Part shown: piece by piece, positions 1 to 37,703 of the stretch | Layout: each line of letters opens with the position of its first letter | How positions within the stretch are numbered: position 1 is the first letter of the stretch | Assembly (NCBI GenBank): GCA_021778295.1 | Contig: JAJYCP010000004.1 | Coordinates: 1-37,703, forward strand | Reading direction: 5' to 3' | DNA from: a bacterium | GTDB taxonomy: Bacteria; Patescibacteriota; Minisyncoccia; Phycocordibacterales; Phycocordibacteraceae | Length of the DNA stretch: 37,703 bases | Program-made: the position numbers and the translations under genes | The notes under the pieces: generated by a model | What the model saw: the letters and a program-made list of their open reading frames with translations, nothing else | Databases searched by the model: none | Told to the model about the DNA's origin: nothing

Positions 1-2
1 CC

Positions 3-407
3 GAAGGCACTGCCCTTCACATACACCAGCATCTCGATTTGCGTATCAATGGCAGTCCCGTTGCCGTTCCCGCGGGAATCGGAATAGACGAATCGGCCGG
101 GTTTATCTCGCCCGTTCACACGCACGACACCAGCGGCATCATCCATGTCGAATCGGACACCATCCGTAACTTCACGCTCGGAGAATTCTTCGACATCTGG
201 GGCGTGCGCTTTACAAAAGATTCTATCGGCGGCTATACGGCTTCCGCGACGACTACGCTCGCCGTCTATGCGAATGGTTCGCTTGTGACGGGCGATCCCC
301 GCAATCTCGTGCTTACCGAACACCAGGAAATCGTCATCGAGTATGGTACGAACAAAGAAATGCTTAAAACCGTACCCACGTCGTACACTTTCCCTCCCGG
401 TTATTAA
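3..407 (+). CDS. 5'-truncated conserved hypothetical protein with His-rich putative metal-binding motifs
   Basis: The frame is open from the window edge (EGTALHIHQHLDLRING...PVHTHDTSGIIHVES); stop TAA 405..407. Confidence 0.75.
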   Translation, partial: EGTALHIHQHLDLRINGSPVAVPAGIGIDESAGFISPVHTHDTSGIIHVESDTIRNFTLGEFFDIWGVRFTKDSIGGYTASATTTLAVYANGSLVTGDPRNLVLTEHQEIVIEYGTNKEMLKTVPTSYTFPPGY

Positions 408-620
408 AACCCACCTCAAACTCCCGCTCGGGTATGCGACAGAAAGGAGTACGCCGTCTTTTTGTGCTCTAAAAGCGGCTCGTACTCGTTCCCGTTACCA
501 CAGAGAGTACTTCCAAGTTTCTAATTCGCTTCGCTCATAAGAAACTTTAAGTCGCGCACTCCGTAAGCCTCTTTCTGCCGCATACCCCTCGCGGGGAGGC
601 GGGGGTTGAGGTGGGTTCTA
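405..620. mobile_element. Palindromic MITE/REP-like non-coding element, copy 1
   Basis: Terminal IR TAAAACCCACCTCAA / TTGAGGTGGGTTCTA; inner IR 430..446 / 571..587; core roughly 90% identical to 16351..16568; the left TA overlaps the upstream stop codon. Confidence 0.75.
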
Positions 621-652
621 GTGAAATATTTCCGCGCGGCGCGTGTATATCA

Positions 653-680
653 TATAATGGAAGACGGCGATACTTGGAGG
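653..680 (+). promoter_or_regulatory. -10 box TATAAT (653..658) and Shine-Dalgarno GGAGG (676..680)
   Basis: Consensus matches upstream of ATG 687. Confidence 0.55.
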
Positions 681-686
681 ACGAAC

Positions 687-1079
687 ATGCTAAACCCTAG
701 CCATAAAGACCGGCCTGAGATTTGGTTTCGGCCGAGTCCGAAAGTGCCCCTGGCAGTTCTTTCGGAGCTCATTGCCAATAAACGTGTCACGGCTACCCCT
801 CGCTTTGGTGCCCGAAACGGCGACCATCCGAAGGGCTACACGCGGGGAGGGATTGCGGTGCTTCGCGTATTTGATGATACGAATACCGAACATCTGAATC
901 GCACTGTACGCATTGAGACGATTGTCGTTTCGCCACTCCGGCAATTGACACCGATCGATCTGCGCAACACTCTCTCGTACAAAAACTGGAAGGAGGTGCA
1001 ACGCGAACTTTCTTTTTTCGAGAAACGCCCTGTAGGAGGCGACGAGGACGCGAGTATCATTGAGTTCTCATACCTTTAA
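687..1079 (+). CDS. ASCH/PUA-like domain protein (130 aa)
   Basis: ELIANKRVTATPR resembles the ASCH I..GxKxxTxR motif; VRIETIVVSPLRQLTPIDL and terminal SIIEFSY fit the ASCH pattern; GGAGG precedes ATG 687. Confidence 0.6.
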   Translation: MLNPSHKDRPEIWFRPSPKVPLAVLSELIANKRVTATPRFGARNGDHPKGYTRGGIAVLRVFDDTNTEHLNRTVRIETIVVSPLRQLTPIDLRNTLSYKNWKEVQRELSFFEKRPVGGDEDASIIEFSYL

Positions 1080-1096
1080 CCGACGTGGAGTACGAC

Positions 1097-2116
1097 ATGA
1101 CAATTAACGGCTTGCTACGTGAAGGGATTCTGAAGATTGCTTCGCTTCCTCCCGAAAATTGGCGGGACATCGACATCGAGGATGCGACGTCTCTCACCGT
1201 GCCGTTGATTGCCGAAGATTATCCGGCAAAAACGGCACTCATGTGGAATGCGGCATATGCGAAGTTCATGATGCCGGATCATAACAGCATGATGGTAGCC
1301 GACCCAAAGCACATCGTCCGCATCATGCAGGTGTTTCGAAGTGATGAACGGTATCGCGGCGGAGGCGCAGGTATCGGATTCAAGGAGGCGGTTATATCGT
1401 GTCTCGATGACATAACGCCTCTCGCCAAAGCGATGGGCGCCGTCAATATCATCAAAAAGATGCCTGATGGCAGCCTGGCCGGCGATAACACCGACGGTAC
1501 CGGCTATGTGCAAAGTCTTGAGAAAGAGTTTGCACTGCAGGGTCGAGAACTAAAAGGAGCGCAGGTACTCATACTCGGCGCTGGCGGTTCGGGGCGAGCG
1601 ATTTCTTTCGCTCTTGCGCAAAAGGGCGCGCGACTTATCATTTTGAATCGGACCGAGAAGAAAGCCGAAGAACTCGCGGAAGCTCTGAACACATACGAGG
1701 GATCGGCCATAGCGACGGGAGGAGGACGAGCGTTCATCCCCGAAGTGCTCCCCTCGCAAGATGCGGTGATTTCGGTTGTTGACGATGCACAGTCCCCGCT
1801 TGATGAGTACTCAGCCCTTGGCGACATGGAGTTTCCGGTGACACCGGACTCTATCAGGGAAAATCTTGACCGGACAGCGATGCTCTTTCGCAGGACAAAA
1901 CCGAATCTGATCGTCTCGGACATTCGCATCCGCAAAATGGAAACACCGATGCTCGCAGAGGCGCGGCGACAAGGAAAGCCGGTCCTTGACGGGATCCCCA
2001 TGGTGGTGAACCAAGGAGTCGCGGCATTCTGGTGGCTCTATCAGGAGGAGCTCGTAGGGCGCAGTATCGCGCGTGCAGATGTTGAGGACGTGATGCGGCG
2101 TGCCGTCGGAATGTAA
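1097..2116 (+). CDS. Shikimate dehydrogenase superfamily oxidoreductase with divergent substrate pocket
   Basis: GAVNII, GDNTDG, LGAGGSGRA, LNRTEKKA and GIPMVVNQG motifs; GGAG precedes ATG 1097 (alternative start GTG 1085). Confidence 0.85.
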   Translation: MTINGLLREGILKIASLPPENWRDIDIEDATSLTVPLIAEDYPAKTALMWNAAYAKFMMPDHNSMMVADPKHIVRIMQVFRSDERYRGGGAGIGFKEAVISCLDDITPLAKAMGAVNIIKKMPDGSLAGDNTDGTGYVQSLEKEFALQGRELKGAQVLILGAGGSGRAISFALAQKGARLIILNRTEKKAEELAEALNTYEGSAIATGGGRAFIPEVLPSQDAVISVVDDAQSPLDEYSALGDMEFPVTPDSIRENLDRTAMLFRRTKPNLIVSDIRIRKMETPMLAEARRQGKPVLDGIPMVVNQGVAAFWWLYQEELVGRSIARADVEDVMRRAVGM

Positions 2117-2143
2117 ACTGGACAGAATCTTCAATCGAATAAC

Positions 2144-2177
2144 AGAGCCCGCTTGGATAACCTCGCGGGCTCTTTTT
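2144..2177 (+). terminator. Intrinsic terminator
   Basis: AGAGCCCGC / GCGGGCTCT stem followed by a T tract, between convergent genes. Confidence 0.7.
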
Positions 2178-2211
2178 ATTCAACCGTGGAAGCGCAACTC
2201 TGCCATGTCCC

Positions 2212-2820
2212 TTAGAGTCGCACGGTGCGGAGTCGAGGGAAAATCTCAATCAGCAATTCATCTCCGTTCTCGTCTTTTATTGGGCCGAAAATAATGCGCA
2301 CGAACGGTACCTTGCTGTGCGCGCAAAAGTCCGCAAGCGCCTGCCAGTTAGGCGTGTGCACTTGCGGGGCAAGATTGATCGGAAGGTAGAGGCTCAGGTA
2401 CTGCGATGGTGTATAGCCTTTCGCGAAAATCTTTCCCAATTCTTGGGTAATGGTGCTATCGAAATCCCCGTTGAACTGACGGTCGGTGATCCGCTTCATC
2501 TGAAATACGTCACCGCTGACGCTGTCACGGAGAGTGGCACTGGAGTCAGCGGCATCGATGATCACAAAATCAACATCTGTGTTATCCTTGCGGAATTTCT
2601 TAATGGCACCGTTTTTGGAGATGGACCCCGAATTCAACTGCCGAAGTCCTTCTTGGGTGACAGGAATACCGATCAAAAACGGCTTCTTGAATTCCTTTTC
2701 GTAGAGCCGTTTAATCCTCACCGCCTCCGAAAGTTCGGTATCGCGGCTATCGCGACCCATTCCAAAATTGCGGAGATAATCAGCAATTTCTTCCTCGGTG
2801 CAGTAGACGAAATTTTCCAT
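2212..2820 (-). CDS. Hypothetical protein, possible PD-(D/E)xK nuclease fold
   Basis: 202-aa ORF; helix with E (TELSEA), then DVDFVII and FQMKR (D...QxK-like spacing). Confidence 0.55.
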   Translation of the reverse strand: MENFVYCTEEEIADYLRNFGMGRDSRDTELSEAVRIKRLYEKEFKKPFLIGIPVTQEGLRQLNSGSISKNGAIKKFRKDNTDVDFVIIDAADSSATLRDSVSGDVFQMKRITDRQFNGDFDSTITQELGKIFAKGYTPSQYLSLYLPINLAPQVHTPNWQALADFCAHSKVPFVRIIFGPIKDENGDELLIEIFPRLRTVRL

Positions 2821-2886
2821 AAGATGTTTGTGGGTCGCTACGAAGTTCCGAGTTCACTGAAACATATCTATACAAAGTTGTCAATG

Positions 2887-2972
2887 CGGAGGCGGTGAGA
2901 TTCGAACTCACGATACCTTGCGGTATACCGGTTTTCGAAACCGGCGCACTAGACCAACTATGCGACGCCTCC
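2887..2972 (-). tRNA. tRNA-Ser(CGA)
   Basis: Cloverleaf with GGAGGCG/CGCCTCC acceptor stem, loop TTCGAAA, long variable arm, TTCGAAT T-loop; CCA not encoded. Confidence 0.95.
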
Positions 2973-3023
2973 TGTGCTCGCCATCCTAGCATTTCATGCT
3001 GAAAATGATAAGGTTTCGATAAC

Positions 3024-3095
3024 GGCCCTATCGTCTAACGGTTAGGACAGCGCCCTTTCACGGCGTAAATCGGGGTTCGATTCCCCGTGGGGTCA
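3024..3095 (+). tRNA. tRNA-Glu(TTC)
   Basis: GGCCCTA/TGGGGTC acceptor stem, anticodon loop CTTTCAC, GGTTCGATTCC; CCA not encoded. Confidence 0.95.
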
Positions 3096-3213
3096 CAGAG
3101 TGAAATTTCGGCAGGTGTGAACGAAGAAATGGTGCGCGCTCGGTATCGCCATTCAAATATAAGTCAACGAGCGCATCGAGCTTTCGCTCGATCTCCTTTC
3201 GATTGGTTTTCAT
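3096..3213 (-). pseudogene. Possible relic of a large serine recombinase reading into tRNA-Glu
   Basis: Peptide KEIERKLDALVDLYLNGDTER resembles the coiled-coil segment of large serine integrases; the frame continues antisense through the tRNA (VTPRGIEPRFTP*). Confidence 0.45.
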
Positions 3214-3241
3214 CCGTTCGACGGATAGTATACTTGGCGAG

Positions 3242-5617
3242 ATGACCCAGGAGGAGCAGTCGCGAACAGGGCCTACCAATACTGAAGTACTTGCTTCGTC
3301 TGTTGGATTACAAAGTGATTCGATTGAACGGCTTCGTGCACAATATGGATATAATGAAGTCCCCGCGCATCGCGAGAATCTGGTGCTCTTGTATCTGAAG
3401 AACTTTTGGGGACCGTTGCCATGGGTCCTGGAAGTTACCATATTCATCACCTTTTTTATCGGGAAACAAGCAGAGGCCATTGCCATCATAGTTCTGTTCT
3501 TTATCAATGCGGGGATTAATATCTACCAACACCAATCAGCCGACGCAGCGCTCGAGCTACTACGAAAGAAGATCCAGATGTTCGCACGCGCGAAACGTGA
3601 TAACACGTGGGTAACATTGCCGGTACGAGAACTCTTGCCGGGAGACGTCGTCCATCTTCAGATGGGAGATATTGTGCCTGCAGACCTCATTATCAAAGAA
3701 GGGTCACTGAGTGTTGACTTCTCAATGCTTACAGGCGAATCGCTTCCCAAGGAGGTTGGGGCCGGCGAGGAGATCTTTTCAGGGGGAATCATCCGACGCG
3801 GCGAAACGGCTGCGCTCGTCGAGCGAATAGGTGCCAATACTCGTTTTGGCAAAACGACAGAGCTGCTTGAGACCTCGCATGCGCCAACACATATAGAACG
3901 CGTTATTTTCTCTGTTATAGAGTATTTCTTTTTCTTGAATATCGGGCTTATTGCGATCATAGCGACTTTCGGAATCTGGGCGCACGCGCCAAGCGGGCAA
4001 ATACTGAACTTCGTCGTCGTGCTTCTCTTAATGTCGGTCCCTGTCGCCTTTCCCGTGATGTTCGCGGTCGCGCAGAGTTATGGGGCACTGCAGCTGGGAG
4101 AGAGGGGTAGAGTAAAAGTCCTGGTCCGGCGGCTAGCTGCGGTACAGGACGGAGCGATGATGGACGTGTTGTGCAGTGATAAAACCGGAACGCTTACGAC
4201 AAATCACCTGAGTATAAACGAAGTGACTCGGTACGGGGCGGCAGACCAGACAAGAGTGCTCACGCTTGCCGGAATCTGTAGTGATAAGGCTGATAACAGC
4301 ACCATCGATGATGCGATTTTTGAGCGCATAGCGAGAGAAAATATAACACTTCCTGCGCGGGAGCATTTCGAGCCGTTCGATTCGATCTCAAAACGGACCC
4401 GAGCAGAGTTTATAGGAGAACATGGAGAGCTCGAAAAGATCAGCATGGGGTTGCCTGAGGCATTGCTTTCAAACGATGTCGCATACGCACCTGAAGCCCT
4501 ACAGGATGAAGAACGCTTTGCAGCAAAAGGGTTTCGCGTCCTCGCCCTCGTTTCTGAAGGGACGGCAGGAAAACGATGCGAGGGGTTGATCGCGCTGTCG
4601 GATCCGGTACGACCGGATGCGGCCCAACTTATACGAGACCTTCTTGCTGCCGGGATAAGGACCATCATGATCACGGGTGACGGACGAAGAACCGCACGGA
4701 CCGTTGCCGCTGAATTGGGTCTTACCGGAGATGTGTGTACGCCGAAAGACCTGCACCTCGATCCGAGTATTGCCTTGCGGGCGAGCGTCTTTGCGGAAGC
4801 ATATCCGGAAGACAAGATCTCCATCATTAAAGCGCTACAGAAAGCAGGTCATGTCGTTGGCATGACGGGCGACGGAGTCAACGACGCGCCCGCGCTTCAA
4901 CAAGCAGAAAATGGTATTGCGGTTGAGAGTGCAGTCGATGTGGCTAAGCAGTCAGCGAGTTTCATTCTTACTACCCCGGGGTTGGAAGGAATACTGCAGA
5001 TGGTGATAGTGAGTCGAGAAGTGTACTTCCGCTTGCGCACGTGGACACTGAATAAAATCGTAAAATCCATTGAAGTCATTATCTTCACTACCGGCATATT
5101 TTTTATAACTCGTTCGTATATACTCTCGCCTCTTTTTGCAGTGTTGTTGCTCTTTGCTAATGATTTCATTTCCATCTCCCTCGCGACGGATCGGACGGGA
5201 GTCATCGCTCGGCCCGTGCACTGGAATGTTGGGAGACTTATCCTGGGCTCAAGCATATTCGCGATGGCCCCGCTTCTGAGTCTGGTGCTCATCTACAGCA
5301 CCGTCCATCTCTTTACCGGGTATTCATTTAGTACATTACGAACCGTGACCTATGTTTCCCTTGTCTTCTATGGGATAACGACGTTACTGGCAATCAGAGC
5401 ATGGCCGAGCGGGTTTAGTGTGCGTCCAAGCAAAACACTCCTCTTAGCTATCCTTTTCTCGTTCGTATTTACCTCCACCATAGCGCTGTCAGGCTTCCTC
5501 ATTACCCCCTTGTCCTGGCCGGTTATGATGCTGATCATCGGAACGGCAATCCTGAACTTCTTTATCATTGAGCTCATAAAGCGATTCGTCGTGGTACGCA
5601 AACTCATCGGCATATAG
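3242..5617 (+). CDS. P-type ATPase, probably type IIIA (plasma-membrane H+-exporting)
   Basis: TGES, DKTGTLT, MITGD and GDGVNDAPAL motifs; SVPVAFP in TM4 and LLFANDF...LATD in TM6 resemble P3A pumps. Confidence 0.9.
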   Translation: MTQEEQSRTGPTNTEVLASSVGLQSDSIERLRAQYGYNEVPAHRENLVLLYLKNFWGPLPWVLEVTIFITFFIGKQAEAIAIIVLFFINAGINIYQHQSADAALELLRKKIQMFARAKRDNTWVTLPVRELLPGDVVHLQMGDIVPADLIIKEGSLSVDFSMLTGESLPKEVGAGEEIFSGGIIRRGETAALVERIGANTRFGKTTELLETSHAPTHIERVIFSVIEYFFFLNIGLIAIIATFGIWAHAPSGQILNFVVVLLLMSVPVAFPVMFAVAQSYGALQLGERGRVKVLVRRLAAVQDGAMMDVLCSDKTGTLTTNHLSINEVTRYGAADQTRVLTLAGICSDKADNSTIDDAIFERIARENITLPAREHFEPFDSISKRTRAEFIGEHGELEKISMGLPEALLSNDVAYAPEALQDEERFAAKGFRVLALVSEGTAGKRCEGLIALSDPVRPDAAQLIRDLLAAGIRTIMITGDGRRTARTVAAELGLTGDVCTPKDLHLDPSIALRASVFAEAYPEDKISIIKALQKAGHVVGMTGDGVNDAPALQQAENGIAVESAVDVAKQSASFILTTPGLEGILQMVIVSREVYFRLRTWTLNKIVKSIEVIIFTTGIFFITRSYILSPLFAVLLLFANDFISISLATDRTGVIARPVHWNVGRLILGSSIFAMAPLLSLVLIYSTVHLFTGYSFSTLRTVTYVSLVFYGITTLLAIRAWPSGFSVRPSKTLLLAILFSFVFTSTIALSGFLITPLSWPVMMLIIGTAILNFFIIELIKRFVVVRKLIGI

Positions 5618-5659
5618 GTTTGATTTGAGACGATAGCGGCGTGCCTATGTTAGCATCCT

Positions 5660-7075
5660 ATGATGCAGACCTTGTTCGCGATAGTTCTGAGTGGCTCTCT
5701 CGCCACCTTTTCTTTTTTCGGCCATTCACTCCAGCCGATTATTACTTTTGTGGACGAACACTTGCCATCGTCATTTGGGGATGGCATGGGTGGAAACGAT
5801 GAGAATGCACCCGTGCCAGCGGCCACTTCAACAACACCCGCCGAAACGCAGCAGCAGCCGCAGAACATGACGGCGCTCGGCAGGTACAACGTACTCATTG
5901 CCGATCGGGGAAACAATCGAGTCATTGAAGTGACGCCTGACAAGAGAATAGTGTGGGAATACAACTTTGCACATCTGAAAAAAGGTTTTGGCGCCGACGA
6001 TGCATTCTTTGCCGACAACGGGAATACCGTCATGATGAGCCTTGAAAATTACAATCTCATCGAACAGGTCGACTATGCGACCCAAAAGATAGAGTGGCAG
6101 TACGGCACTCCGGGCGTCGCGGGGTTTCGCGCCGGACGTCTCCATACTCCCGATGATGCCTACAAGTTAGCGAATGGGGATGTTGTTGTGGCGGATATAC
6201 AGAATTGCCGCGTCATTGAGATTTCTCCGGAAGGAAAGATTGTCCGGCAATACGGGGTTACCAGACGTTGCGGGACCGCTCCCGGACTTCTCGATTCCCC
6301 CAATGGCGACACGCCGCTTCCAAATGGCGGCCTGCTCATAAGCGAAATCAAACCGCACGATATTGTCGAACTTAATAAAAACTGGAAGGAAATCGCGAGG
6401 TATCCCCTTCCAATCACCTACCCCTCCGATCCGCAACCGATGCAAAACGGCGATATTCTTGTTGCCAACTACCGCAACCCGGGTGCGCTCATCGAACTAA
6501 ATCCGTCGACGGGGAAAGTCGTGTGGCAATTTTCATATACAAGCGGCGACCGGCGCCTCAACAGACCGTCGCTCGCCATCGAAATGCCAAACGGCATCAT
6601 CCTTTGCAATGATGACTTGAATCACCGCGTCATCGCCATCGATAAAAATACGAACCAGATTGTCTGGCAGTACGGGGTAACCGGCAAACCCGGAGATGGT
6701 CCCGGTCAATTGAACATTCCCGACGGGATTTCCATAATCATGCGTGCGCCAAAAACAACATCAACGCCGCAGTCTTTGCACATGCCGGTATACACCATCG
6801 GTTATGTCATGCGCCATGCCGCTTATTTCTCCAACACAATGGTCGAGATGCACGGGTATGTCTTGAAGGATAACGGAGCCTACAGCATCGTATCGGATGA
6901 AAAGAACGGGGCCGTAACTGCGGGTGACCTGCCCATCGCGAGTACCGCGCTCGAAAAGCTTGCTCCGAGGACATCCTATCTTTTCAGAGGGACATTGGTG
7001 AAAGGCGGTCTTACGGCTTCAAACAGAAATCCGTACCATCTTGAACTGGCGAATGATCCTGTTCCGTATCCTTAG
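5660..7075 (+). CDS. Exported beta-propeller protein (NHL/PQQ/arylsulfotransferase-like repeats) with a small C-terminal domain
   Basis: N-terminal hydrophobic segment; repeated LIAD.GNNRVIEV..D..IVWQY blades; the start may be ATG 5663. Confidence 0.75.
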   Translation: MMQTLFAIVLSGSLATFSFFGHSLQPIITFVDEHLPSSFGDGMGGNDENAPVPAATSTTPAETQQQPQNMTALGRYNVLIADRGNNRVIEVTPDKRIVWEYNFAHLKKGFGADDAFFADNGNTVMMSLENYNLIEQVDYATQKIEWQYGTPGVAGFRAGRLHTPDDAYKLANGDVVVADIQNCRVIEISPEGKIVRQYGVTRRCGTAPGLLDSPNGDTPLPNGGLLISEIKPHDIVELNKNWKEIARYPLPITYPSDPQPMQNGDILVANYRNPGALIELNPSTGKVVWQFSYTSGDRRLNRPSLAIEMPNGIILCNDDLNHRVIAIDKNTNQIVWQYGVTGKPGDGPGQLNIPDGISIIMRAPKTTSTPQSLHMPVYTIGYVMRHAAYFSNTMVEMHGYVLKDNGAYSIVSDEKNGAVTAGDLPIASTALEKLAPRTSYLFRGTLVKGGLTASNRNPYHLELANDPVPYP

Positions 7076-7131
7076 ATCGTTGCCCGCGTGCGCCTTTAGA
7101 TTGGAGATGCTCTGTGGTAAAGTACCCGCAC

Positions 7132-7207
7132 GCGCGGTTAGCTCAGTTGGTAGAGCATCTCATTGACGTTGAGAGGGTCAGGGGTTCGAGTCCCTTACCG
7201 CGCACCA
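7132..7207 (+). tRNA. tRNA-Val(GAC)
   Basis: GCGCGGT/ACCGCGC stem, loop TTGACGT, encoded CCA 7205..7207. Confidence 0.95.
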
Positions 7208-8035
7208 ATGCGGCCGAAACAACACGTCGGGAAATCTTATCGAGCTGGTTCTGCCAGAGGAAAAAACTCGTCTGCCGGAAAGGTATACATGTACGGCAAA
7301 CATGCTCTCATGGAGGCGCTCGCTGAAGGCGCCTTGCCGACCGGTACACAAGCGAAAGTCATTCGCAAGGTATTCCTCGCAGCTGATATGCGGGACGGAG
7401 AATTGCAGGCACTTTTAAAAAAGCACGCAATTGCGACGGCGACACTCGCCGCCGGCAAGGACAAAGAGCTCGTTGGAAGAGATGCGGCACATCAGGGCGT
7501 TATTGCGCTCATGGACCCGTCTGCCCTTTTTGTGCCCTTTGATGACTTTGTAGCGTCACTCGACCTGAAGAAAAATCCGGCGATAGCCATCCTCGGCGAG
7601 GTGCAGGACCCGCACAATGTCGGTGCCATTATCCGCTCCGCTGCTGCCTTCGGCCTCGCCGGCGTTTTTATTCCCGAACACAATCAAGCGCCCATCACCG
7701 GCGCGGTCGTAAAGGCATCAAGCGGCATGGTGTTCCGTGTCCCGCTCGTTTCCATAGGCAATGTAAACACTACGCTCAAGACGCTTAAAGAAAAGGGCTT
7801 TTGGGTCTACGGGCTCGCAATGATGGGAACGACGACGCTCGGTACGGAAGCATTCGATGCGCCAAGCGTATTTGTCATCGGGAACGAAGGCGCGGGAGTT
7901 CGAGAAAAAACGCTCGCCGCGTGTGATGTCACACTCTCAATCCCTATGCACCGGCGGACCGAATCATTGAACGCCGCCGTCTCCGCCGCGGTCGTCTTCT
8001 ACGAGTGGTCGAGGAAACATCCGGAAGCGTTATGA
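7208..8035 (+). CDS. rlmB: SpoU/TrmH-family RNA 2'-O-methyltransferase (RlmB-like)
   Basis: YGKHALMEAL, HQGVIA, VQDPHNVGAIIRSAAAFG, IGNEGAG and ESLNAAVS motifs. Confidence 0.88.
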   Translation: MRPKQHVGKSYRAGSARGKNSSAGKVYMYGKHALMEALAEGALPTGTQAKVIRKVFLAADMRDGELQALLKKHAIATATLAAGKDKELVGRDAAHQGVIALMDPSALFVPFDDFVASLDLKKNPAIAILGEVQDPHNVGAIIRSAAAFGLAGVFIPEHNQAPITGAVVKASSGMVFRVPLVSIGNVNTTLKTLKEKGFWVYGLAMMGTTTLGTEAFDAPSVFVIGNEGAGVREKTLAACDVTLSIPMHRRTESLNAAVSAAVVFYEWSRKHPEAL

Positions 8036-8907
8036 CGAAAAAATTAAATTGCGATCAGCACCTCCTTTCCCTTCCCTGGAGCGACTACGAACTTCTCGAT
8101 TCCGGCGATTCCATGAAGCTTGAGCGCTTCGGCGCTATCGTCGTCGCCCGCCCCGAAACACAAGCGCTCTGGAAAAAAGAGCGGCCCGAGCTTTGGGAGA
8201 AGGCGGACGCCGTGTTCGCGTTCCACGAGAAAAAGGGCGCGTGGGATATCAAGAAGTCCGTGCCCGAGTCCTGGGAACTCTCGTGGGGTCCTACGCGCTT
8301 CTCTGCACGCCTTACCGGCTTCAAACACACCGGCGTGTTTCCGGAACAAGAACCGAACTGGCTCTGGTCAAGAACACAGATCGAGAAGATCGAGAGGCCG
8401 AACATTCTGAATTTATTCGGATACACCGGCATCGCTTCTCTGGTCGCGGCGGGCGCAGGTGCATTCGTCACGCACGTCGACGCCTCGAAGCAGTCGCTTG
8501 ACTGGGCGTGCACAAACGCACGGCTCTCGAATATTCCCGAGGATAAAATTCGCTGGGTACTTGACGACGCCCTCGCGTTTGCAAAGCGTGAAGCGCGACG
8601 CGGCGCTTCCTACGATGGCATCATTCTCGATCCGCCTGCGTTTGGCCGCGGCGCAAAAGGCGAAGTCTGGAAGATAGAAGAAGATCTTCCGATCCTGCTT
8701 GAAACGCTGAAAGACCTGCTTTCAGACAAGCCCGGTTCTTTCTTCCTTATAAACGGCTATGCCGCCGGCTATGCGCCGCGCTCTTTTGCGCAGGCTCTCG
8801 AGAGCGTTTTCGGCAATGTACAGGGGGAATGCGGTGAATTGCATATCCAGGAGACGCAGTCGAAGCGCGTTATCCCTTCCGGTATCTACGTACGTTTCGT
8901 GCGGTAA
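8032..8907 (+). CDS. Class I SAM-dependent methyltransferase (RlmI/RlmK-like)
   Basis: YELLDSG..KLERFG, HTGVFPEQ, LNLFGYTG, HVDASK and ILDPPAFGRG motifs; ATGA overlap with the upstream gene. Confidence 0.85.
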   Translation: MTKKLNCDQHLLSLPWSDYELLDSGDSMKLERFGAIVVARPETQALWKKERPELWEKADAVFAFHEKKGAWDIKKSVPESWELSWGPTRFSARLTGFKHTGVFPEQEPNWLWSRTQIEKIERPNILNLFGYTGIASLVAAGAGAFVTHVDASKQSLDWACTNARLSNIPEDKIRWVLDDALAFAKREARRGASYDGIILDPPAFGRGAKGEVWKIEEDLPILLETLKDLLSDKPGSFFLINGYAAGYAPRSFAQALESVFGNVQGECGELHIQETQSKRVIPSGIYVRFVR

Positions 8908-8916
8908 ACTGTCTCT

Positions 8917-9780
8917 ATGCACCACCAGCAGACCGTCATCCTCTATCACGGCAAATGCCCCGACGGTTTCGGCGGTGCCTATGCGGCATGGAAGAAGTTC
9001 GGCGACGCGGCTGAATACATTCCTATGCAGTATGGCAAGCCGATTCCGGAGCACATGGCCGGCCGCGATATCTACTTCATTGATTTCTGCTATGACCGAG
9101 AACGCATGAATCAGCTCGTGTCCATTGCTAAATCAATTACCGTGCTTGACCATCACGAAGGTGTCCGGGAAGTCGCAACTGCCTTCCCGGGAGTCTTTGA
9201 CCCGAGTCGTTCCGGTGCGGCCATCGCGTGGGAATATTTTCATCCGAATGTCCCGGGGCCTTTTCTTTTTGAATACATTGAAGATTATGATCTCTATCGT
9301 TTTTCGCTCCCCGACACGAAAGCGCTGAATGCCTACCTCACGCTCGAACCGTACGAATTCGAGCGCTGGGATGAGATCGTTTCCTCTCTTGAGGATCCGG
9401 AGCGGCGAGCCAAGATTATTGAACGGGGGAGAATATACGCTGAACATACCGATGCCCTCATTCAGCACATCGCCGCAAGCGCGGATTTGGTTGAGTTCGA
9501 AGGCCACACCTGTTACCTCTCGGGTACCGTACTCCAGGCGTTCACTGACTATCTCGGACATGAGCTTGCAAGAAAACAGCCGCCCTTTGCGCTCATGGTG
9601 CGTCCGGCTGCGGATGGGTTGCGCGTTTCTCTGCGGAGCGTCGATGATTTCGACGTCGCAGTGCTTGCGCGCAAATACGGCGGTAACGGACACCCGGCTG
9701 CTGCGGCATTTCGCATACCGTGGGGCGATCCGATTCCCTGGAAGCCGGTCGAGAAAAAAGATGAAGATCCTCGCGATTGA
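8917..9780 (+). CDS. DHH/DHHA1-family phosphoesterase (nanoRNase-like)
   Basis: YHGKCPDG, IDF, LDHH and GGNGHPAAA motifs. Confidence 0.85.
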   Translation: MHHQQTVILYHGKCPDGFGGAYAAWKKFGDAAEYIPMQYGKPIPEHMAGRDIYFIDFCYDRERMNQLVSIAKSITVLDHHEGVREVATAFPGVFDPSRSGAAIAWEYFHPNVPGPFLFEYIEDYDLYRFSLPDTKALNAYLTLEPYEFERWDEIVSSLEDPERRAKIIERGRIYAEHTDALIQHIAASADLVEFEGHTCYLSGTVLQAFTDYLGHELARKQPPFALMVRPAADGLRVSLRSVDDFDVAVLARKYGGNGHPAAAAFRIPWGDPIPWKPVEKKDEDPRD

Positions 9781-10963
9781 AACGAGCTGCGACGAGACGG
9801 CAATCGCCATACTAAAAGCCGAGGGCGATGAGAAGGCGGCGCAGTTCACCGTACTCGGGAACGCGCTCCTCTCGCAGATAGATATTCATCGGGAATACGG
9901 CGGCGTCTTCCCCGCTCTCGCCAAGCGCGAACACGCAAAGAATCTCGTGCCGATTCTCGAGGCGGCGCTTGAGGAAGCGGAACTCCTGCATGAAGATACG
10001 CAGGCGATACCGGAAGAAACGCGCGCCAAAATTTCAGAAATTTTGGCGCGCGAGAGCGGCCTCGCCGAAGCGTTTTTCGAATTCGTCGGCGAGTGCGAGC
10101 CGCCGCCCATTGACGCCATTGCGGTCACGTCGGGCCCCGGGCTTGAGCCGGCGCTCTGGGTCGGTATCAATTTCGCCAAAGCGCTTGCGCTTCTCTGGGA
10201 GAAACCGCTCGTCGCGGTCAATCATATGGAGGGGCATATTTTCACCGCACTTGCGGCAGAAAAGCGTCTGCAGGATGCGGAAGGCACTCCTCTGCATATC
10301 AAGGATGTTTCCATGCCGGTGCTTGCGCTCCTTATCTCAGGTGGACATACGGAACTTGTCGTCATGAAAAAGTGGCTCGAGTACGAACTCGTCGGGCAGA
10401 CGCGCGACGATGCGGTCGGCGAAGCGTTCGACAAAGTCGCTCGCATGCTCTCCCTCCCCTACCCGGGCGGGCCGGAGATATCGCGTCTTGCCGAATCTCT
10501 TCGTTCCTCACTTGGCGGTTTCACCGCCAAGTACTCGTTGCCACGACCGATGCTCAACGACGCGACGTGCGACTTTTCCTTTTCAGGATTGAAAACCGCC
10601 GTACTGTATCTCTTGAAGAAAAACCCCGCGATGAGCGAGCACGAGAAACAGCATCTCGCCCACGAATTCGAGAATGCGGTGACCGAAGTCCTCTGGGAAA
10701 AGACGTCGCGCGCGCTTGAAAAAACGCGGGCAAAAACACTCACTCTAGGCGGCGGCGTCTCGGCAAACAAACATATCCGCCGCACTTTTACGGAAAAAAT
10801 AAAAAACGAATATCCTGATGTGACGCTCCGCATCCCTTCCGCCGCACTCACCACCGACAACGCCATCATGATCGCGCTTGCCGGCTTCTATCGCACGCTC
10901 CGGGGCGACTTCCCCGGATTGGATGCCCTATCGGCAAACGGCAACCGTACGCTCGCCCCGTGA
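9761..10963 (+). CDS. tsaD: tRNA N6-threonylcarbamoyladenosine transferase TsaD
   Basis: ILAIETSCDET, VNHMEGH, SGGHT, TRDDAVGEAFDK, FSFSGLKT and TDNAIMIA motifs; overlaps the DHH gene by 20 nt. Confidence 0.95.
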   Translation: MKILAIETSCDETAIAILKAEGDEKAAQFTVLGNALLSQIDIHREYGGVFPALAKREHAKNLVPILEAALEEAELLHEDTQAIPEETRAKISEILARESGLAEAFFEFVGECEPPPIDAIAVTSGPGLEPALWVGINFAKALALLWEKPLVAVNHMEGHIFTALAAEKRLQDAEGTPLHIKDVSMPVLALLISGGHTELVVMKKWLEYELVGQTRDDAVGEAFDKVARMLSLPYPGGPEISRLAESLRSSLGGFTAKYSLPRPMLNDATCDFSFSGLKTAVLYLLKKNPAMSEHEKQHLAHEFENAVTEVLWEKTSRALEKTRAKTLTLGGGVSANKHIRRTFTEKIKNEYPDVTLRIPSAALTTDNAIMIALAGFYRTLRGDFPGLDALSANGNRTLAP

Positions 10964-11030
10964 GATACCCGCAGAGGTCTTCCTCGCGAGACGAGCAGAT
11001 CCGCCTTATTTTTGCTATATTTTACAGGCA

Positions 11031-13154
11031 ATGCCCGATAAGTTCTTAATCCCGTACGATCCGACCGCAACCGAAAAACGCTTGTATGAAGCGTGGGAAG
11101 CGAGCGGCTTTTTTAATCCGGACAACCTGCCGGACGACGGGAAGCCTTTTACCATCGTCATGCCGCCTCCGAACGCGAATGGATCGCTTCATGCCGGACA
11201 CGCACTTTTCATTACGCTTGAAGACATACTGATCCGTTTCAAGCGCATGCAGGGATATAAAGCGCTCTGGCTCCCCGGCGCCGACCATGCAGGCTTCGAG
11301 ACGCAGGTGGTATACGAGAAGAAGCTTGAAAAGGAAGGCCGCTCGCGCTTCCAGATGGAAGCGAAGGATCTCTATAACGAGATTTACGCGTTTACCCTAT
11401 CGAATAAAGCGCACATGGAGGGACAAATACGGCGGATGGGCGCTTCATGCGACTGGTCGCGCGAGAAATTCACGCTTGACGAGGCGGTCGTGCGCGAAGT
11501 GCAAAAAACATTTCTAAAAATGTTTGCGGACAATCTTGTCTATCGCGGGAACCGAATCGTGAATTGGTGTCCGAAACATCAGACATCGCTCTCGGACGTC
11601 GAGACGACGAGCATCGAAGAGACCGCGCCGCTTTACTATTTCAAATACGGGCCGTTTACCATCGCGACGGCGAGGCCGGAAACGAAATTCGGCGATAAGT
11701 ACGTCGTCATGCACCCGGATGATACGCGGTATGCGCAGTGGAAAGAGGGCGACACTCTCGAGGTGGAGTGGATTAACGGGCCTATTACCGCAACCGTCAT
11801 TAAAGACACCGCGATCGATATGGAATTCGGCACGGGCGTCATGACCATCACGCCCTGGCACGATGCGATCGACTTCGAAATCGCAAAACGACATGCGCTT
11901 CCGTACGAGCAGATCATCGACTGGCGGGGCAAGCTGCTCCCGGTCGCCGGAGAATTCGCCGGCATGAAGATACTCGATGCGCGTCCGAAGATCGTCGAAA
12001 AACTCGCGGCAAAAGGCCTGGTCGAAAAAATAGACGAGGCGTATCGGCATGTCGCAAAGCATTGTTACAAATGCAACGCATTTATCGAACCGCATGTACG
12101 AGATCAATGGTTCGTGAAGATGGCCCCGCTCGCACAGATGGCAATTGAAGCGGTAAATGCCGGCAGCGTACGGTTTGTTCCCGATAATTATGAGAAGATA
12201 TTCCGCTACTGGATGGAGAATACGCTTGACTGGAATATTTCACGGCAGATCGTATGGGGAATTCCCATTCCGGCATGGTTTCGCCATCGCGGCACCGCCA
12301 CCGAGGAGTCGGTCGTGTCACTTGAAAAACCGGAGGGCGAAGGATGGGAGCCGGACACCGATACGTTTGATACCTGGTTCTCCTCCGGACAATGGCCGCT
12401 CATTATGACGGGATTCCCGGACGGAAAGGATTACGCGACCTATTACCCTACGGATGTCATGGAAACCGGGCACGATCTTATCTTTAAATGGGTGCCGCGC
12501 ATGGTTATTTTCGGTCTGTATCTCGGGAAGAAGGTCCCGTTCCATACCGTTTACCTTCACGGACTCGTAAACGATTCTCAGGGGAAAAAGATGAGCAAGT
12601 CAAAAGGAAACGTCGTGAATCCACTCGATCTTACGGATAGATACGGGACTGATGCATTGCGTATGGCGCTTGTCGTCGGCAACACTCCCGGCACCAACCT
12701 TGCGCTTTCTGAAGACAAGGTACGGGGCTACAAACATTTTGCGAACAAGCTCTGGAACATCGCGCGCTTCGTGTTGGAGCATACGGGCGAAGCGGATATG
12801 AAGACACCGCTTGCGGCACCCGACGCGGCGCTGCGCAAAAAAGCGGAAGACCTCCTCGCGGAAGTAACGAAGGACATCGAGGAGTATCGCATCTACCTAG
12901 CGGCCGAAAAACTCTATCACTACGTTTGGCATGAGTTTGCCGACAAGATACTCGAGGACTCCAAAGAGATCCTCCAAAGCTCCGATGACGAAGCGAAAGC
13001 ATCGCGACGAGCGTTCCTCGTCCATACGCTTGACGCATTCCTGCGTGCGCTCCATCCTTTCATGCCCTTTCTCACCGAAGAAATCTGGCAATCCATGCCG
13101 ACTAAAGACGCCGAGTTCCTCATGGTGGCACACTGGCCCGAAACGACAGGGTGA
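11031..13154 (+). CDS. valS: Valine--tRNA ligase (short form, 707 aa)
   Basis: PPPNANGSLHAGH, GADHAG, DWNISRQIVWG, DTWFSS and KMSKSKGN motifs. Confidence 0.95.
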   Translation: MPDKFLIPYDPTATEKRLYEAWEASGFFNPDNLPDDGKPFTIVMPPPNANGSLHAGHALFITLEDILIRFKRMQGYKALWLPGADHAGFETQVVYEKKLEKEGRSRFQMEAKDLYNEIYAFTLSNKAHMEGQIRRMGASCDWSREKFTLDEAVVREVQKTFLKMFADNLVYRGNRIVNWCPKHQTSLSDVETTSIEETAPLYYFKYGPFTIATARPETKFGDKYVVMHPDDTRYAQWKEGDTLEVEWINGPITATVIKDTAIDMEFGTGVMTITPWHDAIDFEIAKRHALPYEQIIDWRGKLLPVAGEFAGMKILDARPKIVEKLAAKGLVEKIDEAYRHVAKHCYKCNAFIEPHVRDQWFVKMAPLAQMAIEAVNAGSVRFVPDNYEKIFRYWMENTLDWNISRQIVWGIPIPAWFRHRGTATEESVVSLEKPEGEGWEPDTDTFDTWFSSGQWPLIMTGFPDGKDYATYYPTDVMETGHDLIFKWVPRMVIFGLYLGKKVPFHTVYLHGLVNDSQGKKMSKSKGNVVNPLDLTDRYGTDALRMALVVGNTPGTNLALSEDKVRGYKHFANKLWNIARFVLEHTGEADMKTPLAAPDAALRKKAEDLLAEVTKDIEEYRIYLAAEKLYHYVWHEFADKILEDSKEILQSSDDEAKASRRAFLVHTLDAFLRALHPFMPFLTEEIWQSMPTKDAEFLMVAHWPETTG

Positions 13155-13171
13155 TGGGGTAGAATGGAACG

Positions 13172-13876
13172 GTGACCCTCACCACGCTCGGCTATGCGTT
13201 TCTCGGCGGACTTTTGCCGTCCCTCATCTGGCTCTATTTTCTTCTCAAGGAGGATGCGCGCTGTCCGGAACCGCGTACGCTGATAGCACTTGCGTTTGTC
13301 GCGGGTATGGCGGCAGTACCGCTTGCGCTCCCCTTGGAACAATACGCGCTGACGCACCTGACCGGTGCTCTTTCGATTTATGTCGCCTGGGCGACCATCG
13401 AGGAACTGCTCAAATACGGCATGGCGGCTTCGTTCATTCTTTGGCGCCGCGCAGTCGACGAGGCGCCTGATTATGTCATATATATGATTACCGTAGCGCT
13501 TGGCTTTGCGGCCGCGGAAAACATGCTTTTCCTCCTTGCCCCGCTCTCGGGCGGGCATTTCACCGCCGGTCTGCGCACTGACGACCTACGTTTTCTCGGA
13601 TCAACGTTACTGCACGTCATTGCCTCCGCAGCGATCGGTTTTGCGCTTGCCTTCTCCGCCGCGAAAGGTCCGGGGGTACGGGTTGTGGCAGCGGCATCCG
13701 GACTTATCCTCGCCATCGCGTTGCACACCGCCTTTAACATGCTTATCATAAACGGAGGCGCTTCGACCGCACTTGCCGCCTTCTTCCTTGTCTGGATGGT
13801 TGCAGTCGTTTTCTTCGCGGCATTCGAGGTGCTAAAATATTTTCAGTACCGTAACACCCCTAATAATACTTGCTAA
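13172..13876 (+). CDS. PrsW-family intramembrane glutamic/metalloprotease
   Basis: Multi-TM protein with EELLK, GFAAAEN and two conserved His. Confidence 0.85.
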   Translation: MTLTTLGYAFLGGLLPSLIWLYFLLKEDARCPEPRTLIALAFVAGMAAVPLALPLEQYALTHLTGALSIYVAWATIEELLKYGMAASFILWRRAVDEAPDYVIYMITVALGFAAAENMLFLLAPLSGGHFTAGLRTDDLRFLGSTLLHVIASAAIGFALAFSAAKGPGVRVVAAASGLILAIALHTAFNMLIINGGASTALAAFFLVWMVAVVFFAAFEVLKYFQYRNTPNNTC

Positions 13877-13879
13877 GAT

Positions 13880-14392
13880 ATGAACATGAAGCGTACGTTT
13901 TTTGAGCGTCTCTCCGGCGGCCCTCCGGTCGGGAATGATGCTTTCGATTCCTTTGATGATGAACTGCCCGGAGCGACGATACCGGCGCGCAAGGAGATAC
14001 GGATGCACACCAGCGGGGTATCGGCCGCTCCTTCGCCGCTTGATGACGATCGTCCGGAAGGGAAAGGGCAGCTTCCGGTCGACGTGCATCAGACTGCAAG
14101 CGATATCATCATCCGCGCCTTTGTCGCAGGCGTGCGTCCCGATGAACTCAATATTTCCATAAGCCGCGACATGGTTGAACTCGAGGGATCACGCATGGAA
14201 CGCGAGCAAGTCGCCGCTCCCGATTATTTCACCCGCGAGCTTTTTTGGGGCGCATTCTCGCGCACGATCCTCCTCCCGCAGGAAATAGACGTCGAAGCGT
14301 CCTCTGCGAGCGCCAAGGATGGCCTTTTGACCATTATTCTTCCGAAACTTGATAAAGCACGCCAAACGAAATTACGCGTAAAAGCCGGGTAG
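13880..14392 (+). CDS. Hsp20/alpha-crystallin small heat-shock protein
   Basis: LPVDVHQT, ELFWGAFSRTILLP and KDGLLTIILPK motifs; the start may be ATG 13886. Confidence 0.9.
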   Translation: MNMKRTFFERLSGGPPVGNDAFDSFDDELPGATIPARKEIRMHTSGVSAAPSPLDDDRPEGKGQLPVDVHQTASDIIIRAFVAGVRPDELNISISRDMVELEGSRMEREQVAAPDYFTRELFWGAFSRTILLPQEIDVEASSASAKDGLLTIILPKLDKARQTKLRVKAG

Positions 14393-14396
14393 GAGC

Positions 14397-15482
14397 TTAT
14401 TTCAATGTGATAGTTTCGAGTGTGGGTGCGGATGTTTCCTGTGTGACTATAAAAGGTAGGTAGGCGATGAGGCGTCCGTCGGCGGTCTCTATGTTGACAC
14501 GCCACTTCCCCGCCGCAGCGATAGGTACTGTAGAATACCCGCGATAACCGCCATCGCGACCGCCGACAATCGGATAAGGGATGACCGCTTTCGTCACCCA
14601 TTGTCCCGTAGCCGGGTCATACCACTGCCAACGGTGCACGATGGTGGTGGTGAGCGTCGTTGGCGCAAAAACGGCGCTATACGCGTAGAGCGACTCGCCC
14701 AGAGTAATGTGCAAGGTCGGTGGAAAGCCGAGGAAACGTACTTGCCAGGGCTCTTGCTCGTCTGCGGCGAGATATGCGCCCGGGACGCGCCATACGGCAT
14801 GATAGATGCCTCCCGCCTCCGCAGAGAGCGGAAGCGGCGGCAGGATATTGGTGAAATACGATACGTTGATAATGATGATCACGAGAAGCGCACCGATGCG
14901 GATATGCCGCACATCGGCAAGATAACGCTCACGCCCGAGGATGCGGAGCAGAATGGTGAAAAACGCAAAGAGTACGATTGCAACGGCTCCGCTCTCGAGA
15001 AAAGTCAGCGTTCCCATGGTGCCGGTGTAAATCGGCACGGAAAATATCGCATAAGAATAGAGCGCAAAGAAGAAAAGGATGGTCGTGAAGACAAGTCGGT
15101 CATGGTAGTGGTGGAAATATTCGCTACCGATAAGGAGCGCGACGAGAAGAAGCATGAAAGGCCATGATGCGGGAAGAACTGCCGAGCGGCCATAAAAGAT
15201 GAAAAAACCGCTCCAGAAACCGCCGAGTGCGAATTGCGTCGCGATGGGGAGCAGTGCGCGGGCGCGTGGGCGCGGGATACCGCGCGCCGCGCGCGCTTCA
15301 ATCCAGTGCAGAAGCGGTATGGTGAAGAAACAAACGGCAGTGTAGACGGCGAAAACCGCTTGAGTTCGCCAGAGATCGACGCGGCCGAAGAACAGGTTAT
15401 CGACGATGAAACCGGCAACCATCGCGGCGGCCGAAAGATGACGCTCGTATTTTTGCATCCATGCAAAAGACTTCTGGAACAT
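14397..15482 (-). CDS. DUF2914-domain membrane protein
   Basis: N-terminal TM helices; C-terminal AVFAP...HRWQ...GGRDGGYRGYS...GKWRV. Confidence 0.75.
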   Translation of the reverse strand: MFQKSFAWMQKYERHLSAAAMVAGFIVDNLFFGRVDLWRTQAVFAVYTAVCFFTIPLLHWIEARAARGIPRPRARALLPIATQFALGGFWSGFFIFYGRSAVLPASWPFMLLLVALLIGSEYFHHYHDRLVFTTILFFFALYSYAIFSVPIYTGTMGTLTFLESGAVAIVLFAFFTILLRILGRERYLADVRHIRIGALLVIIIINVSYFTNILPPLPLSAEAGGIYHAVWRVPGAYLAADEQEPWQVRFLGFPPTLHITLGESLYAYSAVFAPTTLTTTIVHRWQWYDPATGQWVTKAVIPYPIVGGRDGGYRGYSTVPIAAAGKWRVNIETADGRLIAYLPFIVTQETSAPTLETITLK

Positions 15483-15486
15483 GCGG

Positions 15487-15559
15487 TGCTTGGAGTCGGG
15501 CTCGAACCGACGACCCCCGCCTCTTCAGGGCGATGCTCTACCAACTGAGCTATCCAAGC
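15487..15559 (-). tRNA. tRNA-Phe(GAA)
   Basis: GCTTGGA/TCCAAGC stem, loop CTGAAGA; CCA not encoded. Confidence 0.95.
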
Positions 15560-15563
15560 GTTA

Positions 15564-15860
15564 TTAGAGGGCCGGCGACCCCGCTTTGAACGAGTTTATC
15601 AGCTTTTGGAGCTCAGCGGTAGTCGGGAGACCAAAAAGTCCGGAGGAGGTGGTGGTGCCGGGTGTTGCAGAAAATTTACTGACAATCGGCTGCAGATACT
15701 GCTGGTATAGGTAGAGCGGCAGAAGAAGCACGATGATCCAGATGATGATCTTCCCCACAAAACCGAACCATTGATCGCGTCGGATTGCGCGGAGTATGCG
15801 ATGGTTCTCTCTTGCAAGCGCATGCGTCTCTTCAAGCAGCCGTTTTAACTCCGGATCCAT
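15564..15860 (-). CDS. Small single-TM hypothetical protein
   Basis: 98 aa; coiled N-terminus (LLEETHALARENHRIL) and one TM helix; TGcTATACT just upstream. Confidence 0.7.
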   Translation of the reverse strand: MDPELKRLLEETHALARENHRILRAIRRDQWFGFVGKIIIWIIVLLLPLYLYQQYLQPIVSKFSATPGTTTSSGLFGLPTTAELQKLINSFKAGSPAL

Positions 15861-15896
15861 ACTGCTCTAGTATAGCAAGTGCTGATTGCCCATGTG

Positions 15897-15968
15897 TGCC
15901 CCCTCCAGGAGTCGAACCTGAATCAGCTCGTTAGGAGTGAGCCGTTCTATCCATTGAACTAAGGGGGC
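15897..15968 (-). tRNA. tRNA-Arg(CCT)
   Basis: GCCCCCT/AGGGGGC stem, loop CTCCTAA; CCA not encoded. Confidence 0.93.
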
Positions 15969-16029
15969 GATACGGAATGAGCGTAACACAACGCGCGCGG
16001 CAGAGCCGCGCGCGTTGTGTATTTGCACC

Positions 16030-16272
16030 TTATGCCGAAACGCCAAGCGTCGAAGCGATCCGCTCCTTATCGAAACCAATGATCATCTCGTTACCGATGA
16101 AAATGACCGGGACGCCCATTTGGCCGGACTTTTGGATCATCTCCTGGCGCTTGCCGAGATCGTGCGCAACGTCAAAATCGGTGTAGCTGATGCTCTTTTC
16201 CTTGAGAAAATCCTTGGTCATCTGGCAAAAATGACAAGTCGGCGTGCTGTAAATGGTGACGGTTTTATCCAT
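16030..16272 (-). CDS. Glutaredoxin/NrdH-like redoxin
   Basis: YSTPTCHFC (CxxC), GVPVI and IIGFD motifs. Confidence 0.9.
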   Translation of the reverse strand: MDKTVTIYSTPTCHFCQMTKDFLKEKSISYTDFDVAHDLGKRQEMIQKSGQMGVPVIFIGNEMIIGFDKERIASTLGVSA

Positions 16273-16315
16273 ATTTATTTTTATTTCGTTATGGGAGCAA
16301 GTATACCATGCAAAG

Positions 16316-16324
16316 TTATCCACA
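16316..16324 (+). promoter_or_regulatory. Consensus DnaA box TTATCCACA in the glutaredoxin promoter region
   Basis: Exact match to TTATNCACA near a minus-strand TGgTATACT extended -10. Confidence 0.4.
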
Positions 16325-16350
16325 GAAATATCTGTGCCTCTCCCCACCCC

Positions 16351-16568
16351 TAGAACCCGTCTTAAGCCCCCGCGAGGCGTATGCGGCAGAAAGGAGTACG
16401 CCGTCTTTTTCTGCTCAAAAAGCGGCTCGCGCTCGCGCCGTTACCACAGAGGGTACTTCCACGTTTCTAACTCGCTCCGCTCATAAGAAACTTTAGGTCG
16501 CGCGCTCCGTAAGCCTCTTTCTGCCGCATACGCCTCGCGGGGGAGGTGGGGGGTTTGAAATGGTTTTA
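16351..16568. mobile_element. Palindromic MITE/REP-like non-coding element, copy 2
   Basis: Perfect 27-bp inner IR 16367..16393 / 16517..16543; ends TAGAACC... / ...GGTTTTA; homologous to 405..620. Confidence 0.75.
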
Positions 16569-16580
16569 GTTGTGAACTAG

Positions 16581-16612
16581 AGCAAAACCGCCACGTATGT
16601 GGCGGTTTTGCT
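16581..16612. terminator. Intrinsic terminator hairpin
   Basis: AGCAAAACCGCCAC-GTAT-GTGGCGGTTTTGCT downstream of the 110-aa gene. Confidence 0.75.
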
Positions 16613-16648
16613 TTGCGAACTCATTTCCCTCGATGCAAACAGAGAGAT

Positions 16649-16981
16649 TTAGCGCTCCGAAGTCGAATCCGTCCCCGCCGCGTCCTGATGTCCGCTCTGG
16701 ATATCCGGTGTGCCCGGCGCCTCCGGAGCATCCTTCGGTTCACTGCTCTTTGCTTCGATCGCGTCGGATCCCGTCCCCGCGGCATCCTGATATCCGGTTT
16801 GAACATTAAGGCCGCCCGGAGCCTCAAGCGTGCTTGTTTCAACACCGGTTATTTGAGCGGGAGCACTGACGATCGGAGCGGCCGGCGTCTGCGCAAATGC
16901 CTGCGCCCCGATGGAGGCAACGCCGCCGACAGCGACTGCGCCTCCGGTAAACAGAGCGAGTGCTTTTTTAGAGATATTCAT
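16649..16981 (-). CDS. Small secreted acidic low-complexity protein with two internal repeats
   Basis: Signal peptide ending AFA-Q; repeats EAPGGLNVQTGYQDAAG and EAPGTPDIQSGHQDAAG. Confidence 0.75.
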   Translation of the reverse strand: MNISKKALALFTGGAVAVGGVASIGAQAFAQTPAAPIVSAPAQITGVETSTLEAPGGLNVQTGYQDAAGTGSDAIEAKSSEPKDAPEAPGTPDIQSGHQDAAGTDSTSER

Positions 16982-17105
16982 GTTGTTTTTATTATGGATG
17001 AATAATGTGCCTCGCGAGTGTCACTGCTTTGCGTGAGCAAATAGGTTTTGTGACTCACCTGAGCGCGAGATAGGCGGAGCGTACATGCCGTGCATGAAAT
17101 GACGG

Positions 17106-18131
17106 TTAAGAAGCGCACGGGAGCAGGATGCGAACGGTTGTTCCCTTTCCAAGGGCGCTCTCGATGTGCAACTTCCCGCCGTGCGTTTCTATCGCCTCTT
17201 TCACGATGGCGAGGCCGAGGCCGGAGCCGCTCACGAGCGCCCGCGCGCTATCGGCGCGATAAAAGGGTTCGGTGACAAACAGGAGATCTTCAGGAGCTAT
17301 TCCGCAGCCGGTATCGGTAATGTTGATTTCGAACATAGTCCCTTTTCGCCCGAGTGTTACCGAAACTTTTCCTCCCGATCCCGTATATTTAATGGCATTC
17401 TCGATGCTGTTTGCGAATGCCCGCTCCAACGCTTCTTTCGTACCGTGAACCCGTTCCTTTTCGCTGCCCACTTCAAAAAAAGAACTGAGGGAAACGTCGC
17501 GAGCGAGCGCAAGCGGCGTAAGCTTGCGCACGACTTCGGTAAGCACTGCGGTTGGCGTGACAAGCGAATCGGGATTTTTATTATTTTTGACATGCATGAT
17601 ATCAAGCAACCCGTTCGCGATGCGTGCAAGCGCATCGACTTCGTCGATATTCTTTTTCAGAAGTTCTTTCGTATCGTCAATCGTTGCGGAATGATCCCGC
17701 AATAACACTTCGCTATCGGTCTTCATGATGGTGAGCGGCGTACGTAATTCATGCGCGGCATCCGCAAGGAAACGGCGCTCGCGCGCGCGAGATTCTCTGA
17801 GAGGGCGAAGCGTGAGGCTTGTGAGGAAAAATACTGCAACGACAACGACAAGAAGCACGATGCCGTCGAGAGTAAGCAGTTGGGTTTGGAGCACGTCTGC
17901 GACCTGTTTCAGTGCAATTTGCTGGGCGGCATCCGTTGCGAAGTTCCCTTCGAGGGAATTTGCGATGCCGTTCATGAGCACTCCGTAGAGCAGGTAGCTG
18001 AATAGTCCGAGAATGACACTGGCCGTCGCCGCATAGATACCCGTGAGCGCAAGGCGCGCGGAGAAGAACTCGTCACGCTTCCAGTTTGTAGCCAATGCCG
18101 CGAATCGTTTTGATGCCGGTATGTGCGTCAT
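17106..18131 (-). CDS. Sensor histidine kinase (HisKA + HATPase_c, two TM helices)
   Basis: FLADAAHELRTPL, NAIKYT, DTGCGI, FYRAD and GSGLGLAI motifs; the start may be 18143. Confidence 0.92.
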   Translation of the reverse strand: MTHIPASKRFAALATNWKRDEFFSARLALTGIYAATASVILGLFSYLLYGVLMNGIANSLEGNFATDAAQQIALKQVADVLQTQLLTLDGIVLLVVVVAVFFLTSLTLRPLRESRARERRFLADAAHELRTPLTIMKTDSEVLLRDHSATIDDTKELLKKNIDEVDALARIANGLLDIMHVKNNKNPDSLVTPTAVLTEVVRKLTPLALARDVSLSSFFEVGSEKERVHGTKEALERAFANSIENAIKYTGSGGKVSVTLGRKGTMFEINITDTGCGIAPEDLLFVTEPFYRADSARALVSGSGLGLAIVKEAIETHGGKLHIESALGKGTTVRILLPCAS

Positions 18132-18741
18132 GTAGTTTCCCACGAAGATTTTTTATATGCACATCGACCGTATTGCTAAAGGATGAGTCGGCAAAATCCC
18201 ACGCATGCGCATAGAGCGTATCACGGGTTACCGCTTCGCCCTCATGCCGCATGAGATACTCGAGCACCATGAACTCTTTTAACGTGAGGATAAGCGGCTG
18301 GCCGTTGAGCAGAATTACATGTCCCTGGATATCCAGGGTCAGATCCCCGACGCCCAGGGTAGACAGCTGCCGGGCCGGTTCGCGACGCAAGAGCGCGCGA
18401 ATGCGCGCAATGAGTTCATCAAATGCAAATGGTTTTGCAAGATAATCATCGGCGCCTGCGTTTAATCCTTCCACGGTTTCTTCGGTCATGCCGCGTGCGG
18501 TGAGCATGAGCACCGGCAAGTAAATCCCCTCCGCCCTCCACGCGCGGCACACCGCAGTGCCGTCTTTCCCGGGAAGCATGACGTCAAGCAGTACGAGGTC
18601 ATACTCCTGCCGATTGACACTGATCCGCCGCTCGGCCTCCCTGCCGTCATATACACAGTCAACCGCGTAGCCTTCCTGTTCAAGCCCTCGTTTGAGGCTT
18701 GTGGCGAGCTTTTGATTATCTTCGACGACAAGAATTTTCAC
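18073..18741 (-). CDS. OmpR/PhoB-family response regulator
   Basis: KILVVED, LLDVMLPGKDG, GADDYLAKPF, NTVDVHIKNLR and TIRGIGY motifs; GTG 18741 or ATG 18756 start. Confidence 0.93.
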   Translation of the reverse strand: MKILVVEDNQKLATSLKRGLEQEGYAVDCVYDGREAERRISVNRQEYDLVLLDVMLPGKDGTAVCRAWRAEGIYLPVLMLTARGMTEETVEGLNAGADDYLAKPFAFDELIARIRALLRREPARQLSTLGVGDLTLDIQGHVILLNGQPLILTLKEFMVLEYLMRHEGEAVTRDTLYAHAWDFADSSFSNTVDVHIKNLRGKLHDAHTGIKTIRGIGYKLEA

Positions 18742-18763
18742 TTGGATACGGTACATCAATTGT

Positions 18764-18780
18764 ATGAAGAAGTCATGAAG
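18764..18780 (-). promoter_or_regulatory. Putative OmpR-type binding site CTTCAT-N5-CTTCAT
   Basis: Direct hexamer repeat with 11-bp period just upstream of the regulator's weak -10 (TACCGT). Confidence 0.55.
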
Positions 18781-18824
18781 TCCTTTCGTGCCACGCCCCT
18801 CGCGGGGGTTTGAGAAGGGTTCTA
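18781..18824. repeat. Solo end of the palindromic element
   Basis: The reverse complement of 18796..18824 matches 16351..16379 at 25/29 positions without gaps; similarity continues to GAAAGGA. Confidence 0.7.
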
Positions 18825-18855
18825 ATATGACGTCCTTTGCATGAGCACTAGAGGG

Positions 18856-18926
18856 TGCGGGTACCGGGAATCGAACCCGGGTCTCAACCTTGGGAAGGTC
18901 GCATTCTGCCACTAAACCATACCCGC
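18856..18926 (-). tRNA. tRNA-Gly(CCC)
   Basis: GCGGGTA/TACCCGC stem, loop TTCCCAA; discriminator A; CCA not encoded. Confidence 0.95.
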
Positions 18927-18936
18927 TCCTATTTCT

Positions 18937-19272
18937 TCAGAACCAGCTCCAGAAACGCTGCCACCAGGTCGGCGTCGCGGTCGGCGTCGCGGTCGGCGTC
19001 ACCACCACGATAACCTCTTCCCCGGGTCGCGCAACCCCGAATGCGGTTCGAATGGCCGCATCCTGTCCATGAGCTGTTTTAAGCGCGGCAAGATTCGCTT
19101 CGAGCGTCGTTTTCCGCTTTTCGAGTGCCTGATACTGCCACTGCACGTCGTGCGCTTGAGACACCGCAACTTGGGCTTTTTCGACGAGCCCCCAGATACT
19201 CGACAAAAGCCAAAAAATAACGAGTAAAAGCACCCCTATGATAATCCCTTGCCGCATTTGTCTTGCGCGCAT
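18937..19272 (-). CDS. FtsB/DivIC-like septum formation initiator
   Basis: TM helix, coiled coil, then IRTAFGVARPGEEVIVV. Confidence 0.65.
   Translation of the reverse strand: MRARQMRQGIIIGVLLLVIFWLLSSIWGLVEKAQVAVSQAHDVQWQYQALEKRKTTLEANLAALKTAHGQDAAIRTAFGVARPGEEVIVVVTPTATPTATPTWWQRFWSWF
18967..19000. repeat. 12-bp in-frame tandem repeat (GGTCGGCGTCGC, about 2.8 copies)
   Basis: Encodes TPTATPTATPT near the C-terminus of the FtsB-like protein. Confidence 0.8.
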
Positions 19273-19312
19273 GGTTTCCAGTATAACGCAGCGGACAAGA
19301 GAGCGATAACCG

Positions 19313-21130
19313 CTACCGATCGCTCTCTTGCACCATCTTCATGAAGACTTCCTCGGGAATGTTTACCTTGCCTTTGCCGCGTTCGAGCATTTTCTTTTTC
19401 CCGCGTTTCTGCTTATCGAGAAGCTTGTTTTTACGCGATACGTCCCCGCCGTAGAGATAGCCCGTGACATCCTTTCGCATCGCCGAGAGCGTTCTGGACG
19501 CTATGATGCGTCCCTGCGATCTTGCCTGGATCTTAGTCACAAAAAGCTGTTTCGGCAGGATCGCATACAGCCGCTCCACCATCTTCTCGGCTTCTTCCTG
19601 GACTCTGCGCCGCGCGACAACACGCGCAAATGCCGGTACTGGCTCCTCGGCGACGAGCACATCGAGCCGTACGACGTCTGCCGGACGTTCGCTCATGAGT
19701 TCGTACGAGAGCGATGCGTAGCCCGAAGAAATATTTTTCAACGTATCGAAAAAACCGCGCATGAGCTCCCGGAGCGGCATCTCTACCATCATTTCGATGC
19801 GTCCGTCCTGATGGGTCTCGGTCGCGAGTGTCCGCGCCTCATGCTCGTACAGCACCTGGATGAGCGCGCTCAACGCGTCCGGCGGCGTAATGATAGTGAC
19901 TTTCGCCCACGGCTCCTCGATTTTCGCGATAGTGCCATGCTCGGGAAATTTTGCAGGCGTATAGACGATCTCGCGCGCGCCGCTTGTGCTGGTGACCGTA
20001 TAGGAAATGGTCGGGATGGTAACGATGAGCGAAAGGGCGAATTCGCGCTTCAGGCGCTCGGTGATTATCTCAAGATGCAAGAGCCCGAGGAAGCCGCACC
20101 GGAATCCTCTTCCCAGCACGCCGGAAGATTCCTCCTCGAAAGAAAGCGAGGAGTCGGAAAGGCGCAGGCGCAGGAGCGATTGCCGCAGGAGCGGAAGGTC
20201 ATCCTGGCTTTCCGGGTATAGTGAGGCCCAGACGACCGGGCGCGGACGCCCATAACCGGGTAATGCCGGCAGGCTCCCTCTTGCGGCCCCGATAGTGTCG
20301 CCGACCGCGACGATGCCCGGTTCTTTGATGCCCGTCACGACATAACCGATTTCTCCTTCCGAAAGCGAGTTGGTGGAAGTTTCTTCAGGCGCAAAGATGC
20401 CTGTTTCAAGCGCGGTGAAATTTTTCCCCGCAGCGCGAAACGTAAGCGGCTGGCCCTTTCTGAAGATACCGTCAAAGACGCGCAAAAATACCGTGACGCC
20501 GCGGTGCGTCGAATAGGAAAAATCGAAAATGAGGCCTCGCGGTTCCGTGCCGGAACCGGGCGCGAAACTGCGGGGTGCCGGTATGCGGCTCACGATCGCT
20601 TCAAGGAGCTCGTCAACGCCTGCGCCTGTCTTCCCCGACACGGCACATACTTCTTCTTTCGATACGTGGAGAAGATGTGCCAGCTCGCGGACGACTTCCT
20701 CCACGCGCGCGGCGGGAGAATCGATTTTTGAGACAACCGGAATGATCGCGCATTTCTGCGCCTGTGCCGCCGCGAGCGTCGTCAGCGTTTGCGCCTGTAC
20801 GCCTTGCGTTGAATCAACAAGAAGGAGTACTCCTTCGACCGCCTTCAGGGCCCGAGAAACTTCGTAGGAAAAATCGATGTGGCCCGGAGTATCAATGAGG
20901 TTCAGGACATATTCCGTCGATCCGTCTCGGGCGCGATAGTGCATGCGCACGGGCTGCATTTTTATAGTTATGCCGCGCTCTCGCTCGAGATCCATGCGAT
21001 CGAGCACCTGATCGCGCATCAAACGCGCCGGAATAGTCCCGGTGCGCTCGAGGAGTCGGTCTGCAAGCGTCGACTTCCCGTGGTCGACGTGCGCAATGAT
21101 GGAAAAATTACGGATATGTTCTGGGTTCAC
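19313..21130 (-). CDS. lepA: Translation elongation factor 4 (LepA)
   Basis: IRNFSIIAHVDHGKSTLADR, ERERGITIK, DTPGHIDF, GFRCGFLGLLH and YGGDVSRKNKLL motifs. Confidence 0.96.
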   Translation of the reverse strand: MNPEHIRNFSIIAHVDHGKSTLADRLLERTGTIPARLMRDQVLDRMDLERERGITIKMQPVRMHYRARDGSTEYVLNLIDTPGHIDFSYEVSRALKAVEGVLLLVDSTQGVQAQTLTTLAAAQAQKCAIIPVVSKIDSPAARVEEVVRELAHLLHVSKEEVCAVSGKTGAGVDELLEAIVSRIPAPRSFAPGSGTEPRGLIFDFSYSTHRGVTVFLRVFDGIFRKGQPLTFRAAGKNFTALETGIFAPEETSTNSLSEGEIGYVVTGIKEPGIVAVGDTIGAARGSLPALPGYGRPRPVVWASLYPESQDDLPLLRQSLLRLRLSDSSLSFEEESSGVLGRGFRCGFLGLLHLEIITERLKREFALSLIVTIPTISYTVTSTSGAREIVYTPAKFPEHGTIAKIEEPWAKVTIITPPDALSALIQVLYEHEARTLATETHQDGRIEMMVEMPLRELMRGFFDTLKNISSGYASLSYELMSERPADVVRLDVLVAEEPVPAFARVVARRRVQEEAEKMVERLYAILPKQLFVTKIQARSQGRIIASRTLSAMRKDVTGYLYGGDVSRKNKLLDKQKRGKKKMLERGKGKVNIPEEVFMKMVQESDR

Positions 21131-22809
21131 GGTTGTGCCGGTTCGTCGGCGGAAGGTGCCAGAACAGCGACTCGTCCGCTCCTTGAGCGCACGAGCCTGT
21201 CCAACGCATTTACCATAACGCTAAATTCTTCGTTTTTCACGACGAGGAGCACAAGTGTCGCAACGGCAAGGCCCACCATACCCGCGATAAATCCTTGTGT
21301 TAGGACGGATGCAAGCGTCGTCAGAGGCGCGATACCGCCCTCAATCGCAAGAACGACGTGGGCCGCTGTACCGCCGAAAAGAGCTGCGGCGAACCCGTCT
21401 CGAAGCGGGCGCAAGAGCGTCCGCGAGAGCCCCGGAGCGACGCTATGAAGTGCATACAATGAGAGGATGGCGAGAAATATCTGGCCGAGCGTCGCGGCAA
21501 GGGCGAGAAGCAGAATATCGGTCCCGGGCACATTGCCGACACGCAAGAAAGTAGCGAGCATGGAAGGGAGTCCCGTTTTCGGCAAAAGGAGAAACCCGAT
21601 CGCGAGAAACGCGGTGAGTACGCCGCCGGCGAGCTGATAGAAAAGCGGCCGCCATGACTGCCGTACCGCATAGAGCGCACGCGAGAAAAGGAGGACGAGC
21701 CCTTGCGCGACCAATCCCACGGCAAGGATTGCCAGGAGCGCCGCAGTGAGACGCGTCGCACCCCAGTCAAATGCGCCGGTTCCAAGGATCACACGCACGA
21801 TATGCGCGCGCAGGACGATAATGAGCCCGAGAAACACTATCGACCAGAGGATGATGTGTCGTGCGCTTGCCGAGAGAATCCCGGTAAACTCGGCGCGGCG
21901 CTCAAGTGCCGATGCTTCGGAAAGCGCCGGGAATGCCGCTACGGCGTATGAACCGCCGATGAGCGCGAGCGGGACCGCTTCGAGATTGCCGGCGAGCGTG
22001 AAGACGGACACCGCGCCCGTGCCGAGCCGCGAAGCGAGTGCGGTAAGCACGAGCGCGGTAATCGAGCCCATACCAAGTGCGAGCGAACGCGGCACGGAAT
22101 CGCGCACGATTGGCACTATGCGCGCAAGAGTCGGCGGCCGCAGGCGCGGCATTACGCCCGCATGCATCACGACCGGAATATGCACCACGAGATACGCGAG
22201 CGCGCCCATGACGACACCTGCGCCGATTCCCGGGAGACCGAAACGCGGGTACAGGAAGAGTATGCCGAAGATGATGCCGAGATTGTAGAGCACGGGCGAG
22301 AGCGCGAAGATGAAGAATCGCCGGTGCACCTGCGTCACGCTCGCGAGTACGCCGGAAAGCCCGAGCAGTATGGGCTGCAGAAGCAGGATGCGCGCGAGCA
22401 GCACGAATTCCGCCTGATGCGCCGATGTGGCGAGATCCGGATACAGCAGCGCCAGCAGTTGCGGCATGAAGACCGCAAGTACCACGCAAATCGTGCCGCC
22501 GACACCGAGCAAGAATGATGCCGACTCAGAGAGAAGCTTCCGCGTCGTTTCCCTATCCATTCCCGTAATGCGGGGAATGATGACGTACGCGCTCACGAGC
22601 GAGGAAACGAGAGCGAACACGAGATCCGGAACGCGGAATGCCGCGTAATAGAGGTCGAGCACCGGCCCCGCTCCGAATGTGTGCGCGAAAGTACGATCGC
22701 GCAGGAGTGCGAGGGCTTGCGAGGCGAAGGTGAGCGCTGCGAGCAAATACGCGGCCTGGTGCAGGCCGCGTACTGGTGCCGCAATGCGATTAAGAAGCTT
22801 CCGAACCAT
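21127..22809 (-). CDS. murJ: Lipid II flippase MurJ/MviN
   Basis: LLRDR..A..FGAG..LDLYYAAFRVPD and ALSPVLYNLGII motifs; many TM helices; 4-nt overlap with lepA. Confidence 0.88.
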   Translation of the reverse strand: MVRKLLNRIAAPVRGLHQAAYLLAALTFASQALALLRDRTFAHTFGAGPVLDLYYAAFRVPDLVFALVSSLVSAYVIIPRITGMDRETTRKLLSESASFLLGVGGTICVVLAVFMPQLLALLYPDLATSAHQAEFVLLARILLLQPILLGLSGVLASVTQVHRRFFIFALSPVLYNLGIIFGILFLYPRFGLPGIGAGVVMGALAYLVVHIPVVMHAGVMPRLRPPTLARIVPIVRDSVPRSLALGMGSITALVLTALASRLGTGAVSVFTLAGNLEAVPLALIGGSYAVAAFPALSEASALERRAEFTGILSASARHIILWSIVFLGLIIVLRAHIVRVILGTGAFDWGATRLTAALLAILAVGLVAQGLVLLFSRALYAVRQSWRPLFYQLAGGVLTAFLAIGFLLLPKTGLPSMLATFLRVGNVPGTDILLLALAATLGQIFLAILSLYALHSVAPGLSRTLLRPLRDGFAAALFGGTAAHVVLAIEGGIAPLTTLASVLTQGFIAGMVGLAVATLVLLVVKNEEFSVMVNALDRLVRSRSGRVAVLAPSADEPAQP

Positions 22810-22832
22810 CCCTTATATGGTATCACCCCTGC

Positions 22833-25205
22833 TTACTTCACCGGTGTCGAGGATGCTGAGAGAAGATTCGCGGGGAATGGATCTTGGTTCTTTTGCAGTG
22901 CCGTGATCTGCGCCCCAACCGCTTTTGCATTGCTTGCTGAGAAATCCGCAATGGCCTGCAGCTGTGCGAGTGCATTTTTGTAATCGTTCTGTTTTGCATA
23001 CACGGCCGCAAGGAAGTAGCGCGCATTCGCAAACTGAGGATTTGCGGCGACCGCTCCCGAAAGTGCGGCGGTAGCGCCGGCGAGATCGCCCTCGGCGGCG
23101 CTCAAGATGCCGACCTGGAAGAGGATGTTCGGATTGTTCGGTGTGAAGTAGGCGGCAGCTTCTGCGGATGCGAGAGCGCCTTTCACGTTGCCGTCCTGAA
23201 CCTCAAGTTGCGAGAGGAGGAAAATTGCCGCTGTATAATCCTGCTTCAACGCAATGGCGGATTTCAAGTCGGTCTCGGCTGCGGCGGTGTCACCGTTTGC
23301 AATGTTGAGCTGCGCGATGATGTACGGTATCTGCGGATCCGTCGGATTGAGGGCCTGCGCTTTCTCATAGGCGGTGTTTGCGCTCGCGTAGGCGCCGGAA
23401 ATCTTCAAGGGTACCGCCTGTGCGTAAAGATTCCCGAGCATGAGCCAATTTCGGTAGTCGGAGGGCGCGAGATTTGCCGCAGTGAGAGCCGCATTGATGC
23501 CGGAGGAGAGTGATGCTTGGAATTGCTGTTGCGCGGCGGTTTTTGATATCGTTGAAGAAGCAACTATCTGTCCGAGGCGTGCGGTGGCGACGCCGGCTTC
23601 GATTTGATAAGCGGCCGCGCTCGGTGCGAACGAGATAGAGTTCTGTGCTGCCTGGTCGGCCGCATTGAGATTGCCGGCAGCAAACGCGTTCTCCGCTTTT
23701 GTAAGCTCAGTTGCGGCTATGTAGTGTCCGACGAGCGCATACGCGGCAACAACCGATGAGAGCAAGAGAAGCGTGAGGAAGAACACGATAACGAAACCGA
23801 GGCGAGGACTGCGTGCGAACAGCACTCCTCGCTGTCCGCTGCCAAGAGCGAAGCGTGTCGTCGACACGAAGAGACCCGCGAAGACGAAAGCGAGAACGAG
23901 AATCACCGTGTTTGGCAGACCGAACACCGCGGTGGTAAAGAGGTAGAGCATCGCGACAAACGACAGTATCGCGACGTAACGGGTAAAGGCATCCTGCGGC
24001 GCCCGCAAAATAAGCATGCGCAGACCGAATACGAGAAGCAGCCCAAAAAAGGCAATCCACGCAAAGGCCCCCACAAGGCCGGTCGTCACGAACGAGGTCG
24101 GGATGAATCCGATGCCGGAGGCGAAGTCGACGTTCCAAAAGACGGTCGAGTTGAGCGCCGCGTCACGATACTTGAGCCACTCGACGCCAAAGGTGCCCGG
24201 ACCGGAGCCGAAGATTGGAGCCGTGGCGTACACGTTATGCCCAACCGAGAGCGTTGACTGCAAAGACGGACGGACGGAGAGCAGGTTTACATGGAGCGCG
24301 TTTGCTAAAGCGTTCCCGAGCGTCCCTCCCACGAGGAAAAAGAGCGAGAGAGCGAGTACCGTAAGCGGAAGAACGAGCGGGCGATGGCCTGTGTCCGTGC
24401 CGGACGGCGCTTCGCTTATGACGACCGTCTCGTCGAGATCGGTATCTGCGGCTTCCGGACCGCGATGCATCACCGCCTCAACGAAGAGGCCGAGTGAAAC
24501 GAGGGCAATCAGGGTCCAGATGAATGAAGAGTTCGCAACCGCAAGCAGCGCGAGCGCGAGAACACCGCTGGCAAGAAGCGCTCGATGCGCGCGCTCCGGA
24601 AGCTCGAGGAAGCGGAGCGTGATGAGTATGGCGACGACGCCAAGTCCAAGCAGGAATGCGAGATCGCCGAAAGAACCGACTATCGAAAATGACGGAGCGA
24701 TGAAATTCGGCGCGAACTGTCCGACGACAAGAACGAGCATTTCAAGAACGACGATGATGCTGAACACGAAAAAACCAGTGGAAAGAAAAGAACGGTAGTG
24801 TTCGGGACGCCGCAGCACGAAAGCCGTCAAGGTGGCGAGAACAGTCGCCACGAGCATGAAGCCGAGCGTATCCGGCTCAAGCATGTTCCCCCAAAGGGCG
24901 CTCATAAATGAAACTCCTGAAAATACCGCCGAAAGCGCATAAGCGGCAACCGGAAGCCATAGCGCGCCAATAAGCGCAAAAGGCGGCACAATTATGTTGC
25001 CCTTCGAAAGACGAGCGAGGATATAGAGCGCAAGCGTCACCAGCGCACCCGCGGCAAGGATGAAAGTCTTCGTCGCCGTAAATGGTACCGATGCGGACGG
25101 GATAAAGACGAACAGCGCTGCGATAAGCGTAACGTTCAGAGCCCATATGCTGAGCGTCTCGAGCGAACGGGAACGCGGGACGACGGCTGATTGCTGTAAA
25201 GACAT
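22833..25205 (-). CDS. Polytopic membrane protein (O-antigen-ligase-like) with C-terminal TPR repeats
   Basis: Many TM helices, PIFGSGPGTF loop, TPR-like helices (NPQFANARYFLA, YTAAIFLLS). Confidence 0.75.
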   Translation of the reverse strand: MSLQQSAVVPRSRSLETLSIWALNVTLIAALFVFIPSASVPFTATKTFILAAGALVTLALYILARLSKGNIIVPPFALIGALWLPVAAYALSAVFSGVSFMSALWGNMLEPDTLGFMLVATVLATLTAFVLRRPEHYRSFLSTGFFVFSIIVVLEMLVLVVGQFAPNFIAPSFSIVGSFGDLAFLLGLGVVAILITLRFLELPERAHRALLASGVLALALLAVANSSFIWTLIALVSLGLFVEAVMHRGPEAADTDLDETVVISEAPSGTDTGHRPLVLPLTVLALSLFFLVGGTLGNALANALHVNLLSVRPSLQSTLSVGHNVYATAPIFGSGPGTFGVEWLKYRDAALNSTVFWNVDFASGIGFIPTSFVTTGLVGAFAWIAFFGLLLVFGLRMLILRAPQDAFTRYVAILSFVAMLYLFTTAVFGLPNTVILVLAFVFAGLFVSTTRFALGSGQRGVLFARSPRLGFVIVFFLTLLLLSSVVAAYALVGHYIAATELTKAENAFAAGNLNAADQAAQNSISFAPSAAAYQIEAGVATARLGQIVASSTISKTAAQQQFQASLSSGINAALTAANLAPSDYRNWLMLGNLYAQAVPLKISGAYASANTAYEKAQALNPTDPQIPYIIAQLNIANGDTAAAETDLKSAIALKQDYTAAIFLLSQLEVQDGNVKGALASAEAAAYFTPNNPNILFQVGILSAAEGDLAGATAALSGAVAANPQFANARYFLAAVYAKQNDYKNALAQLQAIADFSASNAKAVGAQITALQKNQDPFPANLLSASSTPVK

Positions 25206-25295
25206 AGAATTCGTATTGAATTTATTCGGTGCTAATACCGTTCAGTATACCGTGTAGTCATACTTGTCTAGACACTCGTCCACAGAAATATAGTG

Positions 25296-25304
25296 TGGTA
25301 TAAT
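25296..25304 (+). promoter_or_regulatory. Extended -10 promoter of rnpB
   Basis: TGgTATAAT immediately before the RNA. Confidence 0.75.
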
Positions 25305-25306
25305 AT

Positions 25307-25674
25307 GGTCCGGCCGGGCCAGGTGATTGCCCCTAAAAAAATTGCGGGGAGGAAAGTCCGAACACGGCCCCGTCTTCAAGGCGGGGAGAACGGTAGCGGG
25401 TAACGCCCGCACGCCGTAAGGCGCGAGGTGCGAGCAGAGACGCTTCCGACGAAAGGCAGGAAGCGTCTTCCGGAGCGAAAGCTCCGGAAGACGAGTTCTC
25501 GAGGCGACTCGGGAGGTGAAACGGCTAAATCCTTACCTCCGTGCAAGGCCGTGTCCGTCCTTTGTGACGGAAGTGCCGCTTGAGGTTCCGAGCGATCGGG
25601 ATCCCAGATAAATAATCACCTCGGTTCTCTTCAGGGGAATCCAGACAGAATTCGGCTTATCGGCCCGGCCGATC
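25307..25674 (+). ncRNA. rnpB: RNase P RNA
   Basis: P1 CGGCCGGGCC / GGCCCGGCCG; conserved GAGGAAAGTCC and ACAGAATTCGGCTTA; also GCAGAGA, GGTGAAACGGC and GCTTGAG. Confidence 0.95.
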
Positions 25675-25715
25675 AAATGCGAAAACCCACGCTCCTGCGT
25701 GGGTTTTCGCATTTG
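25674..25715. terminator. Bidirectional terminator between rnpB and nrdJ
   Basis: Perfect 19-bp stem CAAATGCGAAAACCCACGC / GCGTGGGTTTTCGCATTTG. Confidence 0.8.
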
Positions 25716-25741
25716 CTGGTGTGAAGAAGCGCTGGAACGGC

Positions 25742-28135
25742 CTATAGTATCTCGCACGTACCTCCGGCGCACGCGAGCTCTTTTTTCATTTCCGTCTCAT
25801 CCTGACGCTCATAGGCGATGAGTTTTGAGTAATCGATCTTTGGAAAGCGAGACATGCGTTCTTCGTATTCTTCTTTAGTAATGGTCTCGTACGGCGCGAG
25901 GCGATAGACATGATTGGAACGCGGGAGGAATGAAAGCCCGCCGATGATATTCCAATTCTTTTGGACCCAATCGACAACGCCGATCCATTCATCCTCGCCG
26001 ACCGAGATTGTCGCCGAGGGGTTGTGCTCGGTATAGTTCAATTTCACGAGCCGCCAGTACTCGAGCTGGTCAATCGCCGAAAGATCGTCCTTGAACCGCG
26101 CTTCCTTTGAGTGGTCAGGCGACTTGACCGGGAATTCAAGCACATACGTGTTTGCCTCCTCCATCGATTGTCCGACTTCCGGATAGTACGGCACTCCTTG
26201 ATCGCGCATCATCTTGAAAAGCGAATCGGTGGCGCTGATGCGCACGCGGCGGATGTAGTACGGGGCATGGCGCGGATGAATGCCCGATGCGCAGTTGAAA
26301 GTCTGTGAGACCGTGCCGGATGGTTTTACAGCGGTAACCGCCATTGACCGTTCGACGCCGAAGCGCTTTGCGTAGGTGACGTTCGTTTTCACCGCGACAT
26401 CGCGGATTTTTTGCATCGTTGCAGCATTGCGCACCACCGGACTATCCCACTGTCCGGTTATCGATACTCCGAGGAGCCGTTCGGCGCGATTGTGATCGGT
26501 CCATTCCTGTGAAATATATCCGAATTTCGTAAGCGTTGACTGATAGGTGCCGATGATCGAAGCGAGACGGGCCTTGCGCACGAGCGAAGCTTCCGTATCA
26601 TGCGCACGCGCGATTATCTCCGAGAGATTACAGAATTGTTTCGATTGCAGGATAATTTCCGCGCACGGATTCGTACCGACCGACCCGCGTACTACGCCGT
26701 CCTCTCCGAGAAAACCGACTTTCCTGAAGTAGTCGGTGCGTCGCTTCGGCAGCGTCTGCGCAAGCGAACCGCGGTTGAAGATGCCGCGCTCGCCGGAACC
26801 GCTTTTCATAAGCGCGACCCATTCGTCCATAAGTTCGGTATTGGTCGGCTGCGTTTCATACACCGCGGAATTGTTCGCTACAGAGCGGTGAGGATCGGTC
26901 ATGTAGAACTGGCCCTTCTTGGCATCGCGCATCTCTACGTCGTCAAGGTCGGAAAGCGAGATCATCGCGGTACGTCGTACGCCGCCCGCGACGACGCATT
27001 CGCCGATCTTGCAGATGATGTCGTGCGCATCGATGGCGCGCAGTCGCCGGCCCTGGCGCGCGAGCACGCGCTCGCGCGAGAATGCGAGTAAAGAGCGCAG
27101 CGGCTCCGGACCGCTTGCTTTTCCTCCCATGGTTTTCAGACGCGCGCCCGCCGGGCGGATTTGAGAAAAATCAAAAGCGATATCCTTGCCGGAATACCAG
27201 GTCGTGAGGCCGAGCGTGAGCGCATCGCACCATCCTTCTTTTGAATCGCTGATGAGATGCGTCGGCAGTTTCTTCTGTCCCTTCTGCTTCATGATTTGCG
27301 GAAGCTGTTCGATGTTCTGGCTTTCGACTGCAAACCCGACGCCGCATCCCTGCATTGAGAGGTACATGATCTCGGCAAAATCTTCGAGTTTTGTCGGTGC
27401 CGTGAAGGTGCAGTTATACGCACAGGTGTTGCAGCGGCGCGCGGCTTCGCCCGCAAACTGCATAAGGCGCATCGAAGGCATCACCTCTTGTTTAAGGATG
27501 CCCATGCGCACTTCTGAATATTCTTTTTCGGTGAGTTTCGTCCCGAGGTTCTCACGCATGAAATGTATGTAGCGGTCGACGGTTTCTATCCAGGTCTCCC
27601 GCCGACCCTCCTCGGGAATCCATTTCGCATAGGTACGCAGATAGACGAACTCGCCAAGCGCATTGCCCTCAAAATATTTCTTGCTCTCCGCAACCAGTTT
27701 CTGCACATGCTCCGGGATGTCGACTTTTGTCGCGCGCAACTGGGAACGCTTGTCGCGGTACAGGATATACGTCTTTGCCGTCTTCACGTAATCATTGAGT
27801 ATGAGATATTTCTCGACTGAGTCTTGTATGCCCTCGACCGTCGGAAGAAAACTCTTGTATTTCTTTGAAAATCGTCCGAGTTCTCCGGCAACTTGATGCG
27901 CAACAAGGTTCGCATCGTCCTGACTGCCTTCTTCCGCCGCTGACATCGCTTTCCAAATCGCTGCTGCGATCTTATCAAAATCAAACGGTACAAGCCGTCC
28001 GTCACGCTTCTCGATTTTGGGAATCATTTCGCGATAACGGATCGTTTCTTTCGATATTTTCTCTTGCTCTGTCACATCGGCATTACTCGATACACGCGTT
28101 TTTGTACGAACCTGAGCTTTTGCGACTTTTGACAT
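25742..28135 (-). CDS. nrdJ: Class II (adenosylcobalamin-dependent) ribonucleotide reductase with N-terminal ATP cone
   Basis: ATP cone (IEKRDGRLVPFDFDKI); RRETWIETV.R, YNC, TNPCAEI, FCNLSE, VKPSGTVS and C-terminal CAGGTC; no beta-subunit gene adjacent. Confidence 0.88.
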   Translation of the reverse strand: MSKVAKAQVRTKTRVSSNADVTEQEKISKETIRYREMIPKIEKRDGRLVPFDFDKIAAAIWKAMSAAEEGSQDDANLVAHQVAGELGRFSKKYKSFLPTVEGIQDSVEKYLILNDYVKTAKTYILYRDKRSQLRATKVDIPEHVQKLVAESKKYFEGNALGEFVYLRTYAKWIPEEGRRETWIETVDRYIHFMRENLGTKLTEKEYSEVRMGILKQEVMPSMRLMQFAGEAARRCNTCAYNCTFTAPTKLEDFAEIMYLSMQGCGVGFAVESQNIEQLPQIMKQKGQKKLPTHLISDSKEGWCDALTLGLTTWYSGKDIAFDFSQIRPAGARLKTMGGKASGPEPLRSLLAFSRERVLARQGRRLRAIDAHDIICKIGECVVAGGVRRTAMISLSDLDDVEMRDAKKGQFYMTDPHRSVANNSAVYETQPTNTELMDEWVALMKSGSGERGIFNRGSLAQTLPKRRTDYFRKVGFLGEDGVVRGSVGTNPCAEIILQSKQFCNLSEIIARAHDTEASLVRKARLASIIGTYQSTLTKFGYISQEWTDHNRAERLLGVSITGQWDSPVVRNAATMQKIRDVAVKTNVTYAKRFGVERSMAVTAVKPSGTVSQTFNCASGIHPRHAPYYIRRVRISATDSLFKMMRDQGVPYYPEVGQSMEEANTYVLEFPVKSPDHSKEARFKDDLSAIDQLEYWRLVKLNYTEHNPSATISVGEDEWIGVVDWVQKNWNIIGGLSFLPRSNHVYRLAPYETITKEEYEERMSRFPKIDYSKLIAYERQDETEMKKELACAGGTCEIL

Positions 28136-28252
28136 GAGCGAAGATTGCTAGGGATAATGGCGAGCGTTCGCTTTCTCCGATACCGGGGGTCTCGGACGCT
28201 TCGTAGGAGCTATTTTACTCCTCCGTGTGTGCGAAATGCCCTGTGGACAGTG

Positions 28253-28729
28253 TTACTCCGAAACGCTTGGCCAATTTTGCAATACGAACGGAGTGCCGGT
28301 TGCAATTCCATGCGCCTGCGCAAAGCCTGCGGCAGTCTCAAGGACATAACGCGCAGGCACTGACGGATAAAAGACTCCCGGGTAGGTCGATGTAGCGACA
28401 TTCTGAGCCATAGATACGACTTGTCCTTTATCGTCGAGCCAGAACATATCGAGCGGGATGAGCGTATCCTTCATCCAGAAACCGTAGTAACCGTCCCATG
28501 GGAATACGAAGAGCATCCCATAATCGTTCGGGATGCTCTTGCGACCGCCGAGCCCTTTCTCGCGCGCTGCGGTCGTCGTTGCGAATTCTATCCTCAAGGA
28601 CACCCCTCCGAACTCTCCTCTGGCATAGTATCCGATTCCCCGCGGTTCTGTCCTATAGAAAGACAGCGCGAGCAAAGCCGTAAGACCAATTCCGAGAAAT
28701 AAGAGACCGAAGTAAAAATATCGTGACAT
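28253..28729 (-). CDS. DUF192-domain protein
   Basis: GLGGR, GMLFVF, FWMKDTLIPLD and YVLE motifs. Confidence 0.85.
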   Translation of the reverse strand: MSRYFYFGLLFLGIGLTALLALSFYRTEPRGIGYYARGEFGGVSLRIEFATTTAAREKGLGGRKSIPNDYGMLFVFPWDGYYGFWMKDTLIPLDMFWLDDKGQVVSMAQNVATSTYPGVFYPSVPARYVLETAAGFAQAHGIATGTPFVLQNWPSVSE

Positions 28730-28739
28730 GCACAGCGAG

Positions 28740-28781
28740 TGTACAACAAAAGCGTCTCCGAGGAGACGCTTTTGTTGTACA
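28740..28781. terminator. Long perfect hairpin, probable terminator
   Basis: TGTACAACAAAAGCGTCTC-CGAG-GAGACGCTTTTGTTGTACA. Confidence 0.7.
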
Positions 28782-28807
28782 GCTCTTGAACGTTCTATCG
28801 AACGCGC

Positions 28808-29509
28808 TTATCGCGGAATTGATACGTCGCGGAATACCGAAGCCGAGATCGTTGAACTCGCTACCGGCCCCCAGACTCGGACCGTATCGCCGTTGTGCAC
28901 CGTGCTGAAGTCAAGCGTTGCCCAGTTCCTTTGCAGCGTCTTCGCGCCGGAGACAAGCGAAACGGAGTAATTCGTACCGCTCCTCGCGGTCAGAGTGAAG
29001 GTTTCAGCCGATGCGTCGAGATTGCTCAACGTGCCCTCGACGACTCTCGGAGTTCCCGAACGCATTACTTCGCGGACCGCGCGAATATTTCTCGTAATCC
29101 CCTGCCGCGCCGTCATTCGTGCCGTCCAGTCGTGCACGATCTTCGCGTCAATGGTGAAGCCTGCGCTTTGATTTACCGTACCCAAAACACCTACAAAATC
29201 ACCTTGTCCGAAACCGGAGACCGCCGTACCGTGCGGCAACACTTCCGCACTGGCGGGGACCGTTATGGTCCAGCTTCCGCCCCAGCTTTTTACGGTAAGC
29301 GAATCCGCCGATGCGGATTCCACGGTACCGCGCAAAAGCACTCTTCCTGCGGCGCCGATCTCGAGCACCATCGGTTCCGTTCTCGGTTGTATAGTCGTCA
29401 CGGCCGATGACGCTACGGCGCTCCCTGTCGCAGTCGTTTGCGCCAGTGCGACTCCTGCAGTCGCGAGGAACCCGATCATCCCGAGCACTGCTAACATCTT
29501 TTTCGTCAT
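28808..29509 (-). CDS. Secreted protein with two DUF5666-like (OB-fold-like) repeats
   Basis: Signal peptide ALA-Q; repeats GTVES...GDFVGVLG and GTLSN...GDTVRVWG. Confidence 0.65.
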   Translation of the reverse strand: MTKKMLAVLGMIGFLATAGVALAQTTATGSAVASSAVTTIQPRTEPMVLEIGAAGRVLLRGTVESASADSLTVKSWGGSWTITVPASAEVLPHGTAVSGFGQGDFVGVLGTVNQSAGFTIDAKIVHDWTARMTARQGITRNIRAVREVMRSGTPRVVEGTLSNLDASAETFTLTARSGTNYSVSLVSGAKTLQRNWATLDFSTVHNGDTVRVWGPVASSTISASVFRDVSIPR

Positions 29510-29571
29510 ATTCGTTTTATACTGACCTTATAATGCGAACCTTCACGAACCGCGTATAGTATAGCGCCCGC

Positions 29572-30438
29572 TTAGAACTTCTTTTCAAAAAGGGCTGTGG
29601 TCGTGGGGGCGTTCATAGCGCTGAGATCGTAGAGCCGATTCGCCGTCTGTTCTCCGCTGAAGTAGTCCCCCCGGGCGCTTGCGTAACCGGCTTTCTTTAC
29701 AAGAGTTTGTATGGCGGTGTTGTACGCTCCGAAGGGATAGGCGAATTCATTGATGGAAACGCCGAGCTGCTTCTCCAGTAGTTTTTTGCTGCCGTCTATT
29801 TCATTCCAAAGAACGGTCGAACTCGATATGCCGGTAAGATAAGGGTGCGAACGCGTATGATCGCCAATGGTCATACCGGCCGCGAGTAACTGGCGCAATT
29901 CGTTCCAGGAAAGGAACCCGCGATGGCCGATCGCATTCGTGAAAACAAAAAAGGTTGCCGTATAACCGTATGCTTTGAGAATCGGGAACGCATACGCGAA
30001 TTGATCGCTCCAACCATCATCGAAAGAAAGAATGATCGGTTTCGGCGGAAGCGGCGCGCCAGTTTTAAAATACGCCTCGAGATCGCCAAAATGCACGACA
30101 TGATACCCCGCCGTCCGTAAGTATTTCATCTCGGCACCAAACGTTTCGGGCGTAAGGGCGATGGCGCGCACCGCCCTGCTGTCGCCCGGGTAGCTCGGCC
30201 GGACGATGTGGTACACCAGAATAGGCAGATTGAGTTTTTCGACAGAAAAAGCGGGAGCGGCGGAGGTTTGTTGCGAGGTCGTCGATAGTTCCGCGTAGCG
30301 TGCCTGATTTTCGAGCGGAGTTCCCTGCAGTGGAAGCGGTCCGGAGATTCCGCTCTGGTCTTTCGCAAAGAAAATAACTCCGCTGGCAACGGACAGGCCG
30401 AGGACGAGGAGAACAATGGTGCGGATGTGAATCTGCAT
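29572..30438 (-). CDS. Polysaccharide deacetylase (CE4/NodB-like)
   Basis: PILVYH, LSFDDGW, IGDHTRSHP and FAYPFG motifs; N-terminal anchor; the start may be 30450. Confidence 0.9.
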   Translation of the reverse strand: MQIHIRTIVLLVLGLSVASGVIFFAKDQSGISGPLPLQGTPLENQARYAELSTTSQQTSAAPAFSVEKLNLPILVYHIVRPSYPGDSRAVRAIALTPETFGAEMKYLRTAGYHVVHFGDLEAYFKTGAPLPPKPIILSFDDGWSDQFAYAFPILKAYGYTATFFVFTNAIGHRGFLSWNELRQLLAAGMTIGDHTRSHPYLTGISSSTVLWNEIDGSKKLLEKQLGVSINEFAYPFGAYNTAIQTLVKKAGYASARGDYFSGEQTANRLYDLSAMNAPTTTALFEKKF

Positions 30439-30480
30439 ACGCCGGAGCACTACAGTATACCGATTATTCCAAAAGGCGGA

Positions 30481-31494
30481 TCAACGGATGAAACGGAGAT
30501 TGTTCAGAAAAGCGTCTGTAGAGTGATCCCACGAATACTCAAGTGCCTTGGTGCGGCAATCGGCGGACGAGAGAGTAAGGCAAGCAAGCGCAGCCGTACG
30601 CAGATCTTCGCTCAAACAGCCGTCCTTTCCGTCGGTGATGATGTCGCGCGGCCCCATGACAGCGTGCGCGGCGACGGGTATACCACACGAAAGCGCTTCA
30701 AGAATGACCAGACCGAATGTTTCGGTGCGGGACGGAAATACCAGCACGTGAGACAGCGACAGCCAGTCGACAAGCTCTTGTCCTTGTTTGTAGCCGACGA
30801 ACATATTCTCTTTGCCGTATTTTTTCTCCAGTTTTTGCCGGTCGGGACCGTCGCCTATGACGAGTTTGGTACCCGGCAGTGCGAGTTTCAGAAATTCTTC
30901 CGGACTTTTCTCCGGTGCAAGACGGCTGAAAAAAAGGAACACCGGAGCGGGAAGCGCCGGCAGAGGCGGTGCGGGATTGCGGACGAAGCGTTCGGTGTCG
31001 ACGCCGAGCGGCACCACAATTATATTTTTCTCAAAACCGGAGGCCTCGAGTTCGCTCTTGAGGCTCTCGGTCGAAACGAATGTCGCCGCCGCCCTTCGGT
31101 GAAATCGTTTCAGGTACCCGTACACCGGCCGCATGAATATGCCGATAGTGCGCGCACGCGTATAGAGCGCGAAATGCGTGTGGTAGGAAGAAGTGAAAGG
31201 AATGCATTGTGAGATACAGACCGCCCGCGCGGCAAACCCGAGCGGTCCTTCGGTCATGATATGCACCGCATCGGGCTGTGCTTTCTCAAGGATCCTCTTT
31301 ATGCGCGCACGCGGAAAGAGCGCGAGACGAATTTCCGGATATCCGGGCAGCGGAATGGTCGTGAATTGCCCCGGCTCGATGATACTGACTGCATAACCGC
31401 GCGCCGTAAGGGCCGCCGCAAGTACTGAAAGCGTTTGCACGACGCCGTTGACCTGCGGTACCCATGTATCGGTCACGAACACTATTTTTTTCAT
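30481..31494 (-). CDS. GT4-family glycosyltransferase
   Basis: VTDTWVPQVNGV, SSYHTHF and FPSRTETFGLVILEALSCG motifs. Confidence 0.9.
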   Translation of the reverse strand: MKKIVFVTDTWVPQVNGVVQTLSVLAAALTARGYAVSIIEPGQFTTIPLPGYPEIRLALFPRARIKRILEKAQPDAVHIMTEGPLGFAARAVCISQCIPFTSSYHTHFALYTRARTIGIFMRPVYGYLKRFHRRAAATFVSTESLKSELEASGFEKNIIVVPLGVDTERFVRNPAPPLPALPAPVFLFFSRLAPEKSPEEFLKLALPGTKLVIGDGPDRQKLEKKYGKENMFVGYKQGQELVDWLSLSHVLVFPSRTETFGLVILEALSCGIPVAAHAVMGPRDIITDGKDGCLSEDLRTAALACLTLSSADCRTKALEYSWDHSTDAFLNNLRFIR

Positions 31495-31496
31495 GA

Positions 31497-32387
31497 TTAC
31501 CGAGTCGGGTGCACGATAAAACGAGCGAAATAGTCGGACGCGCTCGTTGTCGCGGCTTTTGCCGTTACATCCACTTCCCCGGTCCCGTTAAATTCATAGT
31601 AGTACGACCAGCAGCCGGGATTGCCTTCGGTTCCAAATCCCTCGCCATACGGTCCGGCATTCGATACCCAGCCGGCCGTTGCGGTGCCGCTCACCGTTTT
31701 AAATTGGAGATTATGTTCTCTACTGGGATACGCGTCTTTGGGCAGGTTGATAAACAACCGCGTGGTTTCCGTTATGTTTTGCGTGGAGTCGTTTGGGATG
31801 CCGCCGCACAAGAGAATGTTCCCATTTACCGACGGAGTTCCCGAAGAAGGGAGCGGCGTAAGCGGTTTGCTTGCCAGAATCGTAGCAACCTCCTGGTATC
31901 CGGCCGGAAAAGCATAGTTATAGCGCGCAGGAAGGGCGAAGACATAGACGGCATTCGCGCCGAGCAAGCTCGGATTGATCGGTGCGGCGCTGACCGCAAA
32001 CTTGTTTCGCAACAGAGCGTCCCATTGTGAAAGCGTGAAGATCATGAGGGGAATATCCTGATACGGTTTCGCTGCGGTCCACGCCGGATTTCTGATTGAA
32101 ATCAAAGGGCCTTGTGCGACCGTGGTATCGCCTGCCGGTCCGGTATTTGCAAATCCTTTCCAGGTGCCCTTTACGATGGAGTACCCCTTCCAACTTTCCG
32201 GCAGTGAAAAATTGAAGCCGTAGCGCGCATTTTGATATACGACTGAACTGGTCGCTTGTGTCGCAAGGACCGGAGGAGTTTCAACCGGAGCTGGCGATTT
32301 TTTAGAAAGGAACGCGTACCCGCCGGCAATGAGAATCAGTGCACCGCCTATCGCCATGTATGTATTTGAAAATCTTCGCATGCGCAT
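31497..32387 (-). CDS. Membrane-anchored extracellular hypothetical protein
   Basis: N-terminal TM helix, YQNARYGFNFSLPESW motif (PsbP-like start); the longer ORF start overlaps marR and was rejected. Confidence 0.65.
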   Translation of the reverse strand: MRMRRFSNTYMAIGGALILIAGGYAFLSKKSPAPVETPPVLATQATSSVVYQNARYGFNFSLPESWKGYSIVKGTWKGFANTGPAGDTTVAQGPLISIRNPAWTAAKPYQDIPLMIFTLSQWDALLRNKFAVSAAPINPSLLGANAVYVFALPARYNYAFPAGYQEVATILASKPLTPLPSSGTPSVNGNILLCGGIPNDSTQNITETTRLFINLPKDAYPSREHNLQFKTVSGTATAGWVSNAGPYGEGFGTEGNPGCWSYYYEFNGTGEVDVTAKAATTSASDYFARFIVHPTR

Positions 32388-32433
32388 GTTCCCTCTAAGG
32401 TAGACATGATACCACGCAGTAGTGTACGCGTCA

Positions 32434-32471
32434 TTGACAAACAGACAGAGATAGGTAAGTATCTTACGTAT
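32434..32471 (+). promoter_or_regulatory. marR promoter and putative operator palindrome
   Basis: TTGACA 32434..32439; near-perfect IR TAGGTAAG-TAT-CTTACGTA 32452..32470. Confidence 0.55.
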
Positions 32472-32473
32472 AT

Positions 32474-32905
32474 ATGCTCGATCGCTCAAAACAGCTGCAA
32501 GAAATACTGGAGGGGTTTCATAAAATGAAACGGCACGCGGACATCAAGGGCTCCTGTACGCCCGGCGGCCTTGCCATCACTAATTCGCAATGGATGACCT
32601 TGAGCCTCATTTCGCGTATCGGAGCCGTATCGATCAAAGATATTCGCCTGGCATTCGGCATCACGAGCAGTGCGGCAACCCAGGTAGTGGGAGAACTTGT
32701 AAAAAAGCGCTACGCCATAAAAGCGACAAGCGATAGAGATAAACGCACGACCGTCATACGCCTCACGCCGAAAACGAAACAAGCCATGGCACGCGCGCGG
32801 CGCGCGGCGCACATGCATATGGTCCGCTTGTTCTCAGCGTTAACCGACAAAGAGTTTGTTGAGTACGCCAGGCTCAACAAAAAAATTATTAACAGCTTCC
32901 AATAA
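32474..32905 (+). CDS. MarR-family transcriptional regulator
   Basis: ITNSQW, ITSSAATQVVGELVKKRY and DKRTTVIRLT motifs. Confidence 0.9.
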   Translation: MLDRSKQLQEILEGFHKMKRHADIKGSCTPGGLAITNSQWMTLSLISRIGAVSIKDIRLAFGITSSAATQVVGELVKKRYAIKATSDRDKRTTVIRLTPKTKQAMARARRAAHMHMVRLFSALTDKEFVEYARLNKKIINSFQ

Positions 32906-32918
32906 TCAATGAGTCTGT

Positions 32919-34535
32919 ATGTCGGCATTTTCTAAATTTCGCGCATTTCTTTCACGCCTGCCGAAACGCGCCGTAATCGTGGCGGCGGCGGCGCTTGTCA
33001 TAGGCATTCTCGGCATACACTGGCTCACACGACCCTCCGCTTCTTCCAGTGCCCAAGACACGGGAACGGCACACGTCAGCGTCGCGACTGTTGCGAGCCT
33101 GTCTTCCGCGACAAGCTCATTACCGGTTACCGGCGTGGTAACTTCCGTAAGCCAAGCGACTGTCCTTGCACAAACATCCGGCGAGATCGTCAGTCTCCGT
33201 CATTCCCTTGGCGACCGGGTAGCGGCGGGTACGGTCATTGCAGAATTTTCAAACGGTGCGCAGCGGGCGAACGTACTGCAGGCGCAAGGAGCCTATGAAG
33301 CGGCTCAGGCGGAACTTGCAAGCGCGCTCAATGCCGGAGGAACGGGCTCATCCATTTCGCTCACGCAAGCACAGCAGGGTGTTCAAAATACAAAAAACGC
33401 GCTGCAGAACGCGCTGCAGAGCACCTATGCCGCGCTCGATGATGCCGTACATGCAAAGGCAGATCAGCTTTTCTCAAATCCGAATACTTCGTCAGTACAG
33501 ATCATTCTTACCGTTCCGGACAATCAATTGGTATCCCAGTTGCTGCAAGAACGTATCCAATTGCAATCCATATTCGGCACCCTTCTTCCCTACACGAAGG
33601 ATTCCGCTTCCGCCTCCTTGGACGCTCACAGTACGGATATGATCACGGCGGTTGGAACTATCACTCAATTTTTGAACAACCTCGCAACCGCGGTTAACGA
33701 AACACCGCCGAGCCAAAACGCAAGCTCCGCGACACTGACAGGCTACGCCGCATCGCTTAGTGCGGCTCACACCGAAGTAACCGTTGCTTTGTCGAGCCTC
33801 ATCGCGGCAAAAAGCGCATACGATACGGCTCTTTCCGCTTCGCAAACCGCGGTGAATGCCGCCACAAACGGGGCGCCGAACAGCATTGCGCTTGCCGAAG
33901 CGCAAGTAAAACAAGCGCTCGGTGCGTACAACGCCGCGCGCTCCAACCTGGAAAATACGATCATCCGCAGTCCTGTAGACGGCGTGATCGTCAGCCTTCC
34001 TATCACACAAGGCGATTACGTATCTGCTTTTTCTCCTGTTGCTATCGTCTCAAATCCGCATGTGCTTTACGTCGACACATCAGTGACTTCTTCGGACGCC
34101 CGAACGCTCGCCGTAGGAAATCAGGCGCTTATAAACGGGAGCACGAGCGGCGATATAACATTCATCGCTCCCGCACTGAATCCGCTCACGGGTAAAATAG
34201 AGGTCAAGATAGGCATACCCGGGTCGACGACCTCTCTTGTTGACGGCGAAACCGTTTCGGTTGTGCTCGATCGAACGCTGCCTGCTCCAAACACTCCCGG
34301 GGTGCGCATTCCGCTTGCGCTGTCTATTCCGATTGCAGCCGTGAAAATGACCCCGAGCGGAGCGATCGTTTTTACCGTGAGCACGTCGAGTGCGGTCGTT
34401 GCTCATGCGGTTACGCTTGGAGCTATTACCGGCGATACGGTTGCCATTCTTTCCGGCGTCACGCCCGATCAGTACATCGTGACTGACGCGCGCGGACTTG
34501 CAAATGGACAAACAGTCATAGTGAACACTCCATAA
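32919..34535 (+). CDS. RND efflux periplasmic adaptor (membrane fusion protein) with long helical insert
   Basis: Lipoyl-like halves (SGEIVSL...GDRV; IRSPVDGVI...GDYV) and IPIAAV motif. Confidence 0.85.
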   Translation: MSAFSKFRAFLSRLPKRAVIVAAAALVIGILGIHWLTRPSASSSAQDTGTAHVSVATVASLSSATSSLPVTGVVTSVSQATVLAQTSGEIVSLRHSLGDRVAAGTVIAEFSNGAQRANVLQAQGAYEAAQAELASALNAGGTGSSISLTQAQQGVQNTKNALQNALQSTYAALDDAVHAKADQLFSNPNTSSVQIILTVPDNQLVSQLLQERIQLQSIFGTLLPYTKDSASASLDAHSTDMITAVGTITQFLNNLATAVNETPPSQNASSATLTGYAASLSAAHTEVTVALSSLIAAKSAYDTALSASQTAVNAATNGAPNSIALAEAQVKQALGAYNAARSNLENTIIRSPVDGVIVSLPITQGDYVSAFSPVAIVSNPHVLYVDTSVTSSDARTLAVGNQALINGSTSGDITFIAPALNPLTGKIEVKIGIPGSTTSLVDGETVSVVLDRTLPAPNTPGVRIPLALSIPIAAVKMTPSGAIVFTVSTSSAVVAHAVTLGAITGDTVAILSGVTPDQYIVTDARGLANGQTVIVNTP

Positions 34536-34538
34536 CAT

Positions 34539-37500
34539 ATGCTGTGGCTGTGGAATTTTTTTCTTGAGAAGCGGCAGTTTAGTTACGTACTTATTGCGAC
34601 CTTGGTAGTCGCCGGTTCTTTTTCGCTCTTACAAATCCCAAAAGAGGTTGAGCCGCCTATCAATATCCCGGAAGGGGTCGTCGTAACGACGCTTCCGGGC
34701 GCGTCTGCTGCAGATATTGAAACGTTGATCACCAACAAGCTGGAAGACCAGATATCCGGCATCAGCAATATAGATACGATGACGTCGGTCTCCAGTAACG
34801 GCGTTTCGCAGATCACTGTGCAATTTCTGGCGAACGCAGACATCACTCAGTCCATTCAAGATCTTCGCGATGCGGTAGCGAAAGTCGTCCCGAACCTGCC
34901 CGCTGACGCTTCAACTCCTTCGGTAACCAAGATCAGTTTCTCCAACACACCAATTCTTATCGCCTCCGTGTCTTCTGACGTGCCGCCGCTCACGCTTTCT
35001 ACAGTCGGACAAACGGTGTCGGATGCCTTGAAACGCATTTCCGGTGTCTCCGACGTAAGCGTCACCGGCGTTCCCGACAGACAGGTTGATGTCGTCGTTG
35101 ATAAGAAAGCGCTTCTGTTATACGGATTGCAGATCTCGGATGTCATTTCCGCCATACAAACAAGCAATGCGACGCTGCCCATCGGGTCTATTTCCATGGA
35201 CGGCATTTCCTATAACGTAAATTTTAAAGGGAGCATCACCAATCCCGACACCATTCAAAACATAGTGGTCGCAAACAAAAACGGCACGCTCATTTATCTT
35301 CGCGATGTTGCAACGGTTTTTAACGGCCTCGCACCGGCAACGACTTATTCCCGCCTATCCATTCTCGGCGCGCCAAGCCAGAACGCGATCACTTTTTCTG
35401 TATACAAGCAATCGGGCGCATCTACCCAGGGGGTGGCGGACGCAGTACGGCAGGCACTCATCTCAATGGAAAAAACAACGCTGACGGGTTTTAACGTCTA
35501 CATCTCGCCTTCCACGGACATGGGGGTGCAGGTCGGCAAACAGTTGGGAGAGCTCGCCAAGACCGGCGTTGAGACGGTTGCGCTGGTCATTCTCGTCCTC
35601 TTGATCACCATCGGTTGGCGCGAAGCGATCGTCGCCGCGGTCTCTATTCCGCTTTCGTTCCTCATTGCCTTTATAGGCCTGTACTTCACGGGTAATTCAT
35701 TGAATTTCATTACGTTGTTCGCTCTCATTTTGGCGGTGGGCATTTTGGTAGACTCGGGCATCGTCGTGACCGAAGCCATTCATGCGCGCATGCGCGGGAA
35801 CGGCGACGCACTTGCCGCCGCACAGAAAGCGCTTGCAGATTATGCGTGGCCGCTCATCGCGGGTACGATGGCGACCGTCGCGGTGTTTTTGCCGCTCTTT
35901 TTCATCACCGGCATTATCGGCAAATTCATCGCCGGCATTCCGTATACGCTTATATTCGTGCTCCTGGCGTCGATTTTCGTTTCGCTCGGGTTGGTACCGC
36001 TCATCGCCATTCTTTTCAGCACGAAACGGAAAAATAAATTGACGATGCTGCAGGAAGCATACACCGACCGATTTACTGCATGGTACAAACGACTGTTGCG
36101 CACCATACTGGAGCATCGCCATACGCAAAAAATCTTCCTGCTGTCCTTGGGAGGACTCTTTCTGCTCTCCATTTCCCTTCCGCTATTTGGCTTGATACAG
36201 ACGGTCTTCTTGCCGCAAAGCAATCAGGATTATGTTTTTATCAATGTGACCGAACCCCAGGGAACCACGCTTGCGGTTACCGACAATGCCGTACGCCAGG
36301 TCGAGACGGTGCTGCGGCACGATCCTGACATCTACTCTTTCCAAACAACCGTGGGCCAGAGTTCGGCATTCACCGATATGCTGAGCGGGGGCGCAAACGG
36401 AAGTAACGTCGCGAACATCACCGTCAATTTGCCGCTTGGCCACGCAAAGACGAGCACCCAGGTGGTGAATGATCTGCAAAAAAGACTCACGCCTATCACC
36501 GATGCCACGATTCAAGTGCTGCAGGCAAGCGGCGGACCGCCGAGCAGCGCTCCCATACAAATCCAATTTGAAGGAAATAACCTCAATGATCTCATCACTG
36601 CCGCCGATAAGGGCGAACAATTGCTCGCAACCATTCCCCACGTGACGAATCTCACCAGTAGCACGCAAAACAACGGGACCGAATTTGACCTCACTATCGA
36701 CCGCTCGAAAGCGGCGGCACTCGGCGTGAATACGCTTCAGGTCGCGCAGACGCTCCACAGCGCTCTGCAGGGCACCAAAGCGATCAGCATCACTCAGCCG
36801 AACAAAAATATCGATGTTGTCGTCATGATGAATCTCAATTCGGCTTATACGAAGCCGTCCAACACCAATCAAACGACCATTGAGAGCATCAAAAATCTCA
36901 CCATTGAGGGTTCTAACGGACCCGTGTTGCTTGGATCCATTCTCACCGACTCGCTCGCGCAAAGCAACGCGAGTATCGCGCATAAAGATAAAGTGCGCGT
37001 GGAGACTGTCTCCGCATATCCTGATAGCCATACGACGGCATCGGCGGTGGTGAGCGCTTTCCAGAACCGCCTGAGTTCCCTCTCCCTGCCGCCCGGCGTC
37101 TCGGTCTCCTACGGAGGCGACACACAGAACATCAACCAATCATTTTCGCAAATGTTCGTGGCGCTCATCGCCGGTCTTGTGCTCATGTTTATGATCCTTA
37201 TCGTCGCGTTCAATTCGTTCCGCTATACGTTCTATCTCATCATGATCGTACCGCTTTCACTCATCGGCGTACTCGATGGATTGGCGCTTGTGGGACAGCC
37301 TATTTCTTTCTCTTCGCTTCTCGGTGTCATCGCACTCGGCGGCGTCATCATCAACCATGCGATTATTTTGATGGATTCAATGATCCATCGTTTGCGTGCG
37401 GCGCCCGACCTCCCGCTCATTGATGTCGTCATCGACTCGGCGGCAACCCGCTTGCGCCCTATCGTGCTCACGACCATTACCACCGTCATCGGCATGATCC

Positions 37501-37643
37501 CGCTGTCGCTGAGCAATCCGACGTGGGGACCGCTTGCTTTCAGTATTATGTTCGGACTTTCCTTTGCTATCGTCCTCACCCTCATACTCGTGCCGGTCTT
37601 GTTCTACCGTGCTCCCCACAAGACGCAGGCAACGTCTGCGTAA
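34539..37643 (+). CDS. AcrB/AcrD/AcrF-family RND permease
   Basis: 1034 aa; PGASAADIE..IT..LE, GILVDSGIVVTE and RLRPIVLTTITT motifs. Confidence 0.93.
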   Translation: MLWLWNFFLEKRQFSYVLIATLVVAGSFSLLQIPKEVEPPINIPEGVVVTTLPGASAADIETLITNKLEDQISGISNIDTMTSVSSNGVSQITVQFLANADITQSIQDLRDAVAKVVPNLPADASTPSVTKISFSNTPILIASVSSDVPPLTLSTVGQTVSDALKRISGVSDVSVTGVPDRQVDVVVDKKALLLYGLQISDVISAIQTSNATLPIGSISMDGISYNVNFKGSITNPDTIQNIVVANKNGTLIYLRDVATVFNGLAPATTYSRLSILGAPSQNAITFSVYKQSGASTQGVADAVRQALISMEKTTLTGFNVYISPSTDMGVQVGKQLGELAKTGVETVALVILVLLITIGWREAIVAAVSIPLSFLIAFIGLYFTGNSLNFITLFALILAVGILVDSGIVVTEAIHARMRGNGDALAAAQKALADYAWPLIAGTMATVAVFLPLFFITGIIGKFIAGIPYTLIFVLLASIFVSLGLVPLIAILFSTKRKNKLTMLQEAYTDRFTAWYKRLLRTILEHRHTQKIFLLSLGGLFLLSISLPLFGLIQTVFLPQSNQDYVFINVTEPQGTTLAVTDNAVRQVETVLRHDPDIYSFQTTVGQSSAFTDMLSGGANGSNVANITVNLPLGHAKTSTQVVNDLQKRLTPITDATIQVLQASGGPPSSAPIQIQFEGNNLNDLITAADKGEQLLATIPHVTNLTSSTQNNGTEFDLTIDRSKAAALGVNTLQVAQTLHSALQGTKAISITQPNKNIDVVVMMNLNSAYTKPSNTNQTTIESIKNLTIEGSNGPVLLGSILTDSLAQSNASIAHKDKVRVETVSAYPDSHTTASAVVSAFQNRLSSLSLPPGVSVSYGGDTQNINQSFSQMFVALIAGLVLMFMILIVAFNSFRYTFYLIMIVPLSLIGVLDGLALVGQPISFSSLLGVIALGGVIINHAIILMDSMIHRLRAAPDLPLIDVVIDSAATRLRPIVLTTITTVIGMIPLSLSNPTWGPLAFSIMFGLSFAIVLTLILVPVLFYRAPHKTQATSA

Positions 37644-37703
37644 ATTGCATTCTTAAAATCCGCGCGGGACTCTCCTTGGAGATTATTTAATCTTCTGCAG
37701 TGT

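Follow-up and report, generated by a model that had tools for sequence, protein, structure and literature searches.

A TA-bounded hairpin repeat carrying a nested second repeat in a Patescibacteria-type genome: probable copies of a MITE-like DNA transposon family

Introduction

This study describes a family of hairpin-forming repeats in a Patescibacteria-type bacterium, two copies of which lie in the window, the 37,703-nucleotide stretch of DNA analysed here, which is one contig (C7) of an assembly of 494,847 bases in 18 contigs (G000) with a completeness of 87%. The two repeats are probably copies of a MITE-like, non-autonomous DNA transposon family. The element inserts at a TA dinucleotide and duplicates it, and at two loci of this genome, those of RuvC and of an NDK-like protein, the native stop codon provides this TA. 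In the window the element is seen in its 217-bp form, which is a form of about 155 bp with a second, unrelated hairpin repeat of 57–59 bp in the loop of one of its tip hairpins (P3), and this nested module is mobile on its own account. The element is of a known kind in an unusual form and host, and the family is one for which no earlier description was found; full-text literature searches brought up no account of repeats of this sort from the candidate phyla radiation or Patescibacteria. The genomes of ultra-small bacteria that depend on a host are commonly portrayed as streamlined and poor in mobile elements. In this case, a single repeat family makes up about 1% of a 495-kb genome, interrupts the assembly at several contig ends and occupies the exact stop codons of housekeeping genes (those of RuvC, NusA, GyrA, NDK and a penicillin-binding protein).

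Results and discussion

The copies in the window and the anatomy of the element

A first-pass annotation of the window, made from the sequence alone, had placed two fold-back repeats at 405–620 and 16351–16568, and both were recovered at exactly these positions (Table 1). Each copy starts and ends in TA, the flanks (TTA-element-TAG and CTA-element-TAG) are the YTAR contexts that had been described, and the left TA of copy 1 does overlap a stop codon, that of ORF 3–407. Copy 2 is bordered on one side by a terminator-like hairpin (16581–16612) and on the other by a minus-strand glutaredoxin-like gene, the 5' side of which faces the copy. When the two copies are aligned with their flanks, the mean column identity is 87%, and blastn gives 86–87% over about 200–222 bases; the frames that cross them are short ones only, overlapping other ORFs.

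Table 1. Positions of the repeat copies, their parts and adjoining features in the window.
Feature	Position	Strand	Remarks
Copy 1, long form of the TA-bounded hairpin element	405..620	+	216 bp
TAA stop of ORF 3-407	405..407	+	Shares its TA with the left end of copy 1
Copy 1, left terminal inverted repeat	407..421	+	Family consensus GAACCCATTTCAAAC; CACC variant in copy 1
Copy 1, right terminal inverted repeat and terminal TA (619-620)	605..620	+	
Copy 1, core: inner stem P1 and three-way-junction tip (P2 hairpin, loop UGCU; P3 hairpin)	429..587	+	Match of covariance model R1
Nested module in the P3 loop of copy 1	496..555	+	Unit ACCACA..GTCGC, conserved loop CTAATTCGCTTCGCTCATAAG; match of model R2 at 510-555
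Copy 2, long form	16351..16568	+	218 bp
Copy 2, core	16376..16533	+	Match of model R1
Nested module in the P3 loop of copy 2	16443..16501	+	Match of model R2 at 16456-16501
Third, truncated copy: solo right arm	18781..18824	+	Ends in TTCTA; adjoins the start of a response-regulator gene (- strand)

The rod-like fold proposed for the repeats is borne out by copy 1, which folds far better than shuffled sequences on both strands, with -91.7 kcal/mol (z -6.4) on the plus strand and -102.7 kcal/mol (z -8.1) on the minus strand, and with 0 of 200 shuffles as good in either case. The consensus unit of the family is TA-GAACCCAyyTCAAAC ... GTTTGArrTGGGTTC-TA, in which the terminal inverted repeats of 15 bp are perfect (GAACCCATTTCAAAC and GTTTGAAATGGGTTC are exact reverse complements), and a TA is present at both ends in 14 of the 20 copies examined. 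From these ends, a stem of about 45 bp leads to a tip with two small hairpins; the 99-nt core is a three-way junction consisting of P1, then P2 (loop UGCU) and then P3 (loop GUCG).

The long and short forms of the element differ solely in the 57–59 bp inserted in the P3 loop. Other sites are also polymorphic, namely the closing pair of P2 (C-G or G-C), the junction (TAC/GTA or CTC/GAG) and the right arm, which occurs in two types. As read from the alignment, the module is found together with every variant of these sites, so that it was either gained and lost repeatedly at one spot or sequence was exchanged between copies.

The module forms a hairpin with a 17-nt loop within the conserved run CTAATTCGCTTCGCTCATAAG and with a variable stem, which was assigned by hand, RNAalifold having predicted no pairs owing to register shifts; in this assignment 86% of the stem cells are paired, and covariation is 0.36 versus 0.12 in shuffles. 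There are 12 copies of the module in this genome, three of them outside the main element, and model R2, which represents the module, has 1–17 matches per genome in 39 of 150 further genomes from the order and, counted by genus, is matched in 37 of 131 other genera. In one relative (G005) the module lies in the P2 loop of one copy of the element; elsewhere it occurs alone, and in G140 it forms head-to-tail arrays of 57 nt. A further genome (G017) has it in the rpsH-rplF spacer, which in 29 of 29 relatives is 5–45 bases long and without the module. The module consists of one hairpin and shows no clear duplication. The smaller hairpins that had been noticed within the two repeats include this separate, nested element.

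A TIGR array was considered as an identity for the module and rejected: the flanks of its conserved loop pair with each other, in the 86% of cells given above, and its 57-nt units are dispersed. TIGR arrays, according to the part of the source that was available, are built of 36-nt units, each containing two 9-nt spacers without covariation, and adjoin a Nop-domain Tas gene (PMC12045711).

The family in the genome

A blastn search of the genome revealed many further copies, amounting to 48–50 segments at about 30 loci, well above what chance would give; covariance model R1, built from 11 copies of this genome, has 28 matches in it. There are six complete long copies (214–218 bp), three long copies interrupted by contig ends, 16 short copies (about 130–158 bp; two end at contig ends and one is further deleted to 106 bp), two copies with the family tip but outer stems of their own, three odd copies with the inner module and three solo ends (that in the window, C14:17619 and C18:8943). 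Six copies lie at contig ends. About 25 copies share identical arms at unrelated sites. One lineage of the element has expanded in a burst to about 25 near-identical copies in this genome, and deletion forms, solo ends and contig breaks remain of it.

A 17-base degenerate pattern of the ends, searched against genome contigs, gave only chance matches, spread over all phyla, among the matches listed, and the single match in Patescibacteria among them is not matched by R1. The element had no blastn match in phage and plasmid collections, and the P3 pattern was absent from viral contigs.

Insertion at stop codons

In 18 of 34 cases examined, an end of the element falls exactly on the stop codon of an ORF with at least 95 codons, compared with 6.7% of all TAR (TAA/TAG) sites (767/11,423). 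Half of these ORFs (9/18) carry a Pfam family, the families being RuvC, penicillin-binding transpeptidase, DEAD-box helicase, C39-like peptidase, trypsin-like protease, NusA, HhH-GPD glycosylase, NDK and GyrA. Counted by copy, 15 of 20 lie on a stop, where 12% (tolerated TA sites) or 25% (tolerated YTAR sites) would be expected, a count that omits copy 2, the ORF of which is an antisense frame over the glutaredoxin-like gene.

The sites before insertion could be reconstructed at two of these genes. At RuvC, 17 of 19 relatives end at the same residue and the element is present in 0 of 19; downstream, 15 of 19 read TAA TCC(A/C)CA, and this genome reads TA-element-TA-A TCCACAC. At the NDK-like gene, nine of 11 close orthologues have the same last residue and two end one codon later (by local alignment), with the element present in 0 of 11; the nearest orthologue continues TAG AAAAAG, versus TA-element-TA-G AAAAAAAG in this genome. 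Since excision of the element together with one TA restores the ancestral stop and the downstream bases at both loci, the TA was duplicated on insertion. A non-autonomous mobile element with TA duplication, as proposed in the first-pass annotation, is therefore supported by two rebuilt empty sites. It is these two loci that provide the evidence, and copies 1 and 2 have no syntenic relatives: within the genus, the gene downstream of copy 1 was found in seven of 100 genomes at only 43–48% identity and with a different upstream neighbour, and a metagenome search gave three loci at 61–72% identity, without the element and without synteny.

After insertion, the stop of the gene consists of TA and the first G of the element, and the old third base lies at the far end. 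As the element proper begins with G or A and ends with C or T, the gene keeps a stop codon in either orientation of the element.

Base pairing, orientation and transcription

Model R1 has 1–9 matches per genome in 52 of 100 other genomes of the genus. Among 150 further genomes from the order it is matched in 49, up to 21 times in a single genome, and counted by genus in 46 of 131 other genera. A tip found in about a third of the sampled genomes of the order points to an old and successful resident, which is named in no database. Conservation of the tip extends over both genus and order, in part as an artefact of a model that needs an intact tip and misses copies in which it has decayed, and the stems differ from copy to copy yet stay complementary. 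This is most pronounced in three relatives (G005, G106 and G067), in which the tip is common and each copy has its own perfect outer stem of 20–35 bp.

An alignment of 32 copies, drawn from 29 species, has standard pairs in 96.0% of its 1148 pair cells and double-sided change at 35 of 37 pairs; its covariation score is 0.80, versus 0.20 in shuffles (0 of 500 reach 0.80) and 0.10–0.15 in slid controls, all values from an alignment that was fitted to the model and so leans towards structure. The compensatory change noticed earlier between the two window copies (GGGTATGC/GCATACCC versus GCGTATGC/GCATACGC) is real and is one of the double-sided pairs found among 11 copies of this genome (12 of 37). 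The kind of pair, however, bears on how the stems are maintained. If selection acted on the RNA of one strand, G:U pairs should be tolerated much more readily than A:C. In the alignment of 32 copies, there are 1072 Watson–Crick pairs, 30 G:U pairs (19 of them at one conserved pair) and 14 A:C pairs, so that without the one conserved wobble G:U and A:C stand at 11 versus 14; in the order the counts are 337, 8 and 5. G:U being as rare as A:C, upkeep appears to take place at the DNA level or on both strands, and this Watson–Crick-only pairing is easier to reconcile with the upkeep of a palindrome at the DNA level than with selection acting on a single RNA strand. For imperfect inverted repeats, template switching from arm to arm has been reported, in the parts available of three sources, to create and maintain hairpins and to homogenize the arms (PMC8794818, PMC8604942, PMC13100816), and arm-to-arm DNA template switching is described in the available part of one of them as yielding the Watson–Crick compensation pattern without selection (PMC8794818).

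These observations were weighed against the possibility that the repeats are a structured RNA family, such as 3'-UTR stabilizers, terminator-like elements or small RNAs, the fold of which is selected at the RNA level with spread being secondary. A tip sequence kept across the genus and order while the stems covary is what such a family would show, but the rarity of G:U speaks against it, as do the minimum-free-energy folds of 20 copies, with 49 G:U pairs on the plus strand and 62 on the minus strand and hence no strand signal. The minus strand folds better than the plus strand in 19 of 20 copies, at least partly owing to one A:C site common to most copies. An unnamed family had been supposed, and Rfam is in agreement with this: at gathering thresholds the whole window returned RNase P RNA and six tRNAs only, with the element unmatched, and at E ≤ 10 positions 350–700 gave no match. 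Simple scans also found no promoter-like or terminator-like site inside copies 1 and 2.

The orientation of the copies is more favourable to a role in RNA. In this genome the copies lie mostly directly behind genes and mostly in one orientation, with left ends on a stop in 14 of 17 cases versus right ends in four of 17, and with 8 (left) versus 1 (right) among the Pfam-confirmed genes. Either end supplies an identical stop, so that an effect of the interior that depends on orientation is needed to account for the bias, and the one-way orientation behind genes lies beyond a symmetric view based on DNA alone. Copies of the relatives, however, occur in both orientations, and their bias is weak: of 29, eight have the left end only on a stop, five the right end only, four both and 12 neither, a crude count in which stem extension failed at bulges. 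Element orientation agreed with GC skew in 15 cases and disagreed in 15, GC skew being too weak here as a proxy for the direction of replication.

Parts of the window are contained in eight DNA runs and one metatranscriptome. In the contig data, DNA depth is about tenfold higher over the bins of the element, in line with its being a repeat. Contigs of the RNA library touch element bins, with 21 of 30 bins empty in this one metatranscriptome, which consists of contigs without strand, ends or level, and some copies may be transcribed. Among the contigs of three DNA runs and of the RNA run, presence and absence of copies between strains was not observed, as no joint passed over a complete copy; those that did occur, from 488 to 16504 with short inserts, derive from short-form copies elsewhere, and the result speaks neither for nor against polymorphism. 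The overlap of RNA contigs with the element is compatible with a structured RNA, but TA duplication, solo ends, deletion forms and nested insertions are the marks of mobile DNA, and taken together a family selected primarily as RNA seems quite unlikely. Of the earlier suggestion that the fold is under selection as RNA or single-stranded DNA, the overwhelming maintenance of pairing stands; selection is not established, with G:U as rare as A:C and the copies of relatives facing both ways.

A hot spot behind rpmE and hairpins at tRNA and tmRNA genes

The element recurs behind rpmE, on the same strand, in 12 of 89 rpmE-bearing genomes, counting a variant copy of this genome; in G005, G108, G056, G017, G070, G045, G083, G104, G106, G062 and G081 it starts 8–45 bases after the gene. 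This placement would also suit a structured RNA. Among 30 rpmE-prfA spacers that were inspected, with the tips counted by eye, seven hold the three-way tip, three a related tip with another nested hairpin, three a different tip, two or three other interiors with TAGAAC..GTTCTA-like ends and about six plain hairpins, and four are spacers of 0–21 bases. The long hairpins at this site have at least four different tips in different species, so that the site was struck repeatedly or the tips were replaced, vertical descent and repeated insertion being inseparable there. A second class of hairpin, with the conserved loop of the nested module, occurs behind tRNA and tmRNA genes, with a stem that consists of an inverted and a direct copy of the gene's own 3' end, the direct copy being at least 11 nt long in seven of 11 cases.

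Such hairpins raise the possibility that each target site is the source of the arms, which would be made from it or adopted there, either by entry of the tip into an existing hairpin or by inverted copying of the flank, with the identical arms of this genome as a special case. The unique perfect arms around a shared tip in the three relatives, the stems copied from tRNA and tmRNA genes, the varied tips between rpmE and prfA and the fact that the module does land in hairpin loops all lend themselves to this explanation. In this genome, however, about 25 copies bring the same arms to unrelated sites, and the empty sites at RuvC and the NDK-like gene contain no pre-existing hairpin or flank copy beyond the TA, which refutes it for this lineage. 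The arms near the tip are, moreover, alike between species (GATTTTTsGG), as from divergence and not from fresh synthesis. As a general account of the family, target-made arms are therefore most improbable.

The mobilizing enzyme

The first-pass annotation had reported no transposase in the window, and this statement can be extended to the genome for six families: DDE_3, DDE_Tnp_1, DDE_Tnp_4, rve, the TnpB zinc ribbon and IS110 gave no match in a six-frame search of the 87%-complete assembly. The link to the IS630 and IS5 families proposed at the same time is sustained as far as the TA duplication goes; the TA is the one feature that points to it, no such transposase was found in this search and DDE_3 is rare in the order, being present in five of 300 other genomes, compared with R1 in 49 of 150. 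No inverted repeats matching the element lie beside the two best DDE_3 genes of the relatives.

The genome does contain one Y1_Tnp gene (HUH/RAYT-like; contig C14, 236 aa), which suggests a different route, in which the element is a single-stranded DNA hairpin moved by an HUH/Y1 tyrosine transposase in the manner of REPIN/RAYT or IS200/IS605, and the TA is a cleavage or target dinucleotide rather than a duplication. Y1 genes occur in 54 of 100 genomes of the genus and overlap the carriers of R1 moderately, above chance (both 36, R1 only 16, Y1 only 18, neither 30), although the genomes are related and not independent. The lodging of the module in hairpin loops and the polymorphisms shared by long and short forms would fit the precise gain and loss that such an enzyme could bring about. 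Against this, the Y1 gene is flanked by its own A/T-only palindromes, which are unrelated to the element, and two genomes with nine and four copies (G106 and G043) have no Y1 match. Insertion of the IS200/IS605 type is not known to leave a duplication, whereas the element has true terminal inverted repeats and its empty sites require one TA before insertion and two after. In addition, a REPIN has a conserved stem and a variable loop, and the element is the reverse. Movement by an HUH/Y1 enzyme is accordingly judged to be very unlikely.

Proposed mechanism and implications

The reading of the repeats as a MITE-like family draws on the following findings. The elements are short, non-coding and multicopy, have terminal inverted repeats and show TA duplication against empty sites; an autonomous relative with the same ends was not found, either in the 87%-complete genome or at the DDE_3 genes of the relatives. 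Movement would be brought about by a transposase supplied in trans, and TA duplication by itself hints at a Tc1/mariner/IS630-like DDE enzyme. Stop codons may be favoured partly through the harmlessness of such insertions. The strictly Watson–Crick compensation may arise from homogenization of the arms at the DNA level, by template switching or arm-to-arm correction, and the conserved tip may be the part that is read by some protein, whether the mobilizing enzyme or a host factor.

Several observations weigh against the MITE reading, among them the failure to find a partner transposase, the one-way orientation behind genes in this genome and the possible transcription of some copies. In addition, the possession of its own arms by each copy in G005, G106 and G067 is unlike a classical MITE burst, and implies either long persistence in which both arms changed in concert or a different route to new arms. 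It is conceivable, albeit unlikely, that an order-wide hairpin replicator is centred functionally on the three-way tip rather than on the ends. An as yet unknown protein would read the extruded or single-stranded DNA hairpin, template switching would keep the stems perfect and might also lengthen them or rebuild them on the target, and related small hairpins would home both into the loops of other hairpins and to tRNA and tmRNA genes at their 3' ends. If true, such a tip-centred replicator would move in a way unlike that of either DDE MITEs or REPIN/RAYT systems.

With the repeats regarded as a probable MITE-like family, a model of the element will explain many 'orphan' intergenic hairpins and contig breaks in the annotation of such genomes. 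Stems that change fully and yet pair in Watson–Crick fashion only also advise caution in taking covariation as proof of RNA function, and the family offers a large natural data set, possibly a test bed for the template-switch repair of palindromes.

Comparison with known systems

The Correia elements of Neisseria (CREE/NEMIS) resemble the present element in being hairpin repeats of about 100–200 bp with terminal inverted repeats, many copies, internal-deletion forms, a gene-adjacent position and no known transposase of their own. They also duplicate a TA. No sequence relation is claimed, and the present element differs in its order-wide conserved three-way tip, its variable stems and its ultra-small Patescibacteria-type host. 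Correia elements carry promoters and an IHF site according to the available part of a MITE review (PMC10969869), whereas a simple scan found 0 promoter-like (sigma-70-like) sites in copies 1 and 2; the same part of the review describes the cleavage of Correia transcripts by RNase III at the inverted repeats and the inversion of elements (PMC10969869).

The MITEs of the IS630/Tc1-mariner type (Stowaway-like) share the TA duplication, the short inverted repeats, the small size and the lack of coding capacity, but the genome is without DDE_3, five of 300 genomes of the order have one, and no autonomous copy with the ends of the element was found. IS200/IS605-derived PATE elements, which have no inverted repeats at their ends, no duplication and separate subterminal hairpins, were rejected as an identity for the outer element, which has inverted repeats and TA duplication. 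ERIC and the Rickettsia palindromic elements (RPEs) are palindromes of about 125–150 bp in compact genomes, often at the 3' ends of genes (ERIC) or tolerated inside them (RPE), and in this they are similar. SPRITE-type elements, of the pneumococcal BOX/RUP/SPRITE group, insert into one another in the account given by the available part of the review (PMC10969869). The exact stop-codon TA, the fixed nesting site in the P3 loop and the order-wide three-way tip set the present element apart from ERIC, RPE, BOX, RUP and SPRITE, and are absent from the descriptions in that part of the review (PMC10969869); the terms 'Patescibacteria' and 'stop codon' do not occur in its text.

REPIN/RAYT systems are comparable in that their hairpin repeats persist for long in lineages, and a RAYT-like Y1 gene with REPs of its own is present in this genome. 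In REPINs, conserved 25-mers form the stem and the loop varies. In the element described here, by contrast, it is the tip that is conserved and the stems that vary, and the palindromes of the Y1 gene are of a different sequence.

Hairpins beside tRNA and tmRNA genes

In other genera of the order, hairpins were observed that carry the conserved loop of the nested module and lack its ACCACA head (loci L131–L141 and L041). At 11 of the 12 loci scanned, the hairpin lies downstream of a tRNA (eight) or tmRNA (three) gene and on the opposite strand, mostly at a distance of 117–151 bases; the outliers are one hairpin at 291 bases and one at 51 bases, the latter adjoining masked bases. At these sites, the three-way structure has a stem made up of an inverted and a direct copy of the 3' end of the tRNA or tmRNA gene in question, and the direct copy reaches 11 nt or more in seven of 11 cases. 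These hairpins are either a mini integrative element or structures whose stem is templated on the target. The window itself contains six tRNA genes, as well as a class A bacterial RNase P RNA.

Partial and adjoining copies, and stacked hairpin insertions

The solo right arm in the window is situated around 30 bases from a tRNA-Gly gene (18854–18926). On C18 of the source genome (G000), one element copy appears to have been inserted into or beside another, as is suggested by a truncated left arm that lies upstream of a complete copy at a distance of 5 bases. On C2, elements flank rpmE on both sides, with an old-type copy containing the nested module downstream and a long-form copy of the near-identical burst group upstream. 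In the relative G017, three unrelated hairpin insertions are stacked in the rpsH–rplF spacer (L143/L040) and occupy around 170 bases, whereas this spacer comprises 5–45 bases in 29 relatives. The nested module also occurs as a head-to-tail array of 57-nt units in another relative (G140).

Features in the window, the source genome and a relative
Feature	Location	Details
RNase P RNA, class A	window 25311-25675	130.7 bits
Solo right arm of truncated element copy	window 18781-18824	immediately upstream of response-regulator gene (- strand)
Truncated left arm and complete copy	G000 C18:8943-9144	
rpmE	G000 C2:6033-6278	- strand; within C2:5915-6542
Nested-module array	L118 = G140:C11:19300-19760	partly masked (N)
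Sister family	G000 C13:9711-9850; L176, L192, L199, L082, L083	own arms
Y1/HUH transposase-like gene	G000 C14:5800-6900 (L100)	236 aa; HFHLLV motif

Related and distinct systems

The tip of the sister family resembles that described by R1, the covariance model of the element core, which scored 48 bits on one member, and its P3 loop houses a different nested hairpin (GAATTTGC..GCAAAT). A/T-only palindromes, TTAAATGTTTAACATTTAA, lie on either side of the Y1/HUH transposase-like gene, and further copies of them are present at C14:10730 and C5:36417. Together, the gene and its palindromes look like a REP/RAYT-type system that is distinct from the element studied here.

Follow-up and report, generated by a model that had tools for sequence, protein, structure and literature searches.

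A two-component operon found in two sister species occupies a grx/tRNA-Gly insertion hotspot between members of a MITE family

The window analysed here is a stretch of 37,703 nucleotides, and all coordinates are window positions. G000 denotes the genome that carries it and G116 that of its sister species. The locus of interest is the spacer between a glutaredoxin gene (grx) and a tRNA-Gly(ccc) gene, where three genes on the minus strand lie between two members of one family of miniature inverted-repeat transposable elements (MITEs); a further member lies near the start of the window. The features are as follows:

405–620, unstranded: MITE copy 1, a long-form member of the family to which copy 2 belongs
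16030–16272, minus strand: grx, conserved, which bounds the variable spacer on the left (Pfam Glutaredoxin, E = 9.6e-20)
16273–16350, minus strand: conserved spacer upstream of grx
16351–16568, unstranded: MITE copy 2, long form, with TA at each border, perfect inner arms of 27 nt and a nested insert of ~60 nt
16581–16613, minus strand: perfect 13-bp hairpin, a terminator-like operon end downstream of the secreted-protein gene (by sequence reading; self-complementary match at 16581–16612)
16649–16981, minus strand: 110-aa low-complexity protein, putatively secreted (ORF and translation; no Pfam family)
17106–18131, minus strand: small sensor histidine kinase (Pfam HisKA, E = 6.7e-12; HATPase_c, E = 1.3e-27)
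18073–18741, minus strand: OmpR/PhoB-type response regulator, with which the operon begins (Pfam Response_reg, E = 9.9e-28; Trans_reg_C, E = 5.4e-24)
18796–18824, minus strand: MITE stump, made up of 29 nt of the outer terminus with TA (nhmmer ends profile, E = 2.1e-5, profile positions 1–30 only)
18854–18926, minus strand: tRNA-Gly(ccc), conserved, which bounds the variable spacer on the right (ARAGORN; Rfam tRNA, 65.9 bits)

The gene order on the minus strand leads from the OmpR-type regulator through a HisKA kinase with two transmembrane segments to the secreted low-complexity protein and the hairpin terminator. The regulator and kinase genes overlap and belong to one operon. All four of their domains score above the curated Pfam cut-offs, which places the pair among the OmpR/PhoB-type two-component systems. 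In the translations an H-box (AHELRTPL) and a receiver stretch (LVLLDVMLPG) can be read directly. As in other systems of this type with small kinases, a regulator composed of receiver and winged helix is joined in one operon to a kinase composed of HisKA and HATPase_c; “OmpR family, sensor histidine kinase CiaH” is among the source names of the kinase relatives. The kinase ORF extends over 17106–18143, and translation probably begins with the ATG at 18131, for a protein of 341 aa, a length shared by the homologues. By eye, the protein has two transmembrane segments with a loop of ~35 aa between them and lacks a HAMP domain. The orthologue in G116 is 86% identical. What sets this operon apart from related two-component pairs is its link to the 110-aa secreted repeat protein of no family, the N-terminus of which (MNISKKALALFTGGAVAVGGVASIGAQAFAQ) resembles a signal peptide by eye, and the gene of which contains an internal repeat (16669–16723 and 16771–16825). 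No such protein was found beside the kinase–regulator pairs of 34–45% identity at the four other loci examined. The operon may work as an envelope-signal module.

The hairpin at 16581–16613 was not called by a consensus scan for promoters and terminators, which overall returned nothing above the level of shuffled sequence; it was missed because its run of T residues falls short of what the scan demands. The GC content of the cassette (53–57%) is similar to that of its surroundings, and the cassette therefore bears no foreign signature in this respect. A MITE or the stump was also considered as a source of the regulator's promoter and was rejected as unsupported, since the conservation between G000 and G116 upstream of the regulator is confined to sequence outside the MITE.

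The left end of copy 2 (16351–16379) reads TAGAACCCGTCTTAAGCCCCCGCGAGGCG, and the reverse complement of 18796–18824 reads TAGAACCCTTCTCAAACCCCCGCGAGGGG. By column count the two are identical at 25 of 29 positions without gaps, in inverted orientation, and the earlier note on this DNA had described both coordinates and sequences correctly. An inverted-repeat search returned the same pair with 27-nt arms that are 89% complementary, and the 29-mer match is far beyond chance, with 0 matches in 100 shuffles. The note was also accurate in placing TA at both borders (16351–16352 and 18823–18824), in having the ends enclose the regulator, the kinase, the gene for the 110-aa secreted-type protein and the terminator hairpin, as Pfam and sequence reading bear out, and in setting the outer end about 30 bp from the tRNA-Gly(ccc) 3′ end at 18854; the distance is 29 bp. 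It had further pointed to an insertion in the right end of copy 2. This insertion, between CAAACCCC and CCGCGAGG, is present, but the same insertion is found in one end of most copies, and it is therefore a feature of the family rather than a peculiarity of this pair.

A search with an nhmmer profile built from 35 ends located 27 loci of the family in G000 and 45 in G116. The copies measure 106–219 bp, have no ORF and carry the terminal inverted repeat TAGAACCCATYTCAAACCCC at both sides, and dispersed copies are 85–95% identical. Copy 2 is predicted to fold into a long hairpin (−56.8 kcal/mol, z = −6.0). At three clean pairs of sites, filled in G116 and empty in G000, the empty site has a single TA and the filled site has the dinucleotide on each side of the element; the repeats are thus true MITEs that duplicate TA. 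Of 21 listed G000 loci, 19 could be tested, and G116 has a copy at every one of these. Conversely, among the 35 testable of the 45 G116 loci, seven have G000 flanks no more than 16 bp apart and two more are represented by stumps. The family has hence been mobile, or has been precisely excised, after the two species split, and a source of transposase must therefore have existed. An Rfam search of 15400–19400 (E ≤ 1) returned three tRNAs and weak chance matches, with nothing for the MITE, and the MITE terminus gave 0 matches in viral contigs.

The family's parent is likely an IS5-family element, identified by its ends. The earlier note had proposed looking for a transposase with matching TAGAACCC ends, and such an element does occur, although not in G000: metagenome contigs contain an IS5-family IS of 835 bp (L087:679–1513) with DUF4096 and DDE_Tnp_1 ORFs and TAGAACCC ends, the outer 21 nt of which are identical to the MITE termini. 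Only these outer ~21 nt or so are common to the two, the MITE interior being unrelated. The genus member G130 carries a transposase that is 68% identical and has the similar terminus TAGAACCAGTCTCAAAAATA. No DDE_3, no DDE_Tnp_1 and no homologue of the transposase of the 835-bp IS was found in G000, G116, G114 or G140, and no autonomous copy was found in G000 or G116, the two MITE-carrying genomes of the comparison. We take the parent to be of the type in which a DUF4096 OrfA and a DDE_Tnp_1 OrfB are joined by a frameshift, and its placement within the IS5 subgroups presumably follows the ISfinder groupings. The family resembles IS5-derived MITEs in its terminal inverted repeats, its length without any ORF, its long hairpin fold and its many copies, and equally in its 2-bp TA duplication and its presence/absence polymorphism between sister species. 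The host belongs to a genus of small-genome bacteria, Minisyncoccota to judge by how the closest database proteins are named. Its genome is ~0.5–0.6 Mb in size, so that 45 loci of 106–219 bp would make up an estimated 1% or so of the DNA. We thus have a very small genome with a MITE family at ~1% of its DNA, and a family that changed between sister species by new insertions or precise loss.

Comparison with the sister species accounts for the isolated end next to the tRNA. The G116 region (C14, L029) is collinear with the window at 86–91% identity and contains, in order, grx, a long MITE, the operon, a complete 142-bp MITE and tRNA-Gly. Copy 2 has its orthologue there at C14:47854–48068, and the place of the stump is taken by the complete copy at C14:45458–45599. 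Given this complete copy in the sister species, the “solo end” is what a deletion of ~130 bp spared of a MITE, and the G000 sequence past it (GTGGCACGAAAGGACTTCATG) aligns with G116 sequence outside the MITE of G116. A second stump, at C14:17618–17655 of G000, lies opposite a complete G116 copy, and decay to one end therefore recurs. The common ancestor of G000 and G116 thus already had the arrangement of MITE, operon and MITE with inverted outer ends, which is just what a composite unit requires.

The cassette was found in G000 and G116 only, among 259 genomes of the family. At E ≤ 1e-60 the kinase is present in 2 of 222 genomes of the genus and 2 of 259 of the family, and a search of 401 genomes of the order returned G000 plus one match of 45% identity. 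Kinase homologues of 67–88% identity occur in ENA, NCBI and Logan (P0002–P0004 at 86–88%, P0005–P0012 at 67–75%), and a scan of genome contigs for closer relatives of the cassette yielded the sister species only. The earlier note had proposed a search for the cassette in other contexts: a single context was found, with no second one in the 259 family genomes, the 401 order genomes or viral contigs. Nor was a cassette-bearing genome without MITEs seen, G000 and G116 being the sole carriers found, and it therefore cannot be shown that the operon ever existed at this place without MITEs.

The two genes that border the cassette are conserved well beyond the two carriers. In 17 relatives grx is 75–88% identical, and it adjoins tRNA-Arg in all of them. 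Every relative's spacer that was printed contains the motif GTATACCATGCAAAGTTATCCACAG, which on the minus strand reads as the extended −10-like TGGTATACT and, by eye, may be a promoter element. Leaving aside G000 and G116, 16 genomes of the genus are informative for the junction. In nine of these (G011, G007, G009, G010, G023, G013, G024, G014 and G019) grx and tRNA-Gly are separated by just 53–160 bp, which is the empty junction that the earlier note had anticipated and which identifies the cassette as an insertion. The spacers of the other seven hold cargo of six different kinds: a GDSL hydrolase (G005 and G140), an IS1595 transposase with a 170-aa ORF (G017), an aspartate/ornithine carbamoyltransferase (G008), a YkoP-domain protein (G004), a FeeM-like synthase (G114) and an unknown ORF (G016). 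The grx/tRNA-Gly spacer is thus a genus-wide insertion hotspot with at least seven kinds of cargo. No MITE ends were found in the cargo spacers, which were searched with the ends profile in G140 and G114 and read by eye only in the other five; apart from G114 and G140, the empty-site relatives showed no match to the MITE family. The empty-site relatives are only 70–78% identical in the grx/tRNA-Gly region, and the exact borders of the insertion therefore cannot be read from them.

A hotspot at the end of a tRNA gene suggests an integrative islet, in which a site-specific recombinase would have put the operon at the tRNA-Gly 3′ end and the MITEs would be bystanders. The insertion does abut the tRNA 3′ end, such varied cargo in a single place is reminiscent of a hotspot linked to a tRNA, and the G007 spacer has a second, interrupted tRNA-Gly-like fragment beside the intact tRNA. 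However, ORFs and Pfam reveal no integrase gene in or beside the 2.5 kb, and 16200–18930 yielded neither a direct repeat derived from the tRNA 3′ end nor any other att-like one. We consider this the least probable of the readings weighed here.

In G116, 7 of 32 intervals between neighbouring loci are no longer than 2.6 kb, against 7.8 ± 2.3 in simulated random placement, and in G000 the figures are 1 of 15 against 3.5 ± 1.6. That two family members lie 2.2 kb apart is therefore not beyond chance. The random placement ignores that MITEs survive only in non-coding DNA, a restriction that would raise the chance expectation, and the test is therefore conservative; it concerns spacing, and does not address the coincidence that an accessory segment lies exactly between two copies. 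At three further brackets of G116 (SC12:113266/115565, SC6:7809/9272 and SC6:23847/26581) the site of one member is empty in G000, and these brackets therefore arose by separate insertions. The earlier note had held that its interpretation would fail if solo ends were so frequent that bracketing is expected by chance. Bracketing is indeed at the chance level, but isolated solo ends are rare, with 2–3 in G000.

These observations bear on the central proposal of the earlier note, namely that paired ends of this repeat family capture and move gene cassettes. In its fullest form, both MITEs and the operon would have moved together, by an IS5-family transposase acting in trans on the outer ends, into a TA of the ancestral spacer. 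The inverted outer ends with TA at both borders, the position of the cassette between two complete copies in G116, the site left empty in 9 of 16 relatives, and the 835-bp IS and G130 transposase with identical or similar termini are all consistent with such a unit. There is also a precedent. An account of Acinetobacter (PMC6382973) describes composite-like, MITE-flanked cargo: in a number of strains class 1 integrons have a 439-bp MITE on both sides, the copies being identical, and a mer region of 76 kb is bounded by MITE-297 at either end. As in that account, two copies of one MITE family surround accessory genes with their outer ends inverted. In contrast to the identical integron-flanking copies described there, the two copies flanking the present cassette are 85–87% alike, no more so than random members of the family, and belong to different length classes, one a long and one a short form; and where the integrons of that account occur in a number of strains, here there is one context and a frequency equal to chance. 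Against a composite unit there are, besides, the other brackets that demonstrably came from single insertions, the failure to find a matching transposase in G000, G116, G114 and G140, and a hotspot that acquires cargo without MITE ends found beside it. The border TA is uninformative on this point, because every single copy has one. Among the assembled contigs of four runs (X1, X5, X6 and X8) compared with 15300–19700, which drop rare forms, none joins 16350 to 18825 across the outer ends. The X1 contigs contain one joint, from 16272 to 18855; it was rejected as an excision product and is read as the shorter spacer of a relative, because it follows gene borders, leaves a 30-nt side and was found at a likeness threshold of 88%.

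The paired-end observation itself is thus real and the interpretation as a cargo unit is partly supported, but the claim fails in the form in which it was put forward: what looked like a solo end is a MITE stump, the spacing is that of chance, the context is single, the copies are diverged and brackets elsewhere were assembled piecemeal. Nothing shows that the flanking copies ever moved the operon. Joint transposition as a unit is unlikely, and it is improbable that the MITE–operon–MITE block is a once-working composite transposon of which the 29-nt stump and the one intact copy might still suffice as ends. If it were, it would represent MITE-mediated gene capture in reduced genomes (~0.6 Mb, symbiont-sized), where the movement of accessory genes is little documented.

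The MITEs could also have taken part without transposition, as patches of homology. Foreign DNA, originating in a related cell, would then have brought in the operon by recombination through dispersed copies, so that the flanking copies are products of the exchange. Copies of 85–95% identity are indeed dispersed in numbers, and the cassette lies between direct repeats formed by the right end of copy 2 and the stump. Orthologous loci of G000 and G116 also differ in whether they carry the long or the short form, a difference that copy-to-copy exchange could explain. No copy was recognised as chimeric, however, and the arms are poor substrates for homologous recombination because they are 30–150 nt long and about 10% diverged; moreover, the hotspot gains cargo in genomes where the MITE family was not found. 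We regard this route as very unlikely.

The 2.47-kb stretch is probably a lineage-specific accessory operon in an insertion hotspot, each side of which received an independently inserted MITE. In this reading, the operon would have entered the short grx/tRNA-Gly(ccc) spacer in the common ancestor of G000 and G116, presumably by recombination or by an unknown integration route at the hotspot. Two members of the abundant IS5-family-derived MITE would have inserted at TA dinucleotides of non-coding DNA on either side, independently of the entry of the operon, and either the operon or the MITEs may have come first. Later, in the G000 lineage, a single deletion of ~130 bp would have taken the interior, the inner end and 17 nt of flank of the tRNA-side MITE, and the 29-nt “solo end” would be its remnant. 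The spacer, the MITE family and its likely parent together offer a concrete place to study the gain and loss of accessory genes in the gene-poor bacteria of this group. The failure of the cargo-unit claim is useful in its own right: with 27–45 MITE copies per genome, pairs around one to three genes are to be expected by chance.

A last observation concerns copy 1, a long form in the window whose G116 orthologue is a short form at C14:61017–61143. The earlier note had this copy bordering an accessory islet as well, which the comparison does not confirm: the only nearby segment missing in G116 is 2186–5662, ~1.5 kb away from the copy, and genes shared with G116 lie between the two.

The cassette consists of a response regulator, a kinase, a gene for a secreted protein and a hairpin, and lies between two inverted ends of one MITE family, copy 2 and a 29-nt "solo end". 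Its features are as follows:

16351-16568, hairpin element (copy 2), 218 bp, with 27-nt perfect inner arms
16581-16613, perfect 13-bp hairpin
minus strand, 110-aa ORF without a Pfam family, N-terminus resembling a signal peptide
17106-18143, minus strand, HisKA/HATPase_c kinase, probable start 18131
18073-18741, minus strand, OmpR-type response regulator (Response_reg and Trans_reg_C)
18796-18824, inverted partner of the copy 2 left end, 29 nt

All cassette genes are thus encoded on the minus strand, and the later kinase start is preferred because homologues are 341 aa long. By column count, the solo end agrees with the copy 2 left end at 25 of 29 positions, and an inverted-repeat search returned 27-nt arms with 89% complementarity for this pair. 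Both outer borders of the bracket carry TA, and tRNA-Gly(ccc) is located 29 bp beyond. The arrangement described in the earlier note, inverted ends enclosing the three genes and the hairpin, is therefore confirmed. The insertion it had seen in the right end of copy 2 is also present, but is a trait of the family, since one end of most members has an insertion. The base composition of the cassette is unremarkable, and apart from the MITE ends it has no flanking direct repeat, nor any flanking copy of the tRNA 3' end. Within the secreted-protein gene, a direct repeat of 55 nt with a spacing of 102 nt is found at 16669-16825. One contig of the public sequencing run X6 skips 16701-16810 and another contig steps back 69 nt; populations seem to differ in the repeat number of this protein.

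The sister species (genome G116, contig C14; locus L029) matches the window collinearly over its whole length, at 86-91% identity, except for window 2186-5662, which has no counterpart there, and 9095-9747, where no long alignment is obtained. From grx to tRNA-Gly it carries, in turn, a long MITE, the hairpin, the genes for the secreted protein, the kinase and the regulator, and a short-form MITE, with the MITEs at these positions:

C14:47854-48068, long MITE beside grx
C14:45458-45599, complete 142-bp short-form MITE beside tRNA-Gly

When the source genome (G000) is aligned to G116, only the outer ~29 nt of the second copy remain, and the sequence that follows (GTGGCACGAAAGGACTTCATG...) aligns 17 nt past the inner end of the G116 MITE, which shows that ~130 bp were lost by one deletion and that the solo end is a stump. 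A second comparable stump (G000 C14:17618-17655) faces a complete G116 copy. A contig of run X5, from a second study, covers 18086-18882 with zero differences, which shows that the population carries the stump.

An initial search of 60 genus genomes gave a kinase match of 38% identity at best. With a cut-off of E <= 1e-60, the 222 genus genomes and the 259 family genomes searched each yield the same two carriers, G000 and G116; 401 order genomes yield G000 and one 45%-identical match (G483). The cassette is therefore a rare accessory module in the family, confined to a single two-species clade among the genomes searched. A large protein collection (ENA, NCBI, Logan assemblies) contains kinase relatives of 86-88% and 67-75% identity. 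A second genomic context was looked for in the genomes searched and none was found; in the family genomes (2/259) the cassette occurs solely at the G000/G116 grx/tRNA-Gly site.

The order DUF2914 gene, tRNA-Phe, 98-aa gene, tRNA-Arg, grx, tRNA-Gly, DivIC-like gene, lepA is conserved genus-wide. We compared the spacer in 16 informative genomes besides G000 and G116, excluding a seventeenth (G015) whose locus ends at a contig border. The empty junction sought in relatives exists in nine of these (G011, G007, G009, G010, G023, G013, G024, G014, G019), with grx and tRNA-Gly 53-160 bp apart. The remaining seven carry other cargo:

G005 and G140, GDSL hydrolase
G017, IS1595-type transposase and 170-aa ORF
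G008, aspartate/ornithine carbamoyltransferase
G004, YkoP-domain protein
G114, FeeM-like synthase and unknown ORF
G016, unknown ORF

The ends profile detects no MITE ends in the G114 and G140 spacers, and none were seen by eye in the other five. With varied cargo in 7/16 genomes and short spacers in 9/16, the spacer is an insertion hotspot, accepting cargo without detected MITE ends alongside. In the G007 spacer (L003:1870-1978), a second tRNA-Gly-like fragment with a ~44-nt interruption and a missing 5' end stands beside the intact tRNA-Gly, and may be an integration scar or a duplication at the hotspot. Upstream of grx (window 16300-16325), the minus-strand motif CTGTGGATAAC..TTTGCATGGTATACT, with an extended -10-like TGnTATACT, is conserved in every genus spacer compared.

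We consider it probable that the cassette is an accessory two-component operon situated in a hotspot and that the two IS5-type MITEs alongside inserted independently, one of them having since been reduced to a stump in G000. The earlier note had proposed that the paired MITE ends captured the operon and moved with it as a composite unit. The architecture fits this, there is a transposase family that matches, and cargo flanked by MITEs is already known as a kind (PMC6382973). However, each test that might have supported it was negative or uninformative, and we regard it as unlikely. The search for a second context gave no positive support. The cassette-flanking MITEs, one long and one short, are 85-87% alike, compared with the 88-98% reached by other pairs. 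Neighbouring loci on the same contig lie <=2.6 kb apart in 7 of 32 G116 intervals, against 7.8 +/- 2.3 when 45 loci are placed at random (P(>=7) = 0.70), and in 1 of 15 G000 intervals, against 3.5 +/- 1.6 expected, so that brackets are not in excess over chance in either genome. Three brackets out of seven in G116 (SC12:113266/115565, SC6:7809/9272, SC6:23847/26581) have a first member whose site is empty in G000; the members of brackets are therefore inserted, or lost, one at a time.

The window, or part of it, is present in ten public runs, and contigs from four of them (X1, X5, X6, X8) were aligned to 15300-19700. Depth over the MITE is inflated ~40-fold in these contigs, and those of X6 include a second, G116-like population. 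No joint 16350/18825 was found in the contigs of the four runs, which cannot reveal rare excision. In one contig of X1, 16272 is fused to 18855, linking the grx start to the tRNA end; this joint was rejected as an excision product, its borders being gene borders, as a relative whose spacer is short would have.

Searching metagenome contigs for the 21-nt terminus yielded 51 loci. Several carry an 835-bp element that is bounded by TAGAACCCATCTCAAAACCCC and encodes OrfA (DUF4096, E 2e-27) overlapped by OrfB (DDE_Tnp_1, E 7.9e-20), the layout of small IS5-family elements; outside their outer ~20-29 nt these loci have no match to the MITE profile. A transposase with matching ends thus exists in metagenome contigs, but neither this IS5-type transposase nor DDE_3 was found in G000, G116, G114 or G140. 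A transposase of 68% identity, with the terminus TAGAACCAGTCTCAAAAATA, occurs in G130, a member of the genus. Metagenome contigs also contain other short hairpin elements (107-165 bp; L076:2024-2130, L119:838-1002, L121) that share the 21-nt terminus and have unrelated interiors; one transposase group seems to have given rise to several MITE families. A full-text literature search pairing MITEs with Patescibacteria, under that group name only, turned up no more than single mentions of the two terms.

The source assembly comprises 18 contigs and 495 kb (~55% GC, 87% completeness), of which the window is contig 7; the nearest named database proteins are labelled Minisyncoccota. A profile made from 35 ends identified 27 family loci in G000, with ~20 complete copies of 106-219 bp, several loci truncated at contig borders, and two or three ends standing alone (C7:18824; C18:8943, adjoining a full copy; and a weak C14:17619). 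Copy 2 folds into a long hairpin (-56.8 kcal/mol, z = -6.0) and matches no Rfam family. The orthologous G116 site is occupied for all 19 testable G000 loci (21 listed). For the 35 testable of 45 G116 loci, the G000 flanks are <=16 bp apart in seven cases and 43 bp in one, and two are stumps; four G116 loci face unrelated G000 sequence of 0.3-1.9 kb. In three clean filled/empty pairs, a single TA stands in the empty site, and the element in the filled site is bordered by a dinucleotide on both sides; this identifies the family as a MITE that duplicates TA. After the species split there was either insertion in the G116 lineage or precise loss in G000.

Within the genus, matches over most of the MITE length are restricted to G000, G116, G114 and G140 (76-80% identity), and five more genomes have partial internal matches (total 9/222 at E <= 1e-4). 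The MITE at G114:C37:9930-10088 is 85-92% identical to G000/G116 copies, at a locus whose core genes reach only 69-78%; the genome is 75% complete with 3% contamination, and the copy points either to element transfer between species or to a misbinned contig. The long form differs from the short form by a nested, palindromic insert of ~60 nt (TTACCACAG...TGTGGT; window 16436-16500 in copy 2). This insert also occurs alone in G000 (C2:5915-5986, C16:34809-34884, C5:40553-40655), with matches in other genus genomes. At least four orthologous loci have the long form in G000 and the short form in G116, where the copy-2 orthologue is the sole long one; the insert may represent another very small element that favours a particular site, or it may reflect exchange between copies.

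The earlier note also placed copy 1 (405-620) at the border of an accessory islet. This is not supported, as the G000-only segment 2186-5662 lies 1.5 kb away, past genes common to G116. The segment, 3.5 kb without long alignment to G116, where 428 bp stand instead, surrounds tRNA-Ser and tRNA-Glu and encodes an 804-aa P-type cation ATPase and a 202-aa ORF without family; it is another tRNA-linked variable spot.

Several G000 contigs break inside MITEs (C8:1-173, C8:33919-34045, C9:7427-7560, C11:23650-23865, C13:22573-22723, C16:66958-67074). Individual G116 copies have their two flanks on different G000 contigs (end of C11 and start of C8; ends of C8 and C16), and G116 could therefore serve to order the G000 contigs.
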